Of a stretch of 64,000 nt of DNA, positions 1-64,000 are shown piece after piece. Source of the DNA: Parcubacteria group bacterium GW2011_GWC1_36_108. GTDB taxonomy: Bacteria; Patescibacteriota; Minisyncoccia; Moranbacterales; GWC2-37-73. The position numbers and the translations under genes were made by a program. Numbering within the stretch: the first letter of the stretch is position 1; every line of letters begins with the position of its first letter. The notes beneath the pieces were generated by a model. That model had not been told where the DNA came from. It did no database searches and saw nothing but the letters and a program-made list of their open reading frames with translations. Where the stretch lies: contig LBRD01000002.1 of the NCBI GenBank assembly GCA_000991245.1, positions 108,141 through 172,140 on the forward strand, written 5' to 3'.

Positions 1-944
1 AAAGTTGCGACCTCGCTCACTGCTAAAATGTTTTCAAGTGTTTGTGACGCTACTTGTCCGATTGAATCTCCCGTGATGAGTGCCAAGCACTTTTCTTTTT
101 TAGCAAGAACTTCTGCAATGCGAATCATCATTCGGCGGTAAAGAATTACGCGAAATCTTTCTGGGGTTTTCATCATAATTTCTTTTTGCACGTCAGCAAA
201 TGGAATTAGATATAATTTGGTGGAGCTGCCAAATTTTTTAAGTTCCTGAGAAAGCGCGATTACTTTTTCAATGGAAGCTTTGGATGTGTATGGTGCGCTG
301 TGAAAATGGGCATAGCGAAGTTGCACGCCTCGCCTAAGTATCTGAAAAGCAGCAACAGGTGAATCAAACCCACCGGAAAGCATCGCCATAGCCTTGTTCC
401 CAGTGCCAACAGGCATTCCGCCAATTCCAAAAATTTTTTCAAGTGATACTAGTGCAAATTCGTTGAGAATAAAAATTTTGCATTCGCAGTCGGGGTTTTT
501 CATACTGACCGATTTTGCTCCACTCAATTTGTCATAAATATATCCTCCAACTTCGCGGTTAATTTCTTCTGAAGTCATTGGGAAATTTTTGTTGGATCTT
601 TGTGTGGTCACGCGGAAAGTTTCGAATTTTTCTTTGCTCATCATCTCCCAACAAAAAGTTTTTAATGTTTCAATGTCTTGTGATACACTGGTGGCGAAAG
701 AAAAATTGGCAATACCCGGAGTATGCATCAAAGCATCATGAATCAGGACGTGATTTTCAATGCTATTTTCATTAAGTTTAATTAAAATCCCCCCAGACAT
801 TTTTTTGACATATTCAAAACTGCCCGGGCAAAATGCTTCAAGTTGGGTTTTTATATTTTCGATTAATTGCGCCTCAAAAAAGTTGCGGTTTCCACCCTTC
901 AGCGCTATTTCACCATAGTGGCACAGGATAAATTCATTTTTCAT
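1..944 (-). CDS. thiI: tRNA 4-thiouridine synthase ThiI (THUMP + PP-loop ATPase); 3' end of gene runs off window start
   Basis: Manual minus-strand translation from ATG at 944-942: MKNEFILCHYGEIALKGGNRNFF... then AMAMLSGGFDSPVAAFQILRRGVQLRYAHFHSAPYTS (PP-loop SGGFDS and HFHS motifs typical of ThiI). The frame is open to position 1 with no stop in the window, which is why it is absent from the ORF track. Confidence 0.8.
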   Translation of the reverse strand, partial: MKNEFILCHYGEIALKGGNRNFFEAQLIENIKTQLEAFCPGSFEYVKKMSGGILIKLNENSIENHVLIHDALMHTPGIANFSFATSVSQDIETLKTFCWEMMSKEKFETFRVTTQRSNKNFPMTSEEINREVGGYIYDKLSGAKSVSMKNPDCECKIFILNEFALVSLEKIFGIGGMPVGTGNKAMAMLSGGFDSPVAAFQILRRGVQLRYAHFHSAPYTSKASIEKVIALSQELKKFGSSTKLYLIPFADVQKEIMMKTPERFRVILYRRMMIRIAEVLAKKEKCLALITGDSIGQVASQTLENILAVSEVAT

Positions 945-1119
945 ATGAAAATAGTTATAAAATTTGTAAAGTTTTAAGGTTCATAAAGTTAAAATGAACA
1001 TCAAATATTTATAACATACAATTTGGGCTGCGTAAAGCTTTTTTGTTGCCTAAATTGCGTATTTACTGTACGATTTACTTTATGAACTTTTAACTTTAAA
1101 ACTTTACGAACTTAAACTT

Positions 1120-2172
1120 ATGGCTTTACAAATAGGAATCGTGGGATTGCCAAATGTGGGAAAATCAACCCTATTTAAGGCTTTAACAAAAAATCCGGTA
1201 GAAATTAGTAATTATCCATTTTGCACTATTGAACCCAATGTTGGGGTGGTAAAGGTGCCAGATGAGCGCTTGGACAAACTGTCGATAATGTCAGAGACAG
1301 AAAAAATAGTGCCAGCAGTGGTGGAATTTGTTGATATTGCCGGAATTGTGAAGGGGGCGTCCGAAGGAGAGGGCTTGGGAAACAAGTTTTTGGCTAATAT
1401 TAGAGAAGTTGATGCAATTGCTCAAGTTGTGAGGGTTTTTGAGAATTCCAATATTACTCACGTGCATAATAAGGTTGATCCGCTAGAAGACATTGAAATC
1501 ATCAATACTGAGCTTATTTTGGCAGATCTTGAAACTGTGACCAAAAGAATGGAGAAATTGGCCAAAGATGCTCGTGGGAATGACAAAGATGCCCAATTTA
1601 AGCTTGGAATCGCGGAAAAAATCAAAAACACCTTAGAAAAAGGTCTTTTGGCTAATATGGCAGAGATTGATTTTGAAGATCAAAACACTAAAATTGCAGT
1701 CCGCGAGTTGCAATTGCTTACAATGAAGCCATTTTTGTATGTTTATAATGTTTCTGATGTTAATGAGAAGCTGCCTGATATTTTGGAAAACAGGAGGCAC
1801 GTTAAATTGGACATTAAAATCGAAGAGGAGCTGATTGAAATGAGCGAAGAAGAAAAGGCTGAAATGAAGCTTACTTCACATATTAATGATTTGATTGTGG
1901 AGGCTTACGATTTGTTGGGATTGCAAACATTTATTACAACTGGAAAAATTGAAACTCGAGCTTGGACAATCAAAAAAGGTGCCACGGCGCCCGAGGCTGG
2001 AGCTGCCATTCACACTGATTTTCAAGAAAAATTTATTCGCGCTGATGTTATTATGTGGGACAAATTACTCGAAATCGGTTCTTGGGGCAAAGCCAAGGAG
2101 CTTGGTGCTGTTAAAACTGTTGGCAGGGACTATGTGATGACAGATGGGGAGGTGGTGGAGTTTAAAGTTTAA
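1120..2172 (+). CDS. ychF: Ribosome-binding ATPase YchF (Obg-like GTPase family, C-terminal TGS domain)
   Basis: 350 aa; N-terminal G1 motif [15 protein letters not shown]; C-terminal TGS-like region; typical YchF length. Confidence 0.9.
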
Positions 2173-2215
2173 GGGGTAGGAATTAGGAGTTAGGAATTAG
2201 GTTGTAGGAAATACA
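2173..2215. repeat. Intergenic GT-rich repeat element (TAGGAATTAGG family) immediately after ychF stop
   Basis: ggggtaggaattaggagttaggaattaggttgtaggaaatacaaatgc; the same family recurs at 5621-5700, 15262-15460, 20581-20659 and 61111-61150. Confidence 0.6.
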
Positions 2216-2227
2216 AATGCAAATTTA

Positions 2228-2257
2228 AAAACCGCCGGCTTGCGCCGGCGGTTTTTA
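2228..2257 (+). terminator. Rho-independent terminator after ychF
   Basis: aaccgccggc-ttgc-gccggcggtt hairpin followed by a T-run. Confidence 0.7.
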
Positions 2258-2353
2258 ACGTGATTTTTTGTTGTGTGTTGTATGTTTTATGTTATATGAT
2301 TTTGTGATATAATTATGACAAGAATGAAGTTGTTAAATATATTATAAAACATA

Positions 2354-3334
2354 ATGATCAATTTTAAACAAAGAGTTTACGATGAGTTGAATTTGAAGAA
2401 ACAGGCTGATGAACTTGGGGTTAAGGTTTGGCAATCACCTAGTTTTTTGTTTATTGTGATGGGTATTATAATTATTGGAGCAATGACAGCTGTTTATGTT
2501 GTATCTATAAATTATGATTCTCCCGAGATCGTGGTAATCAGTGAAGCCCTGGTTGTTATTTTGCTTTTTACAATCGGAAGTTTTATTATTAGAACTGTGG
2601 AGGAAGTTGCCAAGGCAAACAAAATGAAAACAGAATTTGTTTCGATTGCTTCACATCAACTTAAAACTCCGATTTCGGAAATGAAATGGCAAATAGAGTT
2701 GTTGTTGATAAAATTCTCCACAGGACTCAGTGTTAAACAAACTGAAATAATAAATGAGATTGCACATTCAAGCGAGAAAATGGGAAGGCTTGTTAATGAC
2801 CTGTTGGATGTGGCTAGAATTGATCAAGGGCAATTGGCACTTGCCAAGGAGGAAATTAATTTTTGCGATTTGGTTAATGATACTGTTCAATCGCAAAAGA
2901 TTTTTGCTAAGGCTAGAAGTATTGACTTGGTAACCTCTTGCAATGTGGACAAGCTGATGGTGCTTGTTGATAAGAGACGTCTTTCAGTGGTGCTTGATAA
3001 TCTTATTTCTAATGCGATCAAATATATCGATGGCAACGGAAAAGTCGAGGTTGTTGTTGAAAATGATGATGGCTTTGCTCAAGTTTGTGTTAGAGATGAT
3101 GGTGTTGGTATTCCAAAAAATGAACAAGATAATATTGCTAAGAAATTTTTTCGCAGCAACAATTCAATTAAAAACAGAACCGATGGAACTGGGCTTGGAT
3201 TGTATATAGCTAAAAACATTGTGGAGCAATCAGGCGGCAAGTTGTGGTTTAAATCAATTGAGAATGTGGGCAGTGAATTTTATTTTTCAATTCCACTGGT
3301 TGATAATGAAAAAAAGAATTTAAATTTTAAATAA
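2354..3334 (+). CDS. Sensor histidine kinase (2 TM segments, HisKA + HATPase_c)
   Basis: H-box SHQLKTPISEM; G-box DGTGLGLYIAKNIVEQSGG; N-terminal hydrophobic segments. Confidence 0.85.
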   Translation: MINFKQRVYDELNLKKQADELGVKVWQSPSFLFIVMGIIIIGAMTAVYVVSINYDSPEIVVISEALVVILLFTIGSFIIRTVEEVAKANKMKTEFVSIASHQLKTPISEMKWQIELLLIKFSTGLSVKQTEIINEIAHSSEKMGRLVNDLLDVARIDQGQLALAKEEINFCDLVNDTVQSQKIFAKARSIDLVTSCNVDKLMVLVDKRRLSVVLDNLISNAIKYIDGNGKVEVVVENDDGFAQVCVRDDGVGIPKNEQDNIAKKFFRSNNSIKNRTDGTGLGLYIAKNIVEQSGGKLWFKSIENVGSEFYFSIPLVDNEKKNLNFK

Positions 3335-3390
3335 AAATAATGTTCTTGATCGGTTCGAAAATATTTTCGTGTCGGTTGTGAGAAAAGTTT

Positions 3391-3762
3391 ATGGCAAAGT
3401 TATTGATTATTGAAGATGATCTTGTTCTGCAAAAAGCTCTTAGTGAATATCTCACTTCCGAAGGTTTTGAGGTTGAATGTGCCGAAGATGGAGAAACTGG
3501 TGTAAAATTAGCCTTAACTGGAAAGCCAGATTTAATCTTGTTGGACATTGTTTTGCCAAAAAAAGATGGATATGCAGTTCTCACAGAAGTGCGAGCAGAT
3601 GAAAATTCCAAAAATATTCCTATAGTCCTACTGACAAATCTTGGAAGTATTTCTGATGTTGAAAAGGCATTGGAGTTGGGAGCAACGACTTATCTCGTGA
3701 AAGCTGATTATAAGTTGGAGGAAGTTACTGCTAAAGTTAAAGAACTTTTACACATCAAATAA
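3391..3762 (+). CDS. Stand-alone response regulator receiver domain (CheY-like)
   Basis: 123 aa; LLIIEDD ... LLDIVLPKKDG ... K; no output domain. Confidence 0.85.
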   Translation: MAKLLIIEDDLVLQKALSEYLTSEGFEVECAEDGETGVKLALTGKPDLILLDIVLPKKDGYAVLTEVRADENSKNIPIVLLTNLGSISDVEKALELGATTYLVKADYKLEEVTAKVKELLHIK

Positions 3763-3871
3763 ATTTCTACGAATTACAAATTACTACAAATTTACAAATA
3801 TACAAAAATACAAAAAGAAATAACCCCAGTTGGATGGTCGCTAATGCGAATTTAACGGGGTAAAAATAAAA

Positions 3872-5620
3872 ATGCGAATTGAAAACAAACAGCTGAAAGA
3901 TTTTCTTTTAGATTCCAACTTATTAGAACCTGGAATTATAGAGGAAAATTTTAAAATCTCCTCGGAAACCAACCAAAAATTGGGGGATTTGTTGGTGGAA
4001 AAAAAGTTAATGAATGAAATTGAACTTCAGAAACTTTATTCTTATATCTTGGGCATTCCATTTGTTAATTTGGAAAAGGAGACTATCACAGCTGATATTT
4101 TGCAAATTATTCCTGAGCCTATTGCAAAAAAATATGGGATTATTGCTTTTGAAAAAAATGGTAATGACTTGAAGGTTGCAATGAAAAATCCTGAGGACTT
4201 GCAAACCATTGATTTTATTAGAAAAAAAACAGGGTTGAAAATTATTCCTTGTCTTACAAATGAAGAAAGTATTAAAGCAATTCTCAAGCAATATGAGAAA
4301 AGCTTGAAAGCTGAGTTTGGTGATATTATCAATAAAAATGCCGATGATGTCGCTGTTGGAAATGACGCGGAAAATTTGGAAAAAATCGCACAAGACTTGC
4401 CGATAATCAAAATTGTGGACACCTTGCTTAAACATGCTATTTTGCAATCCGCCAGTGATATTCATATTGAACCGGGGGAAAAAGAAGTTCGTGTTAGATA
4501 TCGTATTGACGGTGTTCTCCACGATGCAATGACACTTCCAAGACAAGTTTTGGAAGGTCTTGTTGCGCGTATTAAGGTTTTGTCTAATCTTAAATTGGAT
4601 GAACATCGTTTGCCGCAAGACGGACGTTTCAAGATTGAAAAAGAAGGATACAAAATTTCTTTTCGTGTAAGTATGTTACCAGTTTTTGAAGGGGAAAAAA
4701 TCGTAATGCGTTTGCTGGATGAAACATCCAAGGGACTCACTCTTGAAAAAATGGGGCTTACTGGTAATGCCTTGGAAGTCGTGCATAAGCACATCAAACG
4801 TCCCAATGGAATGGTGTTGGTAACGGGGCCAACCGGGTCTGGAAAAACCACGACACTGTATACGATTATGGATATTTTAAATACTACGGAGGTTAACATT
4901 AGTACGGTTGAAGATCCAGTGGAATATCGTATGACAAGAGTTAATCAAACTCAAACCAACGCTAAAATCGGAATGACATTTGCAGCGGCACTCCGCAGTC
5001 TCTTGCGTCAAGATCCGGACATTATAATGGTGGGAGAAATTCGCGATGGCGAAACGATGCAAATTGCAGTGGAAGCGGCGATGACAGGACATCTTGTGCT
5101 TTCAACATTGCATACTAACAGTGCCGCAGGAACGCTACCTCGTCTTTTGGATATGGGTGCGGAAGCTTTTCTGGTCGCTTCAACGGTAAATGTTGTTATC
5201 GGTCAAAGGCTTGTGCGAAAATTATGCAATGAATGCAAGACCGCTTATACGCTCGATGAAAAGGAAGTGAAAACACTTGGTGCTAATTTTGATATGGCCG
5301 CTATTTTGGAGATGCTTAAAAAAACTCCTGATTTGGGAGAGGTTGTTACGGCAAAAAGCACTTGGAAAAATTTGAATTTTTATCACGCCAAGGGTTGCGA
5401 ACAATGCAACAGTGAAGGATATCATGGACGTTTGGGAATTTATGAAGTATTGGAAATGGATGAGACAATTGGAAAATTGATAACCTCCAATGCTTCATCT
5501 GATGATATAGAAAAAAAAGCCAGAGAAAATGGAATGCGCACGATGGGAGAGGATGGTTTTATAAAAGCAATCCAAGGAATTACTTCACTTGAGGAAGTGA
5601 TGAGAGTAACGAAGGAGTAG
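3872..5620 (+). CDS. pilB: Type IV pilus assembly ATPase PilB / GspE family
   Basis: 582 aa; GspII_E N-terminal domain; Walker A GPTGSGKTTT; tetracysteine CNEC...CEQC motif. Confidence 0.9.
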   Translation: MRIENKQLKDFLLDSNLLEPGIIEENFKISSETNQKLGDLLVEKKLMNEIELQKLYSYILGIPFVNLEKETITADILQIIPEPIAKKYGIIAFEKNGNDLKVAMKNPEDLQTIDFIRKKTGLKIIPCLTNEESIKAILKQYEKSLKAEFGDIINKNADDVAVGNDAENLEKIAQDLPIIKIVDTLLKHAILQSASDIHIEPGEKEVRVRYRIDGVLHDAMTLPRQVLEGLVARIKVLSNLKLDEHRLPQDGRFKIEKEGYKISFRVSMLPVFEGEKIVMRLLDETSKGLTLEKMGLTGNALEVVHKHIKRPNGMVLVTGPTGSGKTTTLYTIMDILNTTEVNISTVEDPVEYRMTRVNQTQTNAKIGMTFAAALRSLLRQDPDIIMVGEIRDGETMQIAVEAAMTGHLVLSTLHTNSAAGTLPRLLDMGAEAFLVASTVNVVIGQRLVRKLCNECKTAYTLDEKEVKTLGANFDMAAILEMLKKTPDLGEVVTAKSTWKNLNFYHAKGCEQCNSEGYHGRLGIYEVLEMDETIGKLITSNASSDDIEKKARENGMRTMGEDGFIKAIQGITSLEEVMRVTKE

Positions 5621-5700
5621 GAACTAGGAATTAGCTTGTAGGAATTAGGCCTTGTTTATTATTTTACTAATTCCTAAATCCTAATTCCTAATATACTAAA
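5621..5700. repeat. Palindromic GT-rich repeat element (AGGAATTAGG ... CCTAATTCCT inverted arms) between pilB and pilC
   Basis: gtaggaactaggaattagcttgtaggaattaggcc...actaattcctaaatcctaattcctaat; imperfect inverted repeat able to form a long hairpin. Confidence 0.6.
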
Positions 5701-5703
5701 CTT

Positions 5704-6927
5704 ATGCCTAAATATATTTATACAGCCAAAAGTTATAGCGGCGAAACCAAGGGTGGAGAAGCTGTGGCTCAAGATGAAAAAAATCTCGCGCAACAATTGC
5801 GCAGCGAGGGTTTTTTAGTTACCTCAATATCTCTCGTGAAAGAAGTTGATGCCAACAGCGTTAGTGTAAAATTTCTGGACAGATTTCAAAGTGTGCCGCT
5901 TAAGGAAAGAATGGTTTTTGCTAGAAATTTGAGTATTATGGTTGCTTCAGGGTTAACTGTTTCTCGCGCAGTGAACAATCTGGCTTTGCAAACACAAAAC
6001 AAAACATTCAGAAAAATTTTATTGGAAATATATGAAGAAATTCAAAGTGGAAAAGCATTAAGCGAAGGACTGGCTAAATTTCCTAATATTTTTGGCGAAC
6101 TGTTTGTTAATATGGTTAAGGTTGGAGAAACTGCTGGTAATCTGGATGAGGTTTTAAAAATAGTTGCCGTTCAGTTGGAAAAAGAACATGACTTGAAGAG
6201 CAAAGTTAAAGGTGCGATGATTTATCCTGCTGTAATTTTGGCAGTGATGGTTATTATTGGAATAATAATGTTGACATTTGTTTTGCCAAAATTGTTGAGC
6301 GTGTTTAAGGATATGGATGCCGAATTGCCTGTTATGACACAAATGATTGTTAATCTTAGCAATTTACTAAGAAATAACGGACTTTTGGTGGCTATTGTTT
6401 TTATTGCGGGTACTCTTTTTCTGCAATATTTTTTGAGACAACCATTGGGCAAAAAAACCTTAAGCTGGGTTTCTATTAAATTTCCAATTTTTAGTCCACT
6501 TGTTAAGCAAGTAAACTGCGCACGTTTTGCTAGGATTTATAGTTCGCTTTTGAAAAGTGGAGTTGGCAGTGTGGAGGCGCTTAAAATAATTTCACATACA
6601 CTTACTAATTATTATTATCAAAATGCACTGCTGGGAAGTATTGAGGATATTCAAAAAGGTGTTGCGCTTAGTAAGGTGCTTTCCGATAATCAAGATATTT
6701 TTCCAATTTTAGTGTCCCAAATTGTGCAGGTTGGAGAAGAAACTGGAAAAACAGAAACCGTGCTTTTGCAATTGGCAGAATTTTATGAAGACGAAGTTGA
6801 TCAGATTACTAAAAACTTATCAGCGGTTATTGAACCACTTTTGATGGTTATTATTGGTAGCGCTGTTGGTTTTTTTGCAGTAGCAATGTTGCAACCGATG
6901 TATAGTATGATGGACAGTGTTAAGTAA
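5704..6927 (+). CDS. pilC: Type IV pilus platform protein PilC / GspF (two T2SS-F domains)
   Basis: 407 aa; polytopic membrane protein with duplicated GspF-type domains; immediately downstream of pilB. Confidence 0.9.
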   Translation: MPKYIYTAKSYSGETKGGEAVAQDEKNLAQQLRSEGFLVTSISLVKEVDANSVSVKFLDRFQSVPLKERMVFARNLSIMVASGLTVSRAVNNLALQTQNKTFRKILLEIYEEIQSGKALSEGLAKFPNIFGELFVNMVKVGETAGNLDEVLKIVAVQLEKEHDLKSKVKGAMIYPAVILAVMVIIGIIMLTFVLPKLLSVFKDMDAELPVMTQMIVNLSNLLRNNGLLVAIVFIAGTLFLQYFLRQPLGKKTLSWVSIKFPIFSPLVKQVNCARFARIYSSLLKSGVGSVEALKIISHTLTNYYYQNALLGSIEDIQKGVALSKVLSDNQDIFPILVSQIVQVGEETGKTETVLLQLAEFYEDEVDQITKNLSAVIEPLLMVIIGSAVGFFAVAMLQPMYSMMDSVK

Positions 6928-7015
6928 GTTAAAAGTTCATAAAGTTTATAAGATTTATAAAGTAGCGAGGTTCATAATTTTTGTGAAAAAAATAAAAAAC
7001 AGAAAAATAAAAAAA

Positions 7016-8344
7016 GTGAAAAAGGGCTTCTCATTGGTGGAAGTTTTAATCGTGATGTTTATTGCTGCGGTTGCTTTTACGTCTTTTTACACTGTGGCTA
7101 CCTTTGGTACGAAATATATTATTGAGTCAAAAAATAGATTAGCTGCTGTCGCATTTTTAAATGAAAGAATGGAGATTGTTAGAAATCTTGAATATAACGA
7201 TGTTGGGATAGAAGGAAGTATCGATGTTGATGGTATTCTTCCACAGGAAACTGATGCGATTGCAAATGGACGCTCATATCATATTTCTAATTCAGTTGCA
7301 TATATTGATGATCCCTTGGATGGTGTATGGCCAGCAGATACAATTCAAAATGATTATAAAATTGTCAGAGTAGTCGTTTCTTGGAATGATAGCAATGGGC
7401 AATTGCAAAGCGTGTCTTCATCGTCACGTTTTGTGCCACCTGGACTTGAAACTAGTGTGGGCGGTTCTCCTCTTTCAATCAATGTTATTGATGGCACAAC
7501 GTTGCTTCCTATTTCGCAAGCAACTGTTCATATAACAAATAATACGATGTCTCCTCCAATTGATGATACGATACAAACTGATACTAATGGGCACATTATG
7601 CTTCCTGTTGCAAAAATATCCAATGATACCCATCTGTCAATCACAAAAACTGGTTATGAAACAATTGAGACTATGGATTCTTCGCCAACATTCATTCCTA
7701 TCTATGGGCATATTAATGTTATTGAGGGTTTTCTTAATACTTATAATTATTTGCAAAACAAATTGGGAGATCTTATTGTAAAAACTGCGGATTATCAGGG
7801 TAATCCAGTGGGAGATCTCGGGTTTACTATAGGTGGAGGAAAGGTTATCGGGCACGATGAAGTTGGGGTTGAAATTTTTAGTATGGCAAACGAAGTAGGT
7901 ACAACAAATGCGACTACTGGAGAAAAAGAATATTCCGATATAAGTTCGGGAAATTATTCCATCTTAATGAGCCCCGATGATCAGTATGAGTTTATAGATT
8001 ATGACCCATCTGTTTCTCCAGCCTTTCTTGTTCCTGACAGTGTTACAACGCATACACTTCGTGTGGCTGATAAAAGTGTTAGCGCGTTATTCTTAACAGT
8101 TGTTGATATAGAAGATATGGCACCAATAGCAAATGCTAAAGTGACATTAACTGATGGAGCAGCGGATATTTTTACTGAAAAACTAAGCTCATTAAGAGGC
8201 GTTGTTTTTTATCCTGATGATGCGGCAACTTTGGAAAATAAGGAATATACATTAAAAGTTGAAGCTGAGGGATACACTCAAGACACTAAAACAATAAATA
8301 TTTCCAATTTGACTCATATTGGAGTGAGTTTAACAAAATTATAG
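7016..8344 (+). CDS. Large prepilin-like protein with N-terminal cleavage/methylation domain (pseudopilin or minor pilin)
   Basis: ORF track starts at 6917, but in-frame GTG at 7016 gives M-KKGFSLVEVLIVMFIAAVAF, a class III signal peptide (G|F, Glu+5). An alternative GTG start is at 6983. Large C-terminal domain. Confidence 0.7.
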   Translation: MKKGFSLVEVLIVMFIAAVAFTSFYTVATFGTKYIIESKNRLAAVAFLNERMEIVRNLEYNDVGIEGSIDVDGILPQETDAIANGRSYHISNSVAYIDDPLDGVWPADTIQNDYKIVRVVVSWNDSNGQLQSVSSSSRFVPPGLETSVGGSPLSINVIDGTTLLPISQATVHITNNTMSPPIDDTIQTDTNGHIMLPVAKISNDTHLSITKTGYETIETMDSSPTFIPIYGHINVIEGFLNTYNYLQNKLGDLIVKTADYQGNPVGDLGFTIGGGKVIGHDEVGVEIFSMANEVGTTNATTGEKEYSDISSGNYSILMSPDDQYEFIDYDPSVSPAFLVPDSVTTHTLRVADKSVSALFLTVVDIEDMAPIANAKVTLTDGAADIFTEKLSSLRGVVFYPDDAATLENKEYTLKVEAEGYTQDTKTINISNLTHIGVSLTKL

Positions 8345-8345
8345 G

Positions 8346-8984
8346 ATGCAAAAAAGAAAAAAAAATTTGAAAAGCGGGTTTACTTTGATAGAAACGCTTA
8401 TCGCAATTGCTCTTTTCTTGCTTGGCACACAAGCAACAGTGCTTGTTTTTGCCAAAACAATGAAGAGTAAGGCGTACACCTTGGAAATGGGTAGATCATC
8501 TTTCGTTGTTTCGCGTTCTATGGGAGATCTGACTCAATATCTCAGGCGAGCTAGACAATCAGACGCGGGATCGTATCCTATTATTTCAGCTGATGATAAT
8601 GACTTGGTGGTGTATTCTGATTATGATAAGGATGGTGATACTGAAAGATTGCATATTTATTTGACGGATAATAAAGTTTATATGGGAGTTAGAAATCCAT
8701 CCGATAGTTTTCCTGTAACCTATGCATCAGGTGATTCAGAAACTTTTCAATTGGCTGACCATATTATTAACTCAACTGATGATGCAATGTTTTCATATTA
8801 TGACAGTGCATATACTGGCGAATCTGATGATCCGCCGGTTGACACTCCAGCAGATGTTTCGGAAATTCGTTTGGTAAAAATATTTTTAAAAATTAATATC
8901 GATCCAAACAGAGCGCCAGACAATATTCAACAGGAAACTTTTGTCGAACTTAGAAATTTAAATGATTATGATAGAATCCATTAA
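8346..8984 (+). CDS. Prepilin-like protein (type IV pilin N-terminal domain)
   Basis: MQKRKKNLKSGFTLIETLIAIALFLLG; the G|FTLIE prepilin motif. Confidence 0.75.
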   Translation: MQKRKKNLKSGFTLIETLIAIALFLLGTQATVLVFAKTMKSKAYTLEMGRSSFVVSRSMGDLTQYLRRARQSDAGSYPIISADDNDLVVYSDYDKDGDTERLHIYLTDNKVYMGVRNPSDSFPVTYASGDSETFQLADHIINSTDDAMFSYYDSAYTGESDDPPVDTPADVSEIRLVKIFLKINIDPNRAPDNIQQETFVELRNLNDYDRIH

Positions 8985-10506
8985 AATTAAAAATAAAAAA
9001 ACTCAATTAAATAATTTGCCTACGGCAGAATTTAACGGGGTAAATACAAAAAGGGGAAGTGCTTTGGCTATGGCCTTGGTAATGATTGTTATTGTTGCAA
9101 TCACTCTAACTTCACTTCTTGGATATATTTCATCTCAAATAAGATATAGTAAGGACAGGGTTGAGCGCGAGCGAGCCTTTCAGGTCGCTGAAGCTGGAGC
9201 TTATTATTATAGGTGGTATTTGGCACATCAAGTTTCAGGAAAAACTGCGGCTCAAATTGAGGATTTTTGGCAAACTGGAAATCCTATTGGAGTTACTGAT
9301 CCATATTCTGGAACTTTTAATGATTCAGAAAATATGCCTGTTGGGGAATATGAATTAAATGTTGATCCTCCTGGAGATGGTTCAACAATTGTGACTGTCA
9401 CATCCACAGGCTGGACCAATAATAAGCCGAATATTAAACGCACTGTACAAGTGAGATTTCGCAGGCCTTCTTGGAGTGAATATACTTTTTTGTCCAACAG
9501 TTTTTTGAATTTCGGAGATCAATCAACGGTGTATGGAAAAATTCATTCTAACGATGGAATTCGTTTTGACGGACTAGCTTATAACGTTGTTAGTTCTGCC
9601 AAGGCAAGATTTAATGACCCGTCTATTGGTGGGAGTTCTCTGGATTTCGGAGTTCATACAACGGTAACTCCTGCAGATGATCTTGCTCCCGCATATCCAT
9701 GGCCGCCAGGAACAGTTCCGGTTCGTAGTGATATTTTTATGGGAGGTAGAGAATTTCCAGTTCCTGAAGTTAGTTTTTCTGGTGTGGCTACTGATCTCGA
9801 TAATATGAAAGCTCAGGCGCAAGCAGGCAGTGGTCAGTATTTTGCTGCTATAGCAACAAGTAATGGTAAGCCAGGGGGACGGAGAGTTATTCTTAAAAAT
9901 GATGGCACCTATGATATTTGTGCAATAAGTAAAGCAAATGAAACAACGCATAGCATTTCAAAATATTGGAAAAATGATTTGAGCGGAACTTGCGATACTT
10001 GTAGCGGAGCTTGTGCGACGAATTATCCAATTATTAATAATGGAGTAATATTTGTGGAAGATAATATTTGGGTTGAGGGATCCATAAACAATAAAAGATT
10101 AACGATTGCTGCTGCCAATTTGTCCGGAGGGTCAAATCAGGCAGATATTTATATTGGAATAGGCAATGATAACTTGCGACTTGCTGCATATGATTGTGCT
10201 AATATGCTTGGATTGGTAGCGCAAAGGGATATAAGAGTCCTTAACTCTTGTCCAGAAGATTTTATTGTTGACGCTGCTTTGCTTGCTCAAACAGGCTTAG
10301 TAGGTATAGTTGGTGGTACATCTGGAACAAAAAATTCGTTAACATTTAATGGTGCGATATCATCATATTTACAAACATTCTTTTTTAATGGAACCAGTGG
10401 CTTTGATGACAGAACTTATAACTTCAATAATAAGCTCTTGGATTGTCCACCGCCATATTTTCCAACTGGCACAGAATATGCAATAGATCTTTGGGATGAG
10501 CTGTAA
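8962..10506 (+). CDS. PilX-N-like large minor pilin
   Basis: KRGSALAMALVMIVIVAITLTSLLGYI resembles the PilX N-terminal domain; 514 aa. Confidence 0.6.
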   Translation: MIMIESIKIKNKKTQLNNLPTAEFNGVNTKRGSALAMALVMIVIVAITLTSLLGYISSQIRYSKDRVERERAFQVAEAGAYYYRWYLAHQVSGKTAAQIEDFWQTGNPIGVTDPYSGTFNDSENMPVGEYELNVDPPGDGSTIVTVTSTGWTNNKPNIKRTVQVRFRRPSWSEYTFLSNSFLNFGDQSTVYGKIHSNDGIRFDGLAYNVVSSAKARFNDPSIGGSSLDFGVHTTVTPADDLAPAYPWPPGTVPVRSDIFMGGREFPVPEVSFSGVATDLDNMKAQAQAGSGQYFAAIATSNGKPGGRRVILKNDGTYDICAISKANETTHSISKYWKNDLSGTCDTCSGACATNYPIINNGVIFVEDNIWVEGSINNKRLTIAAANLSGGSNQADIYIGIGNDNLRLAAYDCANMLGLVAQRDIRVLNSCPEDFIVDAALLAQTGLVGIVGGTSGTKNSLTFNGAISSYLQTFFFNGTSGFDDRTYNFNNKLLDCPPPYFPTGTEYAIDLWDEL

Positions 10507-10673
10507 TTATAAATCATATAACATATAGCATATAACACAAAATGCAAGACGCAAATTAGAATTTGTTAATCCAATGAATTATGAATTATTGATAAAATAG
10601 TGTAGAATTAAAAAATACAAAATAAATAAACAAATATAAAAATAGTAAATAAGAATTTTGTAGCGGAAGTAGT

Positions 10674-11804
10674 TTGTGTTGTATGCTACATGATTCATGC
10701 TATATGAACCGAATGTCTTTTCTTAATAAAAAAATATTTAATGACAGTCTGGATGTTTTCGGATTGGATTTGAGCGATTTGTCTGTCAAAATTGTTAATC
10801 TCGAAAGTGATGGCACATCTGAATATGTGGCAAGTTATGCTACAGTAATGCTTGCTAATGGTGCAATAGTTGATGGAGAGATTCAGCAAAAAGATCAAGT
10901 TGTGGCTGCAATAAAAAAGGCAGTTGAAACTGTTGGGCCTGCAAAAATAAAAACCAAGAAGGTTATTTGCTCTTTGCCTGAAACAAAAGCATTCTTACGC
11001 ATTGTTTCAATTCCTCAAATGAGCGATGACGAGCTTAATGAGGCGGTAAAATGGGAAATGGAAGCCAACATCCCGCTTACGCTTGATCAAGTTTATTATG
11101 ATTGGCAGGTAATTCCAGCAGAACTTCTTTTTGAGAAGAATAAGGTAAATTTATTAGTAGTAGCAATTGCAAAAGCCGTTGTTGATCAAACGATAGAGGT
11201 TTTAGAATTGGCGGGATTGGAACCTGTTGGTTTGGAAATAGAATCAATAGCTCAAGCAAGGAGCTTGCTTTTAGAAAAAAATGAAAAGGAAACAATATTG
11301 GTGGTAGATATTGGAGATAGAAGGACTAGTTTTTCAGTTACCAAGGGCGGTGTACCATGCTTTACCTCAAGTATTCCTCTTTGCGGACAATCATTGACCG
11401 ATGTCATCTCAAAGGGGATGAATATTGGTTTTGAAGAAGCAGAAAAAATTAAAATTTCTTATGGTATTGGAGATGATTTCAAAAATGATACTCTTTTTAA
11501 ATCAGTGCAACCAGTTTTGGAAAACCTTTCTCAAGAGATAGAGCGTTCCATTGATTTTTTTGTCACAGGTCTTAAATATTCGGACGGTATTGATAAGATA
11601 ATAATCTGTGGTGGTGGAGCAAATACCAAAGGCATCGTGCCGTATTTATCGAAAAAATTAGGCAGAGAAATTCAACTTGGAAATCCATGGATAAATATGA
11701 ATCTCGGTAAAAATTTGCCAATAATTGAAAAAGGACATTCATTGCAGTTTTCAACAGCAGTAGGACTTGCTCTTAAAGGATTACATTATGAAGATATATC
11801 TTGA
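10674..11804 (+). CDS. pilM: Type IV pilus assembly protein PilM (actin-like ATPase fold)
   Basis: FGLDLSDLSVKIV ... VVDIGDRRTSFSV ... IIICGGGANTKG; real start may be a few codons downstream of 10674. Confidence 0.8.
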   Translation: MCCMLHDSCYMNRMSFLNKKIFNDSLDVFGLDLSDLSVKIVNLESDGTSEYVASYATVMLANGAIVDGEIQQKDQVVAAIKKAVETVGPAKIKTKKVICSLPETKAFLRIVSIPQMSDDELNEAVKWEMEANIPLTLDQVYYDWQVIPAELLFEKNKVNLLVVAIAKAVVDQTIEVLELAGLEPVGLEIESIAQARSLLLEKNEKETILVVDIGDRRTSFSVTKGGVPCFTSSIPLCGQSLTDVISKGMNIGFEEAEKIKISYGIGDDFKNDTLFKSVQPVLENLSQEIERSIDFFVTGLKYSDGIDKIIICGGGANTKGIVPYLSKKLGREIQLGNPWINMNLGKNLPIIEKGHSLQFSTAVGLALKGLHYEDIS

Positions 11805-12342
11805 TTTATTGCCAAAACAAAGAAAAACAGAATTAAAACGAAAAAAATTATTTCGCAGAATTTTGCGCGAGGAATTCTTGTTTTTACTCCCAATAATTTT
11901 GTTTATTATAATTTTGTTTAATATTTTTTATTTGCTTTCTATCGAGCGCAATGCTTCTATGGCTGCAAAATCACTAGCTGAATCACAAGATAAGTATCAA
12001 GAACTTAGTTTATATGAAGAAAAATTTAAACAAGTTAATGAAAATGCTTCAAAATTATTGAAAATTCAAGAAGGGCATTTTTATTGGGCGGAAATTTTTA
12101 ACAAACTGAGTGCTGCCACACCGGAAGAAATTGCGGTTACAGATTTTTCAACAAAAGATCGCAACATATATCTTGTTGGAAAAGCTAAGAGTCGCGATGT
12201 GCTTTTGGAATTTAAGGATGAACTTGAAAAAAACGAATGCTACGAAAATATAAATGTTCCACTGTCTAATCTTGTTGTGAAGAATGATATTGTTTTTCAA
12301 ATGGATTTCTTAATAAAAATGGATTGTCTAAAGAAAAAGTAA
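11767..12342 (+). CDS. pilN: PilN-like fimbrial assembly protein (N-terminal TM, coiled coil)
   Basis: Position after pilM; single TM then periplasmic coiled-coil region; 191 aa. Confidence 0.6.
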   Translation: MLLKDYIMKIYLDLLPKQRKTELKRKKLFRRILREEFLFLLPIILFIIILFNIFYLLSIERNASMAAKSLAESQDKYQELSLYEEKFKQVNENASKLLKIQEGHFYWAEIFNKLSAATPEEIAVTDFSTKDRNIYLVGKAKSRDVLLEFKDELEKNECYENINVPLSNLVVKNDIVFQMDFLIKMDCLKKK

Positions 12343-13019
12343 TGAAGAATTTTTTACACAAACAACGTGAAATTATCGCAATATTGGCTTATGTGGCAGT
12401 TGTTGTTGGTATTATTTATTTTGCTATTTTTCCCTTACTTGGTCGTATAAGCAATATTAATGATGAGATTCAACAAGAAGCAATGAAACAAGAAAGTGTA
12501 AAATTGCATATTGAACAACTTCCAAAAATACAAAAACAATATGAAGCATTGCAAGCAAGCGGAGATTTGATGGATGTTCTTTTGAATAAGGACAAAGCGG
12601 TTGTTTTAATAGAGAGACTTGAAAAGTTAGCTGATAGTACCGGCAATGAAATAACAATCGCAGTACAACAGGACACTGCGCCCATCAAAAAAACTCAAAC
12701 AAAAACAGCAACAACTGCCGCTGTCGAGGATACGCTTGTTGCGAATCTACCAAGCACTGATTATCTAGAAATGAAAATAAGTTTAAATGGAAGCTACAAT
12801 TCTATTATTGAATTTATTGATTTGCTTGAAAAATTTGAATATTACGCTGATATTATTGAAATTAAAATTAATAAAGAAGAGGCGAACGCATCAACCGCAA
12901 ATAGCGCAACTGTTGGAATGTTTTCACGATCGTCATCTGTTGCAAGTAAGCAATCCGAAACACCCTTGAAAAAAGGGGAGTTGGCAGCTTCCTTGGGAGT
13001 GGTATTTTATACGAATTAA
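12324..13019 (+). CDS. pilO: PilO-like pilus assembly protein
   Basis: Single N-terminal TM, coiled coil, position after pilN; 231 aa. Confidence 0.55.
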   Translation: MSKEKVMKNFLHKQREIIAILAYVAVVVGIIYFAIFPLLGRISNINDEIQQEAMKQESVKLHIEQLPKIQKQYEALQASGDLMDVLLNKDKAVVLIERLEKLADSTGNEITIAVQQDTAPIKKTQTKTATTAAVEDTLVANLPSTDYLEMKISLNGSYNSIIEFIDLLEKFEYYADIIEIKINKEEANASTANSATVGMFSRSSSVASKQSETPLKKGELAASLGVVFYTN

Positions 13020-13031
13020 TTATACGAATAT

Positions 13032-13352
13032 ATGCAATTTGATTTTAAAAAATTAACAACGAACAATGGGCAGCTCTTTTCTTCAGTTGTAATTTTTTGG
13101 CAAAGAATTTATAAAACAGTTTTCTTTATTTTTCTAGCAATAGTAATTCTATTGAGTGGATATGTGTGGCAAAGAAGTTTATCTGGAGGACAATGGAGCG
13201 CAGAAAAAAAACAGGAGTTTCTGGATGCACAAAATAAGGGCGTGGTTTTTAAGGAAAGTGTTTTTAACAAGGCACTTTCAGATGTGGAGCTGCGAAAACA
13301 AGAAAGCATTAATGAGAATAAGGAAATAAAAGATATCTTTAAAGATTACTAG
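13032..13352 (+). CDS. Small membrane protein, hypothetical (last gene of pilus block)
   Basis: 106 aa; one TM segment; no recognisable motif. Confidence 0.4.
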   Translation: MQFDFKKLTTNNGQLFSSVVIFWQRIYKTVFFIFLAIVILLSGYVWQRSLSGGQWSAEKKQEFLDAQNKGVVFKESVFNKALSDVELRKQESINENKEIKDIFKDY

Positions 13353-13390
13353 TATTTTATTATTAGACTCAAAGCCCTTATAACACAAAA

Positions 13391-13416
13391 AACTTCAATT
13401 AAAATTGAAGTTTTTT
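13391..13416. terminator. Bidirectional hairpin terminator between the pilus block and the tRNA cluster
   Basis: aacttcaatt-aaa-attgaagtt palindrome followed by a T-run on the + strand and T-rich on the - strand. Confidence 0.6.
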
Positions 13417-13422
13417 CTTTTG

Positions 13423-13496
13423 TGCGCCTTGAGAGATTCGAACTCCCGACCTATTGTTCCGAAGACAATCGCTCTATCCAGCTGAGCTAAAGGCGC
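13423..13496 (-). tRNA. tRNA-Arg (anticodon TCG)
   Basis: GCGCCTTTAGCTCAGCTGGATAGAGCGATTGTCTTCGGAACAATAGGTCGGGAGTTCGAATCTCTCAAGGCGCA; clean cloverleaf, anticodon loop CTTCGGA. Confidence 0.85.
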
Positions 13497-13531
13497 AAAA
13501 TCCTCGAATTTTTTTTGTGAAATATGTGCTG

Positions 13532-13604
13532 GGCGAGTACTGGGAATCGAACCCAAATTCTCGGTACCACAAACCGATGTCTTAACCGTTAGACGATACC
13601 CGCC
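13532..13604 (-). tRNA. tRNA-His (anticodon GTG) with genomically encoded G-1
   Basis: G-1 GCGGGTATCGTCTAACGGTTAAGACATCGGTTTGTGGTACCGAG...GGGTTCGATTCCCAGTACTCGCC; G-1 pairs with C73. Confidence 0.85.
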
Positions 13605-13670
13605 ATATTGAAATGGAAACTTCTTTTTGTTTAGAAATTAAAAATTAAAAATTAAAAATTTCTTAACATG

Positions 13671-13742
13671 TACCCCCACCAGGAATCGAACCTAGATCTT
13701 CAGCTTAGAAGGCTATTGCTCTATCCGTTGAGCTATGGGGGC
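13671..13742 (-). tRNA. tRNA-Arg (anticodon TCT)
   Basis: GCCCCCATAGCTCAACGGATAGAGCAATAGCCTTCTAAGCTGAAGATCTAGGTTCGATTCCTGGTGGGGGTA; G1-U72 wobble and a weak 27-43 pair lower confidence. Confidence 0.7.
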
Positions 13743-13780
13743 TCTGTTGTGCAACGTTGGACGCAAAGCGTCTTACGTTG

Positions 13781-13853
13781 TGGGTTATGCAGGATTCGAA
13801 CCTGCGACCGTCGGCTTAAGAGGCCGCTGCTCTACCAACTGAGCTAATAACCC
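13781..13853 (-). tRNA. tRNA-Lys (anticodon CTT)
   Basis: GGGTTATTAGCTCAGTTGGTAGAGCAGCGGCCTCTTAAGCCGACGGTCGCAGGTTCGAATCCTGCATAACCCA. Confidence 0.8.
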
Positions 13854-13923
13854 AATTTTTTAACAACTAGCCAAGTATATCAGCTTTTTTGCACTTAGTC
13901 AATCCACATAATTCCACAGTTGC

Positions 13924-15231
13924 CTAGTTCTTTTCAGCAGCTCTTGCCATATCGCGCAATGTTTTTTTGTATGCCTTCCACTCATCTTCTGACCAATTGG
14001 ATGGTTTGGCGCTAAGGGTTGGTCCACCTGGATGCGGATATTTATACGGCGATCCGTATGAACTGTTAAAGACATCTGTGATAAATTCACTGCCATCACT
14101 TTTGAAAACATGTTGGGTAAAGTGTGCCTTGAGTGAGCCATCAGGCTGTCTGTCTGTGGTATATGGCCCATCGACTGTAATTTTTCTTCCATCATCAGTT
14201 CCATAAAAACTAAAAGTAAGTTGAGTGCCCTCTATTTTTGCCTGGATTAATATATGGTTTGGGGTGTTGTTAATAAATCTTAAATCAGGATTAGGGACAT
14301 AGATAGTCGAATCCATTCCTTGTGGATTGTAATATGAAACTGGGTAGGCGTGATTTCTTCGCGCTGTTATTTTTAAGCCTGAATAAATGGCGGCCCTAAA
14401 AGCTGTGGTTGAGACCTGGCAAACTCCTCCACCAAATTCAGGTTCGGTTACACCTTGTTTGATTACAAGTTCAGGAAGATAACCATGCTCAGCATCAACC
14501 TCGCCAAGATTTTTCACAAATGAGAACTCCTCTCCTGGTTTAATAAGTAGACCATTAAATCTTCGAGTTGCAACTTTAATGTTAAAAACTCTATTGCTAG
14601 GAGATCCCTTAAAATTAGAAGTTCCTTCACCGATAAGAGATGAGATTCCAAGATCATTAACATCTCCATAATTTGTGTCAGATTTTTTTATGTCAAAAGG
14701 CAGTGCTATGTTCTGCTCAGTTTTGAAATTGTATTTATTTAGAGCATCTGTGATAACTTCGAGACTTTTTTCTATATTAAGGGTTATTCCTTTTTGAGAT
14801 TCTGAAAAAGTGACAACTTTGCCATTTTCCACTTTAAATTTTGCTTCTATTGGATCCTTATTTACTTTTCTCGCCAAATCTTCAAGGTAGGATTGAATAG
14901 CTTGTGTGTCTATGTTTGGCTGAGAGGATAATTGCAGGTGTTGGCGTTGAATTTTGGTAAGTGTGAGTTCACAAAAAAGTTTGTTGACCGGACAAAATGA
15001 AGCATTTTCAAATTCTCCTTTTGCGCTTGGTGAAAGTGAAAAAGAAGTGGTATAAAAAACCCACTTATTAAGCAGATCATCCGACACAACTTCCGAATAT
15101 TGATCAACAGAGAGTGTTGTGGTTGGAGCGCTGGCTGTTTTTGTTACAGCTTGGTCTTCGGCAGCTGAAACTGCACAGCCAATTGTAAGAAAAATTACGA
15201 TTAAAAATGCTGTGTAGGAATATTTACGCAT
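13924..15231 (-). CDS. Secreted VanW-family protein
   Basis: Signal peptide MRKYSYTAFLIVIFLTIGCAVSA (start 15231 preferred over ORF-track 15324); VanW hallmark GGGVCQVSTTAFRAA. Confidence 0.75.
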   Translation of the reverse strand: MRKYSYTAFLIVIFLTIGCAVSAAEDQAVTKTASAPTTTLSVDQYSEVVSDDLLNKWVFYTTSFSLSPSAKGEFENASFCPVNKLFCELTLTKIQRQHLQLSSQPNIDTQAIQSYLEDLARKVNKDPIEAKFKVENGKVVTFSESQKGITLNIEKSLEVITDALNKYNFKTEQNIALPFDIKKSDTNYGDVNDLGISSLIGEGTSNFKGSPSNRVFNIKVATRRFNGLLIKPGEEFSFVKNLGEVDAEHGYLPELVIKQGVTEPEFGGGVCQVSTTAFRAAIYSGLKITARRNHAYPVSYYNPQGMDSTIYVPNPDLRFINNTPNHILIQAKIEGTQLTFSFYGTDDGRKITVDGPYTTDRQPDGSLKAHFTQHVFKSDGSEFITDVFNSSYGSPYKYPHPGGPTLSAKPSNWSEDEWKAYKKTLRDMARAAEKN

Positions 15232-15261
15232 AAGTTTAGCATACTGCAAAATTTGGAATAT

Positions 15262-15460
15262 AACAAGAGTATAATATAGGAATTGGGAATTAGGTTGTAG
15301 GTAGTAGGAAATACAAAAATACAAAAAAATATAGGGGTTAGGTTGTAGGAATTAGGAGTTAGGTCGCAAAAAAAAGGGGGGGGTAGTAAAAAATAAAAAA
15401 TTCAGCTACAAGCTGAATTTTTTATTTTCTAATTCCTACGACCTAACTCCTAATTCCTGC
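15262..15460. repeat. Composite GT-rich repeat region forming a long inverted repeat (ggaattaggagttaggtcg ... cgacctaactcctaattcc) around a central stem-loop
   Basis: Contains ggaattgggaattaggttgtaggtagtaggaaatacaaaaatacaaa, a G-run, aattcagctacaagctgaatt hairpin, then the inverted arm. Confidence 0.6.
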
Positions 15461-15461
15461 T

Positions 15462-15971
15462 TTAGAATCCACGAACTTGGATACGTTTGATTTTTGTTGT
15501 GTCTGCTTTTGGTAGGCGGATAGTTAGGATGCCGTTTTTAAGTGATGCCTCTGCTTTGTCAGAAATGATATCAACAGGAAGAACAACAGAACGTGAAAAA
15601 TGACCCCAGTAGCATTCTTGGTAATAATAGTTTTCACCGTTTACAATTTCTTCATTCTTTCTTTCACCCTTAATGGTTACCATATCGTTGTTAATCGAAA
15701 CATCCAAATCTTCAGGCTTCACACCTGCAATGGTTGATTTGATAACAATTTCAGTGTCAGTTTGATACACATCAATTGTAAGCTGGCCTTCTGCATCAGA
15801 AGAAAAATTCTCTTCTTCCACAAAAACAGAGCGTTGAGGTTGAGCGTTCATAATCATTTCGGTTTCTTCCTCTTCGGCATAAATAGGCATAGTTGATTCT
15901 CTTCTTTCGTCTGGTTCAATTGATGTTGCCCCAGTTACGCGTTCAAAAAATGATTTTTTTGTTTTCAACAT
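15462..15971 (-). CDS. Hsp20 / alpha-crystallin family small heat-shock protein
   Basis: Alpha-crystallin domain: LTIDVYQTDTEIVIKSTIAGVKPEDLDVSI ... GILTIRLPK. Confidence 0.85.
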   Translation of the reverse strand: MLKTKKSFFERVTGATSIEPDERRESTMPIYAEEEETEMIMNAQPQRSVFVEEENFSSDAEGQLTIDVYQTDTEIVIKSTIAGVKPEDLDVSINNDMVTIKGERKNEEIVNGENYYYQECYWGHFSRSVVLPVDIISDKAEASLKNGILTIRLPKADTTKIKRIQVRGF

Positions 15972-16059
15972 AATAAATTTTATGTAAATCTTTGATCAAA
16001 ATGACCAATGATTTCCCCCTGTTTAAAAATTAAGTTATATGAATATTATATGATGATTT

Positions 16060-16656
16060 TCAGTCCCGCGCAAGTCGAGTATTAATTCTGATGAAATTGA
16101 TAATGTTAATAAAGATCAGTAGCCCAAGTAGGGTAAAAATTGCGTAGTTTAAAATAAGTGTGCGATCTAGGATTAAAAGGTTGTATGCACTATGAAAAAA
16201 AACGACCAATATTGTGGCATAAATAGCTGTGCTTAGTTTTTTGGGATTTTTTATTGCGGTAATGTATCCAATAAGGCCGGCAGTTCCAATGTGGATGGTT
16301 GCGATTTCAGCCAAGAACTTGGCATCAGGTATGATTCCTGTTGCTATGATTAAAATCAGTTCAACTGAAAAAAATCCGATACCAACCAAGAATGAATTTG
16401 TTAAATATGATCTTCCAAATGATAGCATTTCGATTCGTCTGGAAATTACAATATATTTGAAAACTTCCTCCACGAAAACCCCAATGATAATAAACTGGGG
16501 GATTATAAAAAGTTGTAAAAAGGAAATGTTGGATGGCTGGCTGGATCGTATTGAAAAACCGATAAAAATTATCAGCTCCACAATAAGTGCGCCCAATGCC
16601 GCGATTATTCCCCAGAAAAATGATTCAAGTTTTGTCATTAGGGATTGCTCAATCAA
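16060..16656 (-). CDS. PrsW-family intramembrane protease-like membrane protein
   Basis: Polytopic; EEVFKY (EExxK) and FFHSAYNLL (FxxxH...HxxxN-like) motifs. Confidence 0.5.
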   Translation of the reverse strand: MIEQSLMTKLESFFWGIIAALGALIVELIIFIGFSIRSSQPSNISFLQLFIIPQFIIIGVFVEEVFKYIVISRRIEMLSFGRSYLTNSFLVGIGFFSVELILIIATGIIPDAKFLAEIATIHIGTAGLIGYITAIKNPKKLSTAIYATILVVFFHSAYNLLILDRTLILNYAIFTLLGLLIFINIINFIRINTRLARD

Positions 16657-16694
16657 TTAGAATTTTTTAAAAATTTTATTCTCTGGAAACTTTT

Positions 16695-19328
16695 TTACTT
16701 TAGTGAGGCTAGATGTTTTTTGAGTTCGGCTAGCTCAGCTTGTTTTTTGGCGAGCGTTTCTTTTTGCTGAGAAATTACCTGCTCGGGAGCTTTGGAAACA
16801 AATTCTTTATTACCAAGTCTTGTTGATGAACCAGTGATGAATTTTTCAAGATTAGCTATTTCTTTTTCAGCTTTTGTTCTTTCCAGCTCAACATCAATAA
16901 GGCCGACAAGCGGAATTTTTATGATGCATTCTCCCACAACTCTCTGAATGAAGCCGCCAATCAATATTTCGTTAAATTTTATAACAGAAACTCCTGCTGA
17001 TTTTTTTATGAAATCTGCGTTTTCCAAGATGACTTTTTCAGATGATGCAGAAGCTGTTTCCACCCAAAGCTCTATTTTTTTGGCGGATTCTATGTTTTTT
17101 TCTTTTCTAACATTACGTATTGTTTTGTTGAGCGATAGTACAAATGGAAAATATGAAGAGGTTTTTGCTTGCTTGCTTTCTTCATAAGCTGGCCACTTTG
17201 AAATCATTAACAATTCTTTTTCTCCTGCCAAAGTCCAAATATGTTCCGTCACGAATGGAATAAAAGGATGCCATAATTTGAGCAATTTATCCAAAACATA
17301 ACCAAGTACCTTGTCATTCTTCTCTATTTTTTGAGTTTCAATGTATCCATCTGCAAAAGAATTCCACGTGAAAGTTTTTAATAAATCAGCTGCAACAGAG
17401 ATTTGTTTGCTTTCAAATAATTGATTTGTTTTTCCAATTAATTCATTTAAGCTGTCAGTAATCCAGCGGTCTGCCTCTGAGTTTATATCTTCCTTCGAAA
17501 TCTCTTCAACCAGTTTGAAATTTTCTTGCGAGAGGCAGTAGCGCGAAATGTTCCAAAGTTTGTTGGCAAAATTTCGGAAGGTTTCAATTTTTTCTTCGTA
17601 TAGACGTGAGTTTTGACCAGGAGCAGAGTCCATAATCAAACTCATACGCAATGCATCGGCGCCAAATTTTTCAATAACAGTAAGTGGATCGATTCCATTT
17701 CCTCTGGATTTGGAAAATTTGTGACCATCTTTGTCAAGCACCAGCCCAGTGAAAAATAAATTTTTAAAGGGTATTTTTCCTGTCGTGTATAGACTCATCA
17801 TTATCATTCGCGATGACCAAAAAAACAAAAGGTCGCGACCCATTACCATTGTGTTTGTCGGATAAAACATTTCAAAATCTTTTTCTTTTGATTTTAGTGT
17901 GGTATATGCCCATTGCGAAGAGGTGAACCATGTGTCGAAAGTGTTTTCATCTTGAACCACCGCTCCGCCACAATGTGGACAGCTGTCAATTTTTTCAATG
18001 GAAATTATTGGTTCACTGCATTTTGGTTGTGAGTTGTGAGTTGTAAGTTGTGAGTTAGTGCAATACCAAACAGGGAATTGTGGACCCCACCAAATTTGGC
18101 GAGAAATGCACCAGTCGCGCATATTATCAAACCAGTCGATGAGAATTTTTTGAAAATTATTTGGAAAAATTTCAATTTCATTTTTTTTGATAGCTTCAAT
18201 TGCTTTCTTTTTCAGGGAAAAGTTTTTAGCATCAACATTGATAAACCATTGGTTTGAAGTCAAAGGTTCAATAATTGTTTTGCAACGTTCGCAAATTGAA
18301 ACGCTGTGTGTCATCTCTTCAATTTTTTCCAGTAAGTTTAATTTTTCCAAATCTTTGATGATCTCTTCTCTTGCTTCGTGCACCGTAAGACCTGCATATT
18401 TTCCGCCAAGTTCAGTGATTAAAGCTTTTTCATCAATGATTTGGATTTCCTCTAACTTGTGATCTTTGCCAATCTCCCAGTCGAGAGGATCGTGAGATGG
18501 TGTGATTTTTACAGCTCCAGTTCCAAATGACAAATCAATTCGTTTATCTGCAATAATTGGAATGATCGTATTTTGAAGTGGTAGAATAATATTTTTCCCA
18601 ACTAATTTTGAATAGCGTTTGTCTTTAGGATTAACCGCTACAGCAGTGTCACCAAGCATTGTTTCGGGACGCGTTGTTGCAACCGTAATAAAATCGGTTG
18701 AATTCTCAATCGGATATTTGATAAAATATAGTTTTCCAGGAGTTTCTTTGTGCAAAACTTCCACATCGGAAAGTGCGGTTCCACAGCGCGGGCACCAATT
18801 TATTATTCTTTTGCCTTTATAAATCAAGCCATCTTCGTGCATTTTCACAAAAGTTTCAAGTGCGGTTTTGAGCACATCTGGATCAAGAGTAAATTTTTCT
18901 CGTGACCAATCAGCAGAGATTCCAATTTTCTTTTCTTGGCTGCGCATATAATCTGCACGATCAATACAAAAGGCATAAGTTTTTTTGTAAAAATCTTCGC
19001 GTCCAATTTCTTGGCGAGAAAGTCCTTTTTCAGCTTGCAATTTTTTTTCAAAAACAACCTGCGTCTGAATTCCAGCATGATCTTTCCCAGGGAGAAGTAA
19101 GGTTTTTTTGCCATTCATACGAGCCCAGCGACCAAAAATATCCATCACAGTGTATCCACTGGCATGCCCAATGTGCAGTTCGCCATTAGCATTTGGCGGC
19201 GGAAGAATATTGCAATATGTTTCTTTTGAATCTATATTGTCAGGATTAAAATATCCGCTTTTCTCCCAGCGAGCATAAATTTCATTCTCAATTTTTTGTG
19301 GCTCGTATATTTTTGGAAGTTCTTTCAT
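16695..19328 (-). CDS. valS: Valyl-tRNA synthetase, carrying an in-frame heptamer-repeat insertion
   Basis: PPPNANGELHIGHA (HIGH), GKDHAGIQTQ, KFSKS (KMSKS), C-terminal coiled coil; 877 aa. Confidence 0.85.
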   Translation of the reverse strand: MKELPKIYEPQKIENEIYARWEKSGYFNPDNIDSKETYCNILPPPNANGELHIGHASGYTVMDIFGRWARMNGKKTLLLPGKDHAGIQTQVVFEKKLQAEKGLSRQEIGREDFYKKTYAFCIDRADYMRSQEKKIGISADWSREKFTLDPDVLKTALETFVKMHEDGLIYKGKRIINWCPRCGTALSDVEVLHKETPGKLYFIKYPIENSTDFITVATTRPETMLGDTAVAVNPKDKRYSKLVGKNIILPLQNTIIPIIADKRIDLSFGTGAVKITPSHDPLDWEIGKDHKLEEIQIIDEKALITELGGKYAGLTVHEAREEIIKDLEKLNLLEKIEEMTHSVSICERCKTIIEPLTSNQWFINVDAKNFSLKKKAIEAIKKNEIEIFPNNFQKILIDWFDNMRDWCISRQIWWGPQFPVWYCTNSQLTTHNSQPKCSEPIISIEKIDSCPHCGGAVVQDENTFDTWFTSSQWAYTTLKSKEKDFEMFYPTNTMVMGRDLLFFWSSRMIMMSLYTTGKIPFKNLFFTGLVLDKDGHKFSKSRGNGIDPLTVIEKFGADALRMSLIMDSAPGQNSRLYEEKIETFRNFANKLWNISRYCLSQENFKLVEEISKEDINSEADRWITDSLNELIGKTNQLFESKQISVAADLLKTFTWNSFADGYIETQKIEKNDKVLGYVLDKLLKLWHPFIPFVTEHIWTLAGEKELLMISKWPAYEESKQAKTSSYFPFVLSLNKTIRNVRKEKNIESAKKIELWVETASASSEKVILENADFIKKSAGVSVIKFNEILIGGFIQRVVGECIIKIPLVGLIDVELERTKAEKEIANLEKFITGSSTRLGNKEFVSKAPEQVISQQKETLAKKQAELAELKKHLASLK
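18025..18060. repeat. Heptamer tandem repeat (GTTGTGA)n inside the valS coding sequence, in frame
   Basis: ggttgtgagttgtgagttgtaagttgtgagttagtg; translated on the minus strand as NSQLTTHNSQP. Confidence 0.6.
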
Positions 19329-19437
19329 GTTTTTTCTTTATATAAAAGCTTTAATATGTATTTATCTTAGCAGGATAAGGGATATTTTTCAAGAATGTAA
19401 ATGCGGAAAGGGCGATTGTGATACAATCGCCCTTTTT

Positions 19438-19761
19438 TTAGGGTTGCGTTAACTCCTCAACTATCGCGTCCCTTAGTTCCTGCGAAAGTGAGGACTTTTG
19501 AATTTGCAACACAAATAATTTGATGTCTTTTCCAAGAGTCTCCGTTATAAATGTTGACAGGAGAATTTGAGGTTGCAACTCTTTGCTGTCGGAAAATATT
19601 TCTCCGAGCTGTTGAATGTAATGACCTGTAGCATTCATTGTTACATCTTCCTTGAATATGTCAGCACATTCTTTGATGGATCTAATTAGTGAGGGATCTC
19701 CGTTAGTAGCTACATAGACTTGATAAAGCATTCTTGCAATCGTGCTCATTTTAGGTCTCAT
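19438..19761 (-). CDS. Hypothetical protein
   Basis: 107-aa ORF, no motif recognised. Confidence 0.4.
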   Translation of the reverse strand: MRPKMSTIARMLYQVYVATNGDPSLIRSIKECADIFKEDVTMNATGHYIQQLGEIFSDSKELQPQILLSTFITETLGKDIKLFVLQIQKSSLSQELRDAIVEELTQP

Positions 19762-19821
19762 GCTGACCCTCCTTTTAAGTTGCTAATATTATGGTATCTC
19801 TATATCTATCTTTGCACATAT

Positions 19822-21045
19822 CTATTTCATTTTCAAGTTGGCATTTGGCTGAATTGTTTTCCAACCATCAAGTGCTTTTTTCTTTTGTGCTTCTGTCATT
19901 TTTTCCCAGCGAAAAGCTGCTGCAGCTGCAATCATAGCGGCGTTGTCGCCAGTCAGGTTTATAGGTGGTAGGTGGTAGGTTGTAGTTGGTAGGGATTTAG
20001 AAATAGCTTTGCCGAGTTGCTCGCGAAGTTCAGTATTAGCACTTACGCCACCTGCCAATAAAATTGTTTTTGGCTTGTAAATCTCGGCAGCCTTAATAGT
20101 TTTTGAAACAAGTACATCAATACAAGCCTGCTGAAATTCATGACAGATTTCAGGAATCAGTAACTCGTAACTCGTAACTGGTAACTTTTCTTGTAATTTT
20201 TTTGTTTCATATAACACAGCAGTCTTGAGTCCAGAGAAAGAAAAATTAAAATTCTTCTTATGCAGCATCGGGCGAGGGAAAATCAGCTTTTTAGGCATTA
20301 GCTTCTTAGCTTCATCGAATTCATAATTTTGTTTGGAAGTTGAGTTATTGGATTTTGTTTGGAAATTGGAAATTGGAAATTGGAAATTCGCAGCTTGCTG
20401 CGCAACCTTCGGTCCTCCCGGATAGCCGATGCCGAGAATGCGTGCAACTTTGTCAAAAGCTTCACCAACTGCATCATCCACGGTTTGTCCGATTATTTCA
20501 TATTGCAAATGATCCTTCATCAAAACGAGCTGAGTATGACCACCGCTGACAACAAGCGCCAAAATTGGAAATTCAATGTAGGTTCTAGGAATTAGGTTGT
20601 AGGAATTAGGTTTTTGTTTTTTATTTGCTAAATCCTCATTCCTAACTCCTAATTCCTGAGTTTCGATAAAGTTGGCATATATGTGTCCTTCGATGTGGTG
20701 AATCCCAATCAGGGGCTTTTCCCAGAGATAGGAAAGGGTTTTGGCATAGTTAACCCCTACTAGAAGCGCAGGAATAAGCCCAGGACCGCTTGTGACACTG
20801 ATTGCATCCAACTGGCTTGGCGTTATTTGCGCTTCTTCCAGGGCCATTTTTAGAAGCTTGGGAAAGTTTTTTAAGTGTTCTCTGGCAGCAAGATTTGGCA
20901 CAACACCGCCCCATTTGGCGTGTAACTTTACTTGAGATGAAACTTGATTTGTAAGAATCTCAAGCCCCTTTTTTGAACTACGCAAAATAGCGATAGCTGT
21001 TTCATCGCAGGATGTTTCTATAGAAAGTATTAGGGTATTTGACAT
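19822..21045 (-). CDS. tsaD: tRNA N6-adenosine threonylcarbamoyltransferase TsaD (Kae1/YgjD), with five in-frame repeat-derived insertions
   Basis: LILSIETSCDETAIAI, HIEGH, VVSGGHTQL, LAGGVSAN; start taken at MSNTL (21045). About 407 aa versus about 340 typical. Confidence 0.85.
   Translation of the reverse strand: MSNTLILSIETSCDETAIAILRSSKKGLEILTNQVSSQVKLHAKWGGVVPNLAAREHLKNFPKLLKMALEEAQITPSQLDAISVTSGPGLIPALLVGVNYAKTLSYLWEKPLIGIHHIEGHIYANFIETQELGVRNEDLANKKQKPNSYNLIPRTYIEFPILALVVSGGHTQLVLMKDHLQYEIIGQTVDDAVGEAFDKVARILGIGYPGGPKVAQQAANFQFPISNFQTKSNNSTSKQNYEFDEAKKLMPKKLIFPRPMLHKKNFNFSFSGLKTAVLYETKKLQEKLPVTSYELLIPEICHEFQQACIDVLVSKTIKAAEIYKPKTILLAGGVSANTELREQLGKAISKSLPTTTYHLPPINLTGDNAAMIAAAAAFRWEKMTEAQKKKALDGWKTIQPNANLKMK
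19964..19994. repeat. Heptamer tandem repeat (GGTGGTA)n inside tsaD, in frame
   Basis: ggtggtaggtggtaggttgtagttggtaggg; encodes LPTTTYHLPP. Confidence 0.6.
20158..20185. repeat. Heptamer tandem repeat (GTAACTC)n inside tsaD, in frame
   Basis: cagtaactcgtaactcgtaactggtaac; encodes LPVTSYELL. Confidence 0.6.
20292..20384. repeat. Composite repeat insertion inside tsaD (TTAGGCATTAGCTTCTTAG unit plus (GGAAATT)n)
   Basis: ttaggcattagcttcttag (cf. 52698 and 53564) ... ggaaattggaaattggaaatt; translated as ANFQFPISNFQTKSNNSTSKQNYEFDEAKKLMPKKLIF. Confidence 0.6.
20581..20659. repeat. Full palindromic TAGGAATTAGG-family element inserted in frame inside tsaD
   Basis: ggttctaggaattaggttgtaggaattagg...cattcctaactcctaattcctgag; translated as ELGVRNEDLANKKQKPNSYNLIP. 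Confidence 0.65.
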
Positions 21046-21150
21046 AAATATGATATTATTGTAGTATTCAACTTCCAATAAATGGCCTTGGGACACAATA
21101 ATTTTCAGACGTTTCGCGTAGTAGTAATAATCGTTAAGCGATTTTACCAT

Positions 21151-21918
21151 ATGGCAACGAAAATGAAAAGTCTAACCAAAGGGTCAGATTCTCGCAAGAC
21201 TTTGCCAGAATCAAGTACGCAAGCTAACCTTTTTCGTCGTGAAACAGATTTACCCTGGAAGTCCTCTGCTAATCAATCATTGTTAGAAAAAAGTCCAATA
21301 CAACAAAGCGATTCTATTTTTTTCAGAAGAAGTTCTGATTTGGATCGCTTAAAGAATCTGGAGGATAGTGAACTTATCATTATTATACATACGCAAAATA
21401 GGGAGGCCTACAAAGAACTTTTTGCTCGTTATCAAAAAAAACTTTTTGTTTACATTTATCACTTGGTTGGTAACAGAGATGAAACAGAAGATATTTTGCA
21501 AAATGTTTTTTCTAAGACTTATAAAAGCATTGATAATTTTGACACCACCCGAAAATTTTCTTCCTGGATATATCGCATCGCACACAATGAGTCAGTGAAT
21601 TTTTTGAAGCGAAAAAGCAAGAGATATACAGTTTCTTGGGATGATATTTCAACAAGCAAGGACAAATTGGACACAGCAACAAATGAAGAACGACCTGAAG
21701 AAAAAATGGAGCATCAAGAAATCGTGAAAGAAATAGACTATGCTTTGAAAAAAATTCCTGCAAGGTATCAAAAAGTTTTGCAGATGCGATATTTCAATGA
21801 ATATTCTTACGAAGAAATTGGAAAAATCCTCAAAAAACCCGTTAACACAGTCGGAACACTCATCAATAGAGCCAAAAAGAAGCTGCTGGAGGTGGTGCAG
21901 GAAGAGGGAAAGAAATAA
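21151..21918 (+). CDS. ECF-type RNA polymerase sigma factor (sigma-70 regions 2 and 4) with N-terminal extension
   Basis: Region 2 DILQNVFSKTYKSIDNFD...WIYRIAHNESVNFLKRK; region 4 YQKVLQMRYFNEYSYEEIGKILKKPVNTVGTLINRAKKKL. ORF track starts at 21082; ATG 21151 preferred. Confidence 0.75.
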   Translation: MATKMKSLTKGSDSRKTLPESSTQANLFRRETDLPWKSSANQSLLEKSPIQQSDSIFFRRSSDLDRLKNLEDSELIIIIHTQNREAYKELFARYQKKLFVYIYHLVGNRDETEDILQNVFSKTYKSIDNFDTTRKFSSWIYRIAHNESVNFLKRKSKRYTVSWDDISTSKDKLDTATNEERPEEKMEHQEIVKEIDYALKKIPARYQKVLQMRYFNEYSYEEIGKILKKPVNTVGTLINRAKKKLLEVVQEEGKK

Positions 21919-21947
21919 AAATCTCCGCATTAAAGCGGAGATTTTTG
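21917..21947 (+). terminator. Rho-independent terminator after the sigma factor gene
   Basis: aaaatctccgc-attaaa-gcggagatttt plus T-run. Confidence 0.7.
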
Positions 21948-22036
21948 TTTAGTTTTGAAAATTTTTTAAAAATAAAAACAGCCTCACTCGATTTCTCGAC
22001 GTGAGGCTGGATAATTTTCAACTATTCATTTTATTC

Positions 22037-22816
22037 TTAATCTTCAAGGATAAATGCCAAATCTGCTACGTAGGAAGCCTTTAAAAGCGCTTCCAAGCAA
22101 TAATCAAGCTCAGCTTGGTTATCCTCCTTTTCCAGTGCATAGCCGAACCATTTTCTGGCTTCGGCTATATATCCATCAACAAGGAGCTGCAACATTTCCT
22201 CTGCTGAAGAGTCAATGTCTTCGAAACTCGCATCGGCTTTTTCCAATGCTTGTATAGAGAAGTTAATGTTATTTTCATTGTTATCGCTTCTGTTACGCGC
22301 ATATCCCAACCAGAGCTTTGCTTCGGCGACGTAGCCGTCAGTGAGAAGTTCTTGAAGTTCTTCTTCAGAAGTTCCGATTGAAGCTGGTGTTGCGTCAGCT
22401 TTTGCAAGTGCTTCGTGGACATACTTGATATTGTGTTTGTTGTCAGCCAGGCGATTGCGCGCATGCTCCAACCAACGCTTGGCTTCGGCAAGGTAACCTT
22501 TCGTTAAAAGCTGTGAAATCTCTTTTTCGGAAGTCCCAATGAATTTAAGAGTCACATCAGCTTTTTCTACGGCTTCTCGGATATATCTGATAGCCGCCGT
22601 GTTGTCCCCAAAAGGTTTCCTGGCTATTTCCAACCACCGTTTTGCTTCTGATACATCTTGTTGCTGTTTAACTTCAATGTCATTGCTGACTGAAGTTATT
22701 GTGATGTCGGTGTTATTGTCGGCAAATGCCGGACAAGTGAAAAGCAGACTTGCGAAAACGATTGTGATGTTAAGGATCTGTTTCATGTTGTATCTCCTCT
22801 TGAGTTTATTTTCCAT
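22037..22816 (-). CDS. Secreted protein with about four tandem 45-aa repeats
   Basis: Signal peptide ...LFTCPAFA; repeated unit AEAKRWLEHARNR.ADN..NI.Y..EAL.KADA....IGTSEEE.QELLTDGY. Confidence 0.6.
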   Translation of the reverse strand: MENKLKRRYNMKQILNITIVFASLLFTCPAFADNNTDITITSVSNDIEVKQQQDVSEAKRWLEIARKPFGDNTAAIRYIREAVEKADVTLKFIGTSEKEISQLLTKGYLAEAKRWLEHARNRLADNKHNIKYVHEALAKADATPASIGTSEEELQELLTDGYVAEAKLWLGYARNRSDNNENNINFSIQALEKADASFEDIDSSAEEMLQLLVDGYIAEARKWFGYALEKEDNQAELDYCLEALLKASYVADLAFILED

Positions 22817-23068
22817 TGGACAGTTCCAATTGGATAAATCTTACAACTGTCCATATTAGCATATTTTTATGTAACTGTCAATGGTAATATTTAAAAAATG
22901 CCTTTAGAAAGCCTTTTCTTGGTGATTGTAATGCCTAAGTGCGCGTCGCAAGTTCGTCGACACTCACTTGTTCCTTGTCCGCGGCAGAGCTGAATGCTCC
23001 TATGGTCGCATTCATCTACGCACGCTGCGTTTACTTTCTGCTGAAAGCCAATTTGTTTCACTTCTGCC

Positions 23069-23088
23069 GGTCCGATTCCCCTTGGCGC
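23069..23088 (+). repeat. Inverted 20-nt copy of the tRNA-Glu 3' end (positions about 53-72), candidate att/recombination core
   Basis: GGTCCGATTCCCCTTGGCGC is identical to the complement of 28171-28190 inside tRNA-Glu; followed by CA and a terminator hairpin. Confidence 0.7.
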
Positions 23089-23096
23089 CAATACGC

Positions 23097-23124
23097 AAAA
23101 ACTCCAGATAAATCTGGAGTTTTT
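23097..23124 (+). terminator. Rho-independent terminator directly after the displaced tRNA-Glu 3' fragment
   Basis: aaaaactccaga-taaa-tctggagttttt perfect hairpin with flanking A/T runs. Confidence 0.7.
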
Positions 23125-23334
23125 GTACTTGGTAGCCCAAGTTAGAAATTCTTGGAACCAGCTTATTAGTGAGCTTAATGAGTGGGCTATGTTTAGGAGA
23201 CGGGAAATGTGTGCTGAAAATATGGCTCAGATTGGCGTATAACATTTCTTACCGTATCTGCCATTAAAGAATGAAACCATATATAAACCCCGTCTGACAT
23301 ACACAGGCGGGGTAATTAAATGGGATAAATTTTT

Positions 23335-23817
23335 TTACGTGTGTAATTTATGTATTAAACCCGTATCGAGAAGACGAATAGACATTGCTTGCTCACTGAC
23401 TTCGAACTTTTTTGCGAGCTGGTTAATTCCAATTTTTCCCGAGTGCTCCTTAATTTCTTTCTCAATAAATTGTTTTGGCATTAGTAATTCTGATGCGAAT
23501 TTATTTGCCTCCTTCTCCTTGTTTATTGGCTTATCAAATCTATCATCAACAATTGTATGGTCATCGTGTCCCATTAAAAAATGTCCTAGCTCGTGTGCAA
23601 GTGTAAAACGTTGTCTTACCTTGGGATGGTTTTGATTAACGCCAATAAATGTCATTCCTTCCTTGTGCATTATCATCCCGGAAACATTGTCAGGAAAATC
23701 TGGGTATGGAACAACTTGTATGTTGAATAATGCAGCCACTTCTTCAAGGGGCACAGGCAACTTTTCTAGTCCAATTTTAGCAATAATTGTATTAACTTTT
23801 TCTGAAATACCTTCCAT
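23335..23817 (-). CDS. ImmA/IrrE-family zinc metallopeptidase (anti-repressor protease type)
   Basis: HEXXH motif AHELGHFLMGH; DUF955-like; immediately downstream of the XRE regulator. Confidence 0.75.
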   Translation of the reverse strand: MEGISEKVNTIIAKIGLEKLPVPLEEVAALFNIQVVPYPDFPDNVSGMIMHKEGMTFIGVNQNHPKVRQRFTLAHELGHFLMGHDDHTIVDDRFDKPINKEKEANKFASELLMPKQFIEKEIKEHSGKIGINQLAKKFEVSEQAMSIRLLDTGLIHKLHT

Positions 23818-24134
23818 TATTTTTTGTTTATGTTTGACTTTGCATACTTAAAAAAATCAGCCGTTAGTTTATCGTAGTTGCACTCAGGGTCAAGACTGCT
23901 TGCATCCGCCCTAAATTGAACCATTGTGCTGTCATTAGAAAAATAATTTTCTCCAAGGTTGAATGTTTGAATTAGTTTATGCAGTGATTCGCCACTTAAG
24001 ACGCGGGCGCCCTTCTCAACGTACGAAATATAGGACTCAGAAAGACCTAGGGTTGTCCCTAGTTCGTGCTGTTTAAGTCCTTTTTCTTTTCTAAGTTGTC
24101 TGATTTTTTTACCTACAGAAGATTCTATATTCAT
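23817..24134 (-). CDS. XRE-family helix-turn-helix transcriptional regulator (CI/ImmR-like)
   Basis: KKIRQLRKEKGLKQHELGTTLGLSESYISYVEKG, a canonical HTH_XRE. Confidence 0.8.
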   Translation of the reverse strand: MNIESSVGKKIRQLRKEKGLKQHELGTTLGLSESYISYVEKGARVLSGESLHKLIQTFNLGENYFSNDSTMVQFRADASSLDPECNYDKLTADFFKYAKSNINKK

Positions 24135-24166
24135 ATGTACTTACATTTTTACACACTGTTAAACTA

Positions 24167-24181
24167 CTGTCAAGTCTTGAC
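24167..24181. promoter_or_regulatory. 15-bp perfect palindrome TGTCAAGTCTTGACA upstream of the XRE repressor gene (candidate operator)
   Basis: tgtcaag-t-cttgaca lies 33 bp upstream of the XRE start in the divergent control region. Confidence 0.5.
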
Positions 24182-24285
24182 ACTACCCATACAATTTAAA
24201 TGCCCTTATAGAGCCATTAGGAGCTAGCGGTGTACTTATTGATTTAAACGTTTTTGTTCTAGAATAAGGCAATATTTTAAAATTC

Positions 24286-24313
24286 TTGACAAACTTGACC
24301 AAGCTACTATAAT
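24286..24313 (+). promoter_or_regulatory. Consensus sigma-70-type promoter TTGACA-16-TATAAT driving 24416..24946
   Basis: ttgacaaacttgaccaagctactataat. Confidence 0.55.
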
Positions 24314-24415
24314 GAGGGGTAGGTCGAAACTTTTCCCAGTCCTTATTTTTCTCCTTATTAAGCCACTGGATATAATTTTAAAAAAGAGAACACAATTCGG
24401 GGGAAAATTGTAAAT

Positions 24416-24946
24416 ATGGCAATGAAATCCAAGTATGAAAAAGAAAAACTAAAAGCAAAAAATAAATATTTTTCCATTGGCAAGGTTTTTAACCCTGCTT
24501 TTGCAAAAGATATATATTTCAATGCTCAAGGCTTCAACCACCTTGTTTACGGTAAAGGTAATATGATGAGGAGTAAAGAGCAGCAGTTAGCCAGATTCAG
24601 GCTTTTAGATAAAGCAGTTGGGCTCATATCAAGCAATGAAGTGTTTAAGTTGAGCAAAACAGCAGACAGAGAAAAGCTTAAAAAAGGTATAAAGAAAATT
24701 AGCATTGAAAAACAATGGTGCTGTGACGGTGAGAAAAATGGCTCTGGTTTCAGGGTTATTTTGAGACAAAGGGACAATGGCAATATTCATTTTTTGAGTG
24801 TCATACCTCTTGGAAAAACTCAGACAGCATATTATCCATTCGCTTCATTGTTAGCTGCAATCCCAAATTTGCTATTTAAACGGCCTGAGCCGGCTCTTGA
24901 AACCGTAGAAATTAGTGAAGTTGAGACTGAAAATGAACCTGAATAA
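24416..24946 (+). CDS. Hypothetical protein (element cargo)
   Basis: 176 aa, lysine-rich N-terminus, acidic C-terminus; no motif recognised; followed by a terminator at about 24951-24979. Confidence 0.45.
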   Translation: MAMKSKYEKEKLKAKNKYFSIGKVFNPAFAKDIYFNAQGFNHLVYGKGNMMRSKEQQLARFRLLDKAVGLISSNEVFKLSKTADREKLKKGIKKISIEKQWCCDGEKNGSGFRVILRQRDNGNIHFLSVIPLGKTQTAYYPFASLLAAIPNLLFKRPEPALETVEISEVETENEPE

Positions 24947-25166
24947 ATATAAAAAAAAGCCGCCTAAAGCGGTTTTTTTCTATGCTTGCCTTCAATTAAA
25001 CTTGAAAAAGGCTTTCGCCTCACAAGCACATTCCTATAGTATCCCATAGTTAGTACTCTGTCAACAGAATTATATTCCCAAAGAGACATCTCGACAGAGT
25101 TGTTTTTTTATTGATTTTATTGTAAATTACATATGCAACGTCCAATTTAATAGGCTCTGTCTTTCT

Positions 25167-25688
25167 ATGGATAGAAGTAAGGTTGTGCTCGAAAATGGCA
25201 ATCTTACTAAAACAATTTGGCATAACCTGCTTAATTGGGCGTTGCAACCAGTAAGGTTGCCTTTTTTTATATCCAAAATTGCGACTTTGGTGGGGTATTT
25301 TTCTAATAATTTTTCAATAAACTATATGAAAGAACTATCCATTGTCGAAAAAATAACAAGTGATTTTTCTCAGGGCGTAAGCATATCAGTAATACTATTC
25401 ATAATTGGCGCGGCGTTTATTTTTAGCAGCCCACTGATAGGATTATTTTTATTAGTATCCGCATTTTTCATATACTCAAAAACATTAAGTAAATGGGGTC
25501 GAATTGAAAAGATGACCTCTAGCGTCTGGAGTGGAGTTAAGACGGCAGCAGTATTATTAGTGGTTGGAATGGTGCCCGGGATAATTCTCGAACTTATTTT
25601 TAAACCATTAGCACTGGGGTATTTCTTCTTTGTGATTGCAGCTGTTTATATTTTTTCTAAATCAATAACAAGGCGATGGAAAAAGTAA
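25167..25688 (+). CDS. Hypothetical membrane protein (element cargo)
   Basis: 173 aa with several hydrophobic segments. Confidence 0.45.
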   Translation: MDRSKVVLENGNLTKTIWHNLLNWALQPVRLPFFISKIATLVGYFSNNFSINYMKELSIVEKITSDFSQGVSISVILFIIGAAFIFSSPLIGLFLLVSAFFIYSKTLSKWGRIEKMTSSVWSGVKTAAVLLVVGMVPGIILELIFKPLALGYFFFVIAAVYIFSKSITRRWKK

Positions 25689-25945
25689 AGAAAGAATCGT
25701 TAGATGAAAAAGTTAAAAAGTACATCCTTATTTTTATGGCTGGTATGTTTGAGTTGGTGGCTTTAGATTTTTTTGCTGGAGCTAACGGCATCATTATTAT
25801 CAAGGATGACGGTCCACAATGGCCTTTCTATTTACTTGCTACAGTAGCGGGCATATTTCTATACATAGCCTTTAGGACCGGGGTTAAGCAAGGTTATGAG
25901 GATGGATTTACTGATGGAGAAAAATACAAGAATATTACATATTGA
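25676..25945 (+). CDS. Hypothetical small membrane protein (element cargo)
   Basis: 89 aa, two hydrophobic segments, overlaps the previous ORF. Confidence 0.4.
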   Translation: MEKVKKESLDEKVKKYILIFMAGMFELVALDFFAGANGIIIIKDDGPQWPFYLLATVAGIFLYIAFRTGVKQGYEDGFTDGEKYKNITY

Positions 25946-26502
25946 ATGCACTTACAATATGTGCCCGTCTGACAAGGGACACCGTCTGACATTATATTGC
26001 AAATCGTTTGTCAGCTTGTATTTATTTAATGCACGAAAATCAATCCATCAAAGGCTTATTCCAAAAGAGTTAGCTTCTTTTTTTTATCAGATTGTTATTG
26101 TTCTACTGTCTGACACAAACATTCCAATAAAAGCACACAAACAGTCGGTACTTGCTAGCCGGCACTGTTGCTGAGATTTATTTTTTTATTCAAGTTGAAT
26201 TGATTTCAAAAATGTGCAGACTTTCGAGGGGGTGGTAGGGGTGGAGCTAAACTTTTGGTCTTGGCACACGTGTTGTATACCGTTTCTGGCGATTATGATT
26301 TTGGAATTCAACTGTCTGACATTGACAAGTGGCAATTTTTCTGCTAAGTTAATGATAACAATTTAAGAGTAGTTAGCTTCACTTTCTAGACACTCACCCT
26401 CAAAAGTCACCCTCTAGAGTACTCAAGCCTGAAAATGTTTTTTCGAAAATATTCTCAGACTCGATTACTCTTTTTTGTTTCTTGTTTTTAACTCGAAACA
26501 AA

Positions 26503-26655
26503 TGTTTACTACTGAGAAGTGTTGTCGAATTGAGCCATCATTGAAGAATCTTTCCGAAGAAGAGGTTATTTTGGTTGAGGAAAATTATCGTGAAATGGTG
26601 AGACTTGCAATAGAAAGCTTCAAGAAAAATAAAAAGGGTTCCAAAAATCCCTGAT
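26503..26655 (+). CDS. Small ORF (50 aa) immediately upstream of the recombinase; possible accessory protein or directionality factor
   Basis: MFTTEKCCRIEPSLKNLSEEEVILVEENYREMVRLAIESFKKNKKGSKNP; below the ORF-track size cutoff; position suggestive only. Confidence 0.25.
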
Positions 26656-26694
26656 GGGTATTGTTGAATATTTACACGAGCGTACTATATAAAT

Positions 26695-28206
26695 ATGGAA
26701 ACAGAAAAAACAGGCATCATCTATTGCAGAGTATCCTCAAAAGACCAAGTTGAAGGTACTAGCTTGGGCAGCCAAGAAAGGTTTTGCAAAGAATATGCAG
26801 AACGTAATGGTATTAGGATTTTAAAAATATACATTGAGCTTGGTGAATCAGCAAAAACAGCTAACCGAACAGAATTTAATAAGGCCTTAGCATTTTGTAG
26901 TGACAAAAAGAATAATGTCACTTTTTTTGTTGTTTATAAGCTAGATAGGTTTGCACGAAATCAAGAAGACCACGTTATGGTTCGAGCTTTATTAAAAAAG
27001 GCGGGTACTGATTTACGTTCAGTTACGGAAACAATAGACGAATCGCCAGTTGGGAAAGCGATGGAGGGTATGATTTCTGTTTTTGCGGAATTAGACAATA
27101 ATATGAGAACGGAAAGAACTAAGCAGGGTATGCTGGAACGCTTAAAACAAGGCTTCTGGAACTGGCAAGCACCCCTAGGCTACTATCGACCTTACAAGGG
27201 TTCAAATATTGTACCTGACCCTCAAAAGAGCGGGTTTATACGACTTGGTTTTGAAGAATATTCCAAAGGCACATACACTTATGAAAAAATTGCACTGTTT
27301 CTGTCAGACAGAGGTTTAAGGACAAAACAAAACAAAAACCCATCAACCGCCCTTATGCAAAAAATACTTACTAATCCTATTTATTATGGGTATATTGATG
27401 TTTGGGGTGGACATAAAGGAGCCTTCGAACCTATTATTTCAGAAAACTTGTTTAGAAAGTGCCAACCTGACTATATGAAGTCGGCGCACGCAGCACCAAG
27501 GTCAGCAAACAACCCCTTATTTCCCTTGAGAAAATTAGTTATTTGCGATGAATGTGGGGCTTCACTCACTGGCAGTACATCAAGAAATAGGCACGGTTCA
27601 AAATATCCATACTATCATCACCAGCACGCTGGTTGTAAAAAAACAAGGTCAATCCCAAAAGAATCATTCGAACAGCAATTTGTTGAATATCTGGACAGTA
27701 TCTCTCCCGGTATTAAATATGAAAAACTATTCAAAGCTATCGTTTTGGATGAATGGCAAAATGGCTACAAAAAGATAGACAACGAAAATGCACAAATAAG
27801 AAGAGACATAACTTCATTAGAAGCTGAACGCCAAAAAGTCTTCGATTTTCATCGTGCAGGAAAGTATACCGATGATGACCTATTTGAGCAAAAAAAACTA
27901 ATCGAGGATAGGATAAGTCAAAAGCACGCCCTCATACAAGACAAGAGATATGAGGAGTTTGAAATGAATGAGGTGCTTGAATATTGTTTTTCCTATGTTC
28001 GAACCTCTGCAAAATCGTGGATTGAGGCTGATTATGCAACAAAACTAAGTTTTCAAAAGTTAATCTTTGCAGATAGCATAAAATATGATGGTGAGAAATT
28101 TGGAACCCCTGATTTAAGGCTCCTATATACGATAAATCAGCACTCGCGTGCTGATAAATCTTCTTTGGTAGCGCCAAGGGGAATCGGACCCCTGTTACCA
28201 GGATGA
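26695..28206 (+). CDS. Large serine recombinase (resolvase/invertase catalytic domain, recombinase domain, zinc ribbon, coiled coil)
   Basis: IYCRVSSKDQ (catalytic Ser), YKLDRFARN, zinc ribbon CDECGASL...C; 503 aa; last 41 nt overlap tRNA-Glu antisense. Confidence 0.85.
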   Translation: METEKTGIIYCRVSSKDQVEGTSLGSQERFCKEYAERNGIRILKIYIELGESAKTANRTEFNKALAFCSDKKNNVTFFVVYKLDRFARNQEDHVMVRALLKKAGTDLRSVTETIDESPVGKAMEGMISVFAELDNNMRTERTKQGMLERLKQGFWNWQAPLGYYRPYKGSNIVPDPQKSGFIRLGFEEYSKGTYTYEKIALFLSDRGLRTKQNKNPSTALMQKILTNPIYYGYIDVWGGHKGAFEPIISENLFRKCQPDYMKSAHAAPRSANNPLFPLRKLVICDECGASLTGSTSRNRHGSKYPYYHHQHAGCKKTRSIPKESFEQQFVEYLDSISPGIKYEKLFKAIVLDEWQNGYKKIDNENAQIRRDITSLEAERQKVFDFHRAGKYTDDDLFEQKKLIEDRISQKHALIQDKRYEEFEMNEVLEYCFSYVRTSAKSWIEADYATKLSFQKLIFADSIKYDGEKFGTPDLRLLYTINQHSRADKSSLVAPRGIGPLLPG

Positions 28207-28240
28207 AAACCTGGTGTCCTAACCACTAGACGATGGCGCC
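28166..28240 (-). tRNA. tRNA-Glu (anticodon TTC) with encoded CCA and G1-U72 wobble
   Basis: GGCGCCATCGTCTAGTGGTTAGGACACCAGGTTTTCATCCTGGTAACAGGGGTCCGATTCCCCTTGGCGCTACCA. Confidence 0.85.
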
Positions 28241-28341
28241 ATATGTAAAATTTCAATAACACAGTAACAGTGGACAGTTTAACATAAAGAAAAAAATAAA
28301 TCAATAGTTGAGTTATTTCTTGTATACGATATAATATAGAA

Positions 28342-28947
28342 ATGGAAGAAGCAGGACAACACATTTTTGAATTTTTGAGACAGTATGGCTATTGGGCGAT
28401 GCTGCCTTTAATGATTATTGAAGGACCGGTTGTAACAATCATCGCAGCTATGCTGGCTTCATTGGGAGCTTTCGCTTGGCCGGTGGTTTTATTGTTTTCA
28501 ATTTTAGGGGATATTATTGGCGATGTGCTTTTGTATGGAGCGGGATATAAATGGGGAATGGGCTTTACAAGCGGTTTTGGTAAATATATGGGAATCACTG
28601 AAACATTGGTTTTAAAAATGGAAAAATATTTTGAAAAACATGGCGGCAAGACTATTTTTGCTGTAAAATCTACGACTGGACTTTGCTGGGCAACCTTTGC
28701 AGCAGCCGGAATTGTGAAAATGGATTTCAAAAAATTTGTGAAATACTCAGTTCTTGGCGGCTTTGTTTGGAGCGGAACCTTGGTTGCAATGGGATATTTC
28801 TATGGTTATTTGTGGAAAGAAATGAAACAATATATCAGCTGGATTGGCTGGATCATTGCTGCTGTGGCAATCGTTTCGTATGTTGGCATAACTTTGTATA
28901 AAAATCTCCAAGCCAAAAAACTTCTAAAAGAGAATGATAATGCTTAG
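28342..28947 (+). CDS. DedA / SNARE-associated (VTT domain) family membrane protein
   Basis: 201 aa, polytopic, DedA-like N-terminal pattern YGYWAMLPLMIIEGPVV. Confidence 0.7.
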   Translation: MEEAGQHIFEFLRQYGYWAMLPLMIIEGPVVTIIAAMLASLGAFAWPVVLLFSILGDIIGDVLLYGAGYKWGMGFTSGFGKYMGITETLVLKMEKYFEKHGGKTIFAVKSTTGLCWATFAAAGIVKMDFKKFVKYSVLGGFVWSGTLVAMGYFYGYLWKEMKQYISWIGWIIAAVAIVSYVGITLYKNLQAKKLLKENDNA

Positions 28948-29016
28948 ATAAAATTGAAAAAAGCCGTCCCTAATTTGGGGCGGCTTTTGTTTTGCCAATT
29001 TGTTTGGCAAAATATT

Positions 29017-29880
29017 CTATTTGATTAGATTGAAAATAAATTTGTCTATTTCTTTGGCAGTCAGGTCGCTGCCGTGCATTGTTGTGTTGTGCCATAGCGG
29101 CAGGGGCACATAAATAATGCCATCGCAGTCAAGTGCGTGCCTGAATAGGGAATCTTTTTCCCCATAAATGCATTGCACCATCTTAATGTTCAGAACCTTT
29201 TTTAGCGATGTTAATGCTTTGTCATCACACAGTTTTTCCCACTCACATAAGCGTTGTTTTATACGATCAGATGTAAATGGAGATTTTTCTTTAGGCAGAA
29301 ATTTTTCGAGGACTTCCCATTTGGGATTTCCGGAAAATGCCCATTTATGACCAATTCCATTGGCGATAAATTTCAGACCAAGTTCCAACATTGATCTTTT
29401 TTGAAAACCTATGGGATCAAGAAGTGTTAAGCTTGATATTGTTCGAGGGCTCATAACGGCAAGTTCTGTGATTACGGCAGCGCCCATTGAATGTCCAATC
29501 CAATGAATGTTCCTACCTGGAAGCACTTTGTTTGCCCAGATATGAAGTGCAACAGCATCCCTTTTGAAATTATTTCTGGCGAGCATAGGAGGGTTGTTTG
29601 AGTTCCCATACCCTAACAGCGAAACCATTGTGACTTGGTAACCAAGTTTCACAAGTTCGTAGCCAAGAAGAGAACTGCCAGTCCAACCAGATCCAAATCC
29701 GCAGACTAACACGATTACATCAATAAATGAAATAGGGTCACCATTGCTTATAGTGCAGTAGTTCATTAGGTAAGAATTTAAATTTATTGGTATTTTGACG
29801 TGCTCACTTTTTTGTAGTTGCGGTCCAATAACTTCATTTATGAATCGTTGCTCATCTTGTGAAAGTTCTTTTTTAGCCAT
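29017..29880 (-). CDS. Alpha/beta hydrolase (lipase/esterase type)
   Basis: Nucleophile elbow IGHSMGAAV (GHSMG); 287 aa. Confidence 0.7.
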   Translation of the reverse strand: MAKKELSQDEQRFINEVIGPQLQKSEHVKIPINLNSYLMNYCTISNGDPISFIDVIVLVCGFGSGWTGSSLLGYELVKLGYQVTMVSLLGYGNSNNPPMLARNNFKRDAVALHIWANKVLPGRNIHWIGHSMGAAVITELAVMSPRTISSLTLLDPIGFQKRSMLELGLKFIANGIGHKWAFSGNPKWEVLEKFLPKEKSPFTSDRIKQRLCEWEKLCDDKALTSLKKVLNIKMVQCIYGEKDSLFRHALDCDGIIYVPLPLWHNTTMHGSDLTAKEIDKFIFNLIK

Positions 29881-30015
29881 GGCAGGCCTCCTCGTAGATA
29901 TTTTTTGAGATATTCAATTGTTAATGAATATAAAAGTATACTGTAAATGTAGAAAATGTCAAGGTTTTTTCTTGCAAAAAGGGTGTAAAAGAGGTAGGCT
30001 TAGTCATAGAAATAT

Positions 30016-30858
30016 ATGGTAAAAAAGCTTGTAAAATTTGCAGAAAAAGCTCTTGGAAAGGCAAAAAACATTCTCTTTGCTGACCCGAAGCTTTTATATG
30101 AAGAAGAGCGGAATCTTGTGAATCAGCCGTTTTTTTTCATGGGTAGTAATGGCAAAGGAATTTTGCTTGTGCATGGTTGGACATCAACGCCATATGAAGT
30201 GCGAAGATTAGGAAAATATCTGAATGAAAACGGTTACACAGTCTTGGGGATTCAACTGACCGGGCATGGAACTGTACCAAAAGATTTGGAAGGCGTGACA
30301 AGGAAAGATTGGATTATGGATATTGAGAAGGGTTATGCGGAGTTAAAAAAAACTTGCGAAAAAGTTTACATCGGGGGAACTTCAATTGGTGCAAACTTGG
30401 CGATGGAGTTTGCCAAAAAAGAAAAAAATATTGCAGGACTGATATTGATGGCAACTCCATATAGATTGAGATATGAAGAGATTGTTGTGTCTTTTGCAAA
30501 AACATTAAAAATGTTTAAGAAATATCACAAAAAATATTATCCTCCGACTTTTGGTGTTTCAACTACCATTACAAGATTGATTTCATACCAGTCGTATCCT
30601 ATTTCTAGTTCGCTAGAAACTTTTTCTTTGATTAAAGATTCAAGAAAAAATCTGGAGCTGATAACTCAGCCTATTCTTATTATGCAATCAACGCATGATC
30701 ATATTGTTCAAAAAAATAGCTTGGAGAATATTTATAGAAAAGTTGGGTCTAAAATAAAAAAGAAAAAATATATTGAAAAAGCTTATCACACTTTTATTTC
30801 CGATATTAAAAACCAGCACGTATTCTTGGATATATTGGAGTTTCTTGATGCTAATTGA
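30016..30858 (+). CDS. Alpha/beta hydrolase / esterase
   Basis: GGTSIGANLA (G-x-S-x-G); 280 aa. Confidence 0.65.
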   Translation: MVKKLVKFAEKALGKAKNILFADPKLLYEEERNLVNQPFFFMGSNGKGILLVHGWTSTPYEVRRLGKYLNENGYTVLGIQLTGHGTVPKDLEGVTRKDWIMDIEKGYAELKKTCEKVYIGGTSIGANLAMEFAKKEKNIAGLILMATPYRLRYEEIVVSFAKTLKMFKKYHKKYYPPTFGVSTTITRLISYQSYPISSSLETFSLIKDSRKNLELITQPILIMQSTHDHIVQKNSLENIYRKVGSKIKKKKYIEKAYHTFISDIKNQHVFLDILEFLDAN

Positions 30859-31014
30859 ATTTAATGATGAATTAAGTTTTTATAATCTTAGCTTGTCCCA
30901 AATTTTTAATTTTTAATTTACAATTTTTAATCAAATCTAAATTTTTGAATTTTTAAATTAAAACATTGAAAATTCATTTCAAATTTCGAATTTCAAATTA
31001 AAAATTTTGGAAAT

Positions 31015-32181
31015 ATGCGCATAGCGATATTTACAAATAACTATCTCCCTAATCCTTTTGGAGTTTCGATGTCAATTGAAAGTTTTCGCAGGGAATTTGA
31101 AAAACTCGGTCACACGGTGTATATTTTTGCGCCTGAGTTTAAGGGTTATGTTGATGAAAATAAAAATGTTTTCAGATATCCCGCCTTGGATTTGAAATTT
31201 AAAAACATTCGCTTTCCAATTGCAATTTCATATTCATACCGCATTGATAGGATTTTATCCAAGCTGGAAATTGACGTCATTCATTCTCAACACCCAAATC
31301 TTTTGGGTTGGCAAGCAAAAAGATGGGCAAAGAAAAAAAATGTGCCGCTTGTTTTCACGTGGCACACATTGTATGACCAATACGCACACTTCGCACCCCT
31401 TGTTCCTAGAAGATTGGCAGCTTGGTGGACGATTAAAAACGCTGTGGGATATGCAAACGTTTCAGATCAAATCATTACACCAACACCCTCTGTCACTGAA
31501 ATAATCAGATCTTGGGGAGTTAAAAATAAAAAAATCGAGAGTATTCCTTCTGGCGTGGAAGAATCTGAGTTTGAAAATGCAGAAGGAATAGAGATTAGAA
31601 AAAAACTTGAAATTGCATCAGATGAAACAGTATTATTTTTCATTGGCAGAATAACAGCTGAAAAAAATCTTACTTTTCTGATGAATGCTGTTGCTAAAGT
31701 TTTGCTAAAAAATAAAAAAGTTAAATTTTTGGTTTGTGGCGGAGGCGATTATATTTCTGTGATGCAGAAAATTGCCTTGGAAAATGGAGTTTCTGATCAG
31801 GTTATTTTCACTGGATTAATTGCTAACAATGATCGTAAAAATTATTTTGCTGCAGCTGATATTTTTGTGCATGCTTCTAAGTCTGAAACACAGGGAATGA
31901 TTTTAACTGAAGCTATGTATATGGGTGTGCCTATTGTGGCAGTTAGCGCAACTGGAGTAAAAGACTTGATTACAAATCAAATTAATGGGCTGTTGGTTAA
32001 GGAAAATGAGGTTGATTTTGCGAATGCTGTTGAAAGATTAATAAATGATAATGATATTAGAAGAAAATTTTCGGAAAACGCTAAAAAAATAGCCAAGGAA
32101 AATTACACAGCCTCTATTTGTGCTAAAAAAATGTTGGAAGTTTATCAAAAAACAATAGAACAAAAAAATGATTCTAGGTAA
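31015..32181 (+). CDS. Glycosyltransferase family 4 (GT-B fold)
   Basis: C-terminal SKSETQGMILTEAMYMGVPIV (E-x7-E motif); 388 aa. Confidence 0.8.
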   Translation: MRIAIFTNNYLPNPFGVSMSIESFRREFEKLGHTVYIFAPEFKGYVDENKNVFRYPALDLKFKNIRFPIAISYSYRIDRILSKLEIDVIHSQHPNLLGWQAKRWAKKKNVPLVFTWHTLYDQYAHFAPLVPRRLAAWWTIKNAVGYANVSDQIITPTPSVTEIIRSWGVKNKKIESIPSGVEESEFENAEGIEIRKKLEIASDETVLFFIGRITAEKNLTFLMNAVAKVLLKNKKVKFLVCGGGDYISVMQKIALENGVSDQVIFTGLIANNDRKNYFAAADIFVHASKSETQGMILTEAMYMGVPIVAVSATGVKDLITNQINGLLVKENEVDFANAVERLINDNDIRRKFSENAKKIAKENYTASICAKKMLEVYQKTIEQKNDSR

Positions 32182-32716
32182 AAATTTTTATAAGCAGAAC
32201 ACTTTAGATGTTGCTAAGAAACTTTTGGGCTGCGTTTTGGTTCGCAAGATTGGAAAAAAAGAAATTCACGCGATAATTGTTGAAACTGAGGCATATGTTG
32301 GTGAGGATGATTTAGCCTCACACGCCTCTAAAGGCAGAATGCCAAGGACAGAATTGATGTATGGGGAGGCAGGGCATGCATATGTGTATATGATTTATGG
32401 AATGTACCATTGTTTTAATATTGTGACAGAAAGAAGGGATTTTCCAGCAGCAGTTTTGATCCGGGCGGTTGCTATCGACGGTGTGGAACATAAAAAAACC
32501 AATGGCCCAGGAAAACTTTGCAAATTTTTGGAAATCGATTGTAACCTTAATGGATGGGATGTGACAATGGGGGACAAATTATGGATTGAACGTGGCAAAA
32601 GGATTGTTAATGCGGAAATAATTAAAAACAAGAGAATTGGCATTGATTATGCCAAACACTGCAAAAATTATCTTTGGAGACTTACTCTCCCAGAATATGC
32701 TGGGAAGAAAAAGTAG
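32168..32716 (+). CDS. mpg: DNA-3-methyladenine glycosylase (Mpg/AAG family)
   Basis: IVETEAYVGEDDLASHASKGRMPRTELMYGEAGHAYVYMIYGMYHCFN matches the Mpg family. Confidence 0.8.
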   Translation: MILGKNFYKQNTLDVAKKLLGCVLVRKIGKKEIHAIIVETEAYVGEDDLASHASKGRMPRTELMYGEAGHAYVYMIYGMYHCFNIVTERRDFPAAVLIRAVAIDGVEHKKTNGPGKLCKFLEIDCNLNGWDVTMGDKLWIERGKRIVNAEIIKNKRIGIDYAKHCKNYLWRLTLPEYAGKKK

Positions 32717-32826
32717 CTTTCCTGTGTAGTAAGATGTGTGATAATTTAAAAAATTTTTAAAAGTATTGCGTTTCGGGTATTTTGTATTTATACATGATAC
32801 ATGCTACATGATACATGCTACATGCC

Positions 32827-33420
32827 ATGATTTACGAAGCAAAAAAGTTTGATCATCTGCTAGGCTTGGAGGGTTTTTCTGATGAACTGCTTAAAAATCA
32901 TTTCACTTTGTATGAAGGTTATGTAACAAATACAAACAAAGCGGTTGATGCAATTGTGAATCTTTTGGATCATGATAAAACTGGCACGCCAGAATATGCT
33001 GAGGTTATGCGCAGATTTGGTTGGGAATTTAATGGAATGCGCCTGCATGAACTGTATTTTGAAAACATGATGAAGGGTGGTTCGACTTTAGAGGCGGAAA
33101 GTGAACTTGGTAAAAAAATTATTAAGGAGTTTGGTTCACTTGAAAGATGGGAAAAACATTTTCGGGCAACAGGTGCAATGCGAGGAATTGGTTGGGTAGT
33201 GCTCTATCAAGATGATGTTACTGGCACGATGTATAACGTGTGGATAAATGAACATAACGAAGGACATTTGACTGGCGCAACTCCACTTTTAGTAATGGAT
33301 GTTTTCGAACACGCCTACATGATTCAATATGGCCTCAAAAAAGTTGATTACATCGAAGTATTTATGAAAAATATTTGTTGGCACGTTGTTTCCGCCAGGT
33401 TCGCGCAGGCGAATGCTTGA
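32827..33420 (+). CDS. Fe/Mn superoxide dismutase family protein (start uncertain; ORF track 32815)
   Basis: C-terminal DVFEHAYMIQYG (compare D-V-W-E-H-A-Y-Y); N-terminal region degenerate (NHFTLYEGYV). A tandem 14-mer repeat spans the annotated start. Confidence 0.6.
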   Translation: MIYEAKKFDHLLGLEGFSDELLKNHFTLYEGYVTNTNKAVDAIVNLLDHDKTGTPEYAEVMRRFGWEFNGMRLHELYFENMMKGGSTLEAESELGKKIIKEFGSLERWEKHFRATGAMRGIGWVVLYQDDVTGTMYNVWINEHNEGHLTGATPLLVMDVFEHAYMIQYGLKKVDYIEVFMKNICWHVVSARFAQANA

Positions 33421-33427
33421 TTTTTTT

Positions 33428-33545
33428 AATGTGTTCGATTCCCACTATTTCAATTATAATAAAACAAAACAAGGTCCCAAAAAGGACCTTGTTTTGTTTT
33501 ATTATGAGCCCCTTGTGCAACGATGTTCGAACTGGGTTTATGCAA
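33428..33545. repeat. Repeat module copy 1: degenerate tRNA-Gly T-loop copy (ttcgattcccactat) + 50-bp palindrome + 37-bp repeat B
   Basis: ttcgattcccactatttcaattATAATAAAACAAAACAAGGTCCcaaaaaGGACCTTGTTTTGTTTTATTATgagc, then cccttgtgcaacgatgttcgaactgggtttatg. Copy 2 of the module is at 36911-37004; copy 2 of repeat B is at 34813-34850. Confidence 0.65.
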
Positions 33546-33559
33546 AAGTGTTTACAATA

Positions 33560-33596
33560 ATAAAAAAACGGCTCTTCACTTTGCAGTGAAGAGCCT
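33560..33596 (-). terminator. Rho-independent terminator for the minus-strand islet genes
   Basis: ggctcttcact-ttgc-agtgaagagcc with a T-run on the minus strand. Confidence 0.65.
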
Positions 33597-33616
33597 AATT
33601 ACAGTTTACGGATCTA

Positions 33617-33856
33617 TTATTTATAGCCGTATTTTTTAAGAAAAGCATTTGAAGCCACTAAGGCAACAACAGCAATCCAGAACATTCTCCAGCTTATGGG
33701 TTGGATGAGATTTGAGAACCCGTCGTAAAGGCCACACATGAGCAATGTGCCCAAAACGAGTAACGACAGAACCATAACGGTGGCCGCGAGTAAAATTGAA
33801 ATTCTTTTCATTATGAGCACTCTCCTTTTTAACTGCCTTTTTGGTTTGTTATCCAC
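33617..33856 (-). CDS. Small membrane protein, hypothetical
   Basis: 79 aa, two TM segments. Confidence 0.4.
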   Translation of the reverse strand: MDNKPKRQLKRRVLIMKRISILLAATVMVLSLLVLGTLLMCGLYDGFSNLIQPISWRMFWIAVVALVASNAFLKKYGYK

Positions 33857-34671
33857 TCTTTCATTTCTATTATGAAATTCTTTCTTGCCCTGTAATAATC
33901 CTCGGGGTGTTTATTTTCTCCTTCCGCATTGAGAACTGATTCAATCTCCTCAATGTCAGCACAGGGAATCAAACCAGCTTCAAGCATATGGCGAAGATCA
34001 GTGAGGTCATAATTCCTCATTGATCGCAGCTTGTAGTAGGCTGTCTTGAGAGGACTTGCAACATTTAGTACACTACCTTGAAATTCTACAACTTCAGAAT
34101 AAAACCAATGTGCTGGCAATACTTTTTTGCCCCAACTTAATGGATTTCCAAGCTCGTTTCTTCTGATGATATGGACATTAATGAAGCTCAGTGACTTATC
34201 TTTTTGAATTAAGCCATTTTCATCAACGGCAATAATCCAGAAAAGGTAAGTGTCAGCCGTTGAAAATTCTTTCCAGTTAACTCTCTTCATGAACATTGTT
34301 TCTCGACTCTGAACTCCAAGCGTGACGAACAGTCCGTAACCTTTTCTCTCAATCCACTCTTGCAACTTTTCCAACTGAAACTCTTCTACTGCCAGATCAA
34401 GATCTCTGTGTTCTCCAATGAAATCACCTAGCAGAATGGAAACACTAAGACCGCCGTCAACTATCCAACTTAACCCAGAACAGTCAAAAAGTTTTTCCAA
34501 CTCGCATAACATTGTGATGATTTGAAGTTTTCTTTCCTTTGTTAAGACTACCCTGGTTCCATCTTCCAGGATTTTCTTTTTTTCAAAACCTCCCTGAAAA
34601 GGAAACGGTTGAAAAATATTATCCTTAGCGCAAAGCTTCTTTCCAGAAATCCTATTCAGTAAGTTTTTCAT
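33829..34671 (-). CDS. Nucleotidyltransferase, Lnu(A)/ANT(2'')-like fold (possible antibiotic nucleotidyltransferase)
   Basis: WIVDGGLSVSILLGDFIGEHRDLDLAVEE resembles the GG[WF]..D...G....HxD.D core of Lnu(A)/ANT(2'')-Ia; 280 aa. Confidence 0.55.
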   Translation of the reverse strand: MKNLLNRISGKKLCAKDNIFQPFPFQGGFEKKKILEDGTRVVLTKERKLQIITMLCELEKLFDCSGLSWIVDGGLSVSILLGDFIGEHRDLDLAVEEFQLEKLQEWIERKGYGLFVTLGVQSRETMFMKRVNWKEFSTADTYLFWIIAVDENGLIQKDKSLSFINVHIIRRNELGNPLSWGKKVLPAHWFYSEVVEFQGSVLNVASPLKTAYYKLRSMRNYDLTDLRHMLEAGLIPCADIEEIESVLNAEGENKHPEDYYRARKNFIIEMKEWITNQKGS

Positions 34672-34812
34672 ACATCCTCCCTTGTTGGTTTATTTAGTTT
34701 TAAAAGAATATATTAGTATATAGTAATAATATTAATTTGTCAAGATTATAAATAAATCATGAACATACCAAAAAACAGCTCAACAGAGCCGTTTTAAGTA
34801 AATTTGAGCCCC

Positions 34813-34850
34813 TTGTGCAATGACGTTCGAACTGGGTTTATGAGTCTGCT
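34813..34850. repeat. Repeat B copy 2 (cccttgtgcaatgacgttcgaactgggtttatg)
   Basis: About 90% identical to 33510-33545; direct orientation. Confidence 0.6.
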
Positions 34851-34862
34851 CGCCTTGATTAA

Positions 34863-36212
34863 CTAATTTTCCAATGTTTCATCATGAGAATCTAATTCTT
34901 CCAAATCTTTTTCGGATATACAAAGCTGTTCCAAAATCCAAATATGCCTGGAATTGCTTGGGTCATATTTTCCAACCGTAAATCGCTTAACTTCTTCAGG
35001 GTTATTTTTTATGACATTCCACACTCCGACATTTCCCTCTCTGTATACAATATCTCTTGTTAAGCAAGATCCTGGAGTGTCACAGGTGGTTCCACGAAAC
35101 GTTCTGACACAACGATTCCATGCTGTATTCTCTGCATATGTTTTAGCTTCGGATTCCTCTTTCTTAGAATTTATAAAATAGTAATCTTTCAATATTTCGT
35201 AAACTTCTCTAAAATTTCTTTTCCTTCCATCCATACCGAGAGCAAGAGATATGGCAAGATGCCCTTCAAGTCCAGCAAATTCATTCGCTCCTTCAATTTT
35301 TTGTTCTTCATATGTGGCAATGCCTTCTTCTCCCTTCAAATAACGATCTAATCCCAATCCTAATAGTTTTAATTTCGATCTTTCTCCATTTTCACGCCTA
35401 AGCACATGCGTTCCAATTTCGTGTTCAATTAGTGCAGTTAATTTTTTTTCACTCATTTTTCTATCCGTTGGAATATTGACAGTTTTATTTTCCTGGCTGA
35501 CTCCAATGGCTGTGAAATTATCGCCAATTAGAACCTCCCATCCTGATAATTTATATCTTTCCAGTGCACCTTCAAATGCATTTTTTATTTCTTCAGCCTC
35601 AAATTCAGTTTTTGGAAAATTGCCAGCCTCTGAACTTTCTTTCATGAAATCCCTTAATTCTGCAATATCTGAAGATGTGCTTTCAAAATAATCACCCAAC
35701 TCATTAAGAAGTCTTTGCGCGGAAATACGAATATTTTCATTTGGATCTTTTATTTTTTTATTTATAGTTTTCCTTATTTGATTCATAGTATAATCAAATA
35801 TTTCCTTCTCTGGTTGTCCATAAATAAATTTACTATAGCGAAGAAATCTTCTGTCATTTTCAGATTTTGTTTCCTTAAGCATTCTAAGTTCTGCAATTTT
35901 TGCATTAATTTTCCAGCGATAAGCTTGCTTCACAGTTTCATTGCTCTCTTGATCCAGAATATCTTTTTTAAGTTGTAACAAGTCTTGTTCCCTCTGATTA
36001 ATATTTATTTTTTCAAGATCGGGATAATCCAAAATAGGATTTTCACATTCACCCGAAATAAAAAGTTTCTTTTGATTATCTCTCAATCCTTTTTCTCCAC
36101 CCAGATATTCATAATCTTCAAAAGACCCGCAAGCACTAAATCTATCAAACCACTTATCATCCAAAGCCTCCCTTTTTTCTGCGATCACTGGCTGTTCAAA
36201 TTCAAATGACAT
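34863..36212 (-). CDS. DUF1704-like protein (HExxH metallopeptidase-like, QEGLA-type motif)
   Basis: LIEHEIGTHVLRRENG and GEEGIATYEE (QEGLA-like); 449 aa. Confidence 0.5.
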   Translation of the reverse strand: MSFEFEQPVIAEKREALDDKWFDRFSACGSFEDYEYLGGEKGLRDNQKKLFISGECENPILDYPDLEKININQREQDLLQLKKDILDQESNETVKQAYRWKINAKIAELRMLKETKSENDRRFLRYSKFIYGQPEKEIFDYTMNQIRKTINKKIKDPNENIRISAQRLLNELGDYFESTSSDIAELRDFMKESSEAGNFPKTEFEAEEIKNAFEGALERYKLSGWEVLIGDNFTAIGVSQENKTVNIPTDRKMSEKKLTALIEHEIGTHVLRRENGERSKLKLLGLGLDRYLKGEEGIATYEEQKIEGANEFAGLEGHLAISLALGMDGRKRNFREVYEILKDYYFINSKKEESEAKTYAENTAWNRCVRTFRGTTCDTPGSCLTRDIVYREGNVGVWNVIKNNPEEVKRFTVGKYDPSNSRHIWILEQLCISEKDLEELDSHDETLEN

Positions 36213-36258
36213 AAATTTTATTTATCAATTTATATGTAAAGTATAGCATAAACCTAAT

Positions 36259-36747
36259 TTATATAGTTTGCTTTTCAATAAATTTTTTAACAGCGATTAT
36301 ATCAATAAAATCTTCTTCTCTTGGGGATTTGCTTTTATATCTAATTAGATCTTTAGGTTTAATAACGGGAATAATAATTCCAAACACATCTATTAGATTA
36401 TATCTTAAAAAATTTGTTGAATCCTTGATCCAGACATTCTTTTTTCTATTGTATGTTTTTGCAAAAGTTCCGCCACCTATATCAATTTTTTGACCATAAT
36501 AATCTAGTCGGAGAAGCGTTAAATCAAAAACATCATCAATATAATGTTCTGGACCGAAGACAATAAATTCTTTAACATCGGAAATTATTTCTTTTAATTT
36601 ATCATCAGGGATGTCAAAATCAATATCACGAAGTTTCCTAGGGGAGCCGTAAAGTTTAGCCGAAAACCCACCTGCTAAAATAAAGGGGATTTCGTGCTTT
36701 TTAAAAATATTAACTATCCATCGAAATGCTTTTTCTGTTTTATTCAT
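36259..36747 (-). CDS. Nucleotidyltransferase, Lnu(A)/ANT(2'')-like (162 aa)
   Basis: IPFILAGGFSAKLYGSPRKLRDIDFDIPDD; Lnu(A)-like size and motif. Confidence 0.55.
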   Translation of the reverse strand: MNKTEKAFRWIVNIFKKHEIPFILAGGFSAKLYGSPRKLRDIDFDIPDDKLKEIISDVKEFIVFGPEHYIDDVFDLTLLRLDYYGQKIDIGGGTFAKTYNRKKNVWIKDSTNFLRYNLIDVFGIIIPVIKPKDLIRYKSKSPREEDFIDIIAVKKFIEKQTI

Positions 36748-36795
36748 ACGGAACTCTCAAAAAGATGGTATTTTTATGTATAAATTATACCATAG

Positions 36796-36815
36796 TTCGA
36801 TTCCCCCTACCCGCA
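36796..36815 (+). repeat. Inverted 20-nt copy of the tRNA-Gly 3' end (positions 53-72)
   Basis: GTTCGATTCCCCCTACCCGC on the + strand equals the sense sequence of minus-strand tRNA-Gly (37006-37025); followed by hairpins. Confidence 0.65.
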
Positions 36816-36894
36816 AAAATGAGAGGGGGAATCCTTCTCACCCAAACTTTCTCGCGAGTACGCAGAGAAAGTTTTCCTTCGAAGCCCGGGTTTT

Positions 36895-36921
36895 CAAAAA
36901 AGCAAAATCGTTTGCTTTTTT
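36895..36921 (+). terminator. Hairpin terminator (aaaaaagcaaa-atcg-tttgctttttt)
   Basis: Stem-loop plus T-run. Confidence 0.55.
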
Positions 36922-37004
36922 GAAATACCCTTCGATTCCCACTATATTCAATTATAATAAAATAAAACAAGGTCCTTTGAGGGACCTTGTTTTATTTTAT
37001 TATG
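36911..37004. repeat. Repeat module copy 2 (ttcgattcccactat + 50-bp palindrome) abutting the tRNA-Gly 3' end
   Basis: ttcgattcccactatattcaattATAATAAAATAAAACAAGGTCCtttgagGGACCTTGTTTTATTTTATTATgagc. Confidence 0.65.
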
Positions 37005-37076
37005 AGCGGGTAGGGGGAATCGAACCCCCCTCCTCAGCTTGGAAGGCTGATATAATAGCCACTATACGACACCCGC
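37005..37076 (-). tRNA. tRNA-Gly (anticodon TCC)
   Basis: GCGGGTGTCGTATAGTGGCTATTATATCAGCCTTCCAAGCTGAGGAGGGGGGTTCGATTCCCCCTACCCGCT; discriminator U. Confidence 0.8.
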
Positions 37077-37321
37077 CTTCGTCTCGTCATAGCTCGACTT
37101 CGGCGAGGTAAAACCCGCGAAGGAAAGCGACGGCGGAATTCGTTACACTTCGGCGGGCAAGCCCGCGCGACGCAACTCTTTTCGAACTCTTACTATTATA
37201 TATAAAAATAAAGTTTTGTCTAGGGCTGGTTGGTTGACATTTTTGTTTCTTTGCAATATACTCGGTAATTGAGTAATTTTAAAAAAGAATATTAAAATAT
37301 TTTCATAGGGAGGAATTACAG

Positions 37322-37843
37322 ATGAGCGATGAAAAAAGCCAAAAGGAATATGATTTTGAGGCGACACTTTTGTTTATTGTGGATAATAGGGAGGTTTTGT
37401 TGGCTCCGAAACTAGACAAGATCGGCAAAGACCGATGGAACGGTTCAGGAGGCAAGCCTAAACCGCAAGACAGTTCCCTTGAAGAATGTGTTGCCAGGGA
37501 AACCTGGGAGGAGCTATGGATCCTTGTTAGGAAAAAATATCTTGAAAAGGTTGCAGTTGGTTATTTTACCAATATACAGGAAGATGGTGGCAGTGTTATT
37601 TGGAAAGTTACTGTTTATATTATTGAGAAAAAATATTGCATCGGGACTCCTGCTTCGACAAAGGAAATGGGAAATCCACAGTGGTTTGATATGGACAATA
37701 TGCCATATATGATAGCAGCTGATTGTTTCTGGGTTCCGGAAATTTTCAAAGGCCGGAAAATTATTGTAAGGGCGACGATGAAAAACAATCAAAGTGAGCT
37801 GGTTGGCCCTGTTCAAATCGTTGACGTGGATTCATTCGAATAG
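37322..37843 (+). CDS. NUDIX hydrolase
   Basis: Nudix box GGKPKPQDSSLEECVARETWEELWI. Confidence 0.75.
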   Translation: MSDEKSQKEYDFEATLLFIVDNREVLLAPKLDKIGKDRWNGSGGKPKPQDSSLEECVARETWEELWILVRKKYLEKVAVGYFTNIQEDGGSVIWKVTVYIIEKKYCIGTPASTKEMGNPQWFDMDNMPYMIAADCFWVPEIFKGRKIIVRATMKNNQSELVGPVQIVDVDSFE

Positions 37844-37896
37844 ATATTAGTGGCAGTAAAAATACAAGCAGGACATTAAAAGGGAGGAAGTGAATT

Positions 37897-38181
37897 ATGT
37901 CGAAGAGAATTAGTGTTGGCTATGGAGAATCTCGGTTGGTTTATTTGAGAGGTGATGCTCCAATTGATCATGTTCCTGTTTCAGAAAAGCTTGGTGTTTC
38001 AGTCGAACAACTGAAAGATGGCTATCTTGTCAATGTAAGCAGGTGCAGAATTTATTATCGAAAAACCGGTATACAATTTTCACCCTCAGATTTAGTAACC
38101 TTTGGTTGGCCATTTGCTGACATTAAAAGTGTTCAAAAATCGGATGGCGAGGTTATCTGGGAAAATCCCATAATTGAGTAA
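37897..38181 (+). CDS. Hypothetical protein
   Basis: 94-aa ORF; no motif. Confidence 0.4.
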   Translation: MSKRISVGYGESRLVYLRGDAPIDHVPVSEKLGVSVEQLKDGYLVNVSRCRIYYRKTGIQFSPSDLVTFGWPFADIKSVQKSDGEVIWENPIIE

Positions 38182-38290
38182 AAAAGTAACAAAAAGTTCC
38201 ATACTGGGGTCTTGGCTGAATTAGCTGGGACCCTTTTTTCTTTTTTTGATTTATGTTAGGATATTTAAGTAATTTTTTAAGCAGCAATTT

Positions 38291-38803
38291 ATGGAAAATA
38301 AAAAAGTCTTAGTTATTTTAATTTTAGTGGTAGCAATCGTTTTGGGATATGTGCTTTTTGCTGGGAAATCAGCAAACGCTCCTGTGACAAAAACTGAAAC
38401 CGAAAAAGTAGCACCGCAAGAAACCAAGAAGGCAGCACAACCAACAACAGTTAATCAAGTTAATGAAAAAAAACCTATGGAATTGGAAATTAAAACAACT
38501 CAAGAAGGAACAGGTGATCGTGTGGTTAAATCGGGTGATAATATTTCTGTGCATTACACTGGAAAATTGACTGATGGAACCAAGTTTGATTCAAGTGTTG
38601 ATCGTGGAACTCCATTTGAATTTCAAATTGGACAAGGTATGGTGATTGCTGGTTGGGAACAGGGACTTTTGGGCATGAAAATTGGTGAAAAACGAACACT
38701 GACAATTCCTTCTGAAATGGGTTATGGAGCGCGAGGAGCAGGTGTGGCCATTCCACCAAACGCCACTCTTGTTTTTGATGTTGAGCTTATTTCGATAAAA
38801 TAG
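38291..38803 (+). CDS. FKBP-type peptidyl-prolyl cis-trans isomerase with N-terminal membrane anchor/signal
   Basis: [60 protein letters not shown]...[10 protein letters not shown]. Confidence 0.9.
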
Positions 38804-38825
38804 CCGTTGAAACAAGTAAAAAATT

Positions 38826-38856
38826 TAAAAAATCTCCCTTTTTCGGGAGATTTTTT
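38826..38856 (+). terminator. Rho-independent terminator after the FKBP gene
   Basis: aaaaaatctccc-tttttc-gggagatttttt. Confidence 0.7.
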
Positions 38857-38986
38857 ATTTTGAAGAAATATTAATATATCTATAAGTTTAGATTATTGCG
38901 TATTTTTTAAATATGCTATATTATAGACAGTTTCAAAGATACTTTTGGTTCGAAATCTGGGCTGGTTTTTGTAAATATAAACAAGA

Positions 38987-40120
38987 ATGCTTTTTCAAGA
39001 GAAAAAAACAGAAACATCATACAAAAATAACAAAAATGATGTTATTTTATATCGCGATTTGAATAAAAGAGAGGAAATCGTTTCTCCTAGTTTTGCTGTG
39101 GAGAAAAAAAGGCATAAAAAGATTTTGAAAATATTTTTTATTGATCATTTTCATCTTCTTTTCAAATCAGCAGCTCTTAATCATTTGCGCATTCAAGAAT
39201 GCAAGAGCAAATCTAAGGTAGGAGATGTTTGCAATTTTAATTTCGATTCATATTCTCAGCTCAAGCGTTATCAGAAAAAAGTGCGTTTGTTTACCTTTAG
39301 CACCTCTTTTACCGCAGCATTAATTTTTGTTGCAGTGGCTAGTTTTCAGTTCCTCAATATCCAACAGGGGAAAAGTGCTACTTTCGGATGGCTTCAAACT
39401 GATTGGAGTGGTGGGATTGATGCGGTGGCAACCGCCATTCATACATCTAACCAAAATGGTTGGATCAAGTTTTTTTCTAAAGATGATGATGTGGATACAA
39501 GTAGCGGAGAAATAAAAATTTCCAGTACAACTGATTCTTTTGTGACAACTTCAGACACTGATTTTAATGCTTTTGCAAAAACACAATCTTTTGTTAGTGG
39601 CGCAGGATCAGCCGGAACTATATATGCTCAAAAACCCGATGGTGGTTCTTGTACGACAAACACTGAGTGTGTAAATAATTGGTGCAATGTTAATGTTTGT
39701 GCAAATCCTTGGACTGTTGGACCTTGCGCTGGATTCGCAGTGTATAAAGAAGATAGTGGCGATCCAGCACATCCTGGTACTTGGCAATGGAAAACATCCG
39801 ACACTGACTGTGCTGCCCCCCAATGTCTGCCAGTTGATGGATTTGATGGTTTGGTTGCCGATAATAATGTTGATTTCTCTCTTTATCCTTCGCGAAATGC
39901 ATGCAAAGCAATTGGGGGCAGGTTACCAACTAGAAATGAACTTTTGTGTATCTATAGTAATAAGGCTAGTTATGGCATGGCTAGTGCAACAGGATTGTAT
40001 AATACTTCCCAGGAAGCTGCTGTCAATAAGATTTTAACTGTAAGATTTAGCGATGGTTTTTCAAATGTTGCAGGCGCCTGGTATAAAACTAGTTGGTGGT
40101 TAAATAGATGTGTAAAATAA
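38987..40120 (+). CDS. Membrane-anchored Cys-rich protein with C-terminal DUF1566 (Lcl C-terminal) domain
   Basis: TM segment FTFSTSFTAALIFVAVASF; C-terminal ACKAIGGRLPTRNELLCIY (RLPT..EL DUF1566 signature). Confidence 0.55.
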   Translation: MLFQEKKTETSYKNNKNDVILYRDLNKREEIVSPSFAVEKKRHKKILKIFFIDHFHLLFKSAALNHLRIQECKSKSKVGDVCNFNFDSYSQLKRYQKKVRLFTFSTSFTAALIFVAVASFQFLNIQQGKSATFGWLQTDWSGGIDAVATAIHTSNQNGWIKFFSKDDDVDTSSGEIKISSTTDSFVTTSDTDFNAFAKTQSFVSGAGSAGTIYAQKPDGGSCTTNTECVNNWCNVNVCANPWTVGPCAGFAVYKEDSGDPAHPGTWQWKTSDTDCAAPQCLPVDGFDGLVADNNVDFSLYPSRNACKAIGGRLPTRNELLCIYSNKASYGMASATGLYNTSQEAAVNKILTVRFSDGFSNVAGAWYKTSWWLNRCVK

Positions 40121-40131
40121 AAGTTTCGTAA

Positions 40132-43100
40132 ATGTCTTTGAAAAACAAATTAAAATTAAAATTGTTTTTGTCTACAGTATTTTTTTGTGGAGCTCTTTTT
40201 ATTTTTTCCGCTGAAGATGCTAGCGCATATACATATTCTGCAAGTGCAATTTCTCCTGTGAAAGAATATGCCACGCAAGTTTCTTTTGATACAATAACTT
40301 GGACCGAAGTTTCTTCAATTACCGGTGTTAGCCCTCGACCTGCAAATTCATTAATAATAATGGAGGTGAAAGCGGGAGATGTTGCTGCTCCCGATGGAAC
40401 ATGGACTAACGGTGGAAATTGGACAGCTGTGACAAACGGTCAAAGTTTGTCTTTTCTTGGAGGTAAAAAGTATCTTCAATACCAGGTCGTTTTCTCTTAT
40501 GATGATCTAAGTAATATGCCTGGCGTTTCCGATGTGACGATTACAGATACTGTTTATTCAAAAAATCAAACTAGACTAACATCAATTAATCTTTCTTCTT
40601 CCTCCGAGGTTGATTTTGTACAAGAAAACGCTGCTGATGGGACTGACTTTATGGCAAACGCGGCTATATTACATTCATCATCACCGTCACCTTTTTTTGC
40701 TACAGGTGGATCAGTAACTATTGTTGATGGATATAAGATTCATACTTTTTTATCTAACGATAATTTTGTTCCAAATATGGCAGGAGAAGTTGAATATCTG
40801 GTTGTTGCTGGTGGTGGTTCAGGTAGGCAAGGTGGTGGTGGTGCTGGAGGGTTTAGGACCGGTACCGGTTATGGAGTATCAGCTCAAAACTATAGTGTAA
40901 TAGTTGGTGCTGGCGGAGTAGATAGTAATGGTGGAAATTCTGTATTTAGTGGTATAACATCTATCGGTGGTGGTCGAGGAGGACATTCATATAGTATTTC
41001 AGCTTCAAGTGGTGGTTCTGGTGGAGGTGGAGGTTCTTATCAAAATCAAAATGGTGGTGTTGGTGTAATTGATCAGGGTAATAAAGGTGGTGATACAAAT
41101 TGTGGTACCTCTTTTTTTGCTGCTGGCGGTGGAGGTGCAAATACTGCTGGCATAAGTGGTTGTGCTTATGCTTTAGGTATAGGTGGAGATGGTAAAGCAA
41201 GTTCAATAACAGGTTCAACTGTTTATTATGCAGGTGGAGGTGGTGGTGGAACAAGTACTGCTGGTGGTGCTGCTGGTGGTGTTGGGGGAGGAGGTAGAAG
41301 TGGCTATAGTGGTGTTGCTGCTGTTGCAGGAACACCTAATACTGGTGGAGGTGGTGGAGGAGATTTGTGGACAAATTATGCTCCAGGTGGTTCCGGCATT
41401 GTTGTTTTAAAATATCCAGCACCTATTTATACAGAAAATCAAGCTTATTATTTAACAACATCTTCAACCTCACAAAAAAATACTTCAACATGGAAGCATA
41501 TTAGGAATGTTACATTAGAGCAAGATACGCCAATTAACACAACTCTTAAATATTTAGTATCTTTCAATAATCGTACAACTTGGAAATATTGGAATGGCAG
41601 TACTTGGCTCACTTCTGATTTAACAGATTTGGAAACAAATGGGATGAGCAAGGCAACGCTGGAGAGCATTACGGAGTCTCAATGGGAAGAAACAGGTGGG
41701 TTTACTAGAACTGCTGATGGAAAATTGGATTTTGCAATTAGTCTAAAAACAACTGACACTACGGCAACCCCATTGCTTAGTAATATAAATATTGAGTATG
41801 AATTGTTCCCATTGAGCTTACTTTCCAGTCCATATAATACTGGCGCTTCAGATAATCTGTTGGCAGAAATAAAATGGAATGAAAATGTTCCAGAGGGTGC
41901 AAATGTTAAATTTCAGATGCGCAGTGCTCCTGACAATGCTGGTTCTCCAAATTGGGCAGCTGGTAGTGGTTGGTGCGGGCCTGTAAATTGCGCTGTCACA
42001 ACAAATGATATTGATTATGCAGTTGATTTTTATGAAACAACGCCTACGGGAGAAACCGCAAATCCAATTCATATAACAGGAAGCAATGATCAATGGATTC
42101 AATATATAGTTTGGTTGGAAAATAGTACTACAGCAGTTACTCCTATTCTTTCTGGTGTCACATTGACTTATGTTGTTAATTCTCCACCACAAGTGCAAAA
42201 TGTGAGCGCAATTCAAAATTCTAATGGTACGGTTGCGGTGGCTTATGAAATAAAAGACCCAGATACCACCACTGGTATTCTGGATGGTTTTTTAGATGCA
42301 TCGCTTGAATATTGCACTGTATCTTGCGACACTCCGGGAAGCGAAACATGGGTTAATGCTAACGCGTTATCCGGCGACTGGGGATTGGTTGCAGCTCAGG
42401 AAGAAAGTTTTACTGCTCATTCCGTTATTTGGACACCAAAAACAGATTATCCAAATCAGTATAATGCTAATATGAAAGTGCGCATTAGATTAGATGACAA
42501 TGAGGCTGCTAATAATGTGACTTATGGCGCGTCTAATAATTTTAGCTTAGATGTTAAAAATCCAACCAATGTTGGTGTAGTTATCGATCACACTAAATCA
42601 TCAAATAATTTAACACTCACAACTCCGGCGGATGATTCTACTTATCAAATTGCATATTCCAATTATTCAGACTTTAGAGATGCATCTTTTGAGGCTTTTC
42701 CGGGAGATAATAAAAAAACATACAACAATTTAACTGCTGATCCTGCTACCGTTTATATTCGAGTAAAAGATGAAAAAAATAATTATACTGATATTAGCGC
42801 TACTACACCAGCGCAACCAAGTCATATTGTGTATTATGACACTTCTAACGAAGCTTCAGGCGAATATCGTGAATTTATTGCTTGGGATGTTGTATCAGAA
42901 GAACAGGTTGGCTCTGGATTTGCTAGCTATGACATCTATCGCGCAGATAGATTGGAATCCGATGGAACTGCTGTTCCAAGCTATACTTTTCTTGATTCTG
43001 TTGTTGATCGCAACACTAACTTTTTTACTGATTTGAATTTAGATAACAGTAAACATTATTATTATAAAATTTTTATTAAAGATACAGCTGGAAATATCTC

Positions 43101-45636
43101 TCAATATTCATCAGTAGTTGATGATAATCCAAATGGTCAAGGAGGATCTGATCAAACGGCGCCAACCTTGTCCAATGTAAATGTTTCCAATATTAATACT
43201 ACTAGCGCAACCATAACCTGGAATACCGATGAACTTTCAGACTCTAGTGTTGGTTATAGTGAAAATAGTACATATTTACCTGAAAGAGGGTTAGCTTCCA
43301 TGGTGACGGCTCATGAAATCGTGCTTACCAATCTTGTTCCAGGAACGACTTATAATATTCGTGTTAAATCTCACGATAGTGTTGGTAATCTTGGACAGAA
43401 TGATAAAGATAACCCAGGAGCGACTCCTATTGAAAATTTTACTTTTGAAACGTTGCCTGGACCGGCAATTTCTGGAGTTACAATTCCAAATATTTCAAAT
43501 AATCAAGCTACAATAGATTGGAAAACCAGCACTGATTCTTCCGGGTATGTCGTTTATTCGGATACTGTTTCTGATGGAGCGCTTGTGAACCCTAAAGAAT
43601 TTGGAACGCCTGAACTTGTGGGAAGTCCTGTTGATGGAAAATATTCTCATTCTCAAACCATAACAACCTACAATGATCTACCATTGGTGCCAAACACTAG
43701 ATATTATTTTTACGTGAAATCTGTTGATGGAGACAGTAATATTTCCATCGATAATAATGCCGGTATGTTTTATGAACTGCTTACAACAGAAGATAATGAT
43801 CCTCCAATTATATCTGATATTGAAACTCCATTGATAACAAAAGATGGAACTATTGTTTCTTGGACGACTAATGAGCCTGCAACAAGCAAAGTTTCTTATT
43901 CAACTGTTGATGGTGGTCCATATAGCAGTGTGGTGGAGGTTTTGACCTATGATCGTAGCCACTATGTTATCTTGGGAGATCTTGATCCAGACAAGGATTA
44001 TTATTTCGAGGTCACTTCTCAGGATATTAATGCAAATTCAAAGACTAGCGATGAGCAGGAAACATTTAAAACTTTAAAAGATCTTGAGTTTCAACATGAA
44101 CCATTAGCTGCTATTTCGTTTAATGATCCTAACCCTTCTATGATTACCGATACGGTAGCGGTTATTTCATTTAATAGTGATCAAAACGCTAATTGTTTTG
44201 TTGAATATGGGACTGAGTCCGGAAATCTTAACGCAGTACCCTCCAAAGAAGGAGACGATATTTTTAACAGAGGACATAATATCCAGCTTAATGGCTTAAT
44301 TTTTCTAACAAAATATTATTATAAAGTTACTTGTGAGGATAATTTGGAAAACGTAATTTCTTCCAGTGAAAAAGATTTTACAACTAAAGAAAAGAATTAT
44401 ACAGCAACTAGTATAGGAGAATTAATCGATTCGACCTCTCCAACAATTTCCAATATTAAAATCGCGGACATTAATGGCGAAAGCGCTACAATAAGCTGGG
44501 ATACGGATGAAAAAGGAAATAGTACAGTAAGATACGGAATTTCAGATGTTTCTGAGGTTGCTGCCAGTGACAGTATTGTTAATAGTGATAAGGGTAAATA
44601 TGCAACCGCCCACTCCGTTGTTCTTAGTGGACTTATTCCAGCCACAAGATATGTTTTCATTGTTTCTTCTATTGATATTGCTGGAAACATCGCTCAATCA
44701 TCGCAAGATAATTTTACAACATCATCACCCTCCTCGATTTCGTTTATAAAAGCACAATCAAAAGAATTAGGGCAGGCAACAATTAGCTGGAAAACAAATG
44801 CTGAAACAACCTCAACCGTGGAATATGGTTTGTCTACGAGTTATGGTGAGAAAAAAGAATCTACATCGTTTACAACCGAGCATTCCTTAAATCTCTCAGG
44901 CCTTAATCAAGGTAATACTTATCATTTTAGAGTTAAGGGCAAAGATAAAGATGGAAAATTTTATGCATCTTCTGATCAAACATTTGATCCTAAATCTCCT
45001 CCGATAATTGAAAATATAGTTGTTGATGAAATAACCGAACATGGCGCAGTCGTTTCTTTCACTACTAATGTTCCTACTGATGCTACGGTGGCTTTTCAAG
45101 ATGTTCAAAACGGTGATAATTCAGGAACCCAGGGAGACCCTGATCTCACAATTGATCACAGAATAAAGCTTATTGGATTAAATTCGGGAACAACGTATAA
45201 AACGACACTTAGTGTTAGAGATGAACAGGGAACGCAATCAGTTCAAGTTGCTAAAGATATAATCACTATTAGGGATGAAAATCCTCCAAAAATAGAGAAT
45301 GTCAAAACTGATAGCGCGCTTACTCAATCAGATAAGGTGCAAGCAATTATTTCTTGGAAGACTGACGAACAGGCAACCTCAAGTATTTTGTATAAAGAAG
45401 GTAGAAATGGCGAAGAAAAAGAAATTAAGATTACTGATAATTTGACCGTTGGCCATATAGGAGTAGTTACAATTTTCAAACCAGGAACGGTATATAATTT
45501 CAAAGTTAAATCAATAGATGCTAGCGGCAATCAGGGAATTTCAAGTGATTTTGCACTGCTTACACCAAAAAAGAGAGAAAATATTATTCAAATTATCATA
45601 GCTAACTTCGTGGATATCTTTGGATGGGCAAGGTAA
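40132..45636 (+). CDS. Giant cell-surface protein (1834 aa): signal peptide, glycine-rich (GGX)n region, about 10 fibronectin type III domains
   Basis: Signal peptide ...FSAEDASA; GGGSGRQGGGGAGG... low complexity; repeated FN3 units (TAPTLSNVNVSNINTTSATITWNTDE...YNIRVKSHDSVGN). Confidence 0.8.
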   Translation: MSLKNKLKLKLFLSTVFFCGALFIFSAEDASAYTYSASAISPVKEYATQVSFDTITWTEVSSITGVSPRPANSLIIMEVKAGDVAAPDGTWTNGGNWTAVTNGQSLSFLGGKKYLQYQVVFSYDDLSNMPGVSDVTITDTVYSKNQTRLTSINLSSSSEVDFVQENAADGTDFMANAAILHSSSPSPFFATGGSVTIVDGYKIHTFLSNDNFVPNMAGEVEYLVVAGGGSGRQGGGGAGGFRTGTGYGVSAQNYSVIVGAGGVDSNGGNSVFSGITSIGGGRGGHSYSISASSGGSGGGGGSYQNQNGGVGVIDQGNKGGDTNCGTSFFAAGGGGANTAGISGCAYALGIGGDGKASSITGSTVYYAGGGGGGTSTAGGAAGGVGGGGRSGYSGVAAVAGTPNTGGGGGGDLWTNYAPGGSGIVVLKYPAPIYTENQAYYLTTSSTSQKNTSTWKHIRNVTLEQDTPINTTLKYLVSFNNRTTWKYWNGSTWLTSDLTDLETNGMSKATLESITESQWEETGGFTRTADGKLDFAISLKTTDTTATPLLSNINIEYELFPLSLLSSPYNTGASDNLLAEIKWNENVPEGANVKFQMRSAPDNAGSPNWAAGSGWCGPVNCAVTTNDIDYAVDFYETTPTGETANPIHITGSNDQWIQYIVWLENSTTAVTPILSGVTLTYVVNSPPQVQNVSAIQNSNGTVAVAYEIKDPDTTTGILDGFLDASLEYCTVSCDTPGSETWVNANALSGDWGLVAAQEESFTAHSVIWTPKTDYPNQYNANMKVRIRLDDNEAANNVTYGASNNFSLDVKNPTNVGVVIDHTKSSNNLTLTTPADDSTYQIAYSNYSDFRDASFEAFPGDNKKTYNNLTADPATVYIRVKDEKNNYTDISATTPAQPSHIVYYDTSNEASGEYREFIAWDVVSEEQVGSGFASYDIYRADRLESDGTAVPSYTFLDSVVDRNTNFFTDLNLDNSKHYYYKIFIKDTAGNISQYSSVVDDNPNGQGGSDQTAPTLSNVNVSNINTTSATITWNTDELSDSSVGYSENSTYLPERGLASMVTAHEIVLTNLVPGTTYNIRVKSHDSVGNLGQNDKDNPGATPIENFTFETLPGPAISGVTIPNISNNQATIDWKTSTDSSGYVVYSDTVSDGALVNPKEFGTPELVGSPVDGKYSHSQTITTYNDLPLVPNTRYYFYVKSVDGDSNISIDNNAGMFYELLTTEDNDPPIISDIETPLITKDGTIVSWTTNEPATSKVSYSTVDGGPYSSVVEVLTYDRSHYVILGDLDPDKDYYFEVTSQDINANSKTSDEQETFKTLKDLEFQHEPLAAISFNDPNPSMITDTVAVISFNSDQNANCFVEYGTESGNLNAVPSKEGDDIFNRGHNIQLNGLIFLTKYYYKVTCEDNLENVISSSEKDFTTKEKNYTATSIGELIDSTSPTISNIKIADINGESATISWDTDEKGNSTVRYGISDVSEVAASDSIVNSDKGKYATAHSVVLSGLIPATRYVFIVSSIDIAGNIAQSSQDNFTTSSPSSISFIKAQSKELGQATISWKTNAETTSTVEYGLSTSYGEKKESTSFTTEHSLNLSGLNQGNTYHFRVKGKDKDGKFYASSDQTFDPKSPPIIENIVVDEITEHGAVVSFTTNVPTDATVAFQDVQNGDNSGTQGDPDLTIDHRIKLIGLNSGTTYKTTLSVRDEQGTQSVQVAKDIITIRDENPPKIENVKTDSALTQSDKVQAIISWKTDEQATSSILYKEGRNGEEKEIKITDNLTVGHIGVVTIFKPGTVYNFKVKSIDASGNQGISSDFALLTPKKRENIIQIIIANFVDIFGWAR

Positions 45637-45658
45637 TTTGAAAATAAAAACATAAACA

Positions 45659-45687
45659 AAAAATTCTCATTAGTTTGAGAATTTTTT
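45659..45687 (+). terminator. Rho-independent terminator after the giant surface protein gene
   Basis: aaaattctca-ttagtt-tgagaatttt plus T-run. Confidence 0.7.
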
Positions 45688-45773
45688 GTTGTTTATTAAC
45701 ACCTACCACCCCTTTTTTATTTTTTAAGATCGTGTATAATATTTAAGTAATATTTTATTGTCGAAACATTTAT

Positions 45774-46121
45774 ATGCAAATTATTGATCAAGAAGTTAAG
45801 AAAACACAGGAGATTTTTAAGGTTCTGGAATTGGCGCCAGCGCAGACAAAGGAACACATTGAAAAAATAAAAAATGCATTGTTGATGGATATGGTCGCGG
45901 AAGCTTTTGCAGAAAAAGGTCAAATGATGGAAGATGCAAGTTTTACGCAAGACGACATCGAAGATTTTTTAACTGATAATTATGAAGAAGGAGAAGTTGC
46001 AGAAATTTTAAGCAGGGTTTCACGCGATGTGATTGTGGAATATTTTTCAAAAATATTAAAAGGTGCTGCTGAGGATAGAATTGAAAAAGTAAATGAAATT
46101 TTGACGGCAAAGTTTGAATAA
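45774..46121 (+). CDS. Hypothetical acidic protein
   Basis: 115-aa ORF. Confidence 0.45.
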   Translation: MQIIDQEVKKTQEIFKVLELAPAQTKEHIEKIKNALLMDMVAEAFAEKGQMMEDASFTQDDIEDFLTDNYEEGEVAEILSRVSRDVIVEYFSKILKGAAEDRIEKVNEILTAKFE

Positions 46122-46190
46122 TATTTTGCTTTGCCATTTTTGAAAAAGGTGTATACTGGGTGGGTATTTAAATACTTATTTAAAAAATAT

Positions 46191-46277
46191 ATGTTATATA
46201 ATAAAACTTGCCTTGCAAATGTTGAGCCAGATGAAGATGATGACGACGATGAGGATTGCGGCGATTTTGGTTGCTAA
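46191..46277 (+). CDS. Small ORF: 28-aa acidic Cys-containing peptide (MLYNKTCLANVEPDEDDDDDEDCGDFGC)
   Basis: ATG 46191, stop 46275-46277, followed at 46293-46325 by hairpin terminator aaaaatggtcacat-tgcg-atgtgaccattttt. Below the ORF-track size cutoff. Confidence 0.3.
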   Translation: MLYNKTCLANVEPDEDDDDDEDCGDFGC

Positions 46278-46338
46278 GAAAAAATACAAATAAAAAATGG
46301 TCACATTGCGATGTGACCATTTTTGTTTGTGTATGACT

Positions 46339-46497
46339 TTATACTGTTGACCCGTATGGCTTTTCATCACCGGTCGTTTCGCTGGCTTTTTGCATTAACT
46401 TGAGAAGCCTATCTAGATTTTTCTTAGCTTGTTTTGAAAGTTTTTGTAACTCCTCAAGTTGCTGCTCTTTGGATAATTGTACGGGTATGATTTTCAT
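46339..46497 (-). CDS. Small ORF (52 aa) downstream of 46525..47112
   Basis: MKIIPVQLSKEQQLEELQKLSKQAKKNLDRLLKLMQKASETTGDEKPYGSTV; coiled-coil-like. Confidence 0.3.
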   Translation of the reverse strand: MKIIPVQLSKEQQLEELQKLSKQAKKNLDRLLKLMQKASETTGDEKPYGSTV

Positions 46498-46524
46498 GGG
46501 CGATCAACTCCTTTCAATTTCTGA

Positions 46525-47112
46525 TTAACACTGATGAGACTTTGCTTTTTGAAGCGCTTCCTTTATTGGCATATTGTTTATTTTGTGCACGCCTAGATCT
46601 TTCAATAGTGTTATTGTTTCAACTCGGATGTCTCCCAGATGCAATGGATAGCATATTGTGGGGATTTTTTCCGCAATTTCCAGGAGAAGTTTTTTGGCTC
46701 GCTCAGGATTTTTTTCAAGCAGTAGTTTGGCGTATTGAAAAATTCCTTCATATCCAAGCATTCCGTTAACACGAGAAACTTCTTCTGAGATGTACGCACC
46801 ACAATTTGGCGGGTCATACAAAAAGAGTAGATCTTTTTTATCTCCCGCAATCAAATCAAACAATTCCAAGGCTTCTTCTTGTTTTTTGTCCGCAATCAAA
46901 TAAAGTGCATATTCTTCAGCATAAGGACTTTTACCATTGAAAGACATGTTTTGGTTGAAGACAGTAGAAATTTTTGTGAACAGTTCTAGTAGTTCCGTTG
47001 TGGTTTTTGGCAGTTCGTATCTTGGACCATCATGGATAACCATCTTGATTAATGAAAAATCTTTTAGCGCGGATTGTAAAATTTTGCTGGCCTCAAAAAT
47101 ATTTGTCTTCAT
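46525..47112 (-). CDS. Hypothetical protein
   Basis: 195-aa ORF; no motif recognised. Confidence 0.45.
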   Translation of the reverse strand: MKTNIFEASKILQSALKDFSLIKMVIHDGPRYELPKTTTELLELFTKISTVFNQNMSFNGKSPYAEEYALYLIADKKQEEALELFDLIAGDKKDLLFLYDPPNCGAYISEEVSRVNGMLGYEGIFQYAKLLLEKNPERAKKLLLEIAEKIPTICYPLHLGDIRVETITLLKDLGVHKINNMPIKEALQKAKSHQC

Positions 47113-47279
47113 AAAAACCTCCCTTGGTTTGTATTGATTTTGGAAATTAATTTAGTGGTCTGAATTGTTAAGAAGCTACGGTTATTGAGTGTATAAATAA
47201 AAAGAGTTTTAGTCAAACCATGTGTTTTGAAAGGAGGATGGAATGTTGGCGTAGTAGTTGTTTGCATGCTGTTTTATAT

Positions 47280-47341
47280 ATACCCCTGGAGGGTATTTGA
47301 CAAGAAATACGGTGCGGGTGTAATATACCCCTAGAGGGTAT
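47280..47341 (+). promoter_or_regulatory. gdhA promoter (TTGACA-18-TAATAT) bracketed by two 17-bp palindromes ATACCCCT(G/A)GAGGGTAT (candidate operators)
   Basis: atacccctggagggtat|TTGACA|agaaatacggtgcgggtg|TAATAT overlapping atacccctagagggtat; 94 nt upstream of the gdhA ATG. Confidence 0.55.
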
Positions 47342-47419
47342 ATATCGCTGCGCGTAATTTTTTAATTTTTAATTTAAAATTTTTAAACAATAAAAAATTA
47401 TTTTTTAAAAAGAAAATTT

Positions 47420-48658
47420 ATGAAAAATGATGCATTTGCAAGTGCGCTGAGTCAACTCGAGCAAGTTCAGAAACTCATAAAAATAGATAAAAATATTTTT
47501 GCACAACTTCAAAGCCCGCAAAGAATTTTGGAAGTTTCCATTCCAGTTAAGATGGATAATGGCAATATCCAAGTTTTTACAGGTTATCGAAGTCAGTTTA
47601 ATGATGCACGCGGACCATTTAAAGGTGGAATAAGATTTCATCCGGACGTGAATATTTCGGAAGTTAAAGCGCTAAGTGCCTGGATGACTTGGAAAACTGC
47701 TGTAGTTGGAATTCCCTTGGGTGGTGGAAAAGGCGGTGTGATTGTTGATCCAAAAAAACTTTCTGAAAATGAATTGGAAAAACTTTCACGTGGATATATA
47801 CAAGCTATTTTTAAATTTATTGGACCTAATTTGGATATACCAGCCCCTGATATGTATACTGATCCGAAAATTATGGGTTGGATGCTGGATGAATATGAAA
47901 AATTAGCTGGTTTTCATATCCCAGGGGTAATCACTGGGAAACCTCTTTCTATTGGAGGTAGTAATGTTAGGGGTTATTCTACTGCACAAGGAGCTTTTTA
48001 TGTTTTAAAAGAGGCTGTGAAAAAAGTTGGAATTCGAAAAGATGCAACTGTCGCTATTGAAGGTTTTGGTAATGCTGGGGCTCATTTGGCTCAGATTTTG
48101 CAAAAAAATGGCTTTAGAATTGTTGCACTTAGCGATTCAAAAGGGATGATTGTAAATTATATGGGACTAGATGTTGAGCAAGTGAAAAAGTATAAAGAAA
48201 AGACAGGAAGTGTGGTTGGATATCCTGGTGCTGAAAAAATTAAACATTCACATATTATTGCACAAGAAGTTGACATCCTGATTCCTTCTGCATTAGAAAA
48301 TTCAATAACTGTGGATAATGTTAAAACAGTAAAAGCAAAATTAATAATAGAAGTAGCTAATGGACCCATAACTCCTGGGGCGGATGCAATTTTGGCAAAG
48401 AGAAATATTATGGTTGTGCCAGACATTTTGGCTAATGCTGGAGGAGTAGTTGTGAGTTATTTGGAACAAGTTCAAAATGCATACGGATATTATTGGAGTG
48501 AGGAAAAAGTTCTGAAAAAATTAGAGCAAATTATGAAGGAATCGTTTGCATATGTTTGGGAGCAAAAAATGAAACATAATACTACTGTAAGAATGGGTGC
48601 GTATGTGTTGGCCATTAATCGTGTATCACAGGCAATGGTTGATCGGGGCAGGATGTAA
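47420..48658 (+). CDS. gdhA: Glutamate dehydrogenase (Glu/Leu/Phe/Val dehydrogenase family)
   Basis: GGIRFHPDVN...WKTAVVGIPLGGGKGG; NAD(P)-binding GFGNAG; 412 aa. Confidence 0.9.
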   Translation: MKNDAFASALSQLEQVQKLIKIDKNIFAQLQSPQRILEVSIPVKMDNGNIQVFTGYRSQFNDARGPFKGGIRFHPDVNISEVKALSAWMTWKTAVVGIPLGGGKGGVIVDPKKLSENELEKLSRGYIQAIFKFIGPNLDIPAPDMYTDPKIMGWMLDEYEKLAGFHIPGVITGKPLSIGGSNVRGYSTAQGAFYVLKEAVKKVGIRKDATVAIEGFGNAGAHLAQILQKNGFRIVALSDSKGMIVNYMGLDVEQVKKYKEKTGSVVGYPGAEKIKHSHIIAQEVDILIPSALENSITVDNVKTVKAKLIIEVANGPITPGADAILAKRNIMVVPDILANAGGVVVSYLEQVQNAYGYYWSEEKVLKKLEQIMKESFAYVWEQKMKHNTTVRMGAYVLAINRVSQAMVDRGRM

Positions 48659-48774
48659 AAATCTTGAATTTGGTTTTTTATCAAAAAATCGTCAATCAAT
48701 GGCGGTTTTTTGCTCTATGCAACAAGTGAAGAAAGTTGTATGTTTGATGTAGTAGTAGTTATATCCTTAAAATT

Positions 48775-50943
48775 ATGAAAAAGAAGACTATCAAAAAGAA
48801 TAAATCCCGATTTCATTATCCTAAGCAAGTTGTGCTGGGGGTTATTGACGCTGGCTTGGTAATGTTGATTGCTGGGATCTGTTTTGTGGCTTGGATATAT
48901 TATTCCGCGACTCCTGCAGCAAGCCAGTTGGCAGAAAGAAAAATTTCCGAAACCTCGGTTTTATATGACCGAAGTGGCGAATATGCTTTATATAAATTGT
49001 ATGGCGAGGAAAATAGGAAAATAGTCTCGCACAGCGAGATTCCAGATGTTGTGCGAAATGCGACGATTGCGACCGAGGATGCCAATTTTTATCGTCATAT
49101 AGGCGTTGATCCGCTTGCAATATTAAGAGCGATTAAGATCAATTTCCAAAATAACGGTGTAAGGCAGGGAGCATCAACCATTACTCAGCAACTTGCTCGC
49201 AGCGCTTTTCTTACTTCAGAGCGAACAATGAAGCGAAAGTTTTTGGAAGCAGTTTTTGCTTTGAAGATTGAACGACACTACAGCAAAGATGATATTCTGG
49301 ATCAATACTTAAACCAAGTGCCATATGGTTCGAATGCATATGGAATTGAAACTGCCAGCAGGACATATTTTGACAAAGCCGCCAAGGATTTGACCTTGGA
49401 TGAAGCAGCTTTTTTGGCTGCACTTCCAAAAGCGCCGTCATATTATTCTCCATACAGCACACATCGCGGCGAGCTTGCATATCGTCAAAAGAAAATTCTT
49501 GAGCGTATTTCGGAGCTTGAACTCGCTTCTCAGGAAGATGTGACCAATGCGCTTGCAGTCGACACATTTTCAAAAGTAAAACCATTAGTCAGCCCTATCA
49601 TCGCACCTCATTTCGTGTTCTTTGTCTTGGAGCAGCTTGAAAAAAAATATGGCAAAGAGTTTTTGCAAACAGGCGGACTTAAAATTTACACAACGCTTGA
49701 TTATGAATTGCAAAAAATGGGGGAGGATGTTGTTGCGCGAGGAGCTGAAAAAAATATAGCCAGAGGAGCAACCAATGCGGCGCTGGTAGCGGTTAATCCA
49801 AAAGATGGAGAAATTTTGGCGATGATTGGAAGCAAAGATTTTTATAACAAAGCTATTGATGGGGAAGTAAACATTGCTACAACTTTGCAACAACCAGGAT
49901 CTTCATTTAAACCTTTTGCATATGCCACTGCATTTGAAAAGGGTTATCAACCGGAAACAAAAATTCTTGATGCGCCAACAAATTTTGGGCCAGACGGAAG
50001 TGGTCGAAATTATGTTCCGAGAAATTATGACGGAAAATTTCATGGACTTTTGAGTATGCGCGAAGCGTTGGCGCAGTCGCTTAATATTCCAGCTATCAAA
50101 ACCTTGTATCTTGCAGGAATTGACAGCACGATTGAATTGGCTCATCGACTTGGCATCACAACACTTAATGATCGCAATCGTTATGGCTTGTCTTTGGTAA
50201 TTGGTGGCGGAGATGTGAAATTGGTGGATATGGTCAGCGCTTTTTCAGTTTTTGCTAATGACGGCGTGCGCAATCCTTCACATTCGGTAATTAAGATAGT
50301 TGATAGCAAAGAAAAAACAATTGAACAAGCGGAGTACAATCCAATTCGAGTGCTGGATGTGCAGATTGCACGCAAGATTGATTCAATACTCTCAGACAAT
50401 AAAGCTCGCACTCCAATTTTTGGACCAAGAAGTCCGCTTATACTTGCAGATGGAAGACCTGTAGCCGCCAAAACGGGAACGACACAGGAATTTCGCGATG
50501 CTTGGACTGTTGGGTTCACTCCGCAAATCGCAGTTGGTGTGTGGGCAGGAAACAATGATAATCGTCCTATGAAAGCTGGCTCCGACGGAGTTTTCGTGGC
50601 AGCGCCAATCTGGAATGAGTTCATGACCAAAGCACTTGCGAATCAACCCAGAGAAACTTTCATTGCATATGACACTTATCAACAAAACAATGATCCGACA
50701 AAAATTGCCGAGAATGGTTCATCAAGCCAAGATGTAAGAATGAAAATAACTTATTATAACAATAAAACCGGAAAAAAGATTTCCGAAGAAAGAGCAAAAA
50801 AAACAGATCCTAAAAAAGTTGACAAGAGGGTTGAGTATATTATCGTCAATGACCCAAGCATTATCCCGCCAAAAAATTCAGTCAGTGTCGCAATGCCTTC
50901 GCCAACTGATCCTATGTATAAAAATTGGACAATGCAACCTTAA
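48775..50943 (+). CDS. Class A penicillin-binding protein (PBP1A-type transglycosylase + transpeptidase)
   Basis: GT51 motifs EDANFYRHIGVDP, GASTITQQLAR; transpeptidase SSFKPF (SxxK), SLN, KTGT. Confidence 0.9.
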   Translation: MKKKTIKKNKSRFHYPKQVVLGVIDAGLVMLIAGICFVAWIYYSATPAASQLAERKISETSVLYDRSGEYALYKLYGEENRKIVSHSEIPDVVRNATIATEDANFYRHIGVDPLAILRAIKINFQNNGVRQGASTITQQLARSAFLTSERTMKRKFLEAVFALKIERHYSKDDILDQYLNQVPYGSNAYGIETASRTYFDKAAKDLTLDEAAFLAALPKAPSYYSPYSTHRGELAYRQKKILERISELELASQEDVTNALAVDTFSKVKPLVSPIIAPHFVFFVLEQLEKKYGKEFLQTGGLKIYTTLDYELQKMGEDVVARGAEKNIARGATNAALVAVNPKDGEILAMIGSKDFYNKAIDGEVNIATTLQQPGSSFKPFAYATAFEKGYQPETKILDAPTNFGPDGSGRNYVPRNYDGKFHGLLSMREALAQSLNIPAIKTLYLAGIDSTIELAHRLGITTLNDRNRYGLSLVIGGGDVKLVDMVSAFSVFANDGVRNPSHSVIKIVDSKEKTIEQAEYNPIRVLDVQIARKIDSILSDNKARTPIFGPRSPLILADGRPVAAKTGTTQEFRDAWTVGFTPQIAVGVWAGNNDNRPMKAGSDGVFVAAPIWNEFMTKALANQPRETFIAYDTYQQNNDPTKIAENGSSSQDVRMKITYYNNKTGKKISEERAKKTDPKKVDKRVEYIIVNDPSIIPPKNSVSVAMPSPTDPMYKNWTMQP

Positions 50944-50967
50944 AAGTTAAAAAAAGAAAAAATAAAA

Positions 50968-51002
50968 ACGGTCTTACGCAAAATTTATTTGCGTAAGACC
51001 GT
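50968..51002. terminator. Long hairpin terminator between PBP1A (+) and the 51013..51354 (-) gene
   Basis: acggtcttacgcaaa ... tttgcgtaagaccgt with an A-run upstream (T-run on the minus strand). Confidence 0.6.
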
Positions 51003-51012
51003 TAATGATATT

Positions 51013-51354
51013 TCATGCGATTGCAAGAAATATAACTCCAGCGCTAAGTGGAACAATAGCTGGAATTAATCCCTGCATTCCATATTTGTATAATGCAATG
51101 CAAAAGAAAAACATAAAGCAGCCTAAAGCCAGTGACAGAATGCTATTGTTGCCCGTAGAAAGAAATATGACAATTTTTTTCATCGGATCGTCTTCAAGAA
51201 CTTTAAAGACATGTGGGATTAACAAAATAATAATAAAAGATATTATTAAGATGTCTGTCTGGGTTGTCTTTTCTTGCAATTCATTGAAGAAAATTCCGAA
51301 ATTTGTTTGGATTTCTCCTGACCATTCAAATGGTGCAAAAAAATTTACATTCAT
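51013..51354 (-). CDS. Small membrane protein, hypothetical
   Basis: 113 aa, 3 hydrophobic segments; preferred over the overlapping + strand ORF because of the minus-strand terminator. Confidence 0.4.
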   Translation of the reverse strand: MNVNFFAPFEWSGEIQTNFGIFFNELQEKTTQTDILIISFIIILLIPHVFKVLEDDPMKKIVIFLSTGNNSILSLALGCFMFFFCIALYKYGMQGLIPAIVPLSAGVIFLAIA

Positions 51355-51467
51355 GTGAACCTCCTGGGATTTTATTGCAAAGCAATAAATAATTTAAACA
51401 ACTCAAAACATCTTACTATAAAAAAATGCATTTGTCAAGTCGGGTGGCTTTGTGCTAGTGTGTTGTT

Positions 51468-52259
51468 ATGAATAGACGAAATATTATAATTATCGGTGTT
51501 CTGTGCTTATTGGCTGTTCCTAGCCTTTATTTTGGCTTGAAAAAAGTGCAAGAATCCAAAAAAACAGTTCAAATAAGTGTTACTGACTTGCAGGAAAATA
51601 ATGACAATCAACAAGCTGAAGAGGAAGCGAAACCAATTGAAAAAAATATTAATAATGACAATGCAGAAGTTGCTGAAAATCAAGAAAAAGAAATTGCAGC
51701 ACCAAAAACTCCAGAAAAAATAATAGAAGAAAAAAAGGTTGAACCAAAAAAAACAAATCCGCCAGTTCCAGCTGATGAAGAGGTAAAAGTAGAAGCAGGA
51801 AAAATTGTCGACAAATTAATTTCGTGGGGTTTTACAAAATCTTCTGGAAGAACAATTGACACTGTTATTGTGCACTCATCTTATGATGCACTTGGAGATG
51901 ATCCGTATAGTGTTTCAGGAATTATTGCTGAATACAAACAATATAATGTTTCTGCGCACTATTTGATTGCGCGCGATGGCACCGCTTATCGTTTGGTAAC
52001 AGATCAAAATATCGCTTGGCACGCGGGTGTTAGCAAAGTTCCGGATGGACGAACAAACGTGAATGATTTTTCAATTGGCATAGAAATGATCAACACAAAA
52101 GATGGGAAATATACCGATGATCAATATGCTGCATTGAATTCTTTGATTGTAACATTGAAGAAAAAATATAAAATAAAATATATTCTCGGCCACAATGAAA
52201 TCGCCCCCGACAGAAAGACTGACCCGTGGGGAATAGAGTGGAATAAAGTTAATCGGTAG
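51468..52259 (+). CDS. N-acetylmuramoyl-L-alanine amidase (Amidase_2/PGRP domain) with N-terminal TM
   Basis: TIDTVIVHSSYD...AHYLIARDGTAYRLV...AWHAGVS...IGIEMIN...LGHNEIAPDRKTDP. Confidence 0.85.
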   Translation: MNRRNIIIIGVLCLLAVPSLYFGLKKVQESKKTVQISVTDLQENNDNQQAEEEAKPIEKNINNDNAEVAENQEKEIAAPKTPEKIIEEKKVEPKKTNPPVPADEEVKVEAGKIVDKLISWGFTKSSGRTIDTVIVHSSYDALGDDPYSVSGIIAEYKQYNVSAHYLIARDGTAYRLVTDQNIAWHAGVSKVPDGRTNVNDFSIGIEMINTKDGKYTDDQYAALNSLIVTLKKKYKIKYILGHNEIAPDRKTDPWGIEWNKVNR

Positions 52260-52432
52260 TACTTGTTTAAGATTAATATTGAATTGTTAGCTTGAGTTTT
52301 TAATTTAGCATCCAAATTTTTAATTTTAAATTTTTAATTTTGTAAATAAATTATAAATACTAATTTTTAAAAATTTGAAATTAAGGCATTATTTAAAAAT
52401 TACAAAAATTATAAAATTAAAAATTAGTAACT

Positions 52433-52693
52433 ATGATTTTACAAATTTCCTTAGATGGTAACGATATAAAATTGACACTGAAAGATGATCGAAAGATTGT
52501 TGATGAATTGTTGTGGAATGATGAATATACCTTGAGTGAAAAACTGCTGCCAAACATTGACGTATTGCTTAGAAAAAATAAAATTTCCAAAAGTGAGATA
52601 GGAAAAGTGACCACAAAAATAAGCAAAACTTCCGGCGTGACCAGCGCACGTATCGTTAGAACGATTGCAGCAGCCTGGAACCTGGGAAATTAG
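52433..52693 (+). CDS. Hypothetical protein
   Basis: 86-aa ORF. Confidence 0.35.
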   Translation: MILQISLDGNDIKLTLKDDRKIVDELLWNDEYTLSEKLLPNIDVLLRKNKISKSEIGKVTTKISKTSGVTSARIVRTIAAAWNLGN

Positions 52694-52877
52694 CTTATTA
52701 GGCTTTAGCTTCTTAGGTGACATGAAGTTTTTTTATCTGGAATTTTCTAAAAAGCTAAAAAGCTAATGCCTAAAAAGCTGTTCGATTGGACAAGGAGTGA
52801 AATTTATGCTATACTTGAGTGGTAATAGAGGACGGGTGCAAAACCTCGCCCTCTTTCTTTATAATAAATGAAAATCC

Positions 52878-53180
52878 ATGCCAACAAAACAAAATAAAAA
52901 AGAAACAAAGAGCGATGACTGGAAGAGTTTAGTTCAGGGCTTTGTGGGTAATATGCTTGAACAGTTGAGCGAAAATGTGACAACTAGAGTTCACGCTTGG
53001 ACAAAGCAAATGAAGCGCAGGGCAGTTGGGGGAGTTGTGATGCTACTCGGAGCAACATATTTTCTAACTGGCTTGTCTGATTATACTGGTAGTTTTTTTG
53101 GAGAAAATTTCCCCGGGTTTGGATATTTACTTGTTGGAGCGTTGGCATTATTGATAGGATATTTTGTTAGTCGAAAATAG
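52878..53180 (+). CDS. Hypothetical membrane protein
   Basis: 100 aa, two TM segments at the C-terminus. Confidence 0.4.
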   Translation: MPTKQNKKETKSDDWKSLVQGFVGNMLEQLSENVTTRVHAWTKQMKRRAVGGVVMLLGATYFLTGLSDYTGSFFGENFPGFGYLLVGALALLIGYFVSRK

Positions 53181-53276
53181 TATTGGCTACAAACCTATAA
53201 AAATTGTTAGTTAATTAATTTTAATAACCCCAGTTAAATAATATGGAGTACCATAATTTAACGGGGCAAGAAAAAT

Positions 53277-53552
53277 ATGAACAAGAAACAAATCAAGAAG
53301 GTCGTGAAAAAAAATGTGGAAAAGGTTAAAGTGCAGGCCAAATCTGCTAGTGCTGATTTGGAGAAACTTGCTATGAAGGAATATGGCAAGATCAAAAAAC
53401 AAATGGATACTACTTCCAAAAAAGTTGAATCCTATGTGAAAAGGAATCCAGAAAAAGCAGCAGCAATTTCTGCTGGAATTGGTATGGCCCTTGGAGCAGT
53501 TGCCGGACTTATTGCTGGAAGCAATATGGATGGAAAAAAGAAGAAGAAATAG
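53277..53552 (+). CDS. Small C-terminally anchored protein (ElaB/YqjD-like architecture)
   Basis: Lys-rich helical N-terminus plus C-terminal TM AAAISAGIGMALGAVAGLIAG. Confidence 0.4.
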   Translation: MNKKQIKKVVKKNVEKVKVQAKSASADLEKLAMKEYGKIKKQMDTTSKKVESYVKRNPEKAAAISAGIGMALGAVAGLIAGSNMDGKKKKK

Positions 53553-53951
53553 TAAACAGATTCTTAGGCTTTAGCTTCTTAGCTTATTAAGAAATACAAA
53601 TTCCGCTCTTTTGAGCGGTTTTTGTTTGTGTATAAAATTTTTATATACCAAAACTATGCGGTCGTCGAGTTTTGGTATATATTGGAAACCTAAGAAGCTA
53701 ATGCCAAAAAAGCTAAAACCTGTTCTATTGACACTTTTTCGTATCTGTGTTAACTTACTTGTACATTCTAGCTTTAGGAAAGAACTTCTACTTTTTGCAT
53801 TGTTTTTGGGTGAAAACAGCGCACAAACTTTTTGTCAAATTAAAGTGTTAAAATGCTTTAAAATGGCACTTTTTGTCAAAGGATAAATGACTAAAAACAT
53901 ACAACTTAATTAAATAGTCTTAACCAAAAACTCGCTACGAGCTTTTCGTTT

Positions 53952-56900
53952 TTGCGTCGAAAAGAACTAGTGAGAGTTGTTTTTATGGTAAAAGAGAAGA
54001 AAGCCCTAAAGGTGAAGGAGACGTATGCGTCTACCTCATCCCTGTCTAAAAGAAAGTTTTTCAAAAAGCAGTTGATGGTGTCGCTGCCTAATCTGATTGA
54101 AGCTCAGATCGACGCGTATCAGTGGTTTTTGGATAGAGGTCTTCGGGAATTGTTCGATGAAATCAACCCAATTAGTGATTTCACTGGAAAAGATTTAGAG
54201 CTTTCGCTCACTGATTATTATTTGGACGAGCCAAAAACAGATGAGCTTACTGCCAAGAACAAAAATGTTTCATATGAAGCGCCTCTTCGAGCGAAGGCGC
54301 GTTTAACGATAAAGAAAACTGGCGAAATCAAGGAACAAGAAATTTATCTTGGAGATTTTCCAGTGATGACTCCTCGTGGAACTTTCATTATTAATGGAGT
54401 AGAACGCGTGGTTGTTTCTCAGTTGATCAGATCTTCTGGAGTTTTCTTTACGATGGAATATTCAAAAGGAAAGAAATTATTTGGAGCAAAATTAATTCCA
54501 AATCGTGGAGCATGGCTGGAAATTGATACTGATTTGTCTGGTGTTTTGAACGTGAGAATCGATCGCAAACGAAAAATTCCAGTAACTGCACTTCTTCGAG
54601 CTTTTGGAATGGAAAAAAATGAAGAAATTCTTAAAGCGTTTGATGGCTTTGATAAAGGTGAAGTGAAATTCATTGAAGAATCACTTGCAAAAGACATTAC
54701 TAAAAGTCAGGCTGAAGGATACAAAGAAATTTATAAAAGAATTCGTCCAGGAGATTTGGCAACAGCTGAAAATGCTAAACAACTTGTTAATGGCATGTTT
54801 TTCAATTTTGAAAAATATGATTTCGGCAGCGTTGGACGTTATCGTTTGAACCAACGTTTGAATATCAATCTTGAAGACAAGGAGGAAAACAGAATTTTGT
54901 TGGTTTCTGATTTGCTTTTGATTATCAATGAAATTATTCGTTTGAATAATGATCCACACGCAATCGCTGATGATATTGATCATCTTGGAAACAGACGTGT
55001 AAGAGGTGTTGGGGAATTGGTACAAAACAAACTTCGCATCGGTATGGCTCGAATGGCTCGCAACATCAAGGACAGAATGAGTACTTGCGACATTGAAACA
55101 GTTGTTCCAGGACAATTGATTAATTCTCGTCCAGTGGCTGCTGCGATTAAAGAATTCTTCTCAAGTTCACAACTTTCTCAATTTATGGATCAAGTAAATC
55201 CATTGGCTGAGCTTGAACACAAAAGACGTTTGTCAGCGATGGGACCAGGAGGGCTCACACGAGAACGAGCTGGCTTTGAAGTTCGAGATGTGCATCATTC
55301 ACATTATGGACGTATTTGTCCTATTGAAACTCCTGAAGGTCCAAACATCGGATTGGTGGGACATATGGCTTCATATGCTCGTATTAATGATTTTGGATTT
55401 TTGGAAACACCGTATATTAAACTTCAAAAAGAAGTTCCAAACACGGTGGAAGCTTTGCTTAATCGAGTTTTAAATGAAGATGTAGCTGGTGGAAAAGTTG
55501 GAGAATATATTACTGAAGAATTAGCCAAGAAAATTGCGAAAACTTCTGCTAAGATTATTCAAATCAAACCTTACATTTCTGATGAAATTGAATATGTTAA
55601 TGCAACCGTTGAAGATCGCTGCGTGATTACACATGCTCGTGTGAACACTGATGAACATCGCAATATTGTTGATGCAACAGTGGAAGCTCGCGTGAAAGGA
55701 CATCCTGAAATGATTGAAACTGAAAAACTTGATTATATCGATGTTAGTGCTAAACAATGTATCTCAGTTGCAACTTCACTTATTCCATTTTTGGAACACG
55801 ATGATGCTAACCGAGCCTTGATGGGTTCAAACATGCAACGACAGGCTGTACCTTGTATCGTACCGCAAGCTCCTTTTGTGGGAACAGGCATCGAAGACAA
55901 GGCTGCTGCTGATTCCGGACAGGTTGTTCTTGCTCTTGGTGATGGAGAAGTGGTGGAAGTTGATGGAGCGCACATTACTGTCAAAGAAAATGCACCAATC
56001 GGAGCAAAGAAAGATAATTTCAAACGAGAATATAGACTGCAAAGTTTCCAAAAATCAAATGCTTTCACTTCAATGAGCCAACTTCCACGAGTGGAAAAAG
56101 GACAGATTGTGAAAAAAGGTGATCTTTTGGCTGACGGCGCCGCAACAGAAAATGGAGAATTAGCACTTGGACAAAATCCATTGGTAGCCTTTATTCCATG
56201 GGACGGATATAACTTTGAAGATGCTATCATCCTTTCAGAAAGACTTTTGAAAGAAGATTGGTACAGTTCGATTCATATTGAAGATTTTTCAATCGACGTG
56301 CGCGACACAAAGCTTGGGCCGGAGGTTGTGACTCGTGATATCCCAAATATTGGAGAAGAAAGATTGAAGAATTTAGATGAAACAGGAATCATCCGTATCG
56401 GAGCAGAAGTTTCTTCAGGAGATATTCTTTGTGGAAAAATCACACCGAAGGGAGAAGGAGATTTGACTCCAGAAGAAAGATTGCTGCGAGCTATTTTTGG
56501 TGAGAAATCTAAGGATGTTAAAGATTCATCATTGTATCTTCCTCATGGAGAACATGGAAAAGTTGTTGATATTAAAATTCTTTCACGAGAACAAGGAGAC
56601 AAACTTTCAACTGGTGTGATCAAGCAAATTCAAGTTTCTGTTGCACAACTTCGCAAAGTTTCAGTGGGAGACAAGTTGGCTGGACGACATGGAAACAAAG
56701 GTGTGATTTCACGCATTGCTCCTGTTGAGGATATGCCATATCTTCCAGATGGAACTCCAATCGATGTAATCCTAAATCCATTGGGAGTTATCTCTCGTAT
56801 GAATATTGGACAGATTTTGGAAACACATCTTGGATGGGCAGCACTTAAACTTGGATATAAAGCTGCAACTCCTGCGCTTGATGGAATCACGGAAGAAGAC

Positions 56901-57419
56901 ATCAAGGGAGAACTTAGAACTGCTGGACTTCCAGAAAGCGGAAAGATTCGTTTGATTGATGGAAAGACTGGTGAGCCATTTGATAATGAGACCACTGTTG
57001 GTGTTATGTATATTATGAAACTGAACCATTTGGTTGAAGACAAATTGCATATGCGTTCAATAGGACCGTACTCACTTATTACTCAGCAACCGCTTGGAGG
57101 TAAGGCTCAGTTTGGAGGACAGCGCTTTGGAGAAATGGAAGTATGGGCGCTCGAAGGATATGGCGCAGCATACACATTGCAAGAAATGCTCACAATTAAA
57201 TCAGATGACGTACTCGGAAGATCAAAAGCATATGAATCAATTATTAAGGGCGAAAAAATAAAGAGCCCGAACATTCCCGCATCATTCCACGTGCTTGTAA
57301 ATGAGCTCAAAGGATTATGTTTGGATGTTGAACTTGTTGATTCCAAGCTTAAGGAAGATGATCATGACGATGAAATCGGTGGATATGATAAACCGGAAGA
57401 GGACGTTGATCAAATTTAA
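53952..57419 (+). CDS. rpoB: DNA-directed RNA polymerase subunit beta
   Basis: 1155 aa with canonical RpoB blocks (LPNLIEAQIDAYQWFL, NMQRQAVP, GRHGNKGVISRI, FGGQRFGEMEVWALE); true start possibly ATG 53985. Confidence 0.95.
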   Translation: MRRKELVRVVFMVKEKKALKVKETYASTSSLSKRKFFKKQLMVSLPNLIEAQIDAYQWFLDRGLRELFDEINPISDFTGKDLELSLTDYYLDEPKTDELTAKNKNVSYEAPLRAKARLTIKKTGEIKEQEIYLGDFPVMTPRGTFIINGVERVVVSQLIRSSGVFFTMEYSKGKKLFGAKLIPNRGAWLEIDTDLSGVLNVRIDRKRKIPVTALLRAFGMEKNEEILKAFDGFDKGEVKFIEESLAKDITKSQAEGYKEIYKRIRPGDLATAENAKQLVNGMFFNFEKYDFGSVGRYRLNQRLNINLEDKEENRILLVSDLLLIINEIIRLNNDPHAIADDIDHLGNRRVRGVGELVQNKLRIGMARMARNIKDRMSTCDIETVVPGQLINSRPVAAAIKEFFSSSQLSQFMDQVNPLAELEHKRRLSAMGPGGLTRERAGFEVRDVHHSHYGRICPIETPEGPNIGLVGHMASYARINDFGFLETPYIKLQKEVPNTVEALLNRVLNEDVAGGKVGEYITEELAKKIAKTSAKIIQIKPYISDEIEYVNATVEDRCVITHARVNTDEHRNIVDATVEARVKGHPEMIETEKLDYIDVSAKQCISVATSLIPFLEHDDANRALMGSNMQRQAVPCIVPQAPFVGTGIEDKAAADSGQVVLALGDGEVVEVDGAHITVKENAPIGAKKDNFKREYRLQSFQKSNAFTSMSQLPRVEKGQIVKKGDLLADGAATENGELALGQNPLVAFIPWDGYNFEDAIILSERLLKEDWYSSIHIEDFSIDVRDTKLGPEVVTRDIPNIGEERLKNLDETGIIRIGAEVSSGDILCGKITPKGEGDLTPEERLLRAIFGEKSKDVKDSSLYLPHGEHGKVVDIKILSREQGDKLSTGVIKQIQVSVAQLRKVSVGDKLAGRHGNKGVISRIAPVEDMPYLPDGTPIDVILNPLGVISRMNIGQILETHLGWAALKLGYKAATPALDGITEEDIKGELRTAGLPESGKIRLIDGKTGEPFDNETTVGVMYIMKLNHLVEDKLHMRSIGPYSLITQQPLGGKAQFGGQRFGEMEVWALEGYGAAYTLQEMLTIKSDDVLGRSKAYESIIKGEKIKSPNIPASFHVLVNELKGLCLDVELVDSKLKEDDHDDEIGGYDKPEEDVDQI

Positions 57420-57537
57420 GAATTTCCAAGAAATTCTTGGAATTGGTTCGCTCGCACGGAATTAAAATAAATTTTATCCCGCTGCTCGCTGCCAATTATA
57501 ATTAACTTTAGTAATAAACTTCTTATAAAAAAACAAT

Positions 57538-60500
57538 ATGGAAAATATTACCAAGGTGAGCGATTTCAATAGCGTCCGACTTCGACTAGCAAGTCCTGAT
57601 GCGATCATGAATTGGTCTCACGGTGAAATAACAAAACCTGAAACAATAAATTATCGAACCCAACGTTACGAAAAAGATGGTTTGTTCTGTGAAAAAATAT
57701 TTGGACCATCGAAAGATTGGGAGTGTTATTGTGGAAAATATAAACGAATTAGATATAAGGGAATCGTGTGCGACAAATGCGGAGTCGAAGTGACTCGCTC
57801 AATCGTGCGAAGAGAAAGAATGGGTCACATCAAATTGGCTGTGCCTGTTTCCCACATTTGGTTTTTGCGAGGTGTGCCTTCAAAAATTGGCTCAGCTCTT
57901 GGACTTGGCGTGCAGGACTTGGAAAAAGTTATCTATTTTTCAGCCTACATCATTAAGGAGGTTAATGAAGAAGTTCGCGACCGTGTGGTTGATCAATTGG
58001 AGCAGGAATACAAAATGAAGCAAAAGGAAATCAAGGGTGGAAAAACTGAAAATGAACGAAGTGCAGAAACAATGTTAGATGAACTTCGCGAACAATACAA
58101 AGGTGTTAAGGATGATTTGAAAAACCTTAAACCAATGCAGATTCTTTCAGAACTTGAATATTTCAATCTTTCTTCAAGATTCGGGCAGGTTTTTTCTGCC
58201 GGAATTGGAGCTGAAGCAGTTCGCGCAGTGCTTGAATCAATGGATATCGAAAAGATGATCAAGCATGTGAAGAAGGAATTGGAAAATGAAGATACTGCTG
58301 ACAAGAAAAAACTTTTCAAGAGAATGAAATTGTTCCAAGGTTTCAAAAAAGCTGGGCTTAAGCTTGAATGGATGCTTCCAACAGCTATCCCAGTTATTCC
58401 ACCAGATTTGCGACCAATGGTTGCTCTTGATGGAGGACGTTTTGCAACTTCAGATTTGAACGATCTTTATCGTCGTATTATTAACAGGAATAATCGTTTG
58501 AAAAAATTGATTGATCTTGGAGCTCCTGAAGTTATCACTCGAAATGAAAAAAGAATGCTTCAGGAAGCAGTGGATGCACTTTTCGACAACTCTGCTCGCA
58601 AAGGACAATCATCAGTGGCTGCTTCAACTGGACAACGAAGACCGCTTCGTTCATTGGCTGATGCGCTTAAGGGAAAGCAAGGACGTTTCCGACAAAACTT
58701 GCTTGGAAAACGTGTGGATTATTCTGGACGATCTGTGATCGTGGTTGGACCGCAGCTTAAACTTCATCAAGCAGGTTTGCCGAAGAAGATGGCTTTGGAA
58801 CTTTTCAAACCGTTTATCATCAACAAGCTTATTGAAAAAGAATTTGCGCATAATGTTAGAACTGCTGGACGAATGGTTGATGCTGAAGCTGAAGAAGCAT
58901 ATGAAATTTTGGATGAAATCATCGAGCATCACTATGTGCTCCTAAACCGTGCGCCGACTTTGCATCGTTTGTCTATTCAAGCTTTTCAACCAGTATTGAT
59001 CGAAGGAAAAGCCATCCAGGTTCATCCTATGGTTTGTGCCGCTTTCAATGCTGACTTCGATGGAGACCAAATGGCTGTGCATGTTCCTTTGACCGATCAA
59101 GCTCGCGATGAAAGTGCAAACATTATGCTTTCTTCTAAAAACCTTTTGAAACCTGCTTCTGGAGAACCAATCGCAGTGCCTTCTAAAGATATTGTGCTTG
59201 GAATTTATTTCATTACACATATAAAAGCTGGCGTGAAAGGCGAGGGAAAGATTTTTGCTACTGAGGAAGAAGCACTGTTGGCATATCAACTTGGATATAT
59301 TGCAGTTAATGCAAAAATTAAAGTTGATGTTGAAGGAACAATTCTTGAAACATCAGCTGGACGCATTATGCTTAATGATATTTTGCCAGTTGAACTTCGT
59401 TTCATTAATGAAGAAATGACGCAAAAAGAAATTAAGCAATTGGTGGCCAAAATGCTACGAATGAAAGGACAAGAAGAAACAGCTGCTTTTATCGATCGCA
59501 TCAAATCACTTGGATTCAAAATGGCTGGACGCTCTGGTATTTCTTGGGGAATGGATGATCTTAAACAATCACCAGTGAAAAAGGAAGCGATGATCAAAGC
59601 TGAAGCAGAAGTTTCAACCATCAATCAACAATATGCAATGGGACTTTTGACTGAAGAAGAAAGAAAGAATCGTGTTATTGAAATTTGGAACCGAACCAAG
59701 AATTTAATTGCTGACGCAGTGAAAGCTTCACTTGATAAGGAAGGAACAGTATACACCTTGGTTCATTCAAAAGCTCGAGGATCTGAATCAGTAGTGGTAC
59801 AGATGATGGGTATGAAAGGACTTGTGGCTGGACCGACTGGAGAAACGATTGAATTGCCTGTAAAAAGCTCCTTTAAAGAAGGTTTCAATGTTTTGGAATA
59901 TTTCATTTCAACTCATGGAGCTCGAAAAGGTATGGCTGACACAGCTCTTCGAACTGCAACTGCTGGATATCTTACTCGTCGTCTCGTGGATGTGTCTCAA
60001 GACATTATCGTGCGTGAAGAAGATTGTGGAGACACTGAGGGCGCATTTATTTATCGAGCTGATTCTGATCGTATCGGGCAAAGTTTTGCAGTGCGAGTGG
60101 AAGGACGATATCTTGCCGAAGATGTTATTGATCCAGCAACGAAAAAAGTTATCATCAAAAAAGGAGTGTTGGCAACCAAGGAAGATGGTCAAGTAGTGGA
60201 AGCCGCTGGAATTTCTGAGGTTAAAATTCGCAACGTTGTTACTTGCAAGAGTAAGCGAGGAATTTGTCGACATTGTTACGGAATCGATCTTGGTCGCAGC
60301 AACTTGGTTGCAATCGGTCAGGCTGTCGGTATCGTCGCTGCTCAAGCCATTGGTGAACCAGGAACACAGCTAACGATGCGTACTTTCCATACTGGAGGTG
60401 TTGCGGGTGGATCTGACATCACACAAGGACTTCCACGTGTTGAAGAAATTTTCGAATGTCGCCCACCGAAGGGAGAAGCGATGATTTCAGAAGTTGATGG

Positions 60501-61116
60501 AAAAATTATTGACGTGATAAGTGAGAGCAAAAAAACAGTTACTGTTAAGATTGAAACGACTGAAGGCGAAGTGGTTGAATACCAAGTTCCAGCTGAATCA
60601 ACACTGGTTGTTTCCAAGGGACAACTCATTGGCAAAGGAACACAATTTAATGAAGGTCACATTGATCTTAAAAAATTGTTTGAAACAATGGGGCAGGAAG
60701 CAATTCAACGCTATGTTATTCAAGAAATTCAGGAAATTTATGCTGCGCAAGGTGAAGCGATTAGTGATAAGCACGTTGAAGTTATCATTCGTCAAATGCT
60801 TTCTCGTGTGAAAGTTATCAGCGCGGGAGACACCGATCTTTTGCCAGGGGACATCGTTGAAAAAGATCAATTTGAAGAATCCAATAATGAAGCGATTGCT
60901 GCCAAGGAAGAAATTGCTGTTGGCGAACAACTTATTATGGGAATCACAAAAGTTGCTCTTTCAACCGAATCATTCCTTTCAGCTGCATCCTTTCAAGAAA
61001 CTGCTCGCGTTTTGATTAACGCTGCAGTAACTGGAAAAGATGATCGTTTGCGAGGACTTAAGGAAAATGTTATTATCGGACGCTTGATTCCTGCAGGAAC
61101 AGGATACCGCAAATAG
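57538..61116 (+). CDS. rpoC: DNA-directed RNA polymerase subunit beta'
   Basis: 1192 aa; zinc finger [19 protein letters not shown]; [14 protein letters not shown] catalytic motif. Confidence 0.95.
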
Positions 61117-61150
61117 GTATTAGGTTCTAGGGATTAGGTTTTAGGATATA
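61111..61150. repeat. GT-rich repeat element (TAGG(A/G)TT family) after the rpoC stop
   Basis: taggtattaggttctagggattaggttttaggatatacaatacaaatc; shares the ...taggaaatacaaa tail with 2173-2215 and 15262-15340. Confidence 0.55.
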
Positions 61151-61372
61151 CAATACAAATCTTCTTGTCATTCCCGCGTAGGCGGGAATCCAGGACCTTA
61201 GCACAACTTTGCTCAGTATAGAGCAGTATGGAAAACATCAAACGTCTCACGAAAGTGAGGCGTTTTTTGTTGTCAAAATTTGCCATATTTGAGCCAAATT
61301 TAGGACTTATCCACAGTGATGTCTTGCAGTGATAAAGTATCAGTGATAGAATAGCATTAACGAAGTAAGAAA

Positions 61373-61526
61373 GTTCATAAAGTTATAAAATAAGATATAA
61401 AATCCTAAGGTACCAATTTGGCACCTTAAGTCACGGAAGAAGCAATAGGTTTTAAGAATAGAAAAAAATAATTAATTTTTTAAAAAGATATAGTGTTTGC
61501 ATCGTTCTTTATGAACTTTATGAACC
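61373..61526 (+). promoter_or_regulatory. lexA upstream control region: GTTCATAAAGTT (61373-61384), possible TTCATA-16-TATAAA promoter, then tandem CTTTATGAAC TTTATGAAC (61507-61526) before the start codon
   Basis: The same motif pair in the same inverted arrangement occurs at 979-990 / 1077-1112 (thiI-ychF divergent region); a single copy is at 6935-6946 upstream of the pilin gene. Confidence 0.45.
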
Positions 61527-61548
61527 TTATAACTTTATAAACTAATCT

Positions 61549-62211
61549 ATGCAATTAACAGCGAAACAAAAAAACATTCTTGAATCAATTCGAGAACTCA
61601 CAATGCAAAAAGGAGAAAAACCAACCAGCTATCGTGTTTGCAAACATCTTGTTTCTCAAGGTGCAAAGGAGAGTATGAAATCAGTGATGCAAGTAATTGA
61701 ATCACTCGAAAAAAAGGAACTCATTACTCGCGATGATAAAAAGAAGATTTATCTTGTTGAGAATGATAGTTACGGAGATGCTCAAAATGTTATGTCGATT
61801 CCACTTTATGGTTTGGCATCTTGCGGAGAAGCCCTGGCATATGCTGATGACAACAGTACTGATGATTTTTTGCAACTATCTCGCAGTCTTTTTCACAGAG
61901 CTGAGCCAGAAAAACTTTTTGCAGTCAAAGCACTTGGAGACTCGATGAATAAAGAGGGAATCGGCGATGGAGATTATGTTATTTTTGAAAAAGCGGAAGG
62001 TCAAAATGATTTTGAAGGAAAGATTGTGGTGGCAGTAATTAATGGTATGGCCACAATAAAGCGATACAAAAATATGGGCAAAGGCATAATCGGACTTTTT
62101 CCACATTCTACGAACGAAACACATCATCCGATTTATTTGTCAGAAGTTGATGTTATTTTTGTGGCTGGAATTTTCAAAAAAGTTTTGCCAGTGAAATTTA
62201 TAAGCCTATAA
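61549..62211 (+). CDS. lexA: LexA-like repressor (N-terminal winged HTH + C-terminal S24 peptidase domain)
   Basis: S24 motifs ALGDSMNKEGIGDGDYVIF ... GMATIKRY (Ser/Lys dyad); 220 aa. Confidence 0.8.
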   Translation: MQLTAKQKNILESIRELTMQKGEKPTSYRVCKHLVSQGAKESMKSVMQVIESLEKKELITRDDKKKIYLVENDSYGDAQNVMSIPLYGLASCGEALAYADDNSTDDFLQLSRSLFHRAEPEKLFAVKALGDSMNKEGIGDGDYVIFEKAEGQNDFEGKIVVAVINGMATIKRYKNMGKGIIGLFPHSTNETHHPIYLSEVDVIFVAGIFKKVLPVKFISL

Positions 62212-62318
62212 ACATAAAATTTTAAATTTGAAATTTTAAATTTGAAATCAAATCCAAATGTTTAAATGTTTTAAAATTTAATATATTTTAAAATTAAAAA
62301 TTAAAAATTGTTTCCGAT

Positions 62319-62609
62319 ATGAACATCATAACCACAATTGAATATTTGGCTGCAATGATGGTTGGTTTTTACTTGATCGGACTACTTATGGTGTGGATTT
62401 ATGAATTCAAGCGAAATGCTATTTATAAGAAAATGCAAGAGAAAGCCAAGAATCTTGAGCAGATGCATTTGAGTATGGCAGTTACGCATGCTAAAGCATA
62501 TAAAATTATGCAAGATTATCGACGCGACAGCTCAGCGGCTGAAAGAGTGCAGCAATTTATTCTCGAAAATGTGTTGTTAATAAGGAGAAGTACTTTGAAA
62601 AGTGAATAA
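62319..62609 (+). CDS. Hypothetical small membrane protein
   Basis: 96 aa, one TM. Confidence 0.35.
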   Translation: MNIITTIEYLAAMMVGFYLIGLLMVWIYEFKRNAIYKKMQEKAKNLEQMHLSMAVTHAKAYKIMQDYRRDSSAAERVQQFILENVLLIRRSTLKSE

Positions 62610-62679
62610 TGCGATAATATAGAAACAAATAGGGAAATGTGCTAAAATTAAAGCATATTAATTTTATCTAATTTTGGCT

Positions 62680-64000
62680 ATGGGAAGAAGAAAAAAACAA
62701 CAAGAAGATGTCGAAAATGAGGAAATAAAGCCTATTATTCATGGAGATGCAAAACGTAGCTTGGTAGCAATATTTTTATTTGTTCTGGCTGTGTTGTTTG
62801 TGTTGGGATTCTTGGCGGATGCAAAGATCGTGGGCTCTGGCTGGCTATTGGATTTTTTGAATTTGGTTGTTGGTTGGATGTTTGGAGTTGGAAAATATAT
62901 CTCTCCAATTGTGCTAATTATTGCCGGAATAATATTGCTTTTTCGAAAAGAGACATTGTTTTATGTTTCAAAGCTCATTGGACTTTTTATCGCATTTGCT
63001 AGTGTTTTAGGACTTATTCATATTTTAGCCTATGATGCTGACAAAATGCTGGAAGTTGCTAAGCTTGGAGAAGGCGGTGGTTTTCTGGGATATATTTTTG
63101 CGTTTCTTTTGTTGAAACTTGCTGGAATTATTGGCGGGAGTGTGATCTTGATAGCGCTGTTGCTTATGGGTGTTATCGTGGCTTTCAATTTTTCTTTGGT
63201 AACCTTGATTAAGAAATTTTTTCACAAAAAAATTGCTCAAGATGAAACTGAAAAAGAAGAGATGGAAGAAGAGCAGCAAGAAGAAGATCTTGAGGAAGTT
63301 TTGGAAGATCCAATTGTTGAAGTTGAAAAACAAACTGATCTTGAGGAAACAGAATTTGTGCAGGATCCCAATGAAAATGAGGAAATGGATAGTCGTATGA
63401 ATAATGTTCTCAAAAAGGCTGCAGCTTGGATGCCTAAAGGAAAAGATAGGGCAAAAAAAGAGCAGTCAATCGTAGATTGGGAATTGCCACCGGTTAGTTT
63501 GCTTGATAGCGTGATCGAGAAAGCTCAAGGCGGAGATGTGCAAAAAAATGCCAAAATAATTCAAGATACGCTTAAGAATTTTGGAATCGAAGTTGAATTA
63601 GGTGAGATTAAAACTGGACCAACTGTTACTCAATACAGTTTCCGTCCTGCGGTTGGTGTGAAGTTAAGCAGAATCACTGCGCTTAGTAGCGATCTTGCAC
63701 TTCGCTTGGCTGCACGTCAAGTTCGAATTGAAGCTCCAATCCCTGGAAAATCATTGGTTGGAATCGAAGTTCCTAACAAAGCAAATGCAACAATAAGATT
63801 GCCGGAACTTCTTTCAGCTTTGGAATTTGAAAATAGAAAATCAAATTTGCTTTTGGCTTTAGGAAAAGATGTGAGCGGAAATTACATTTTTGGCGATTTG
63901 AAAAAAATGCCACATTTGTTAATTGCCGGTTCAACTGGTAGTGGAAAAAGTGTCTGCGTGAACACACTTTTGCTTTCAATGTTATATCAAAATTCTCCAG
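62680..64000 (+). CDS. ftsK: DNA translocase FtsK/SpoIIIE, N-terminal part (runs off window end)
   Basis: Manual translation from ATG 62680: MGRRKKQQEDVENEE... N-terminal TM segments, then ...HLLIAGSTGSGKSVCVNTLLLSMLYQNSP (Walker A of the FtsK motor). No stop within the window. Confidence 0.8.
   Translation, partial: MGRRKKQQEDVENEEIKPIIHGDAKRSLVAIFLFVLAVLFVLGFLADAKIVGSGWLLDFLNLVVGWMFGVGKYISPIVLIIAGIILLFRKETLFYVSKLIGLFIAFASVLGLIHILAYDADKMLEVAKLGEGGGFLGYIFAFLLLKLAGIIGGSVILIALLLMGVIVAFNFSLVTLIKKFFHKKIAQDETEKEEMEEEQQEEDLEEVLEDPIVEVEKQTDLEETEFVQDPNENEEMDSRMNNVLKKAAAWMPKGKDRAKKEQSIVDWELPPVSLLDSVIEKAQGGDVQKNAKIIQDTLKNFGIEVELGEIKTGPTVTQYSFRPAVGVKLSRITALSSDLALRLAARQVRIEAPIPGKSLVGIEVPNKANATIRLPELLSALEFENRKSNLLLALGKDVSGNYIFGDLKKMPHLLIAGSTGSGKSVCVNTLLLSMLYQNSP

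Follow-up and report, generated by a model that had tools for sequence, protein, structure and literature searches.

The window analysed here, a stretch of 64,000 nucleotides from a tiny-genome groundwater bacterium of Candidatus Moranbacteria (37% GC), carries arrays of a short repeat at the 3' ends of ychF, pilB, an Hsp20 gene, rpoC and an ORF at 53277-53552, in the spacer upstream of a VanW-like gene, and inside tsaD. A search of the whole window against Rfam at gathering thresholds returned six tRNAs and nothing else. An earlier note on this DNA had described the repeats as a palindromic family, and the family is real, with each copy that it listed being where and as described; its list had missed an array at 53564-53601 and a TAGGTGG array at 19962-19993 in tsaD. 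The members and the features around them are as follows.

2177-2217, plus strand: one-armed ychF array, TAGGAAT TAGGAGT TAGGAAT TAGGTTG TAGGAAA and the tail TACAAA
2225-2258, plus strand: GC-rich intrinsic terminator of ychF, a separate hairpin 3' of the array (given for context and not counted in the family)
5618-5649, plus strand: 5' arm at pilB/pilC, TAGGAAC TAGGAAT TAGCTTG TAGGAAT TAGG, the first TAG being the pilB stop codon
5666-5692, minus strand: inverted 3' arm at pilB/pilC, TAGGAAT TAGGATT TAGGAAT on the minus strand, pairing with 5625-5649
15277-15317, plus strand: extra array in the spacer 5' of the VanW-like gene, TAGGAAT TGGGAAT TAGGTTG TAGGTAG TAGGAAATACAAA and the family tail
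15332-15366, plus strand: 3' arm of the Hsp20 hairpin, TAGGGGT TAGGTTG TAGGAAT TAGGAGT TAGGTCG
15395-15423, minus strand: inner A/T-flanked stem-loop with T-run, likely the intrinsic terminator of Hsp20, with a repeat arm on either side
15428-15459, minus strand: 5' arm of the Hsp20 hairpin (mRNA strand), CAGGAAT TAGGAGT TAGGTCG TAGGAAT TAG
18026-18056, minus strand: GTTGTGA x4.4 in valS, an unrelated unit, in frame and encoding TNSQLTTHNSQ; also in the sister genome
19962-19993, plus strand: array in the 3' part of tsaD, TAGGTGG TAGGTGG TAGGTTG TAGTTGG; the minus strand encodes LPTTTYHLPP
20359-20388, minus strand: TTGGAAA x4 in tsaD (AATTTCC on the coding strand), in frame and encoding NFQFPISNFQ
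20579-20658, minus strand: inverted array pair in tsaD, in frame and encoding ETQELGVRNEDLANKKQKPNSYNLIPRTY; variant units avoid stop codons
53564-53601, plus strand: degenerate array, TTAGGCT TTAGCTTC TTAGCTTA TTAAGAAATACAAAT, with the tail at 1 mismatch
61114-61159, plus strand: one-armed rpoC array, TAGGTAT TAGGTTC TAGGGAT TAGGTTT TAGGATA and the tail TACAATACAAA

The unit in the window is a 7-nt direct, head-to-tail tandem repeat consisting of TAGG and three further bases, with 3-5 units per array (TRF period 7/14); the TAGG core is invariant across window arrays and the next three bases are variable. The unit is thus not itself palindromic, as had been supposed, and palindromy is restricted to three facing array pairs at pilB/pilC (about 5618-5692), at the Hsp20 3' end (15332-15459) and inside tsaD (20579-20658), whereas the arrays at 2177-2217 and 61114-61159 have one arm. 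At up to 1 mismatch, TAGGAATTAGG has 23 matches in the window against 0.98 +/- 1.08 expected (shuffle maximum 4, n=100), and TAGGNNTTAGG has 16 exact matches against 0.22. TAG runs in 7-nt phase occur at 10 places, against 2.1 in shuffles, and window arrays present TAG in all three frames. Arrays of at least three units number 10 at period 7 and 0-1 at each of periods 5, 6, 8 and 9. In 80 CPR loci (708 kb) picked by PilB homology alone, not by repeats, 47 arrays of at least three units have period 7, against 13, 11, 6 and 2 at neighbouring periods and 3 in shuffled sequence; the favoured heptamer differs genome by genome. The conserved tail reported earlier is borne out, with TAGGAWATACAAW exact at 2205, 15305 and 61142 and at 1 mismatch at 53588 (6 matches against 0.7 expected), and a non-periodic 20-mer, TAGGAATTAGSTTGTAGGAA, is exact at 2191, 5625 and 20586 and recurs with at most 2 mismatches at four further places (0 expected).

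The arrays mark gene 3' ends as had been claimed, starting 0-11 nt from five stop codons (ychF, pilB, Hsp20, rpoC and ORF 53277-53552) and lying on the sense strand. The ychF array begins 4 nt past the stop codon (2170-2172), the Hsp20 5' arm 2 nt past its own (15462-15464), and the degenerate array 11 nt past that of ORF 53277-53552, with a terminator following at 53603-53624; the first TAG of the rpoC array is the rpoC stop codon, and the 3' arm at pilB/pilC ends 12 nt ahead of the pilC ATG (5704). The motif is not confined to the window: the sister genome has it, and it recurs well outside these two. By chance alone, 596 Gb of contigs should contain a 16-base pattern about 280 times, so the number of matches in the contig scan is uninformative, and sequence context alone was used. 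Among the matches listed, about 120 loci from many phyla show the same anatomy of stop-codon adjacency, sense polarity and facing TAGG-strands. In the 120 loci listed, 48 of 124 arrays (39%) begin at most 12 nt past the stop codon of an ORF (80 aa or longer) on the same strand, against 3.1% for random positions. One-armed arrays that follow a gene are sense in 32 cases and antisense in 6, and 35 of the 124 arrays listed outside the window have inverted partners, arranged as 5'-TAGGAAT...ATTCCTA-3' in 33 cases and in the opposite order in 2. Arrays in such genomes define many stop codons and 3' UTRs, which is relevant to annotation.

Two structural forms are seen. In the single form, some 20 nt lie between the array and a distinct GC-rich terminator 3' of it (ychF, ORF 53277-53552, rpoC), and the RNA of the ychF array is predicted to be unstructured. 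In the two-armed form, a long A/U-rich stem encloses a terminator (Hsp20) or fills the intercistronic spacer (pilB/pilC). Hairpin formation by the two long copies, as proposed earlier, agrees with the predicted folds: positions 5612-5703 at pilB/pilC give a dG of -26.3 kcal/mol (z -3.4), and the Hsp20 3' region, where 15332-15366 and 15428-15459 form a near-perfect duplex of about 46 bp, gives -59.5 kcal/mol (z -11.6). The suggestion that the arrays serve as intrinsic terminators was rejected. Terminators distinct from the arrays, GC hairpins with a T-run, lie 3' of the ychF array and, at 53603-53624, of the degenerate array; the Hsp20 arms surround a terminator that is not part of them; the pilB/pilC hairpin has no T-run; and a terminator scan detected 2225-2258 but not the arrays. 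The sister genome has a different inner hairpin at the position of the Hsp20 terminator.

Inside tsaD, the inverted pair at 20579-20658 also forms a predicted hairpin (dG -24.7 kcal/mol, z -5.95). The ORF is intact despite 31 extra residues, as are the catalytic motifs, and the insertions fall in segments with pLDDT below 50 (residues 130-155 for the 20579-20658 pair), and the TsaD insertion is modelled as a disordered loop. The array at 19962-19993 is identical in the sister genome, and the tsaD arrays in general vary less from one sister genome to the other than the sequence around them. The TTGGAAA/AATTTCC array represents the same phenomenon as the TAGG arrays with another unit; its DNA-level repeat is kept in four genomes. 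AATTTCC arrays in tsaD adjoin the conserved EFPI codons GAATTTCCAATT, which constitute a ready-made seed for local array growth.

Between the window and its sister genome, the MAG GCA_028715745.1, the unit changes in concert: at all three orthologous sites, the sister has GTTC, GTAT or GTTT where the window has GAAT or GAGT. The TAGG core is unaltered there, and the two hairpin arms have changed together. At the ychF site, 0 of 16 core positions have changed, whereas 9 of 12 variable positions differ. Across further relatives, with 91-99% YchF identity, array presence is patchy, and orthologous sites are either empty or occupied by arrays of other units (ACCAATA, AATTTCC, AAATTCA and TAGCTTCAT). 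Some close relatives have no array or a pilB/pilC spacer of 4 nt, and the rpoC 3' end carries no array in the relatives L402-L404. The ychF terminator orthologue is kept in four relatives (L206-L209) whether the array is present or absent, and the spacer between stop codon and terminator measures 50-56 nt in four of five genomes, irrespective of the array, and about 30 nt in L208. Neither target-site duplications nor clean insertion boundaries were seen on comparing filled with empty orthologous sites, and array lengths range from 32 to about 130 nt, with no fixed element length. Three other assemblies are 100% identical, and no array differs in length from its counterpart in a 99.75%-identical strain; between species, unit number and sequence both differ. 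The relatives form a graded set in which a given site may lack an array, have one, or have one of another unit, and in which two sisters differ in concert at three sites. Local slippage alone cannot give this graded and concerted pattern, which makes the pattern a concrete handle on mechanism.

The diversity of units and their rapid turnover at orthologous sites, together with relatives that do without an array or with a 4-nt pilB/pilC spacer and the placement of in-gene copies in low-confidence loops, would be in keeping with neutral, functionless heptamer microsatellites that accumulate where selection is weak, in short spacers and disordered loops, and whose apparent position rules follow from genome compactness. 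A step of 7 nt has been proposed for polymerase slippage in work cited in PMC4679880 and PMC4692102, which would suit such an origin. This explanation is regarded as unlikely, given that neutral filling would not be expected to yield the 32:6 sense/antisense and 33:2 arm ratios among the matches listed, that hairpin arms remain perfectly complementary though their sequence has changed, that the TAGG core is invariant, that tsaD arrays are conserved more than their flanks, and that strains show no length polymorphism.

The earlier note had also raised REP- or MITE-like mobile DNA. Transposition of the MITE type finds no support, with no target-site duplication, no fixed length and no transposase among the window ORFs scanned, whereas REP-like behaviour is still in contention, given that the likeness of the copies goes beyond the unit and that they change in concert from one sister to the other. 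On that account, the arrays would be a non-autonomous element resembling REP/REPIN, moved in trans by a single-copy Y1/RAYT-type or other transposase and targeted to gene 3' ends. GTAG-REPs often donate a TAG stop codon, lie 3' of ORFs, occur in genes and prefer head-to-head dimers (PMC3733652), and several features are shared with GTAG-tagged REP/REPIN-RAYT systems (PMC3733652, PMC2817692, PMC3116915): species-specific repeats downstream of ORFs, a terminal TAG that often forms the stop codon, in-frame intragenic copies, and head-to-head dimers that give larger hairpins. The 33:2 arm arrangement among the matches listed parallels those dimers (PMC3733652), and a G precedes many units (2176, 5617, 5638, 15345, 20578, 20599; not at 61113 or 15459) to give GTAGG, the tag of GTAG-REPs. 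Genome-specific unit sets that switch together at three orthologous sites, the identical 20-mer and tail, and patchy presence among relatives of 91-99% YchF identity point the same way, as does a Y1_Tnp gene that follows rpoC on a related Moranbacteria contig (L403) and is flanked by palindromes of its own.

Set against this account, a REP unit is an imperfect palindrome of 20-40 bp with a stem-loop, whereas the repeat in the window is a 7-nt tandem unit and an array by itself forms no stem-loop (0.0 kcal/mol); the GTAG lies inside the paired arms, leaving no unpaired tag. A Pfam search of about 39 window ORFs found no transposase, reverse transcriptase or HutP, nor was a RAYT found in the 64-kb window. 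The L403 Y1_Tnp was rejected as a RAYT lead, since tblastn found no homologue of its protein in the window or in about 400 loci and its flanking repeat, GAGGCTAAGCCTCC, is unrelated. Filled and empty sites differ without a duplication or clean boundary and with spacer length conserved, and the presence of arrays at three sites common to the sister genomes argues for inheritance over independent insertion. A REP-like element is considered rather unlikely.

The contrast between core and variable positions at the ychF site of the sister genomes (0 of 16 against 9 of 12) would also fit a periodic mRNA binding site, in which UAGG/AGGA every 7 nt is read by a multimeric protein or by the anti-Shine-Dalgarno sequence, with an effect on termination, antitermination or post-termination ribosome behaviour and with the inverted arm as a competing structure; both the site and its effect are judged unlikely. 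The antiterminator HutP binds three UAG motifs spaced by 4 nt, a spacing present in the array sequence; AGGA, for its part, is the motif of CsrA as well as the Shine-Dalgarno core. The strong sense-strand polarity relative to the upstream gene and the start of arrays at the stop codon are further points in favour of a binding site. In viral contigs, TAGGAAT x3 has 58 matches against 8, 8 and 16 for three permutations of the same composition, and is thus 3.6-7 times commoner, which would be consistent with recognition of the motif. As period controls in these contigs, the 8-mer TAGGAAAT has 4 matches and the 6-mer TAGGAT 114, the latter control being discarded because hexamers are coding-compatible and have many matches in giant-virus contigs. 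A search of 8 million papers for the literal motif strings gave no match. No HutP-like domain or other candidate binder was found among the scanned window ORFs, the same sites are occupied in relatives by units as different as ACCAATA, AATTTCC, AAATTCA and TAGCTTCAT, and in-frame tsaD copies would be translated rather than bound. If the core alone were important, moreover, the variable bases should drift randomly and not as a genome-wide dialect.

The favoured reading, held with about equal measures of confidence and doubt, is that these are heptanucleotide arrays with a role in 3'-UTR or intercistronic RNA, which grow by slippage and are homogenised between loci. The arrays would be transcribed as 3'-UTR or intercistronic RNA, in which two-armed copies may extend or clamp the 3'-end hairpin. 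A clamped hairpin could hold back 3' exonucleases or provide a double-stranded site of the RNase III type, and such a site would uncouple the stability of neighbouring cistrons. One-armed copies would provide an unstructured, C-poor spacer in which ribosomes are stopped in every frame before the terminator. Arrays would originate by in-place growth through slipped-strand copying in 7-nt steps, the second arm would be produced and kept complementary by intrastrand template switching, and dispersed arrays may be homogenised within a genome by ectopic conversion or re-seeding to yield a genome-specific unit dialect. Some copying between loci is invoked alongside local slippage because copies share the 20-mer and tail and the dialect switches in concert; pure slippage fails for these features, and so a copying step, with no known enzyme, was added. 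Several observations run against this explanation: the 99.75%-identical strain shows no instability of the SSR type, tsaD arrays are better conserved than their flanks between the sister genomes, and the pilB/pilC hairpin lacks a U-tract. The combination of invariant TAGG with freely replaced N3 resembles selection on a periodic motif, for example a binding site, of which an account by slippage and copying has no need.

Judged by sequence, the TAGG arrays match the published heptamer repeat class as a low-GC, non-G4 variant, whose function we infer, and they are the low-GC counterpart of the heptamer repeats of Xanthomonas, Nostoc and Beggiatoaceae. As in Xanthomonas (GGGAATC) and Nostoc PCC 7120 (GGGGA(C/T)T) (Rehm et al. 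2015, PMC4692102), the unit has 7 nt with about four units preferred, convergent inverted pairs with the potential to form stem-loops are frequent, and sister species carry repeats of changed length or sequence at the same loci. AGGAATT is two transitions from the Xanthomonas GGGAATC, and in some loci among the matches listed GGGAATT runs lie beside TAGGAAT runs. Unlike these heptamers, the arrays described here have only GG per unit, belong to a CPR genome of 37% GC, have in-frame copies in essential genes, and show a concerted switch of dialect between sister genomes. ViennaRNA with its G4 model predicted no G-quadruplex for (UAGGAAU)5 (0.0 kcal/mol) and a G4 for (GGGAAUC)5 (-8.4 kcal/mol). 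Since no G4 is predicted for TAGG units, G4 formation cannot unite the heptamer class, and a low-GC, non-G4 example with the anatomy of the class weakens the G-quadruplex explanation of the class.

The cyanobacterial STRRs and the TAACTGA repeats of Beggiatoaceae, Cyanobacteria and Bacteroidetes (MacGregor 2015, PMC4679880) are likewise lineage-specific heptamers in short intergenic arrays at many loci, are sporadic across phyla, lack a known mechanism and have stop codons in the unit. TAACTGA arrays are found for the most part just 5' of start codons and TAGG arrays after stop codons, and inverted pairs of TAACTGA are rare (169 direct sets against one indirect; PMC4679880), unlike those of TAGG arrays. 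An excess of heptanucleotides among long simple sequence repeats was described by Mrazek et al. 2007, as cited in PMC4679880. Heptanucleotide repeats, a little-studied class with no accepted origin or function, have since 2007 been on record as the most frequent long simple repeats of bacteria. A broader reading, also thought unlikely, is that a sequence-specific process seeds and homogenises (A/G)GGAAT(T/C)-type arrays on the sense strand right after stop codons in many phyla, and would extend to CPR, Bacteroidota, Clostridia, Cyanobacteria, Verrucomicrobiota, Acidobacteriota, Chloroflexota and spirochaetes. It might be driven by an as yet unrecognised enzyme, which may use a template, or by some conserved interaction with the ribosome or RNA polymerase as it terminates. 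If so, Xanthomonas GGGAATC, cyanobacterial STRRs and CPR arrays would be one phenomenon with a common denominator other than G4, and the dialect switch between sister genomes would reflect a changed template or recognising factor.

The copies within genes have their own parallels. Like Rickettsia palindromic elements (RPE), the same palindromic repeat is both intergenic and in frame in a conserved gene, adding a peptide at a tolerated surface site. The comparison is one of behaviour, given that RPE are 100-150 bp long, of fixed sequence and CGTC-tagged (PMC3733652), with no heptamer arrays. Borg elements, in the account of their in-gene repeats in PMC9879509, carry perfect tandem repeats in genes that give rise to disordered segments; their in-gene units are multiples of 3 nt, whereas the 7-nt TAGG unit yields a 7-residue period every three units. 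Arrays add 7-residue-periodic peptides to the essential CPR proteins TsaD and ValS, and such array-borne peptides account for part of the unexplained insertions that are frequent in proteins of the CPR.

The motif of the repeat family spans two units of a heptanucleotide repeat arranged head to tail (Tandem Repeats Finder period 7/14), each unit being TAGG plus three variable bases. In the window, TAGGAATTAGG with at most one mismatch gives 23 matches against 0.98 expected, exact TAGGNNTTAGG gives 16 against 0.22, and 7-nt-phased runs of at least three TAGs number 10 against 2.1 in shuffles. The earlier note had described a palindromic family marking gene 3′ ends; the family is confirmed and more sharply defined here, and the coordinates proved correct on re-reading of the sequence, but because the unit runs head to tail, palindromy is limited to the three facing pairs of arrays.

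TAG-phased arrays of the window
2177-2217, array at the ychF 3′ end
5618-5649 and 5666-5692, array and inverted arm at pilB/pilC
15277-15317, array
15332-15366 and 15428-15459, array and inverted arm at the Hsp20 3′ end
19962-19993, array
20579-20658, array
53564-53601, degenerate member
61114-61159, array at the rpoC 3′ end

YchF, PilB, PilC, the VanW-like protein, Hsp20, TsaD and RpoC were confirmed with Pfam, TsaD matches a protein labelled Candidatus Moranbacteria (CPR/Parcubacteria) at 100% identity, and independent assemblies are 100% identical with the window across 21 kb. Heptamer arrays with unrelated units, such as TTGGAAA, GTAACTC, GTTGTGA, TGTTGTA and TACATGC, also occur in the window. 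When arrays of at least three units were counted, without any that a shorter period accounted for better, periods 5, 6, 7, 8 and 9 were represented by 1, 1, 10, 1 and 0 arrays in the window and by 13, 11, 47, 6 and 2 in 80 CPR loci (708 kb) selected solely by PilB homology, with three period-7 arrays in shuffled sequence. The favoured unit is genome-specific, for example ACGATAT/ACTATAT in locus L191 and AAATACT in L182. TAG phasing departs from 7 nt in places, with 8-nt TTAGCTTC repeats inside tsaD (20298-20313), at 53571-53586 and as the second arm of the pilB/pilC hairpin of the relative L207 (11610-11650), and 9-nt TAGCTTCAT units in the relative L209.

The 3′-end arrays of the window run in the sense direction of the gene that precedes them and start on the stop codon (pilB, rpoC) or 2 nt (Hsp20), 4 nt (ychF) or 11 nt (ORF 53277-53552) beyond it, and all three frames of a forward array contain TAG. 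Two architectures recur. In the first, seen at ychF and at 53564-53624, the stop is followed by the array, the tail TAGGAWATACAAW and then a separate GC-rich terminator (2225-2258 at ychF). In the second, a facing pair forms a long A/U-rich stem, with predicted free energies of -26.3 kcal/mol (z -3.4) at pilB/pilC, -24.7 (z -5.95) in tsaD and -59.5 (z -11.6) at Hsp20; single arrays are unstructured by prediction. In the modelled fold, an inner stem-loop with a T-run between the Hsp20 arms is likely the terminator. The reading in the earlier note is partly right: the repeats do lie at gene 3′ ends, but the unit is not palindromic and none of the arrays is itself a terminator. Within the loop of the hairpin at the Hsp20 3′ end, A8 is followed by G8 (AAAAAAAAGGGGGGGG, 15368-15383), a candidate slippage-prone tract.

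Adjoining the rpoC array is a GC hairpin, GTCATTCCCGCGTAGGCGGGAATCCAGGAC (ATTCCC-N8-GGGAAT, 61167-61196), which presumably resembles the dRS3 repeat of Neisseria and is missing at the rpoC 3′ end of the relative L402. Near-identical hairpins, at L120 299-321 and L033 9-31, were found on a Saccharibacteria contig, immediately beside a TAGG array, and on an Uhrbacteria contig. Directly 3′ of rpoC on a related Moranbacteria contig lies a gene for a 251-aa Y1_Tnp protein (IS200-like, RAYT-like; L403 2919-3674), flanked by GAGGCTAAGCCTCC palindromes and containing GAGGCTAAGCCTCC twice in frame, read as EAKPP.

TAGGAATTAGGNNTTAGG was scanned across 185,579 species genomes; a pattern so short is expected to match by chance, so the match total is uninformative and only match context was used. 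Among the matches listed, AA or AG fills the free NN positions in almost every case, the match lies inside a longer heptamer array at nearly all of 120 loci (median 4 units, maximum 44), and the loci belong to Bacteroidota, Clostridia, Cyanobacteria, Verrucomicrobiota, Acidobacteriota, Chloroflexota, CPR and Treponema. Among the same listed matches, 48 of 124 arrays start at most 12 nt past the stop codon that ends an ORF of 80 aa or more on the same strand (3.1% of random positions do so), one-armed arrays after a gene are sense in 32 cases and antisense in 6, and inverted partners take the order 5′-TAGGAAT...ATTCCTA-3′ in 33 cases versus 2 in the opposite order. Viral contigs hold 58 stretches of three perfect TAGGAAT units, against 8, 8 and 16 for three permutations of the same composition.

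The window arrays are a new low-GC, non-G4 variant of a known, unexplained class of heptameric repeats. The Xanthomonas GGGAATC and Nostoc GGGGAYT repeats prefer four units, include 70-75 convergent inverted pairs and have been retained, with changed lengths, at orthologous loci (Rehm et al. 2015, PMC4692102). Read as AGGAATT, the window unit is two transitions away from GGGAATC; whereas G-quadruplexes were the emphasis of that study, none is predicted here ((UAGGAAU)5 0.0 kcal/mol versus -8.4 for (GGGAAUC)5). TAACTGA arrays have also been described (MacGregor 2015, PMC4679880), and that paper cites work from 2007 in which heptanucleotides proved the most frequent of the long simple repeats, with polymerase slippage as a proposed cause. 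GTAG-tagged REPs frequently supply the TAG stop, are found downstream of ORFs and also within genes, and favour head-to-head dimers (Di Nocera et al. 2013, PMC3733652). The literal motif had no match in literature text. Three features merit further attention: the recurrence of one unit and anatomy across many phyla, the colonisation of essential genes in frame, and the change of units in concert between sister genomes.

The sister genome GCA_028715745.1 (L125, L206) is syntenic with the window at 86-95% nucleotide identity, and more distant Moranbacteria (L207/L405, L208, L209, L406) were also compared. At the ychF 3′ end, the window, the sister and L209 (TAGCTTC(AT)) have an array and L207/L405 and L208 have none; the terminator itself is orthologous among the compared genomes, at 50-56 nt from the stop in four of five and ~30 nt in L208. 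The pilB/pilC junction carries a hairpin in the window, the sister, L207/L405 and L209 (unit ACCAATA), a 4-nt spacer in L208, and other heptamer hairpins, often enclosing an inner GC hairpin, in more distant Parcubacteria. At the Hsp20 3′ end, arms surround the terminator in the window and sister, and L207/L405 and L406 have a plain terminator. No array was found at the rpoC 3′ end of the three relatives examined (L402-L404).

At all three sites shared with the sister, TAG is followed there by GTTC, GTAT or GTTT versus GAAT or GAGT in the window. Nine of 12 variable positions and none of 16 core positions changed at ychF, and hairpins changed in both arms together, with complementarity kept. 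This switch of dialect probably occurred in the sister lineage, since the window pilB/pilC array is similar to that of the more distant L207. No array differed from its counterpart in the one 99.75%-identical strain compared. The ychF terminator stems (2225-2258; L206 8105-8140) differ by compensated pairs, CCGCCGGC/GCCGGCGG versus CCGTTGGC/GCCAACGG, and so exhibit ordinary structure-preserving evolution beside a fast-changing array.

Four in-frame arrays lie in tsaD. An alignment of 17 homologues places variable insertions at fixed TsaD sites, two of which recurrently hold ISNFQFPIS-like peptides, the translation of TTTCCAA arrays; in an AlphaFold2 model (mean pLDDT 73), sites 1 and 2 fall in segments of pLDDT<50 (residues 130-155 and 214-249). 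The TAGGAAT-type hairpin of site 1 shows 3 changes in ~93 nt relative to the sister and is replaced in L405 and L406 by a hairpin with AATTTCC arms, and the AATTTCC x4 and CCTACC arrays are identical in the sister despite diverged flanks. Conserved EFPI codons (GAATTTCCAATT) adjoining the insertion make a natural seed for the AATTTCC unit. In window and sister alike, valS has an in-frame TCACAAC array.

Support for local slippage comes from the excess of period 7, from units that drift along arrays, from the tsaD coding seed and from the conserved spacer length. One 20-mer is identical at three loci of the window, and this identity, the shared tail and the concerted dialect switch make slippage alone insufficient and require some inter-locus copying. 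Candidates for this step are ectopic conversion, renewed seeding from a shared template and mobilisation in trans. The behaviour of the arrays agrees with a REPIN-like model, which nevertheless fails on two points, as the unit does not fold on itself and no transposase was found in the 64-kb window. The arrays might act as a 3′-end hairpin or clamp, as an RNase III-type site between cistrons and as a triple-frame stop spacer. A periodic role, RNA-binding or ribosome-related, would also be compatible with the invariance of the TAGG core and the strong bias to sense orientation.

A ValS segment with CxxC (SCPHCGG, 17960-18025), right after an in-frame heptamer array, has no sister counterpart and seems to be a hypervariable insertion adjoining the repeat. 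Between tsaD and valS, a 107-aa ORF (19438-19761, minus strand; region 19330-19800) with its own terminator hairpin is missing from the sister (L125), in which 66 nt separate the two genes. An island of ~5 kb (23142-28165) is inserted at the 3′ end of tRNA-Glu (28166-28240) and encodes a serine recombinase (26695-28206) and an HTH/M78 peptidase pair besides small ORFs, with a partial copy of the tRNA-Glu end (GCTACCAA) at its far junction; in strain L124 and the sister L125, tRNA-Glu immediately abuts the sequence at 23141. An 1834-aa protein (40132-45636) with a glycine-rich domain and many repeats of FN3 or purple-acid-phosphatase-N type is a large surface-type protein, unusual in a small CPR genome.

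Follow-up and report, generated by a model that had tools for sequence, protein, structure and literature searches.

Does a 7-nt repeat array inside an essential gene act as a switch, or is it a stable insert that the enzyme tolerates, and how did it arise? The question is raised by valS in a 64,000-nt stretch of DNA from Parcubacteria group bacterium GW2011_GWC1_36_108, a genome of Candidatus Moranbacteria in the candidate phyla radiation, CPR (the window), in which a first-pass annotation had described an in-frame heptamer-repeat insertion. The gene lies on the minus strand at 16695–19328 and encodes an intact valine--tRNA ligase (ValRS) of 877 aa, as assigned from the open reading frame list, the translation, Pfam, the match to 1gax and the homologues. 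The product was a complete ValRS by Pfam (tRNA-synt_1, 3e-115; Anticodon_1; Val_tRNA-synt_C), and the ValRS of T. thermophilus (1gax) matched it at 2.9e-175, with residues 3–869 covered. Both catalytic motifs, HIGH (ELHIGHA) and KMSKS (KFSKS), were found in the translation, and the nearest homologues, with 90–94% identity, were those of Candidatus Moranbacteria. A pseudogene was ruled out because the reading frame and the catalytic motifs are intact, and an assembly artefact because the identical array was present in independent NCBI, ENA, JGI and Logan assemblies. For annotation, low-complexity inserts of this kind in housekeeping genes of the CPR are real features and not assembly errors or marks of pseudogenes.

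The array and the zinc knuckle of ValRS

Tandem Repeats Finder returned a period-7 array at 18026–18056, with 4.4 copies, 91% matches, a score of 55 and the unit GTTGTGA on the plus strand, which is AACTCAC on the coding (minus) strand. The sequence ggttgtgagttgtgagttgtaagttgtgagtt was located at 18025–18056. The CA-rich tract holds about four imperfect units, AACTCAC, AACTTAC, AACTCAC and AACTCAC, followed by AAC. For (AACTCAC)3 with up to three mismatches, three overlapping matches were obtained in the window against 0.00 expected. The coding strand across the array reads TGC ACT AAC TCA CAA CTT ACA ACT CAC AAC TCA CAA CCA AAA TGC, that is, C-TNSQLTTHNSQPK-C, and the peptide NSQLTTHNSQP predicted by the first-pass annotation was in agreement with this reading. 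The predicted tryptic peptide spanning the insert ends ...WYCTNSQLTTHNSQPK.

Codon-by-codon comparison with the canonical CxxC allele delimited a 33-nt insertion at 18027–18059 on the minus strand (codons 424–434, TNSQLTTHNSQ), which is in frame and free of stops. The alleles used for the comparison were those of L005/L007 (WYCENCGQEKY...), together with some 70 further Moranbacteria ValRS that have a 34-aa CxxC...CPHC module. The earlier statement that the copy number must be a multiple of three units was wrong as written: there are 4.4 units in the array, the inserted segment amounts to four units and 5 nt, and the frame requires multiples of three only for gains or losses of units. Translational bypass, an intron and an intein were ruled out because the insert is in frame, unstructured and too short for an intein or a group I/II intron. 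A MITE/REP-like hairpin was ruled out for the valS array, the region being unpaired in the fold. No RNA structure was detected in the tract compared with shuffles (z = +1.03), and no promoter or terminator excess was found at the array. An Rfam scan of the whole window gave only tRNAs, with no match at the array.

The first cysteine of the interrupted knuckle, Cys423 (18060–18062, minus strand), aligns with Cys417 of 1gax. The second, Cys437 (18018–18020, minus strand), corresponds to Cys420 by motif order and family alignment, although the HMMER alignment pairs it with P426. The second knuckle, CPHC (Cys450 and Cys453; 17970–17981, minus strand), aligns with Cys438/Cys441. Canonical relatives read WYCxxCG.EKYIVSLEKPxxCPHC, whereas the window reads C-x13-C, with 13 residues between the cysteines in place of two. 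Compared with the class Ia aaRS zinc ribbon of T. thermophilus (1gax Cys417/420/438/441), the window ValRS retains all four aligned cysteines (C423, C437, C450 and C453) and a canonical CPHC, but in its first knuckle CxxC is stretched to Cx13C, and its metal ligation is a prediction. All four cysteines, the second included, were kept in 3/3 Cys-type array-bearing alleles (window, L002 and L021). The best explanation is that the insert would form a loop bulging from the first CxxC knuckle, between its two cysteines, in the second zinc ribbon of ValRS. In the AlphaFold (AF2) model, the mean pLDDT was 87.6, and the sole stretch below 50 was residues 428–434. The insert, where the confidence of the model is lowest, is a polar loop of 11 residues that is probably disordered. 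A further difference from the class Ia ribbon is that in many Moranbacteria ValRS a Cys-less 24-aa loop replaces the entire ribbon, which indicates that the ribbon is dispensable in the family.

Alleles, exchange and copy number at the valS site

The same site was compared in other Moranbacteria. Different heptamer units were present: AACGTGA x5 in L021, GTCNAAA x12 in L024, AAGYCRA x5 in L026 and AAAGTCN x3 with the palindrome CCGCCAGCTGGCGG in L025. L023 had a GC-rich palindrome, and P0057 and P0112 had domain insertions of 140–180 aa. The sister lineage L005/L007, with a ValRS 92% identical, has a plain CxxC without an array, as do most Moranbacteria ValRS in lacking an array at this site. 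Among about 20 valS genes scanned, every detected array lay at one site, the CxxC codon position. The comparison shows that this codon position is a hot spot where insertions are tolerated in ValRS across Moranbacteria, and the whole-domain insertions argue for structural permissiveness. No relative carried the peptide segment without a repeat structure, the finding that would have refuted the first-pass annotation; relatives had the same array, another 7-nt-periodic array or no segment.

The array is part of a larger variable cassette at about residues 423–462 (17943–18062, minus strand), a module of ~130 nt defined by sliding nucleotide identity and bordered by the invariant WWGPQFPVWY and QDENTFDTWF. 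Between the window and L001, the flanks were 97–99% identical and the cassette 57–68%. Between the window and L002, the cassette was 93% identical and the flanks 66–78%. The cassettes of L001 and L022 were 92–94% identical. By these identities, the array-bearing cassette is shown to be exchanged between lineages via homologous recombination through the invariant flanks. A near-identical AACTCAC array also occurred in two unrelated cassette types, one a Cys zinc ribbon and the other a Cys-less R...EMYVGLTPPKGKGW. For aaRS biology, the case shows how plastic the second zinc ribbon of ValRS is, as a cassette that recombines and in which a knuckle lengthened from CxxC to Cx13C is tolerated.

Sister alleles have the unit AACTGAC (= CAACTGA). 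In L001, L022 and L028 and in L021, the unit copies with a would-be in-frame TGA are those that deviate (TCA/TCG, CAA). An earlier reading of L021 as a periodic core with only AACG conserved was dropped, because the counted array is (AACGTGA)5 with 6/35 deviations; the positional clustering of these was not significant (rough estimate without a tool, p about 0.2). Only in a translated array would in-frame unit copies be expected to avoid stop codons, and the avoidance is best explained by selection for an open frame, so that the array would indeed be translated. A further reading is that the peptide itself is useful, for example as a new contact surface of ValRS, and is kept by purifying selection. 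The peptide TNSQLTTDNSQ was identical in L001, L022 and L028, the in-array nucleotide differences were few and synonymous (TCA/TCG, CTA/CTG), and the copy number was invariant. However, the similarity of the L001 and L022 cassettes is what a recent transfer would leave, and little can be drawn from the synonymous changes. The peptide was also entirely different in L021, L024, L025 and L026 and absent in close relatives, and the insert is the lowest-confidence segment described above. An adaptive role of the peptide is considered very improbable.

The AACTCAC-type assemblies, namely the window, L001, L002/L003/L004/L006, L029, L022 and L028, all had exactly four units, and all were in frame; L027 and L004 are one and the same JGI contig. 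A metagenome scan for copy-number variants, at the assembly level, returned only three loci, all with four units, and no out-of-frame allele of the valS array was found among the recovered assemblies, samples from different studies included. The first-pass annotation had proposed a check of related valS alleles for repeat-number variation and had seen in the repeat a potential contingency or phase-variation liability. No such variation occurred among the AACTCAC-type assemblies, and the contingency reading was unsupported, as every recovered assembly with this unit has four units and gives no sign of phase variation. It is true that any 7-nt SSR can slip in principle, that a change of one unit shifts the frame, and that arrays of another unit (AAAGTCN) at this site in a more distant clade have 3, 5 and 12 units. 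Known contingency loci, however, consist of long, near-perfect tracts in dispensable genes (surface, restriction-modification, LPS) and show ON/OFF alleles by repeat number in close strains, whereas the valS array consists of about four imperfect units in a housekeeping aaRS, with in-frame alleles only. A hypermutable, phase-variable tract is thus extremely unlikely. Judged from the alleles, the valS array is, as far as can be read from them, a stable member of a lineage-wide heptamer-repeat family and not a switch.

Origin of the period-7 arrays

That heptamer arrays extend beyond tsaD, as had been claimed, was borne out by the valS array and by a census of period-7 arrays. Six arrays of this period that were not AT-rich were counted in the window, compared with 0–1 for each other period from 4 to 12 (one scoring scheme) and with a mean of 0.01 in 100 dinucleotide-preserving shuffles. 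In 303 kb of Moranbacteria loci, there were 37 period-7 arrays and at most three at any other period. Period-7 arrays of about 4–5 units are therefore lineage-wide, in both coding and non-coding DNA. Many of them directly follow stop codons or precede start codons, and inverted pairs are occasional. The tsaD array (AATTTCC)4.3 was letter-perfect in lineages whose ValRS are only 71–94% identical, and AATTTCC was found in loop 1 of tsaD in some lineages and in loop 2 in others. TAGGNNT arrays occurred at about six places in the window. In addition, TAGGAAT inverted pairs at 5620–5700 and 20579–20657 have the architecture of hairpin elements.

When the units were grouped by single linkage at one mismatch, almost all fell in one cluster, and the grouping was uninformative. 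The proposed kinship of the valS array with the tsaD and intergenic arrays held for the 7-nt period, but the sequence kinship was weak. Only a short AACTC / GTTGTR core was common, and no AACTCAC tandem was present elsewhere in the window or in 29 Moranbacteria loci. Separately, (AACTCAC)3 was rare in viral contigs (5 contigs) and (YAACTGA)4 was common (111 contigs).

The valS tract is an in-frame heptanucleotide SSR, and the account that we consider probable on the sequence comparisons is that it is translated, arose by slippage and is tolerated in a permissive surface loop as a passenger or liability. Slipped-strand duplication would generate the arrays, with the 7-nt preference of bacterial long SSRs, and selection would retain only in-frame, stop-free versions in tolerant loops. 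A slip of one or two units in either direction in valS would be lethal and purged, and the array would then be a tolerated passenger or liability without a switch function. Several results would not be expected from simple local slippage: the length of about 4–5 units whether the array is coding or not, the letter-perfect tsaD arrays across divergent lineages, the recurrence of the same units at different sites (AATTTCC in the two tsaD loops, TAGGNNT), and the near-identical AACTCAC array in two unrelated cassette types.

The last two of these results, together with the narrow length distribution, would suit pre-formed elements of ~30 nt, either mobile or the product of a dedicated templated process, that are inserted at preferred targets, the valS site being one. 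That unrelated heptamer units and GC palindromes occupy one and the same codon position in separate lineages is also in favour of such insertion. Nevertheless, neither in-frame target-site duplications nor terminal inverted repeats were found, and no associated transposase or reverse transcriptase lay close to the arrays. Two apparent duplications were judged coincidental: TGCACT/TGCAGT flanks the array in the window, where removal of one copy leaves only three cysteines, and AGAACC flanks that of L001, where removal of one copy (38 nt) causes a frameshift. Moreover, the whole-domain insertions point to structural permissiveness of the site, an old array could also have acquired a different unit by concerted evolution, and the AACTCAC tandem was confined to valS in the Moranbacteria sequence examined. 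Insertion of pre-formed elements is accordingly regarded as rather unlikely. A broader proposal is equally doubtful, namely that Moranbacteria, and perhaps other CPR, carry dispersed heptamer-array elements of ~30 nt (about four units) that a dedicated factor generates or maintains in a 7-nt register. These would colonise 5'UTRs, gene ends and tolerant loops in essential proteins, ValRS and TsaD among them, and the zinc-knuckle codon would be a target struck repeatedly by different units.

By analogy with other repeats, the array might also act at the nucleic-acid level, as a binding platform for a factor reading the 7-nt register on valS mRNA or DNA, with the peptide as a by-product. In L008, L012, L015 and L020, (TTACTGA)~5 arrays end 3–5 nt upstream of the valS ATG, comparable to the TAACTGA repeats of Beggiatoaceae, Cyanobacteria and Bacteroidetes, and the internal array of the sister alleles reads CAACTGA. 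The constant length of about four units even without frame constraint and the perfect conservation of the tsaD arrays would also be consistent with such a role. It is nonetheless improbable, as the array is absent in sister L005/L007 and most Moranbacteria, the unit at the valS site differs completely between lineages, and the searches for RNA structure, promoters, terminators and Rfam families at the array were negative, with no candidate binding factor identified. Slippage with retention in a tolerant loop remains the preferred account, and the best reading of the valS array is as a new case of a known, unexplained class of bacterial heptamer repeats.

Comparison with known heptamer repeats

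Among the long simple repeats of bacteria, those with a heptamer unit are the commonest. CPR genomes can serve as natural experiments on them, because the same kind of array is found both in untranslated regions and within the reading frames of essential enzymes. The arrays in enzymes must stay translatable, so protein-level and nucleotide-level constraints are separable.

In most genomes, heptanucleotides have been described as the most frequent type of long SSR, and polymerase slippage has been proposed (Mrazek 2007, as cited in PMC4679880). A four-unit preference and a position next to start or stop codons were also reported for heptamer repeats (PMC4692102). The arrays studied here were similar to these bacterial long SSRs (Mrazek, Guo & Shah 2007; cyanobacterial STRR; Xanthomonas/Nostoc GGGAATC, PMC4692102) in their head-to-tail 7-nt units, the period-7 excess in the genome, the mode of about four units, the many arrays beside stop or start codons and the occasional inverted pairs. 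The valS array was different in being CA-rich, unstructured and in frame within the catalytic part of an enzyme that is essential. No literature report of heptamer repeats in the CPR phylum was found.

Translational bypass elements (T4 gene 60; mitochondrial 'byps') are likewise short, dispersed interruptions (tens of nt) of essential coding sequence. Unlike them, the valS insert is a multiple of three, is stop-free, and has neither a hairpin nor a take-off/landing codon pair.

The TAACTGA repeats of Beggiatoaceae, Cyanobacteria and Bacteroidetes were proposed as a binding platform in 5'UTRs (PMC4679880), and copies within ORFs were recorded in a stop-free orientation (MacGregor 2015, PMC4679880), at the ends of proteins or within hypothetical ones (PMC4679880). 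They resemble the present arrays in their 2–6 copies, in the TTACTGA of the relatives a few nt before the valS start, and in the AACTGAC of the sister alleles (= CAACTGA, 6/7). However, the window unit AACTCAC has 5/7 matches and does not belong to the TAACTGA unit type. Moreover, the window array lies at codons 424–434, mid-protein in a metal-binding motif and not before a start codon, and the valS site recurs across lineages with other units.

The heptamer repeat within the ValRS gene

The minus-strand ORF at 16695..19328 encoded an 877-aa product, a complete bacterial valyl-tRNA synthetase (ValRS). It matched tRNA-synt_1 (3e-115), Anticodon_1 and Val_tRNA-synt_C in Pfam, aligned with T. thermophilus ValRS (1gax, 2.9e-175) over residues 3-869, and possessed both catalytic motifs, HIGH (as ELHIGHA) and KMSKS (as KFSKS). 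The closest homologues, with 90-94% identity, came from Candidatus Moranbacteria (Parcubacteria, candidate phyla radiation); the G+C of the window was ~37%. Tandem Repeats Finder located a heptamer array at 18026-18056 (period 7, 4.4 copies, 91% matches, score 55, unit GTTGTGA), and the sequence of 18025-18056 was ggttgtgagttgtgagttgtaagttgtgagtt. On the coding strand, the tract read TGC ACT AACTCAC AACTTAC AACTCAC AACTCAC AACC AAAA TGC and was translated as C-TNSQLTTHNSQPK-C inside the ValRS, confirming the in-frame insertion noticed in the first-pass annotation. The tract RNA was unstructured (z = +1.03), had no match in Rfam, and showed no promoter or terminator excess.

Position in the zinc ribbon and variation among relatives

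At the insert site, ~70 of the 120 best ValRS homologues carried WY-C-xx-C-G.EKYIVSLEKPxx-C-PH-C, and a second group had a Cys-less 24-aa loop, RGEEIYVGLEAPKGEGW. The cysteines of the window ValRS were spaced C423-x13-C437 ... C450-PH-C453; therefore, the array adds 11 codons (33 nt, 18027-18059) within the first CxxC knuckle. Cys417, Cys438 and Cys441 of 1gax aligned with the first Cys and the CPHC knuckle of the window. HMMER paired C437 with P426 of 1gax, not Cys420, and the family alignment suggests that C437 is equivalent to the second Cys of the CxxC. The four Cys were retained in all Cys-type alleles with an array (the window and the related loci L002 and L021), from which we infer that the insert loops out and the ribbon is preserved. 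In an AlphaFold2 model of ValRS (input alignment of 95 sequences, mean pLDDT 87.6), the only stretch with pLDDT <50 was residues 428-434 (LTTHNSQ), part of the insert.

The same site was compared in loci from other assemblies. The window's array, with 4 units and the same Cys module, was found in L002, L003, L004, L006, L027 and L029 (ENA and JGI assemblies and a 2011 Rifle MAG, L027 being the JGI contig of L004), whose ValRS were 90% identical. Nearly the same array, AACTCAC AACT[A/G]AC AACTGAC AACTCAC (peptide TNSQLTTDNSQ), occurred in L001 (94% identical), L022 and L028, where it sat within a Cys-less module, R...QEPEMYVGLTPPKGKGW, unlike the Cys module of the window. L005 and L007 (92% identical) possessed a plain CENC knuckle without insert. 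A different heptamer (AACGCGC AACGTGG AACGCAA AACGTGA AACATGA) occupied the identical 39-nt span between two Cys codons in L021. In a more distant clade (~58% identity), the site held GTCNAAA x12 in L024, AAGYCRA x5 in L026, and AAAGTCN x3 with the palindrome CCGCCAGCTGGCGG in L025; this palindrome adjoined the heptamer units in frame at the hot-spot codon position. L023 and its kin had a GC-rich palindromic insert in frame at the identical codon position (GCCAGCC TAGG GCTGGC in L023). The palindromes of L023 and L025 stood out against their AT-rich genomes. Furthermore, the homologues P0057 and P0112 carried whole-domain insertions of 140-180 aa there; P0112 had a precomputed match to PF00300 (histidine phosphatase). 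All valS arrays detected fell at this single site. Since varied arrays, palindromes, domains and Cys-less versions shared one site, it is an insertion hot spot within a structurally permissive, even dispensable, module.

No allele with an AACTCAC-type unit deviated from 4 units or was out of frame in any assembly examined. Accordingly, the phase-variation liability proposed earlier was unsupported, and copy-number switching is a most improbable explanation of the array. The related statement that the copy number must stay a multiple of 3 was wrong as phrased, as the array has 4.4 units and only changes need to come in threes. In L001, L022 and L028, the units starting in frame were AAC TCA or AAC TCG, and the out-of-frame copies had ..TGA.. 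or ..TAA..; in L021, the sole copy whose majority-unit TGA would fall in frame had CAA instead. Such a pattern would be expected of a tract that is translated and selected to stay open. Bypass or excision of the tract is disfavoured because the in-frame copies avoid stops.

A codon-based alignment indicated that valS was highly mosaic across the lineages of Moranbacteria. Genes whose flanks were 97-99% identical carried no fewer than three types of the zinc-ribbon module (17943-18062). Nucleotide identity between the window and L001 was 97-99% on either side and 57-68% within the module, while that between the window and L002 was 93% within the module and 66-78% in the adjoining flanks. Moreover, the window, L001 and L005 possessed three different modules despite identical 60 nt upstream. 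The ~130-nt module lies between invariant WWGPQFPVWY and QDENTFDTWF and behaves like a cassette swapped by homologous recombination, the array moving along with it. L021 and L022 were single Logan contigs, possibly chimeric, and the comparison of the window, L001, L002 and L005 was independent of both.

Heptamer arrays in the window and the lineage

Arrays were scored by one scheme throughout (match +1, mismatch -2, score >=12, A+T <=80%). The window contained 6 period-7 arrays versus 0-1 for each other period from 4 to 12, and its dinucleotide-preserving shuffles (n=100) gave a mean of 0.01. Related Moranbacteria loci (303 kb) contained 37, almost all of 3.6-5.4 units, and no more than 3 arrays at each other period. 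From these counts, the valS array is real and part of a period-specific phenomenon spanning the lineage.

One TAGGNNT array followed ychF immediately (2175-2210), separating its stop codon from a GC hairpin terminator, and another began at the rpoC stop codon (61114-61145); as oriented there, the unit places TAG in all three frames. (TACATGM)5 at 32791-32825 ended 1 nt before an ATG of an Fe/Mn superoxide dismutase gene, whose annotated start is ambiguous because every unit contains ATG. The minus-strand tsaD (19822-21150) held about five in-frame arrays in two hypervariable loops (19962-19993, 20160-20186, 20359-20388, 20579-20612 and 20628-20657), and its orthologues ranged from 364 to 452 aa. 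Its (AATTTCC)4.3 was conserved to the letter in the window, L001, L008 and L010. Loop 1 harboured the AATTTCC array in L008 and L023, and loop 2 harboured it in the window, L001 and L010. An inverted pair, (TAGGAAT)n, a ~15-nt loop and (ATTCCTA)n, potentially an ~80-nt hairpin, was common to 20579-20657, in frame within tsaD, and 5620-5700, between pilB (T2SSE) and pilC (T2SSF), where it stopped 3 nt short of the pilC ATG. Between tsaD and valS lay a minus-strand 107-aa ORF without Pfam match (19438-19761); L005 had a called gene of equal length at the same place, and L001 and L002 had none called.

In addition, (TTACTGA)~5 arrays ended 3-5 nt upstream of the valS ATG in L008 (3657-3692), L012 (~1420-1453), L015 (9963-9997) and L020 (9963-9995), preceded in L012 and L020 by an imperfectly complementary GTCATCA array. 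(TGGTCAC)4 at 1-30 of L021 ended at the same distance of 3-5 nt from the valS start. The suggested kinship of the valS array with the other arrays held for a short core in common and for nothing beyond it. Among IMG/VR viral contigs, 111 contained (YAACTGA)4, some with several arrays (loci L035-L114), and only 5 contained (AACTCAC)3.

Origin of the array and comparison with known repeats

The array is probably a heptanucleotide SSR that is translated and carried on a recombining cassette, as a passenger or mild liability rather than a switch. It would be tolerated because it keeps the reading frame, contains no stop codon and lies in a loop of the protein surface that is permissive. By analogy with heptanucleotide SSRs in the literature, it may have arisen by slippage. 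Several observations misfitted simple slippage: the length was fixed at ~4 units whether the DNA was coding or not, (AATTTCC)4.3 of tsaD was letter-perfect across lineages with 71-94% identical ValRS, this unit occupied different tsaD loops, and nearly the same array was present in two unrelated valS cassette types. Because of these observations, two rivals stay alive. That pre-formed arrays were inserted at targets they prefer is unlikely but deserves consideration, and a function at the level of the nucleic acid, with a register of 7 nt being read, is more doubtful still. A functional peptide encoded by the array ranked below both, with slim prospects, and phase variation, for which support was absent from every assembly examined, came lowest.

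According to the summary of Mrazek et al. (2007) in PMC4679880, the commonest long SSRs of most bacterial genomes are heptanucleotides, and polymerase slippage was proposed for them. PMC4679880 also described TAACTGA repeats a short way upstream of start codons and, now and then, within ORFs, in the stop-free orientation. Full-text literature searches found no paper connecting heptamer repeats with CPR/Patescibacteria. Heptanucleotide SSRs were apparently undescribed in this phylum, and the location within the zinc knuckle of an essential aaRS is unusual. The valS array belongs to the heptanucleotide SSRs of bacteria, a class that takes in the TAACTGA-like group and whose published descriptions fit the Moranbacteria arrays. 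In particular, the TAACTGA repeats of Beggiatoaceae and cyanobacteria are a close parallel to the TTACTGA arrays before valS in Moranbacteria.

Follow-up and report, generated by a model that had tools for sequence, protein, structure and literature searches.

An integrative island at the extreme 3' end of tRNA-Glu(UUC) in Candidatus Moranbacteria, probably inserted by its own large serine recombinase, with attP inside the integrase reading frame

Introduction

Large serine integrases such as those of phiC31, Bxb1, A118 and TP901-1 and SPbeta SprA share a resolvase catalytic region, a recombinase region, a zinc ribbon and a coiled coil. They recombine conservatively between short att sites with a short common core, and the integrase gene adjoins attP. 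The ACCA tip of a tRNA gene is an unusual target for a large serine recombinase (LSR). In mycobacteriophages with integration-dependent immunity, attP reportedly lies inside the repressor gene, and integration is said to remove a C-terminal degradation tag. The phiRSM-type filamentous phages of Ralstonia reportedly integrate at the 3' end of a tRNA-Ser gene by a small serine recombinase. In archaeal integrases of the SSV1 type, attP is located within the int ORF, a tRNA gene is the target and integration alters the gene product (PMC7253208, PMC8371274). Adjoining HTH repressors and M78 metallopeptidases are found in ImmR/ImmA of ICEBs1 and in CapH/CapP, where CapP cuts CapH upon DNA damage (bioRxiv 10.1101/2022.04.27.489752).

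The window (the whole 64,000-nt stretch analysed) carries an LSR island whose host is Candidatus Moranbacteria GW2011_GWC2_37_73, a bacterium of the candidate phyla radiation. Its integrase has the domains of the large serine integrases, and SPbeta YokA/SprA and the TP901-1 integrase are among the solved structures nearest to it by sequence. Unlike the large serine integrases of phages, those of the window's family target the tRNA ACCA tip from an attP inside the integrase ORF and have an extra helical C-terminal region after the coiled coil; the elements measure 3.8–9 kb, lack phage genes and are nearly confined to Patescibacteria. SSV1-type integrases share the site in their own frame, the tRNA target and the changed product, as an analogy and not as membership: they are tyrosine recombinases, and integration leaves their gene in two inactive parts, whereas the serine enzyme of the window loses its last 34 residues and keeps its recognised domains. 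As in the mycobacteriophages, a coding-region attP swaps the C-terminus of a key regulatory protein, and the protein isoform therefore reports the integration state; in the phages the repressor gene is altered and the integrase is a tyrosine enzyme, whereas here the gene altered is that of the serine integrase, in which no degradation tag was evident. Set beside phiRSM by description, the island likewise uses a serine recombinase with a tRNA gene 3' end as attB, but the phiRSM enzyme is of the small resolvase/invertase type and belongs to an inovirus. The repressor-metallopeptidase pair of the window is divergent from the operon it putatively controls, as in ICEBs1 and CapH/CapP; this operon ends in the integrase, whereas CapH/CapP defence operons carry a CBASS system.

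Element boundaries and empty site

The target and the element were delimited as follows:

28166–28240, minus strand: tRNA-Glu(UUC), integration target, intact after insertion (ARAGORN; Rfam tRNA, 63 bits)
23137–28172: integrative island, 5,036 bp, from junction mapping of the window against the empty site L007
23129–23136, plus strand: attL copy of the 8-bp repeat TTGGTAGC, with the B arm (tRNA trailer and terminator) on its left and the P' arm on its right
28165–28172, plus strand: attR copy of TTGGTAGC, antisense to tRNA positions 70–76 plus 1, encoding integrase L491-V492-A493
23095–23125, no strand: bidirectional terminator-like hairpin (AAAAACTCCAGAT-AA-ATCTGGAGTTTTT, perfect), part of the attB B arm

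Locus L007, an element-free copy from the same strain, reads sigma70, a 249-aa gene, the X' module (described below), terminator, tRNA-Glu and DedA. On its two sides it matches the window at 100% identity, over 2.7 and 10.8 kb. Identity from the left ends at 23136 and starts again at 28165, with an overlap of 8 bp. The resulting direct repeat TTGGTAGC on both sides of the insertion is the antisense of the tRNA-Glu 3' end GC-U72-A73-CCA-A. Insertion was conservative and the tRNA was exactly regenerated. It is highly probable that 23137–28172 is an integrative island that its own LSR inserted at the extreme 3' end of tRNA-Glu(UUC). An integrative LSR element at this tRNA, one of the options of the initial annotation, was borne out by L007, the kind of uninterrupted tRNA-Glu followed by its terminator for which that annotation had suggested a search in related DNA. 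It had placed the left boundary at 23069, but 23069–23136 is host DNA by the same comparison and the insertion starts at 23137. Nor did the reported GC of about 40% against about 33% in the flanks hold: the element has 36.5% GC and its 10-kb flanks have 37.7% and 36.1%, so that there is no composition contrast. L007 may represent the ancestral state and not one left by excision.

The tRNA-Glu has a G1-U72 pair and an encoded CCA, the latter present in none of the five other tRNA genes in the window. This had been taken as the mark of an element-supplied end, and the distal copy of a 20-nt tRNA segment (23069–23088) as the native one. Beyond the crossover, the 3' nucleotides of the present tRNA are indeed physically element-derived, and CA and then the perfect hairpin come after the distal copy. 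However, L007, which holds both 20-nt copies, has a tRNA-Glu of the same sequence as the window's, ending in GCGCTACCA, and so ends the tRNA-Glu of a related genome lacking both the element and the downstream module. Because of these two ends, G1-U72 and CCA are native and the distal 20-mer is no displaced native tRNA end.

By comparison of junction repeats among relatives (5–13 bp, all over the acceptor end and ACCA), strand exchange was placed within tRNA positions ~71–74. As crossover dinucleotide, TA, AG and GT each fit most junctions, GT misfitting two loci (L010 and L057). Integrase codons for LVA or LVT covary with tRNA ends GCTACCA or GTCACCA.

Inverted 20-nt repeat and host X' module

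The 20-mer GGTCCGATTCCCCTTGGCGC was found in exactly two copies, at 23069–23088 (plus strand) and 28171–28190 (minus strand), with no match in 100 shuffles, as first annotated. The distal copy belongs to the following feature:

22935–23090, minus strand: host X' module outside the element, ~155 nt, GC 54%, structured (covariance model, 179 bits), present in L007

If the inverted tRNA cores were recombination sites, the 5.1-kb interval between them would have been inverted, or be actively invertible, by the serine recombinase, as the initial annotation suggested. The recombinase-bearing interval is bracketed by the exact 20-nt inverted repeat, the distal copy plus CA would form a G1-C72 acceptor stem, and after the hypothetical inversion the integrase frame would continue without a stop for 66 codons, reading into 23091–22891. 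We give this reading almost no credence. Both copies are present in the element-free locus, 47 bp apart, and the real junctions are 8-bp direct repeats, displaced rightward from the distal copy by 48 bp. All six element copies fetched were 100% identical to the window and in a single orientation, and the predicted inversion junction (CTTCTGCC-GGTCCGATTCCCCTTGGCGC-TACCAAAGAAG) gave no match in the metagenome collection. In relatives, the integrase was convergent on the tRNA in 58/58 tRNA-associated loci, none with an inverted copy of the tRNA 3' part, which among the 59 tRNA-associated members (58 fetched loci and the window) was unique to the window. The 66-codon extension had no family match, and its protein sequence is not conserved in a comparison of the window with L010. 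At position 72, where the distal copy has C, two of three L010 units have T, a difference of one base.

The inverted copy is better placed in the X' module. This module has no ORF, and the distal 20-mer, antisense to tRNA-Glu positions 52–71, forms its 5' arm. In L007 the terminator hairpin lies between the tRNA 3' end and this module, and tRNA 3' part, hairpin and distal copy form one ~107-bp quasi-palindrome. Template switching can perfect quasi-palindromes, and the 20-mer might thus be a chance or replication-slippage extension of the terminator palindrome with no further meaning. Such an origin is very unlikely: the 20-mer is contiguous with a recurring sequence of ~135 nt, and X' units number 16 across 9 Moranbacteria genomes, where they lie downstream of genes for three tRNA species (tRNA-Glu, tRNA-Gly and tRNA-Arg). 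The 5' arm fits the local tRNA each time, the helices are strongly covarying, and scores of 36–179 bits argue against an alignment artefact. The inverted 20-nt copy belongs to an older, separate chromosomal module and not to the element.

Integrase and split reading frame

The integrase is encoded in two separated pieces:

26695–28206, plus strand: large serine recombinase, integrated form, 503 aa (Pfam Resolvase, Recombinase, Zn_ribbon_recom; PHROG integrase, 5e-83)
23137–23242, plus strand: severed integrase 3' end, 34 codons (QVRNSWNQLISELNEWAMFRRREMCAENMAQIGV) and stop, in frame with 26695–28172 once circularised

The overlap of tRNA-Glu with the 503-aa ORF, as originally described (ARAGORN, Rfam, ORF 26695–28206), comprises the final 41 nt of the ORF. 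Residues 1–493 come from the element, and the last 10 (PRGIGPLLPG) are antisense translation of tRNA-Glu. The circular-form ORF rebuilt in silico encodes 527 aa, and a tail HMM matched at 23138–23203 (E=1.8e-10). Among homologues, forms of ~503 aa end in tRNA-antisense peptides (..LVAPRGIEPLLPG) and those of 523–555 aa in the motif xVxxxWNQLIxELxEW..F. By this reconstruction attP lies inside the integrase ORF, where integration swaps a conserved 34-aa C-terminal amphipathic helix for 10 tRNA-antisense residues; because of this position, the integrase C-terminus depends on the integration state. In the integrated state the helix-coding piece is 5 kb off, at the opposite end of the element. An AlphaFold model of the full-length relative P0002 has catalytic, recombinase and zinc-ribbon/coiled-coil regions and a C-terminal helical region.

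In 32 other loci a severed tail (tail-HMM match at E<=1e-3) lies on the strand of the integrase, 3.8–9.2 kb upstream of it, giving 33 delimited elements with the window. Tail entropy at codon positions 1/2/3 was 1.0/0.86/1.42 (33 elements), the third position being the most variable, and the tail codons evolve in the manner of coding sequence.

In the cycle that we propose, the XRE/ImmA (CapH/CapP-like) switch would repress the rightward operon (three or four small ORFs, the small partner ORF and the integrase) until a stress signal. After induction the 503-aa form, perhaps with the small partner, would excise the element, and the restored 527-aa form would perform integration. The severed tails of 33 integrated copies remain constrained at the protein level, and this implies that the elements regularly become circular again.

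Alternatively, truncation of the integrase might strand the insertion, in the 'suicidal' manner of SSV-type elements, the polymorphism then recording one recent integration and no cycling. In the SSV family, integration divides and inactivates integrases that have attP within their ORF (PMC7253208). The integrated enzyme here lacks the conserved C-terminal helix, and the attP junction of the window's element, whose circular form the initial annotation had proposed to seek, was not found in the JGI metagenome collection. Stranding is nevertheless unlikely. Only 34 of 527 residues are exchanged, with all catalytic and DNA-binding domains kept, and the first ~493 codons are one unbroken tblastn match in nearly all of 80 species-level loci. 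Constraint on the severed tails also speaks against it, as do the filled and empty sites in otherwise identical DNA and the free circle of a 60%-identical relative (4,614 bp), assembled as the same circle in at least 5 sequencing runs; its contigs, with ends overlapping by 30 nt, are rotated permutations and contain an intact 527-aa ORF.

Family of relatives and cargo

Species-representative genomes yielded at least 571 relatives, almost all of them from Patescibacteria MAGs, and the island family is large and apparently undescribed. Of 80 loci fetched, 58 lose homology to the recombinase at residue ~493, where a convergent tRNA has its 3' end (51 Glu, 3 Lys, 2 Arg and 2 Ala). The elements (3.8–9 kb) have in common the integrase and an upstream ORF of ~50–60 aa, and are otherwise highly variable in cargo. 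Relatives carry SNF2 and ResIII helicases, a LexA-methylase fusion, a Schlafen/AlbA_2 domain protein, prolyl-tRNA synthetase, cysteine synthase, an RHS-repeat protein and an HNH nuclease. The window's element contains:

23335–23817, minus strand: ImmA/IrrE-type M78 metallopeptidase (CapP-like), candidate anti-repressor protease (Pfam PF06114, 2e-23; PHROG metallo-protease; PADLOC capP, 2e-33)
23817–24134, minus strand: XRE-family HTH repressor (CapH/ImmR-like; Pfam HTH_3, 9e-12; PADLOC capH and HTH models)
24135–24415, no strand: divergent control region with promoters and operator-like palindrome
24416–24946, plus strand: cargo ORF, 176 aa (Pfam: sub-threshold LPD3 match only)
25167–25945, plus strand: two cargo ORFs of 173 and 89 aa that overlap; their translations contain long hydrophobic stretches
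26475–26654, plus strand: small conserved partner ORF, ~50 aa from the ATG at 26502, directly upstream of the integrase

The ImmA/XRE module, consensus promoter and operator palindrome of the initial annotation were all present. The rightward promoter is a perfect TTGACA-16-TATAAT (24286–24313), the leftward promoter lies at 24173–24145, an operator-like palindrome (TACTGTCAAG/CTTGACACTA) at 24165–24185, and CTTGACA is repeated across both -35 boxes. The 176-aa ORF had no PHROG or PADLOC match and no homologue among the 32 other delimited elements. The 173-aa and 89-aa ORFs had no family match in Pfam, PHROG or PADLOC and probably encode small membrane proteins. A 92-aa ORF at 25896–26174 is doubtful.

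ImmA/XRE modules are typical of temperate phages, ICEs and satellites, and the element might be a phage satellite or prophage remnant whose switch answers a helper phage and which spreads in hijacked phage particles. The 79%-identical integrase P0002 has as its neighbour, on a contig of 4.3 kb, a gene encoding a GP3_package (small-terminase-like) domain, and the next-closest IMG/VR integrases (at most 34% identity) are in viral contigs of 38–53 kb. We regard this as unlikely: no PHROG structural, packaging or replication match was obtained in the window's element, the viral collection (IMG/VR) held no close family member, and the heterogeneous cargo of relatives makes a general island the better fit.

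The small partner ORF and the integrase are the only genes common to all 33 delimited elements. The partner had no Pfam family and is a candidate recombination directionality or accessory factor; L089 and the circular relative also have a short ORF at its position. This small ORF (26475/26502–26654) was overlooked in the initial annotation and is conserved in every relative examined.

Insertion boundaries and empty site

Filled and empty versions of the locus were retrieved with the exact DedA/VTT protein encoded immediately right of the tRNA-Glu(UUC) gene, and this lookup returned contigs from one organism, some with the element and some without. The window's DedA is 100% identical to the one encoded by Candidatus Moranbacteria GW2011_GWC2_37_73. 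The empty type comprised L007 and four similar contigs, and the filled type L005 and 14 similar contigs, plus L006. The island is thereby a presence/absence polymorphism among close relatives with 100% identical flanks (for L007, which lacks the element, over 2.7 kb leftward and 10.8 kb rightward). Identity between window and L007 runs up to 23136 from the left and resumes from 28165, with 8 bp (TTGGTAGC) common to both ends. The filled site thus differs from the empty one by a 5,036-bp insertion (23137-28172) with an 8-bp direct repeat and is otherwise unchanged. The repeat is the antisense of the tRNA tip (GC-U72-A73-CCA-A), and the tRNA-Glu sequence is the same in filled and empty sites, being left intact by insertion at its 3' end. 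Insertion at the tRNA tip is therefore conservative. Read from the left, L007 has the order ...CTTCTGCC-GGTCCGATTCCCCTTGGCGC-CAATACGC-[hairpin]-GTACTTGGTA-GCGCCAAGGGGAATCGGACC-... The attachment sequences, attP being a reconstruction, are as follows.

attB: GAGTTTTTGTACTTGGTAGCGCCAAGGGGAAT
attP: GATAAATCTTCTTTGGTAGCCCAAGTTAGAAATTC

The attP junction of the window's element (AATCTTCTTTGGTAGCCCAAGTTAGAAAT) had no match in JGI metagenome contigs, so the circular form of this copy is not demonstrated. Sequencing runs containing the strain include SRR6488074 and SRR1658467, as well as those underlying ERZ27254734, ERZ28564033 and JGI 3300025010. An apparent filled variant without an integrase gene (L006) was rejected as a gene-calling gap, its DNA being 100% identical to the window. 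A further filled scaffold of 5,138 bp (L004) corresponds to window 23082-28219, with only ~50 nt of flank per side; an assembly graph would be expected to break in this way, at the two junctions, if the sample contained filled alleles side by side with empty ones or with a circle. Within the integrase coding sequence, 9 nt before the att core, 28136-28155 forms a perfect 8-bp hairpin (ATCAGCAC-TCGC-GTGCTGAT); it may belong to the P arm or serve as a terminator in the integrated state.

Inverted 20-mer at the tRNA

The initial annotation had described a serine-recombinase element at tRNA-Glu bounded by inverted 20-nt tRNA cores, taken as attachment or inversion sites; the integrative element stands, and the role given to the inverted cores does not. 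The 20-mer GGTCCGATTCCCCTTGGCGC does occur exactly twice in the window (0 expected by chance), at 23069-23088 (+) and at 28171-28190 (-), the latter being positions 52-71 of tRNA-Glu(UUC), 28166-28240 (-). The distal copy is indeed followed by CA and a perfect hairpin (23095-23125), as had been reported, and the 503-aa ORF (26695-28206; Resolvase, Recombinase and zinc-ribbon domains) overlaps the tRNA by 41 nt on the opposite strand. Both copies of the 20-mer are present in the element-free L007, however, 47 bp apart, which refutes their reading as att cores or inversion sites. The insertion end lies 48 bp inside the left copy, so the inverted repeats are not the ends of a switch segment. Fetched copies were all in a single orientation, and the predicted inversion junction had no match in the assemblies searched, a collection with limited power for this question. 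Neither the repeat sites nor the two orientations that characterise Hin/Gin/Cin-type switches or shufflons were found.

The tRNA ends in GGCGC-T-A-CCA, with G1-U72 and an encoded CCA as first noted; the five other tRNA genes in the window lack an encoded CCA. This end had been attributed to the element, yet the tRNA of L007 already ends in GCGCTACCA, as does the tRNA-Glu of a related genome (L112) that carries neither the island nor the downstream module described below. G1-U72 and CCA thus belong to the native gene, and the distal copy is not its displaced end. The "perfect G1-C72" of that copy comes down to one base at tRNA position 72 (TTG-GCGCC in the window unit versus TAGCGCC in two units of another Moranbacteria locus, L010), a difference by which the shared core was lost and the perfect pair created. 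A contrast in GC content likewise disappeared on recalculation, with 36.5% in the element and 37.7% and 36.1% in its flanks.

Integrase and attP within its reading frame

The N-terminal resolvase catalytic domain was matched at residues 8-153 (PF00239, 6e-32), with Y10 and the R12, V13 and S14 of the R-V-S serine motif invariant across 25 homologues. PF07508 and PF13408 were also matched, giving the recombinase domain and the zinc ribbon with coiled coil. In the AlphaFold model of P0002, a natural full-length relative (mean pLDDT 82.5), residues 282-309 form beta strands and 340-418 long helices, and a PDB profile search aligned SPbeta SprA with query residues 139-415. By all sequence-level criteria the enzyme is predicted to be a large serine integrase.

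When the element ends are joined, the integrase frame stays open and encodes 527 aa; 23137-23239 supplies the last 34 residues (QVRNSWNQLISELNEWAMF...) and 23240-23242 the stop codon. The attP site thus lies in the integrase ORF, and integration state sets the protein form, the integrated and excised states encoding enzymes of 503 and 527 aa that differ in a conserved terminal helix. A database search with the 527-aa reconstruction returned >1,100 homologues, most of them of ~503 aa and ending in translated antisense of a tRNA T-arm (..LVAPRGIEPLLPG, ..LVTLPGFEPGFQA), and a minority of 523-555 aa with the C-terminal motif xVxxxWNQLIxELxEW..F. As in the window, the tail-coding piece was found upstream of the integrase on the same strand in 32 other loci, at a distance of 3.8-9.2 kb. 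Across the 33 integrated copies the severed tail evolves as coding sequence does, being most variable at third codon positions and conserving the residues W, N, L, E, L, W, F and G. In the P0002 model the crossover falls between helix 488-497 and the terminal helix 499-522, of which the prediction is confident only to ~residue 510. Integration thus swaps the conserved terminal helix for 10 tRNA-encoded residues and keeps all recognised domains. An original course of the integrase into a 66-codon ORF (23091-22891) was rejected, since that ORF matches no family and is not conserved as a protein in L010, and since true full-length homologues end in the 23137-23242 tail.

Relatives, targets and cargo

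The window provides a precisely delimited example with its empty site and leads to at least 571 relatives with defined attL and attR, nearly all in Patescibacteria MAGs and the closest in Candidatus Moranbacteria. One genome per species was scanned and 80 loci were fetched. Of the 80, 58 lose homology to the integrase at residue ~493, exactly where a convergent tRNA has its 3' end; the targets are tRNA-Glu (UUC or CUC) in 51, tRNA-Lys in three, and tRNA-Arg and tRNA-Ala in two each. The integrase codons (for L-V-A or L-V-T) vary together with the tRNA end (GCTACCA or GTCACCA). Junction repeats in the 33 delimited elements measure 5-13 bp and always cover the acceptor end and ACCA, and what they have in common confines strand exchange to tRNA positions ~71-74, though not to a single dinucleotide.

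Besides the integrase, the sole gene shared by all 33 elements is an ORF of ~50-60 aa directly upstream of it (window 26475/26502-26654), which matches no Pfam family and is a candidate accessory or recombination directionality factor. The remaining cargo varies between elements. Relatives carry SNF2 and ResIII helicases, a HerA-like ATPase, a Schlafen/AlbA_2 domain protein, a LexA-methylase fusion, a prolyl-tRNA synthetase, a cysteine-synthase-like enzyme, an RHS-repeat protein and an HNH nuclease. The window's cargo ORFs (176, 173, 89 and 92 aa) and its small partner ORF had no match in Pfam, PHROGs or PADLOC. These islands appear to be a main vehicle of variable cargo, including helicases, methylases, a tRNA synthetase and surface proteins, in very small genomes.

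For a relative at 60% identity, at least five sequencing runs gave one and the same 4,614-bp circle (L090-L094), assembled as rotated permutations with 30-nt overlaps and 0 mismatches; its 527-aa ORF is intact. Twenty further short contigs had no terminal overlap in the same circularity test. The circle also encodes a 452-aa secreted protein with proline/threonine-rich linkers, a DUF2335 membrane protein and a short ORF in the small-partner position; its attP core is TTGGCAGCCC, implying a tRNA end ...GGGCTGCCA.

In a Paceibacter MAG (L075) the integrase adjoins a bare ~25-nt tRNA-Glu 3' fragment (TTGGTAGCCCCAAGGGGAATCGAAACC; 9476-9513), with an intact tRNA-Glu 7.6 kb further on (17134-17208), as if two elements had accumulated in tandem at the same tRNA. 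In L109 an island left-end remnant (core, hairpin and a piece of integrase tail) lies at 6309-6524 without an integrase. The interval from the sigma-70 gene to tRNA-Glu (window 21919-23136) is a variable hot spot; it measures 48 bp in L112 (2990-3037) and holds 3-6 kb of unrelated small ORFs elsewhere (L109 4991-8026, L111 5355-8776, L113 2829-8753), and five related loci lack, at that position, any homologue of the 249-aa gene present in the window (22037-22786).

Regulation, proposed life cycle and known systems

As initially annotated, the island contains an ImmA-like peptidase, an XRE repressor, a perfect sigma-70 promoter and an operator-like palindrome. The XRE and M78 peptidase genes are adjacent and lie next to a divergently transcribed operon, the arrangement of ImmR/ImmA (CapH/CapP) pairs; divergent promoters and an operator accompany this repressor/protease pair. 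The repressor would hold off the rightward operon, which consists of the 176-aa ORF, two small membrane proteins, the small partner ORF and the integrase. A stress signal would then cause the ImmA/CapP-like protease to lift repression, by putative proteolysis; CapP/CapH respond to DNA damage (bioRxiv 10.1101/2022.04.27.489752). Since the integrated copy can yield no form other than the 503-aa one, excision, if it takes place at all, would have to be the work of that form. The resulting circle would encode the 527-aa form, and this form would integrate. An attP within the ORF could in this way offer a serine integrase a simple, testable means to "know" which reaction to run, and it is conceivable, though rather doubtful, that the terminal helix itself biases directionality.

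Alternatively, the element could be stranded and no longer mobile, by analogy with the "suicidal" integrases of SSV type (PMC7253208). This reading is weakened by the first ~493 codons, which are intact in nearly all loci, by the severed tails, which are still under constraint, and by the relative present as a free circle.

SSV-type archaeal elements resemble the island in having the recombination site within the integrase reading frame. Their enzyme is a tyrosine recombinase whose gene is split into two inactive parts, whereas the island encodes a serine enzyme that exchanges only its last 34 residues out of 527. Functionally, the island integrase also resembles mycobacteriophage repressors, whose C-terminus switches with integration. 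Unlike both cases, the island makes its swap in a serine integrase and spares the catalytic machinery. To our knowledge, attP within an integrase ORF has been reported only for archaeal tyrosine integrases, in which the gene is inactivated. PHROG matches were restricted to the repressor, protease and integrase, which does not make a prophage or satellite, and the viral collection IMG/VR held no close relative, only distant integrases at <=34% identity. The element thus qualifies as a tRNA-targeting integrative island with an empty site, and not as an invertible switch, prophage or satellite. In the candidate phyla radiation, mobile elements have been little explored. No serine-integrase island family targeting tRNA-Glu in this radiation was described in the full-text literature searched, an absence that is not proof of novelty. 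For the relatives attP and attB can be reconstructed, and the set is directly useful for mining serine integrases as genome-engineering tools.

Structured units downstream of tRNA genes

The distal 20-mer forms the 5' end (minus strand) of a non-coding unit of ~155 nt with 54% GC, outside the island. A covariance model built from four copies found 16 units in nine Moranbacteria genomes. Positions of units and arrays are listed below.

Unit and array coordinates
Window: 22935-23090, minus strand
L010: 2945-3100, 3117-3253 and 9475-9631
L109: 7832-7987 and 13740-14225
L112: 7910-8468
L114: 1366-1515 and 14727-14869
L116: 6580-6710
L117: 17044-17196
L118: 2370-2513

Units or arrays begin 17-54 nt downstream of a tRNA gene (Glu, Gly(UCC) or Arg(UCG)) on the same strand, singly or in tandem (<=3). 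The 5' arm of most copies matches the T-arm and acceptor strand of the local tRNA exactly, in antisense, over 8-20 nt. Several blocks end in a 12-17-nt sense copy of the local tRNA 3' end followed by a second terminator, as insertion with target duplication would leave. Three helices were supported by an 11-copy alignment, with 96.6% of cells paired and changes on both sides in 12 of 24 pairs (34 cells); 0 of 500 shuffles reached the observed values, and slid controls gave 32-41% pairing. The count of 12 G-U versus 4 A-C cells favours the strand running in the same direction as the tRNA.

Rfam searches of window 20000-31000 and of the L112 array returned tRNA only, the module matching no family, and its motif had no match in the viral collection. 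Its interpretation as a tRNA-Glu pseudogene with an insertion was rejected, the body being unlike tRNA positions 1-51 and local scores no better than those of shuffles. A family-wide role as an island feature was likewise rejected, the module being missing from the 79 other scan loci except L010.

In L010 (Candidatus Moranbacteria GWC2_37_8) the island lies at a unit's arm and not at the tRNA, and the integrase ORF runs across TTGGTA|GCGCCAAGGGGAATCGGACC into the unit (583 aa; ORF 7977-9728, unit 9473-9632). The tRNA-Glu of this locus (2853-2927) ends in GGCGCGAGC and lacks the TACCA core. The arm can therefore act as an attB half-site.

The modules could be miniature mobile elements, structured RNAs or fossil element ends, and they are a candidate new class of RNA or DNA element, separate from the island. 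A more specific and quite improbable proposal defines ORF-less insertion modules of ~230-250 bp (terminator hairpin, tRNA-antisense arm and ~135-nt structured scaffold) that would home to tRNA 3' ends by complementarity through a target-matched arm, represented here by the distal 20-mer, in a guide-like manner directed by RNA or ssDNA structure and with an enzyme supplied in trans, and would create secondary att sites for the island.

Position 55 of the tRNA T-loop is almost universally U (pseudouridine 55). The T-loop of the window's tRNA-Glu reads TCCGATT (28181-28187), with C at this position, as it does elsewhere in this Moranbacteria clade (L009-L011, L109 and L111-L113); the tRNA-Ala of L065 likewise has C55.
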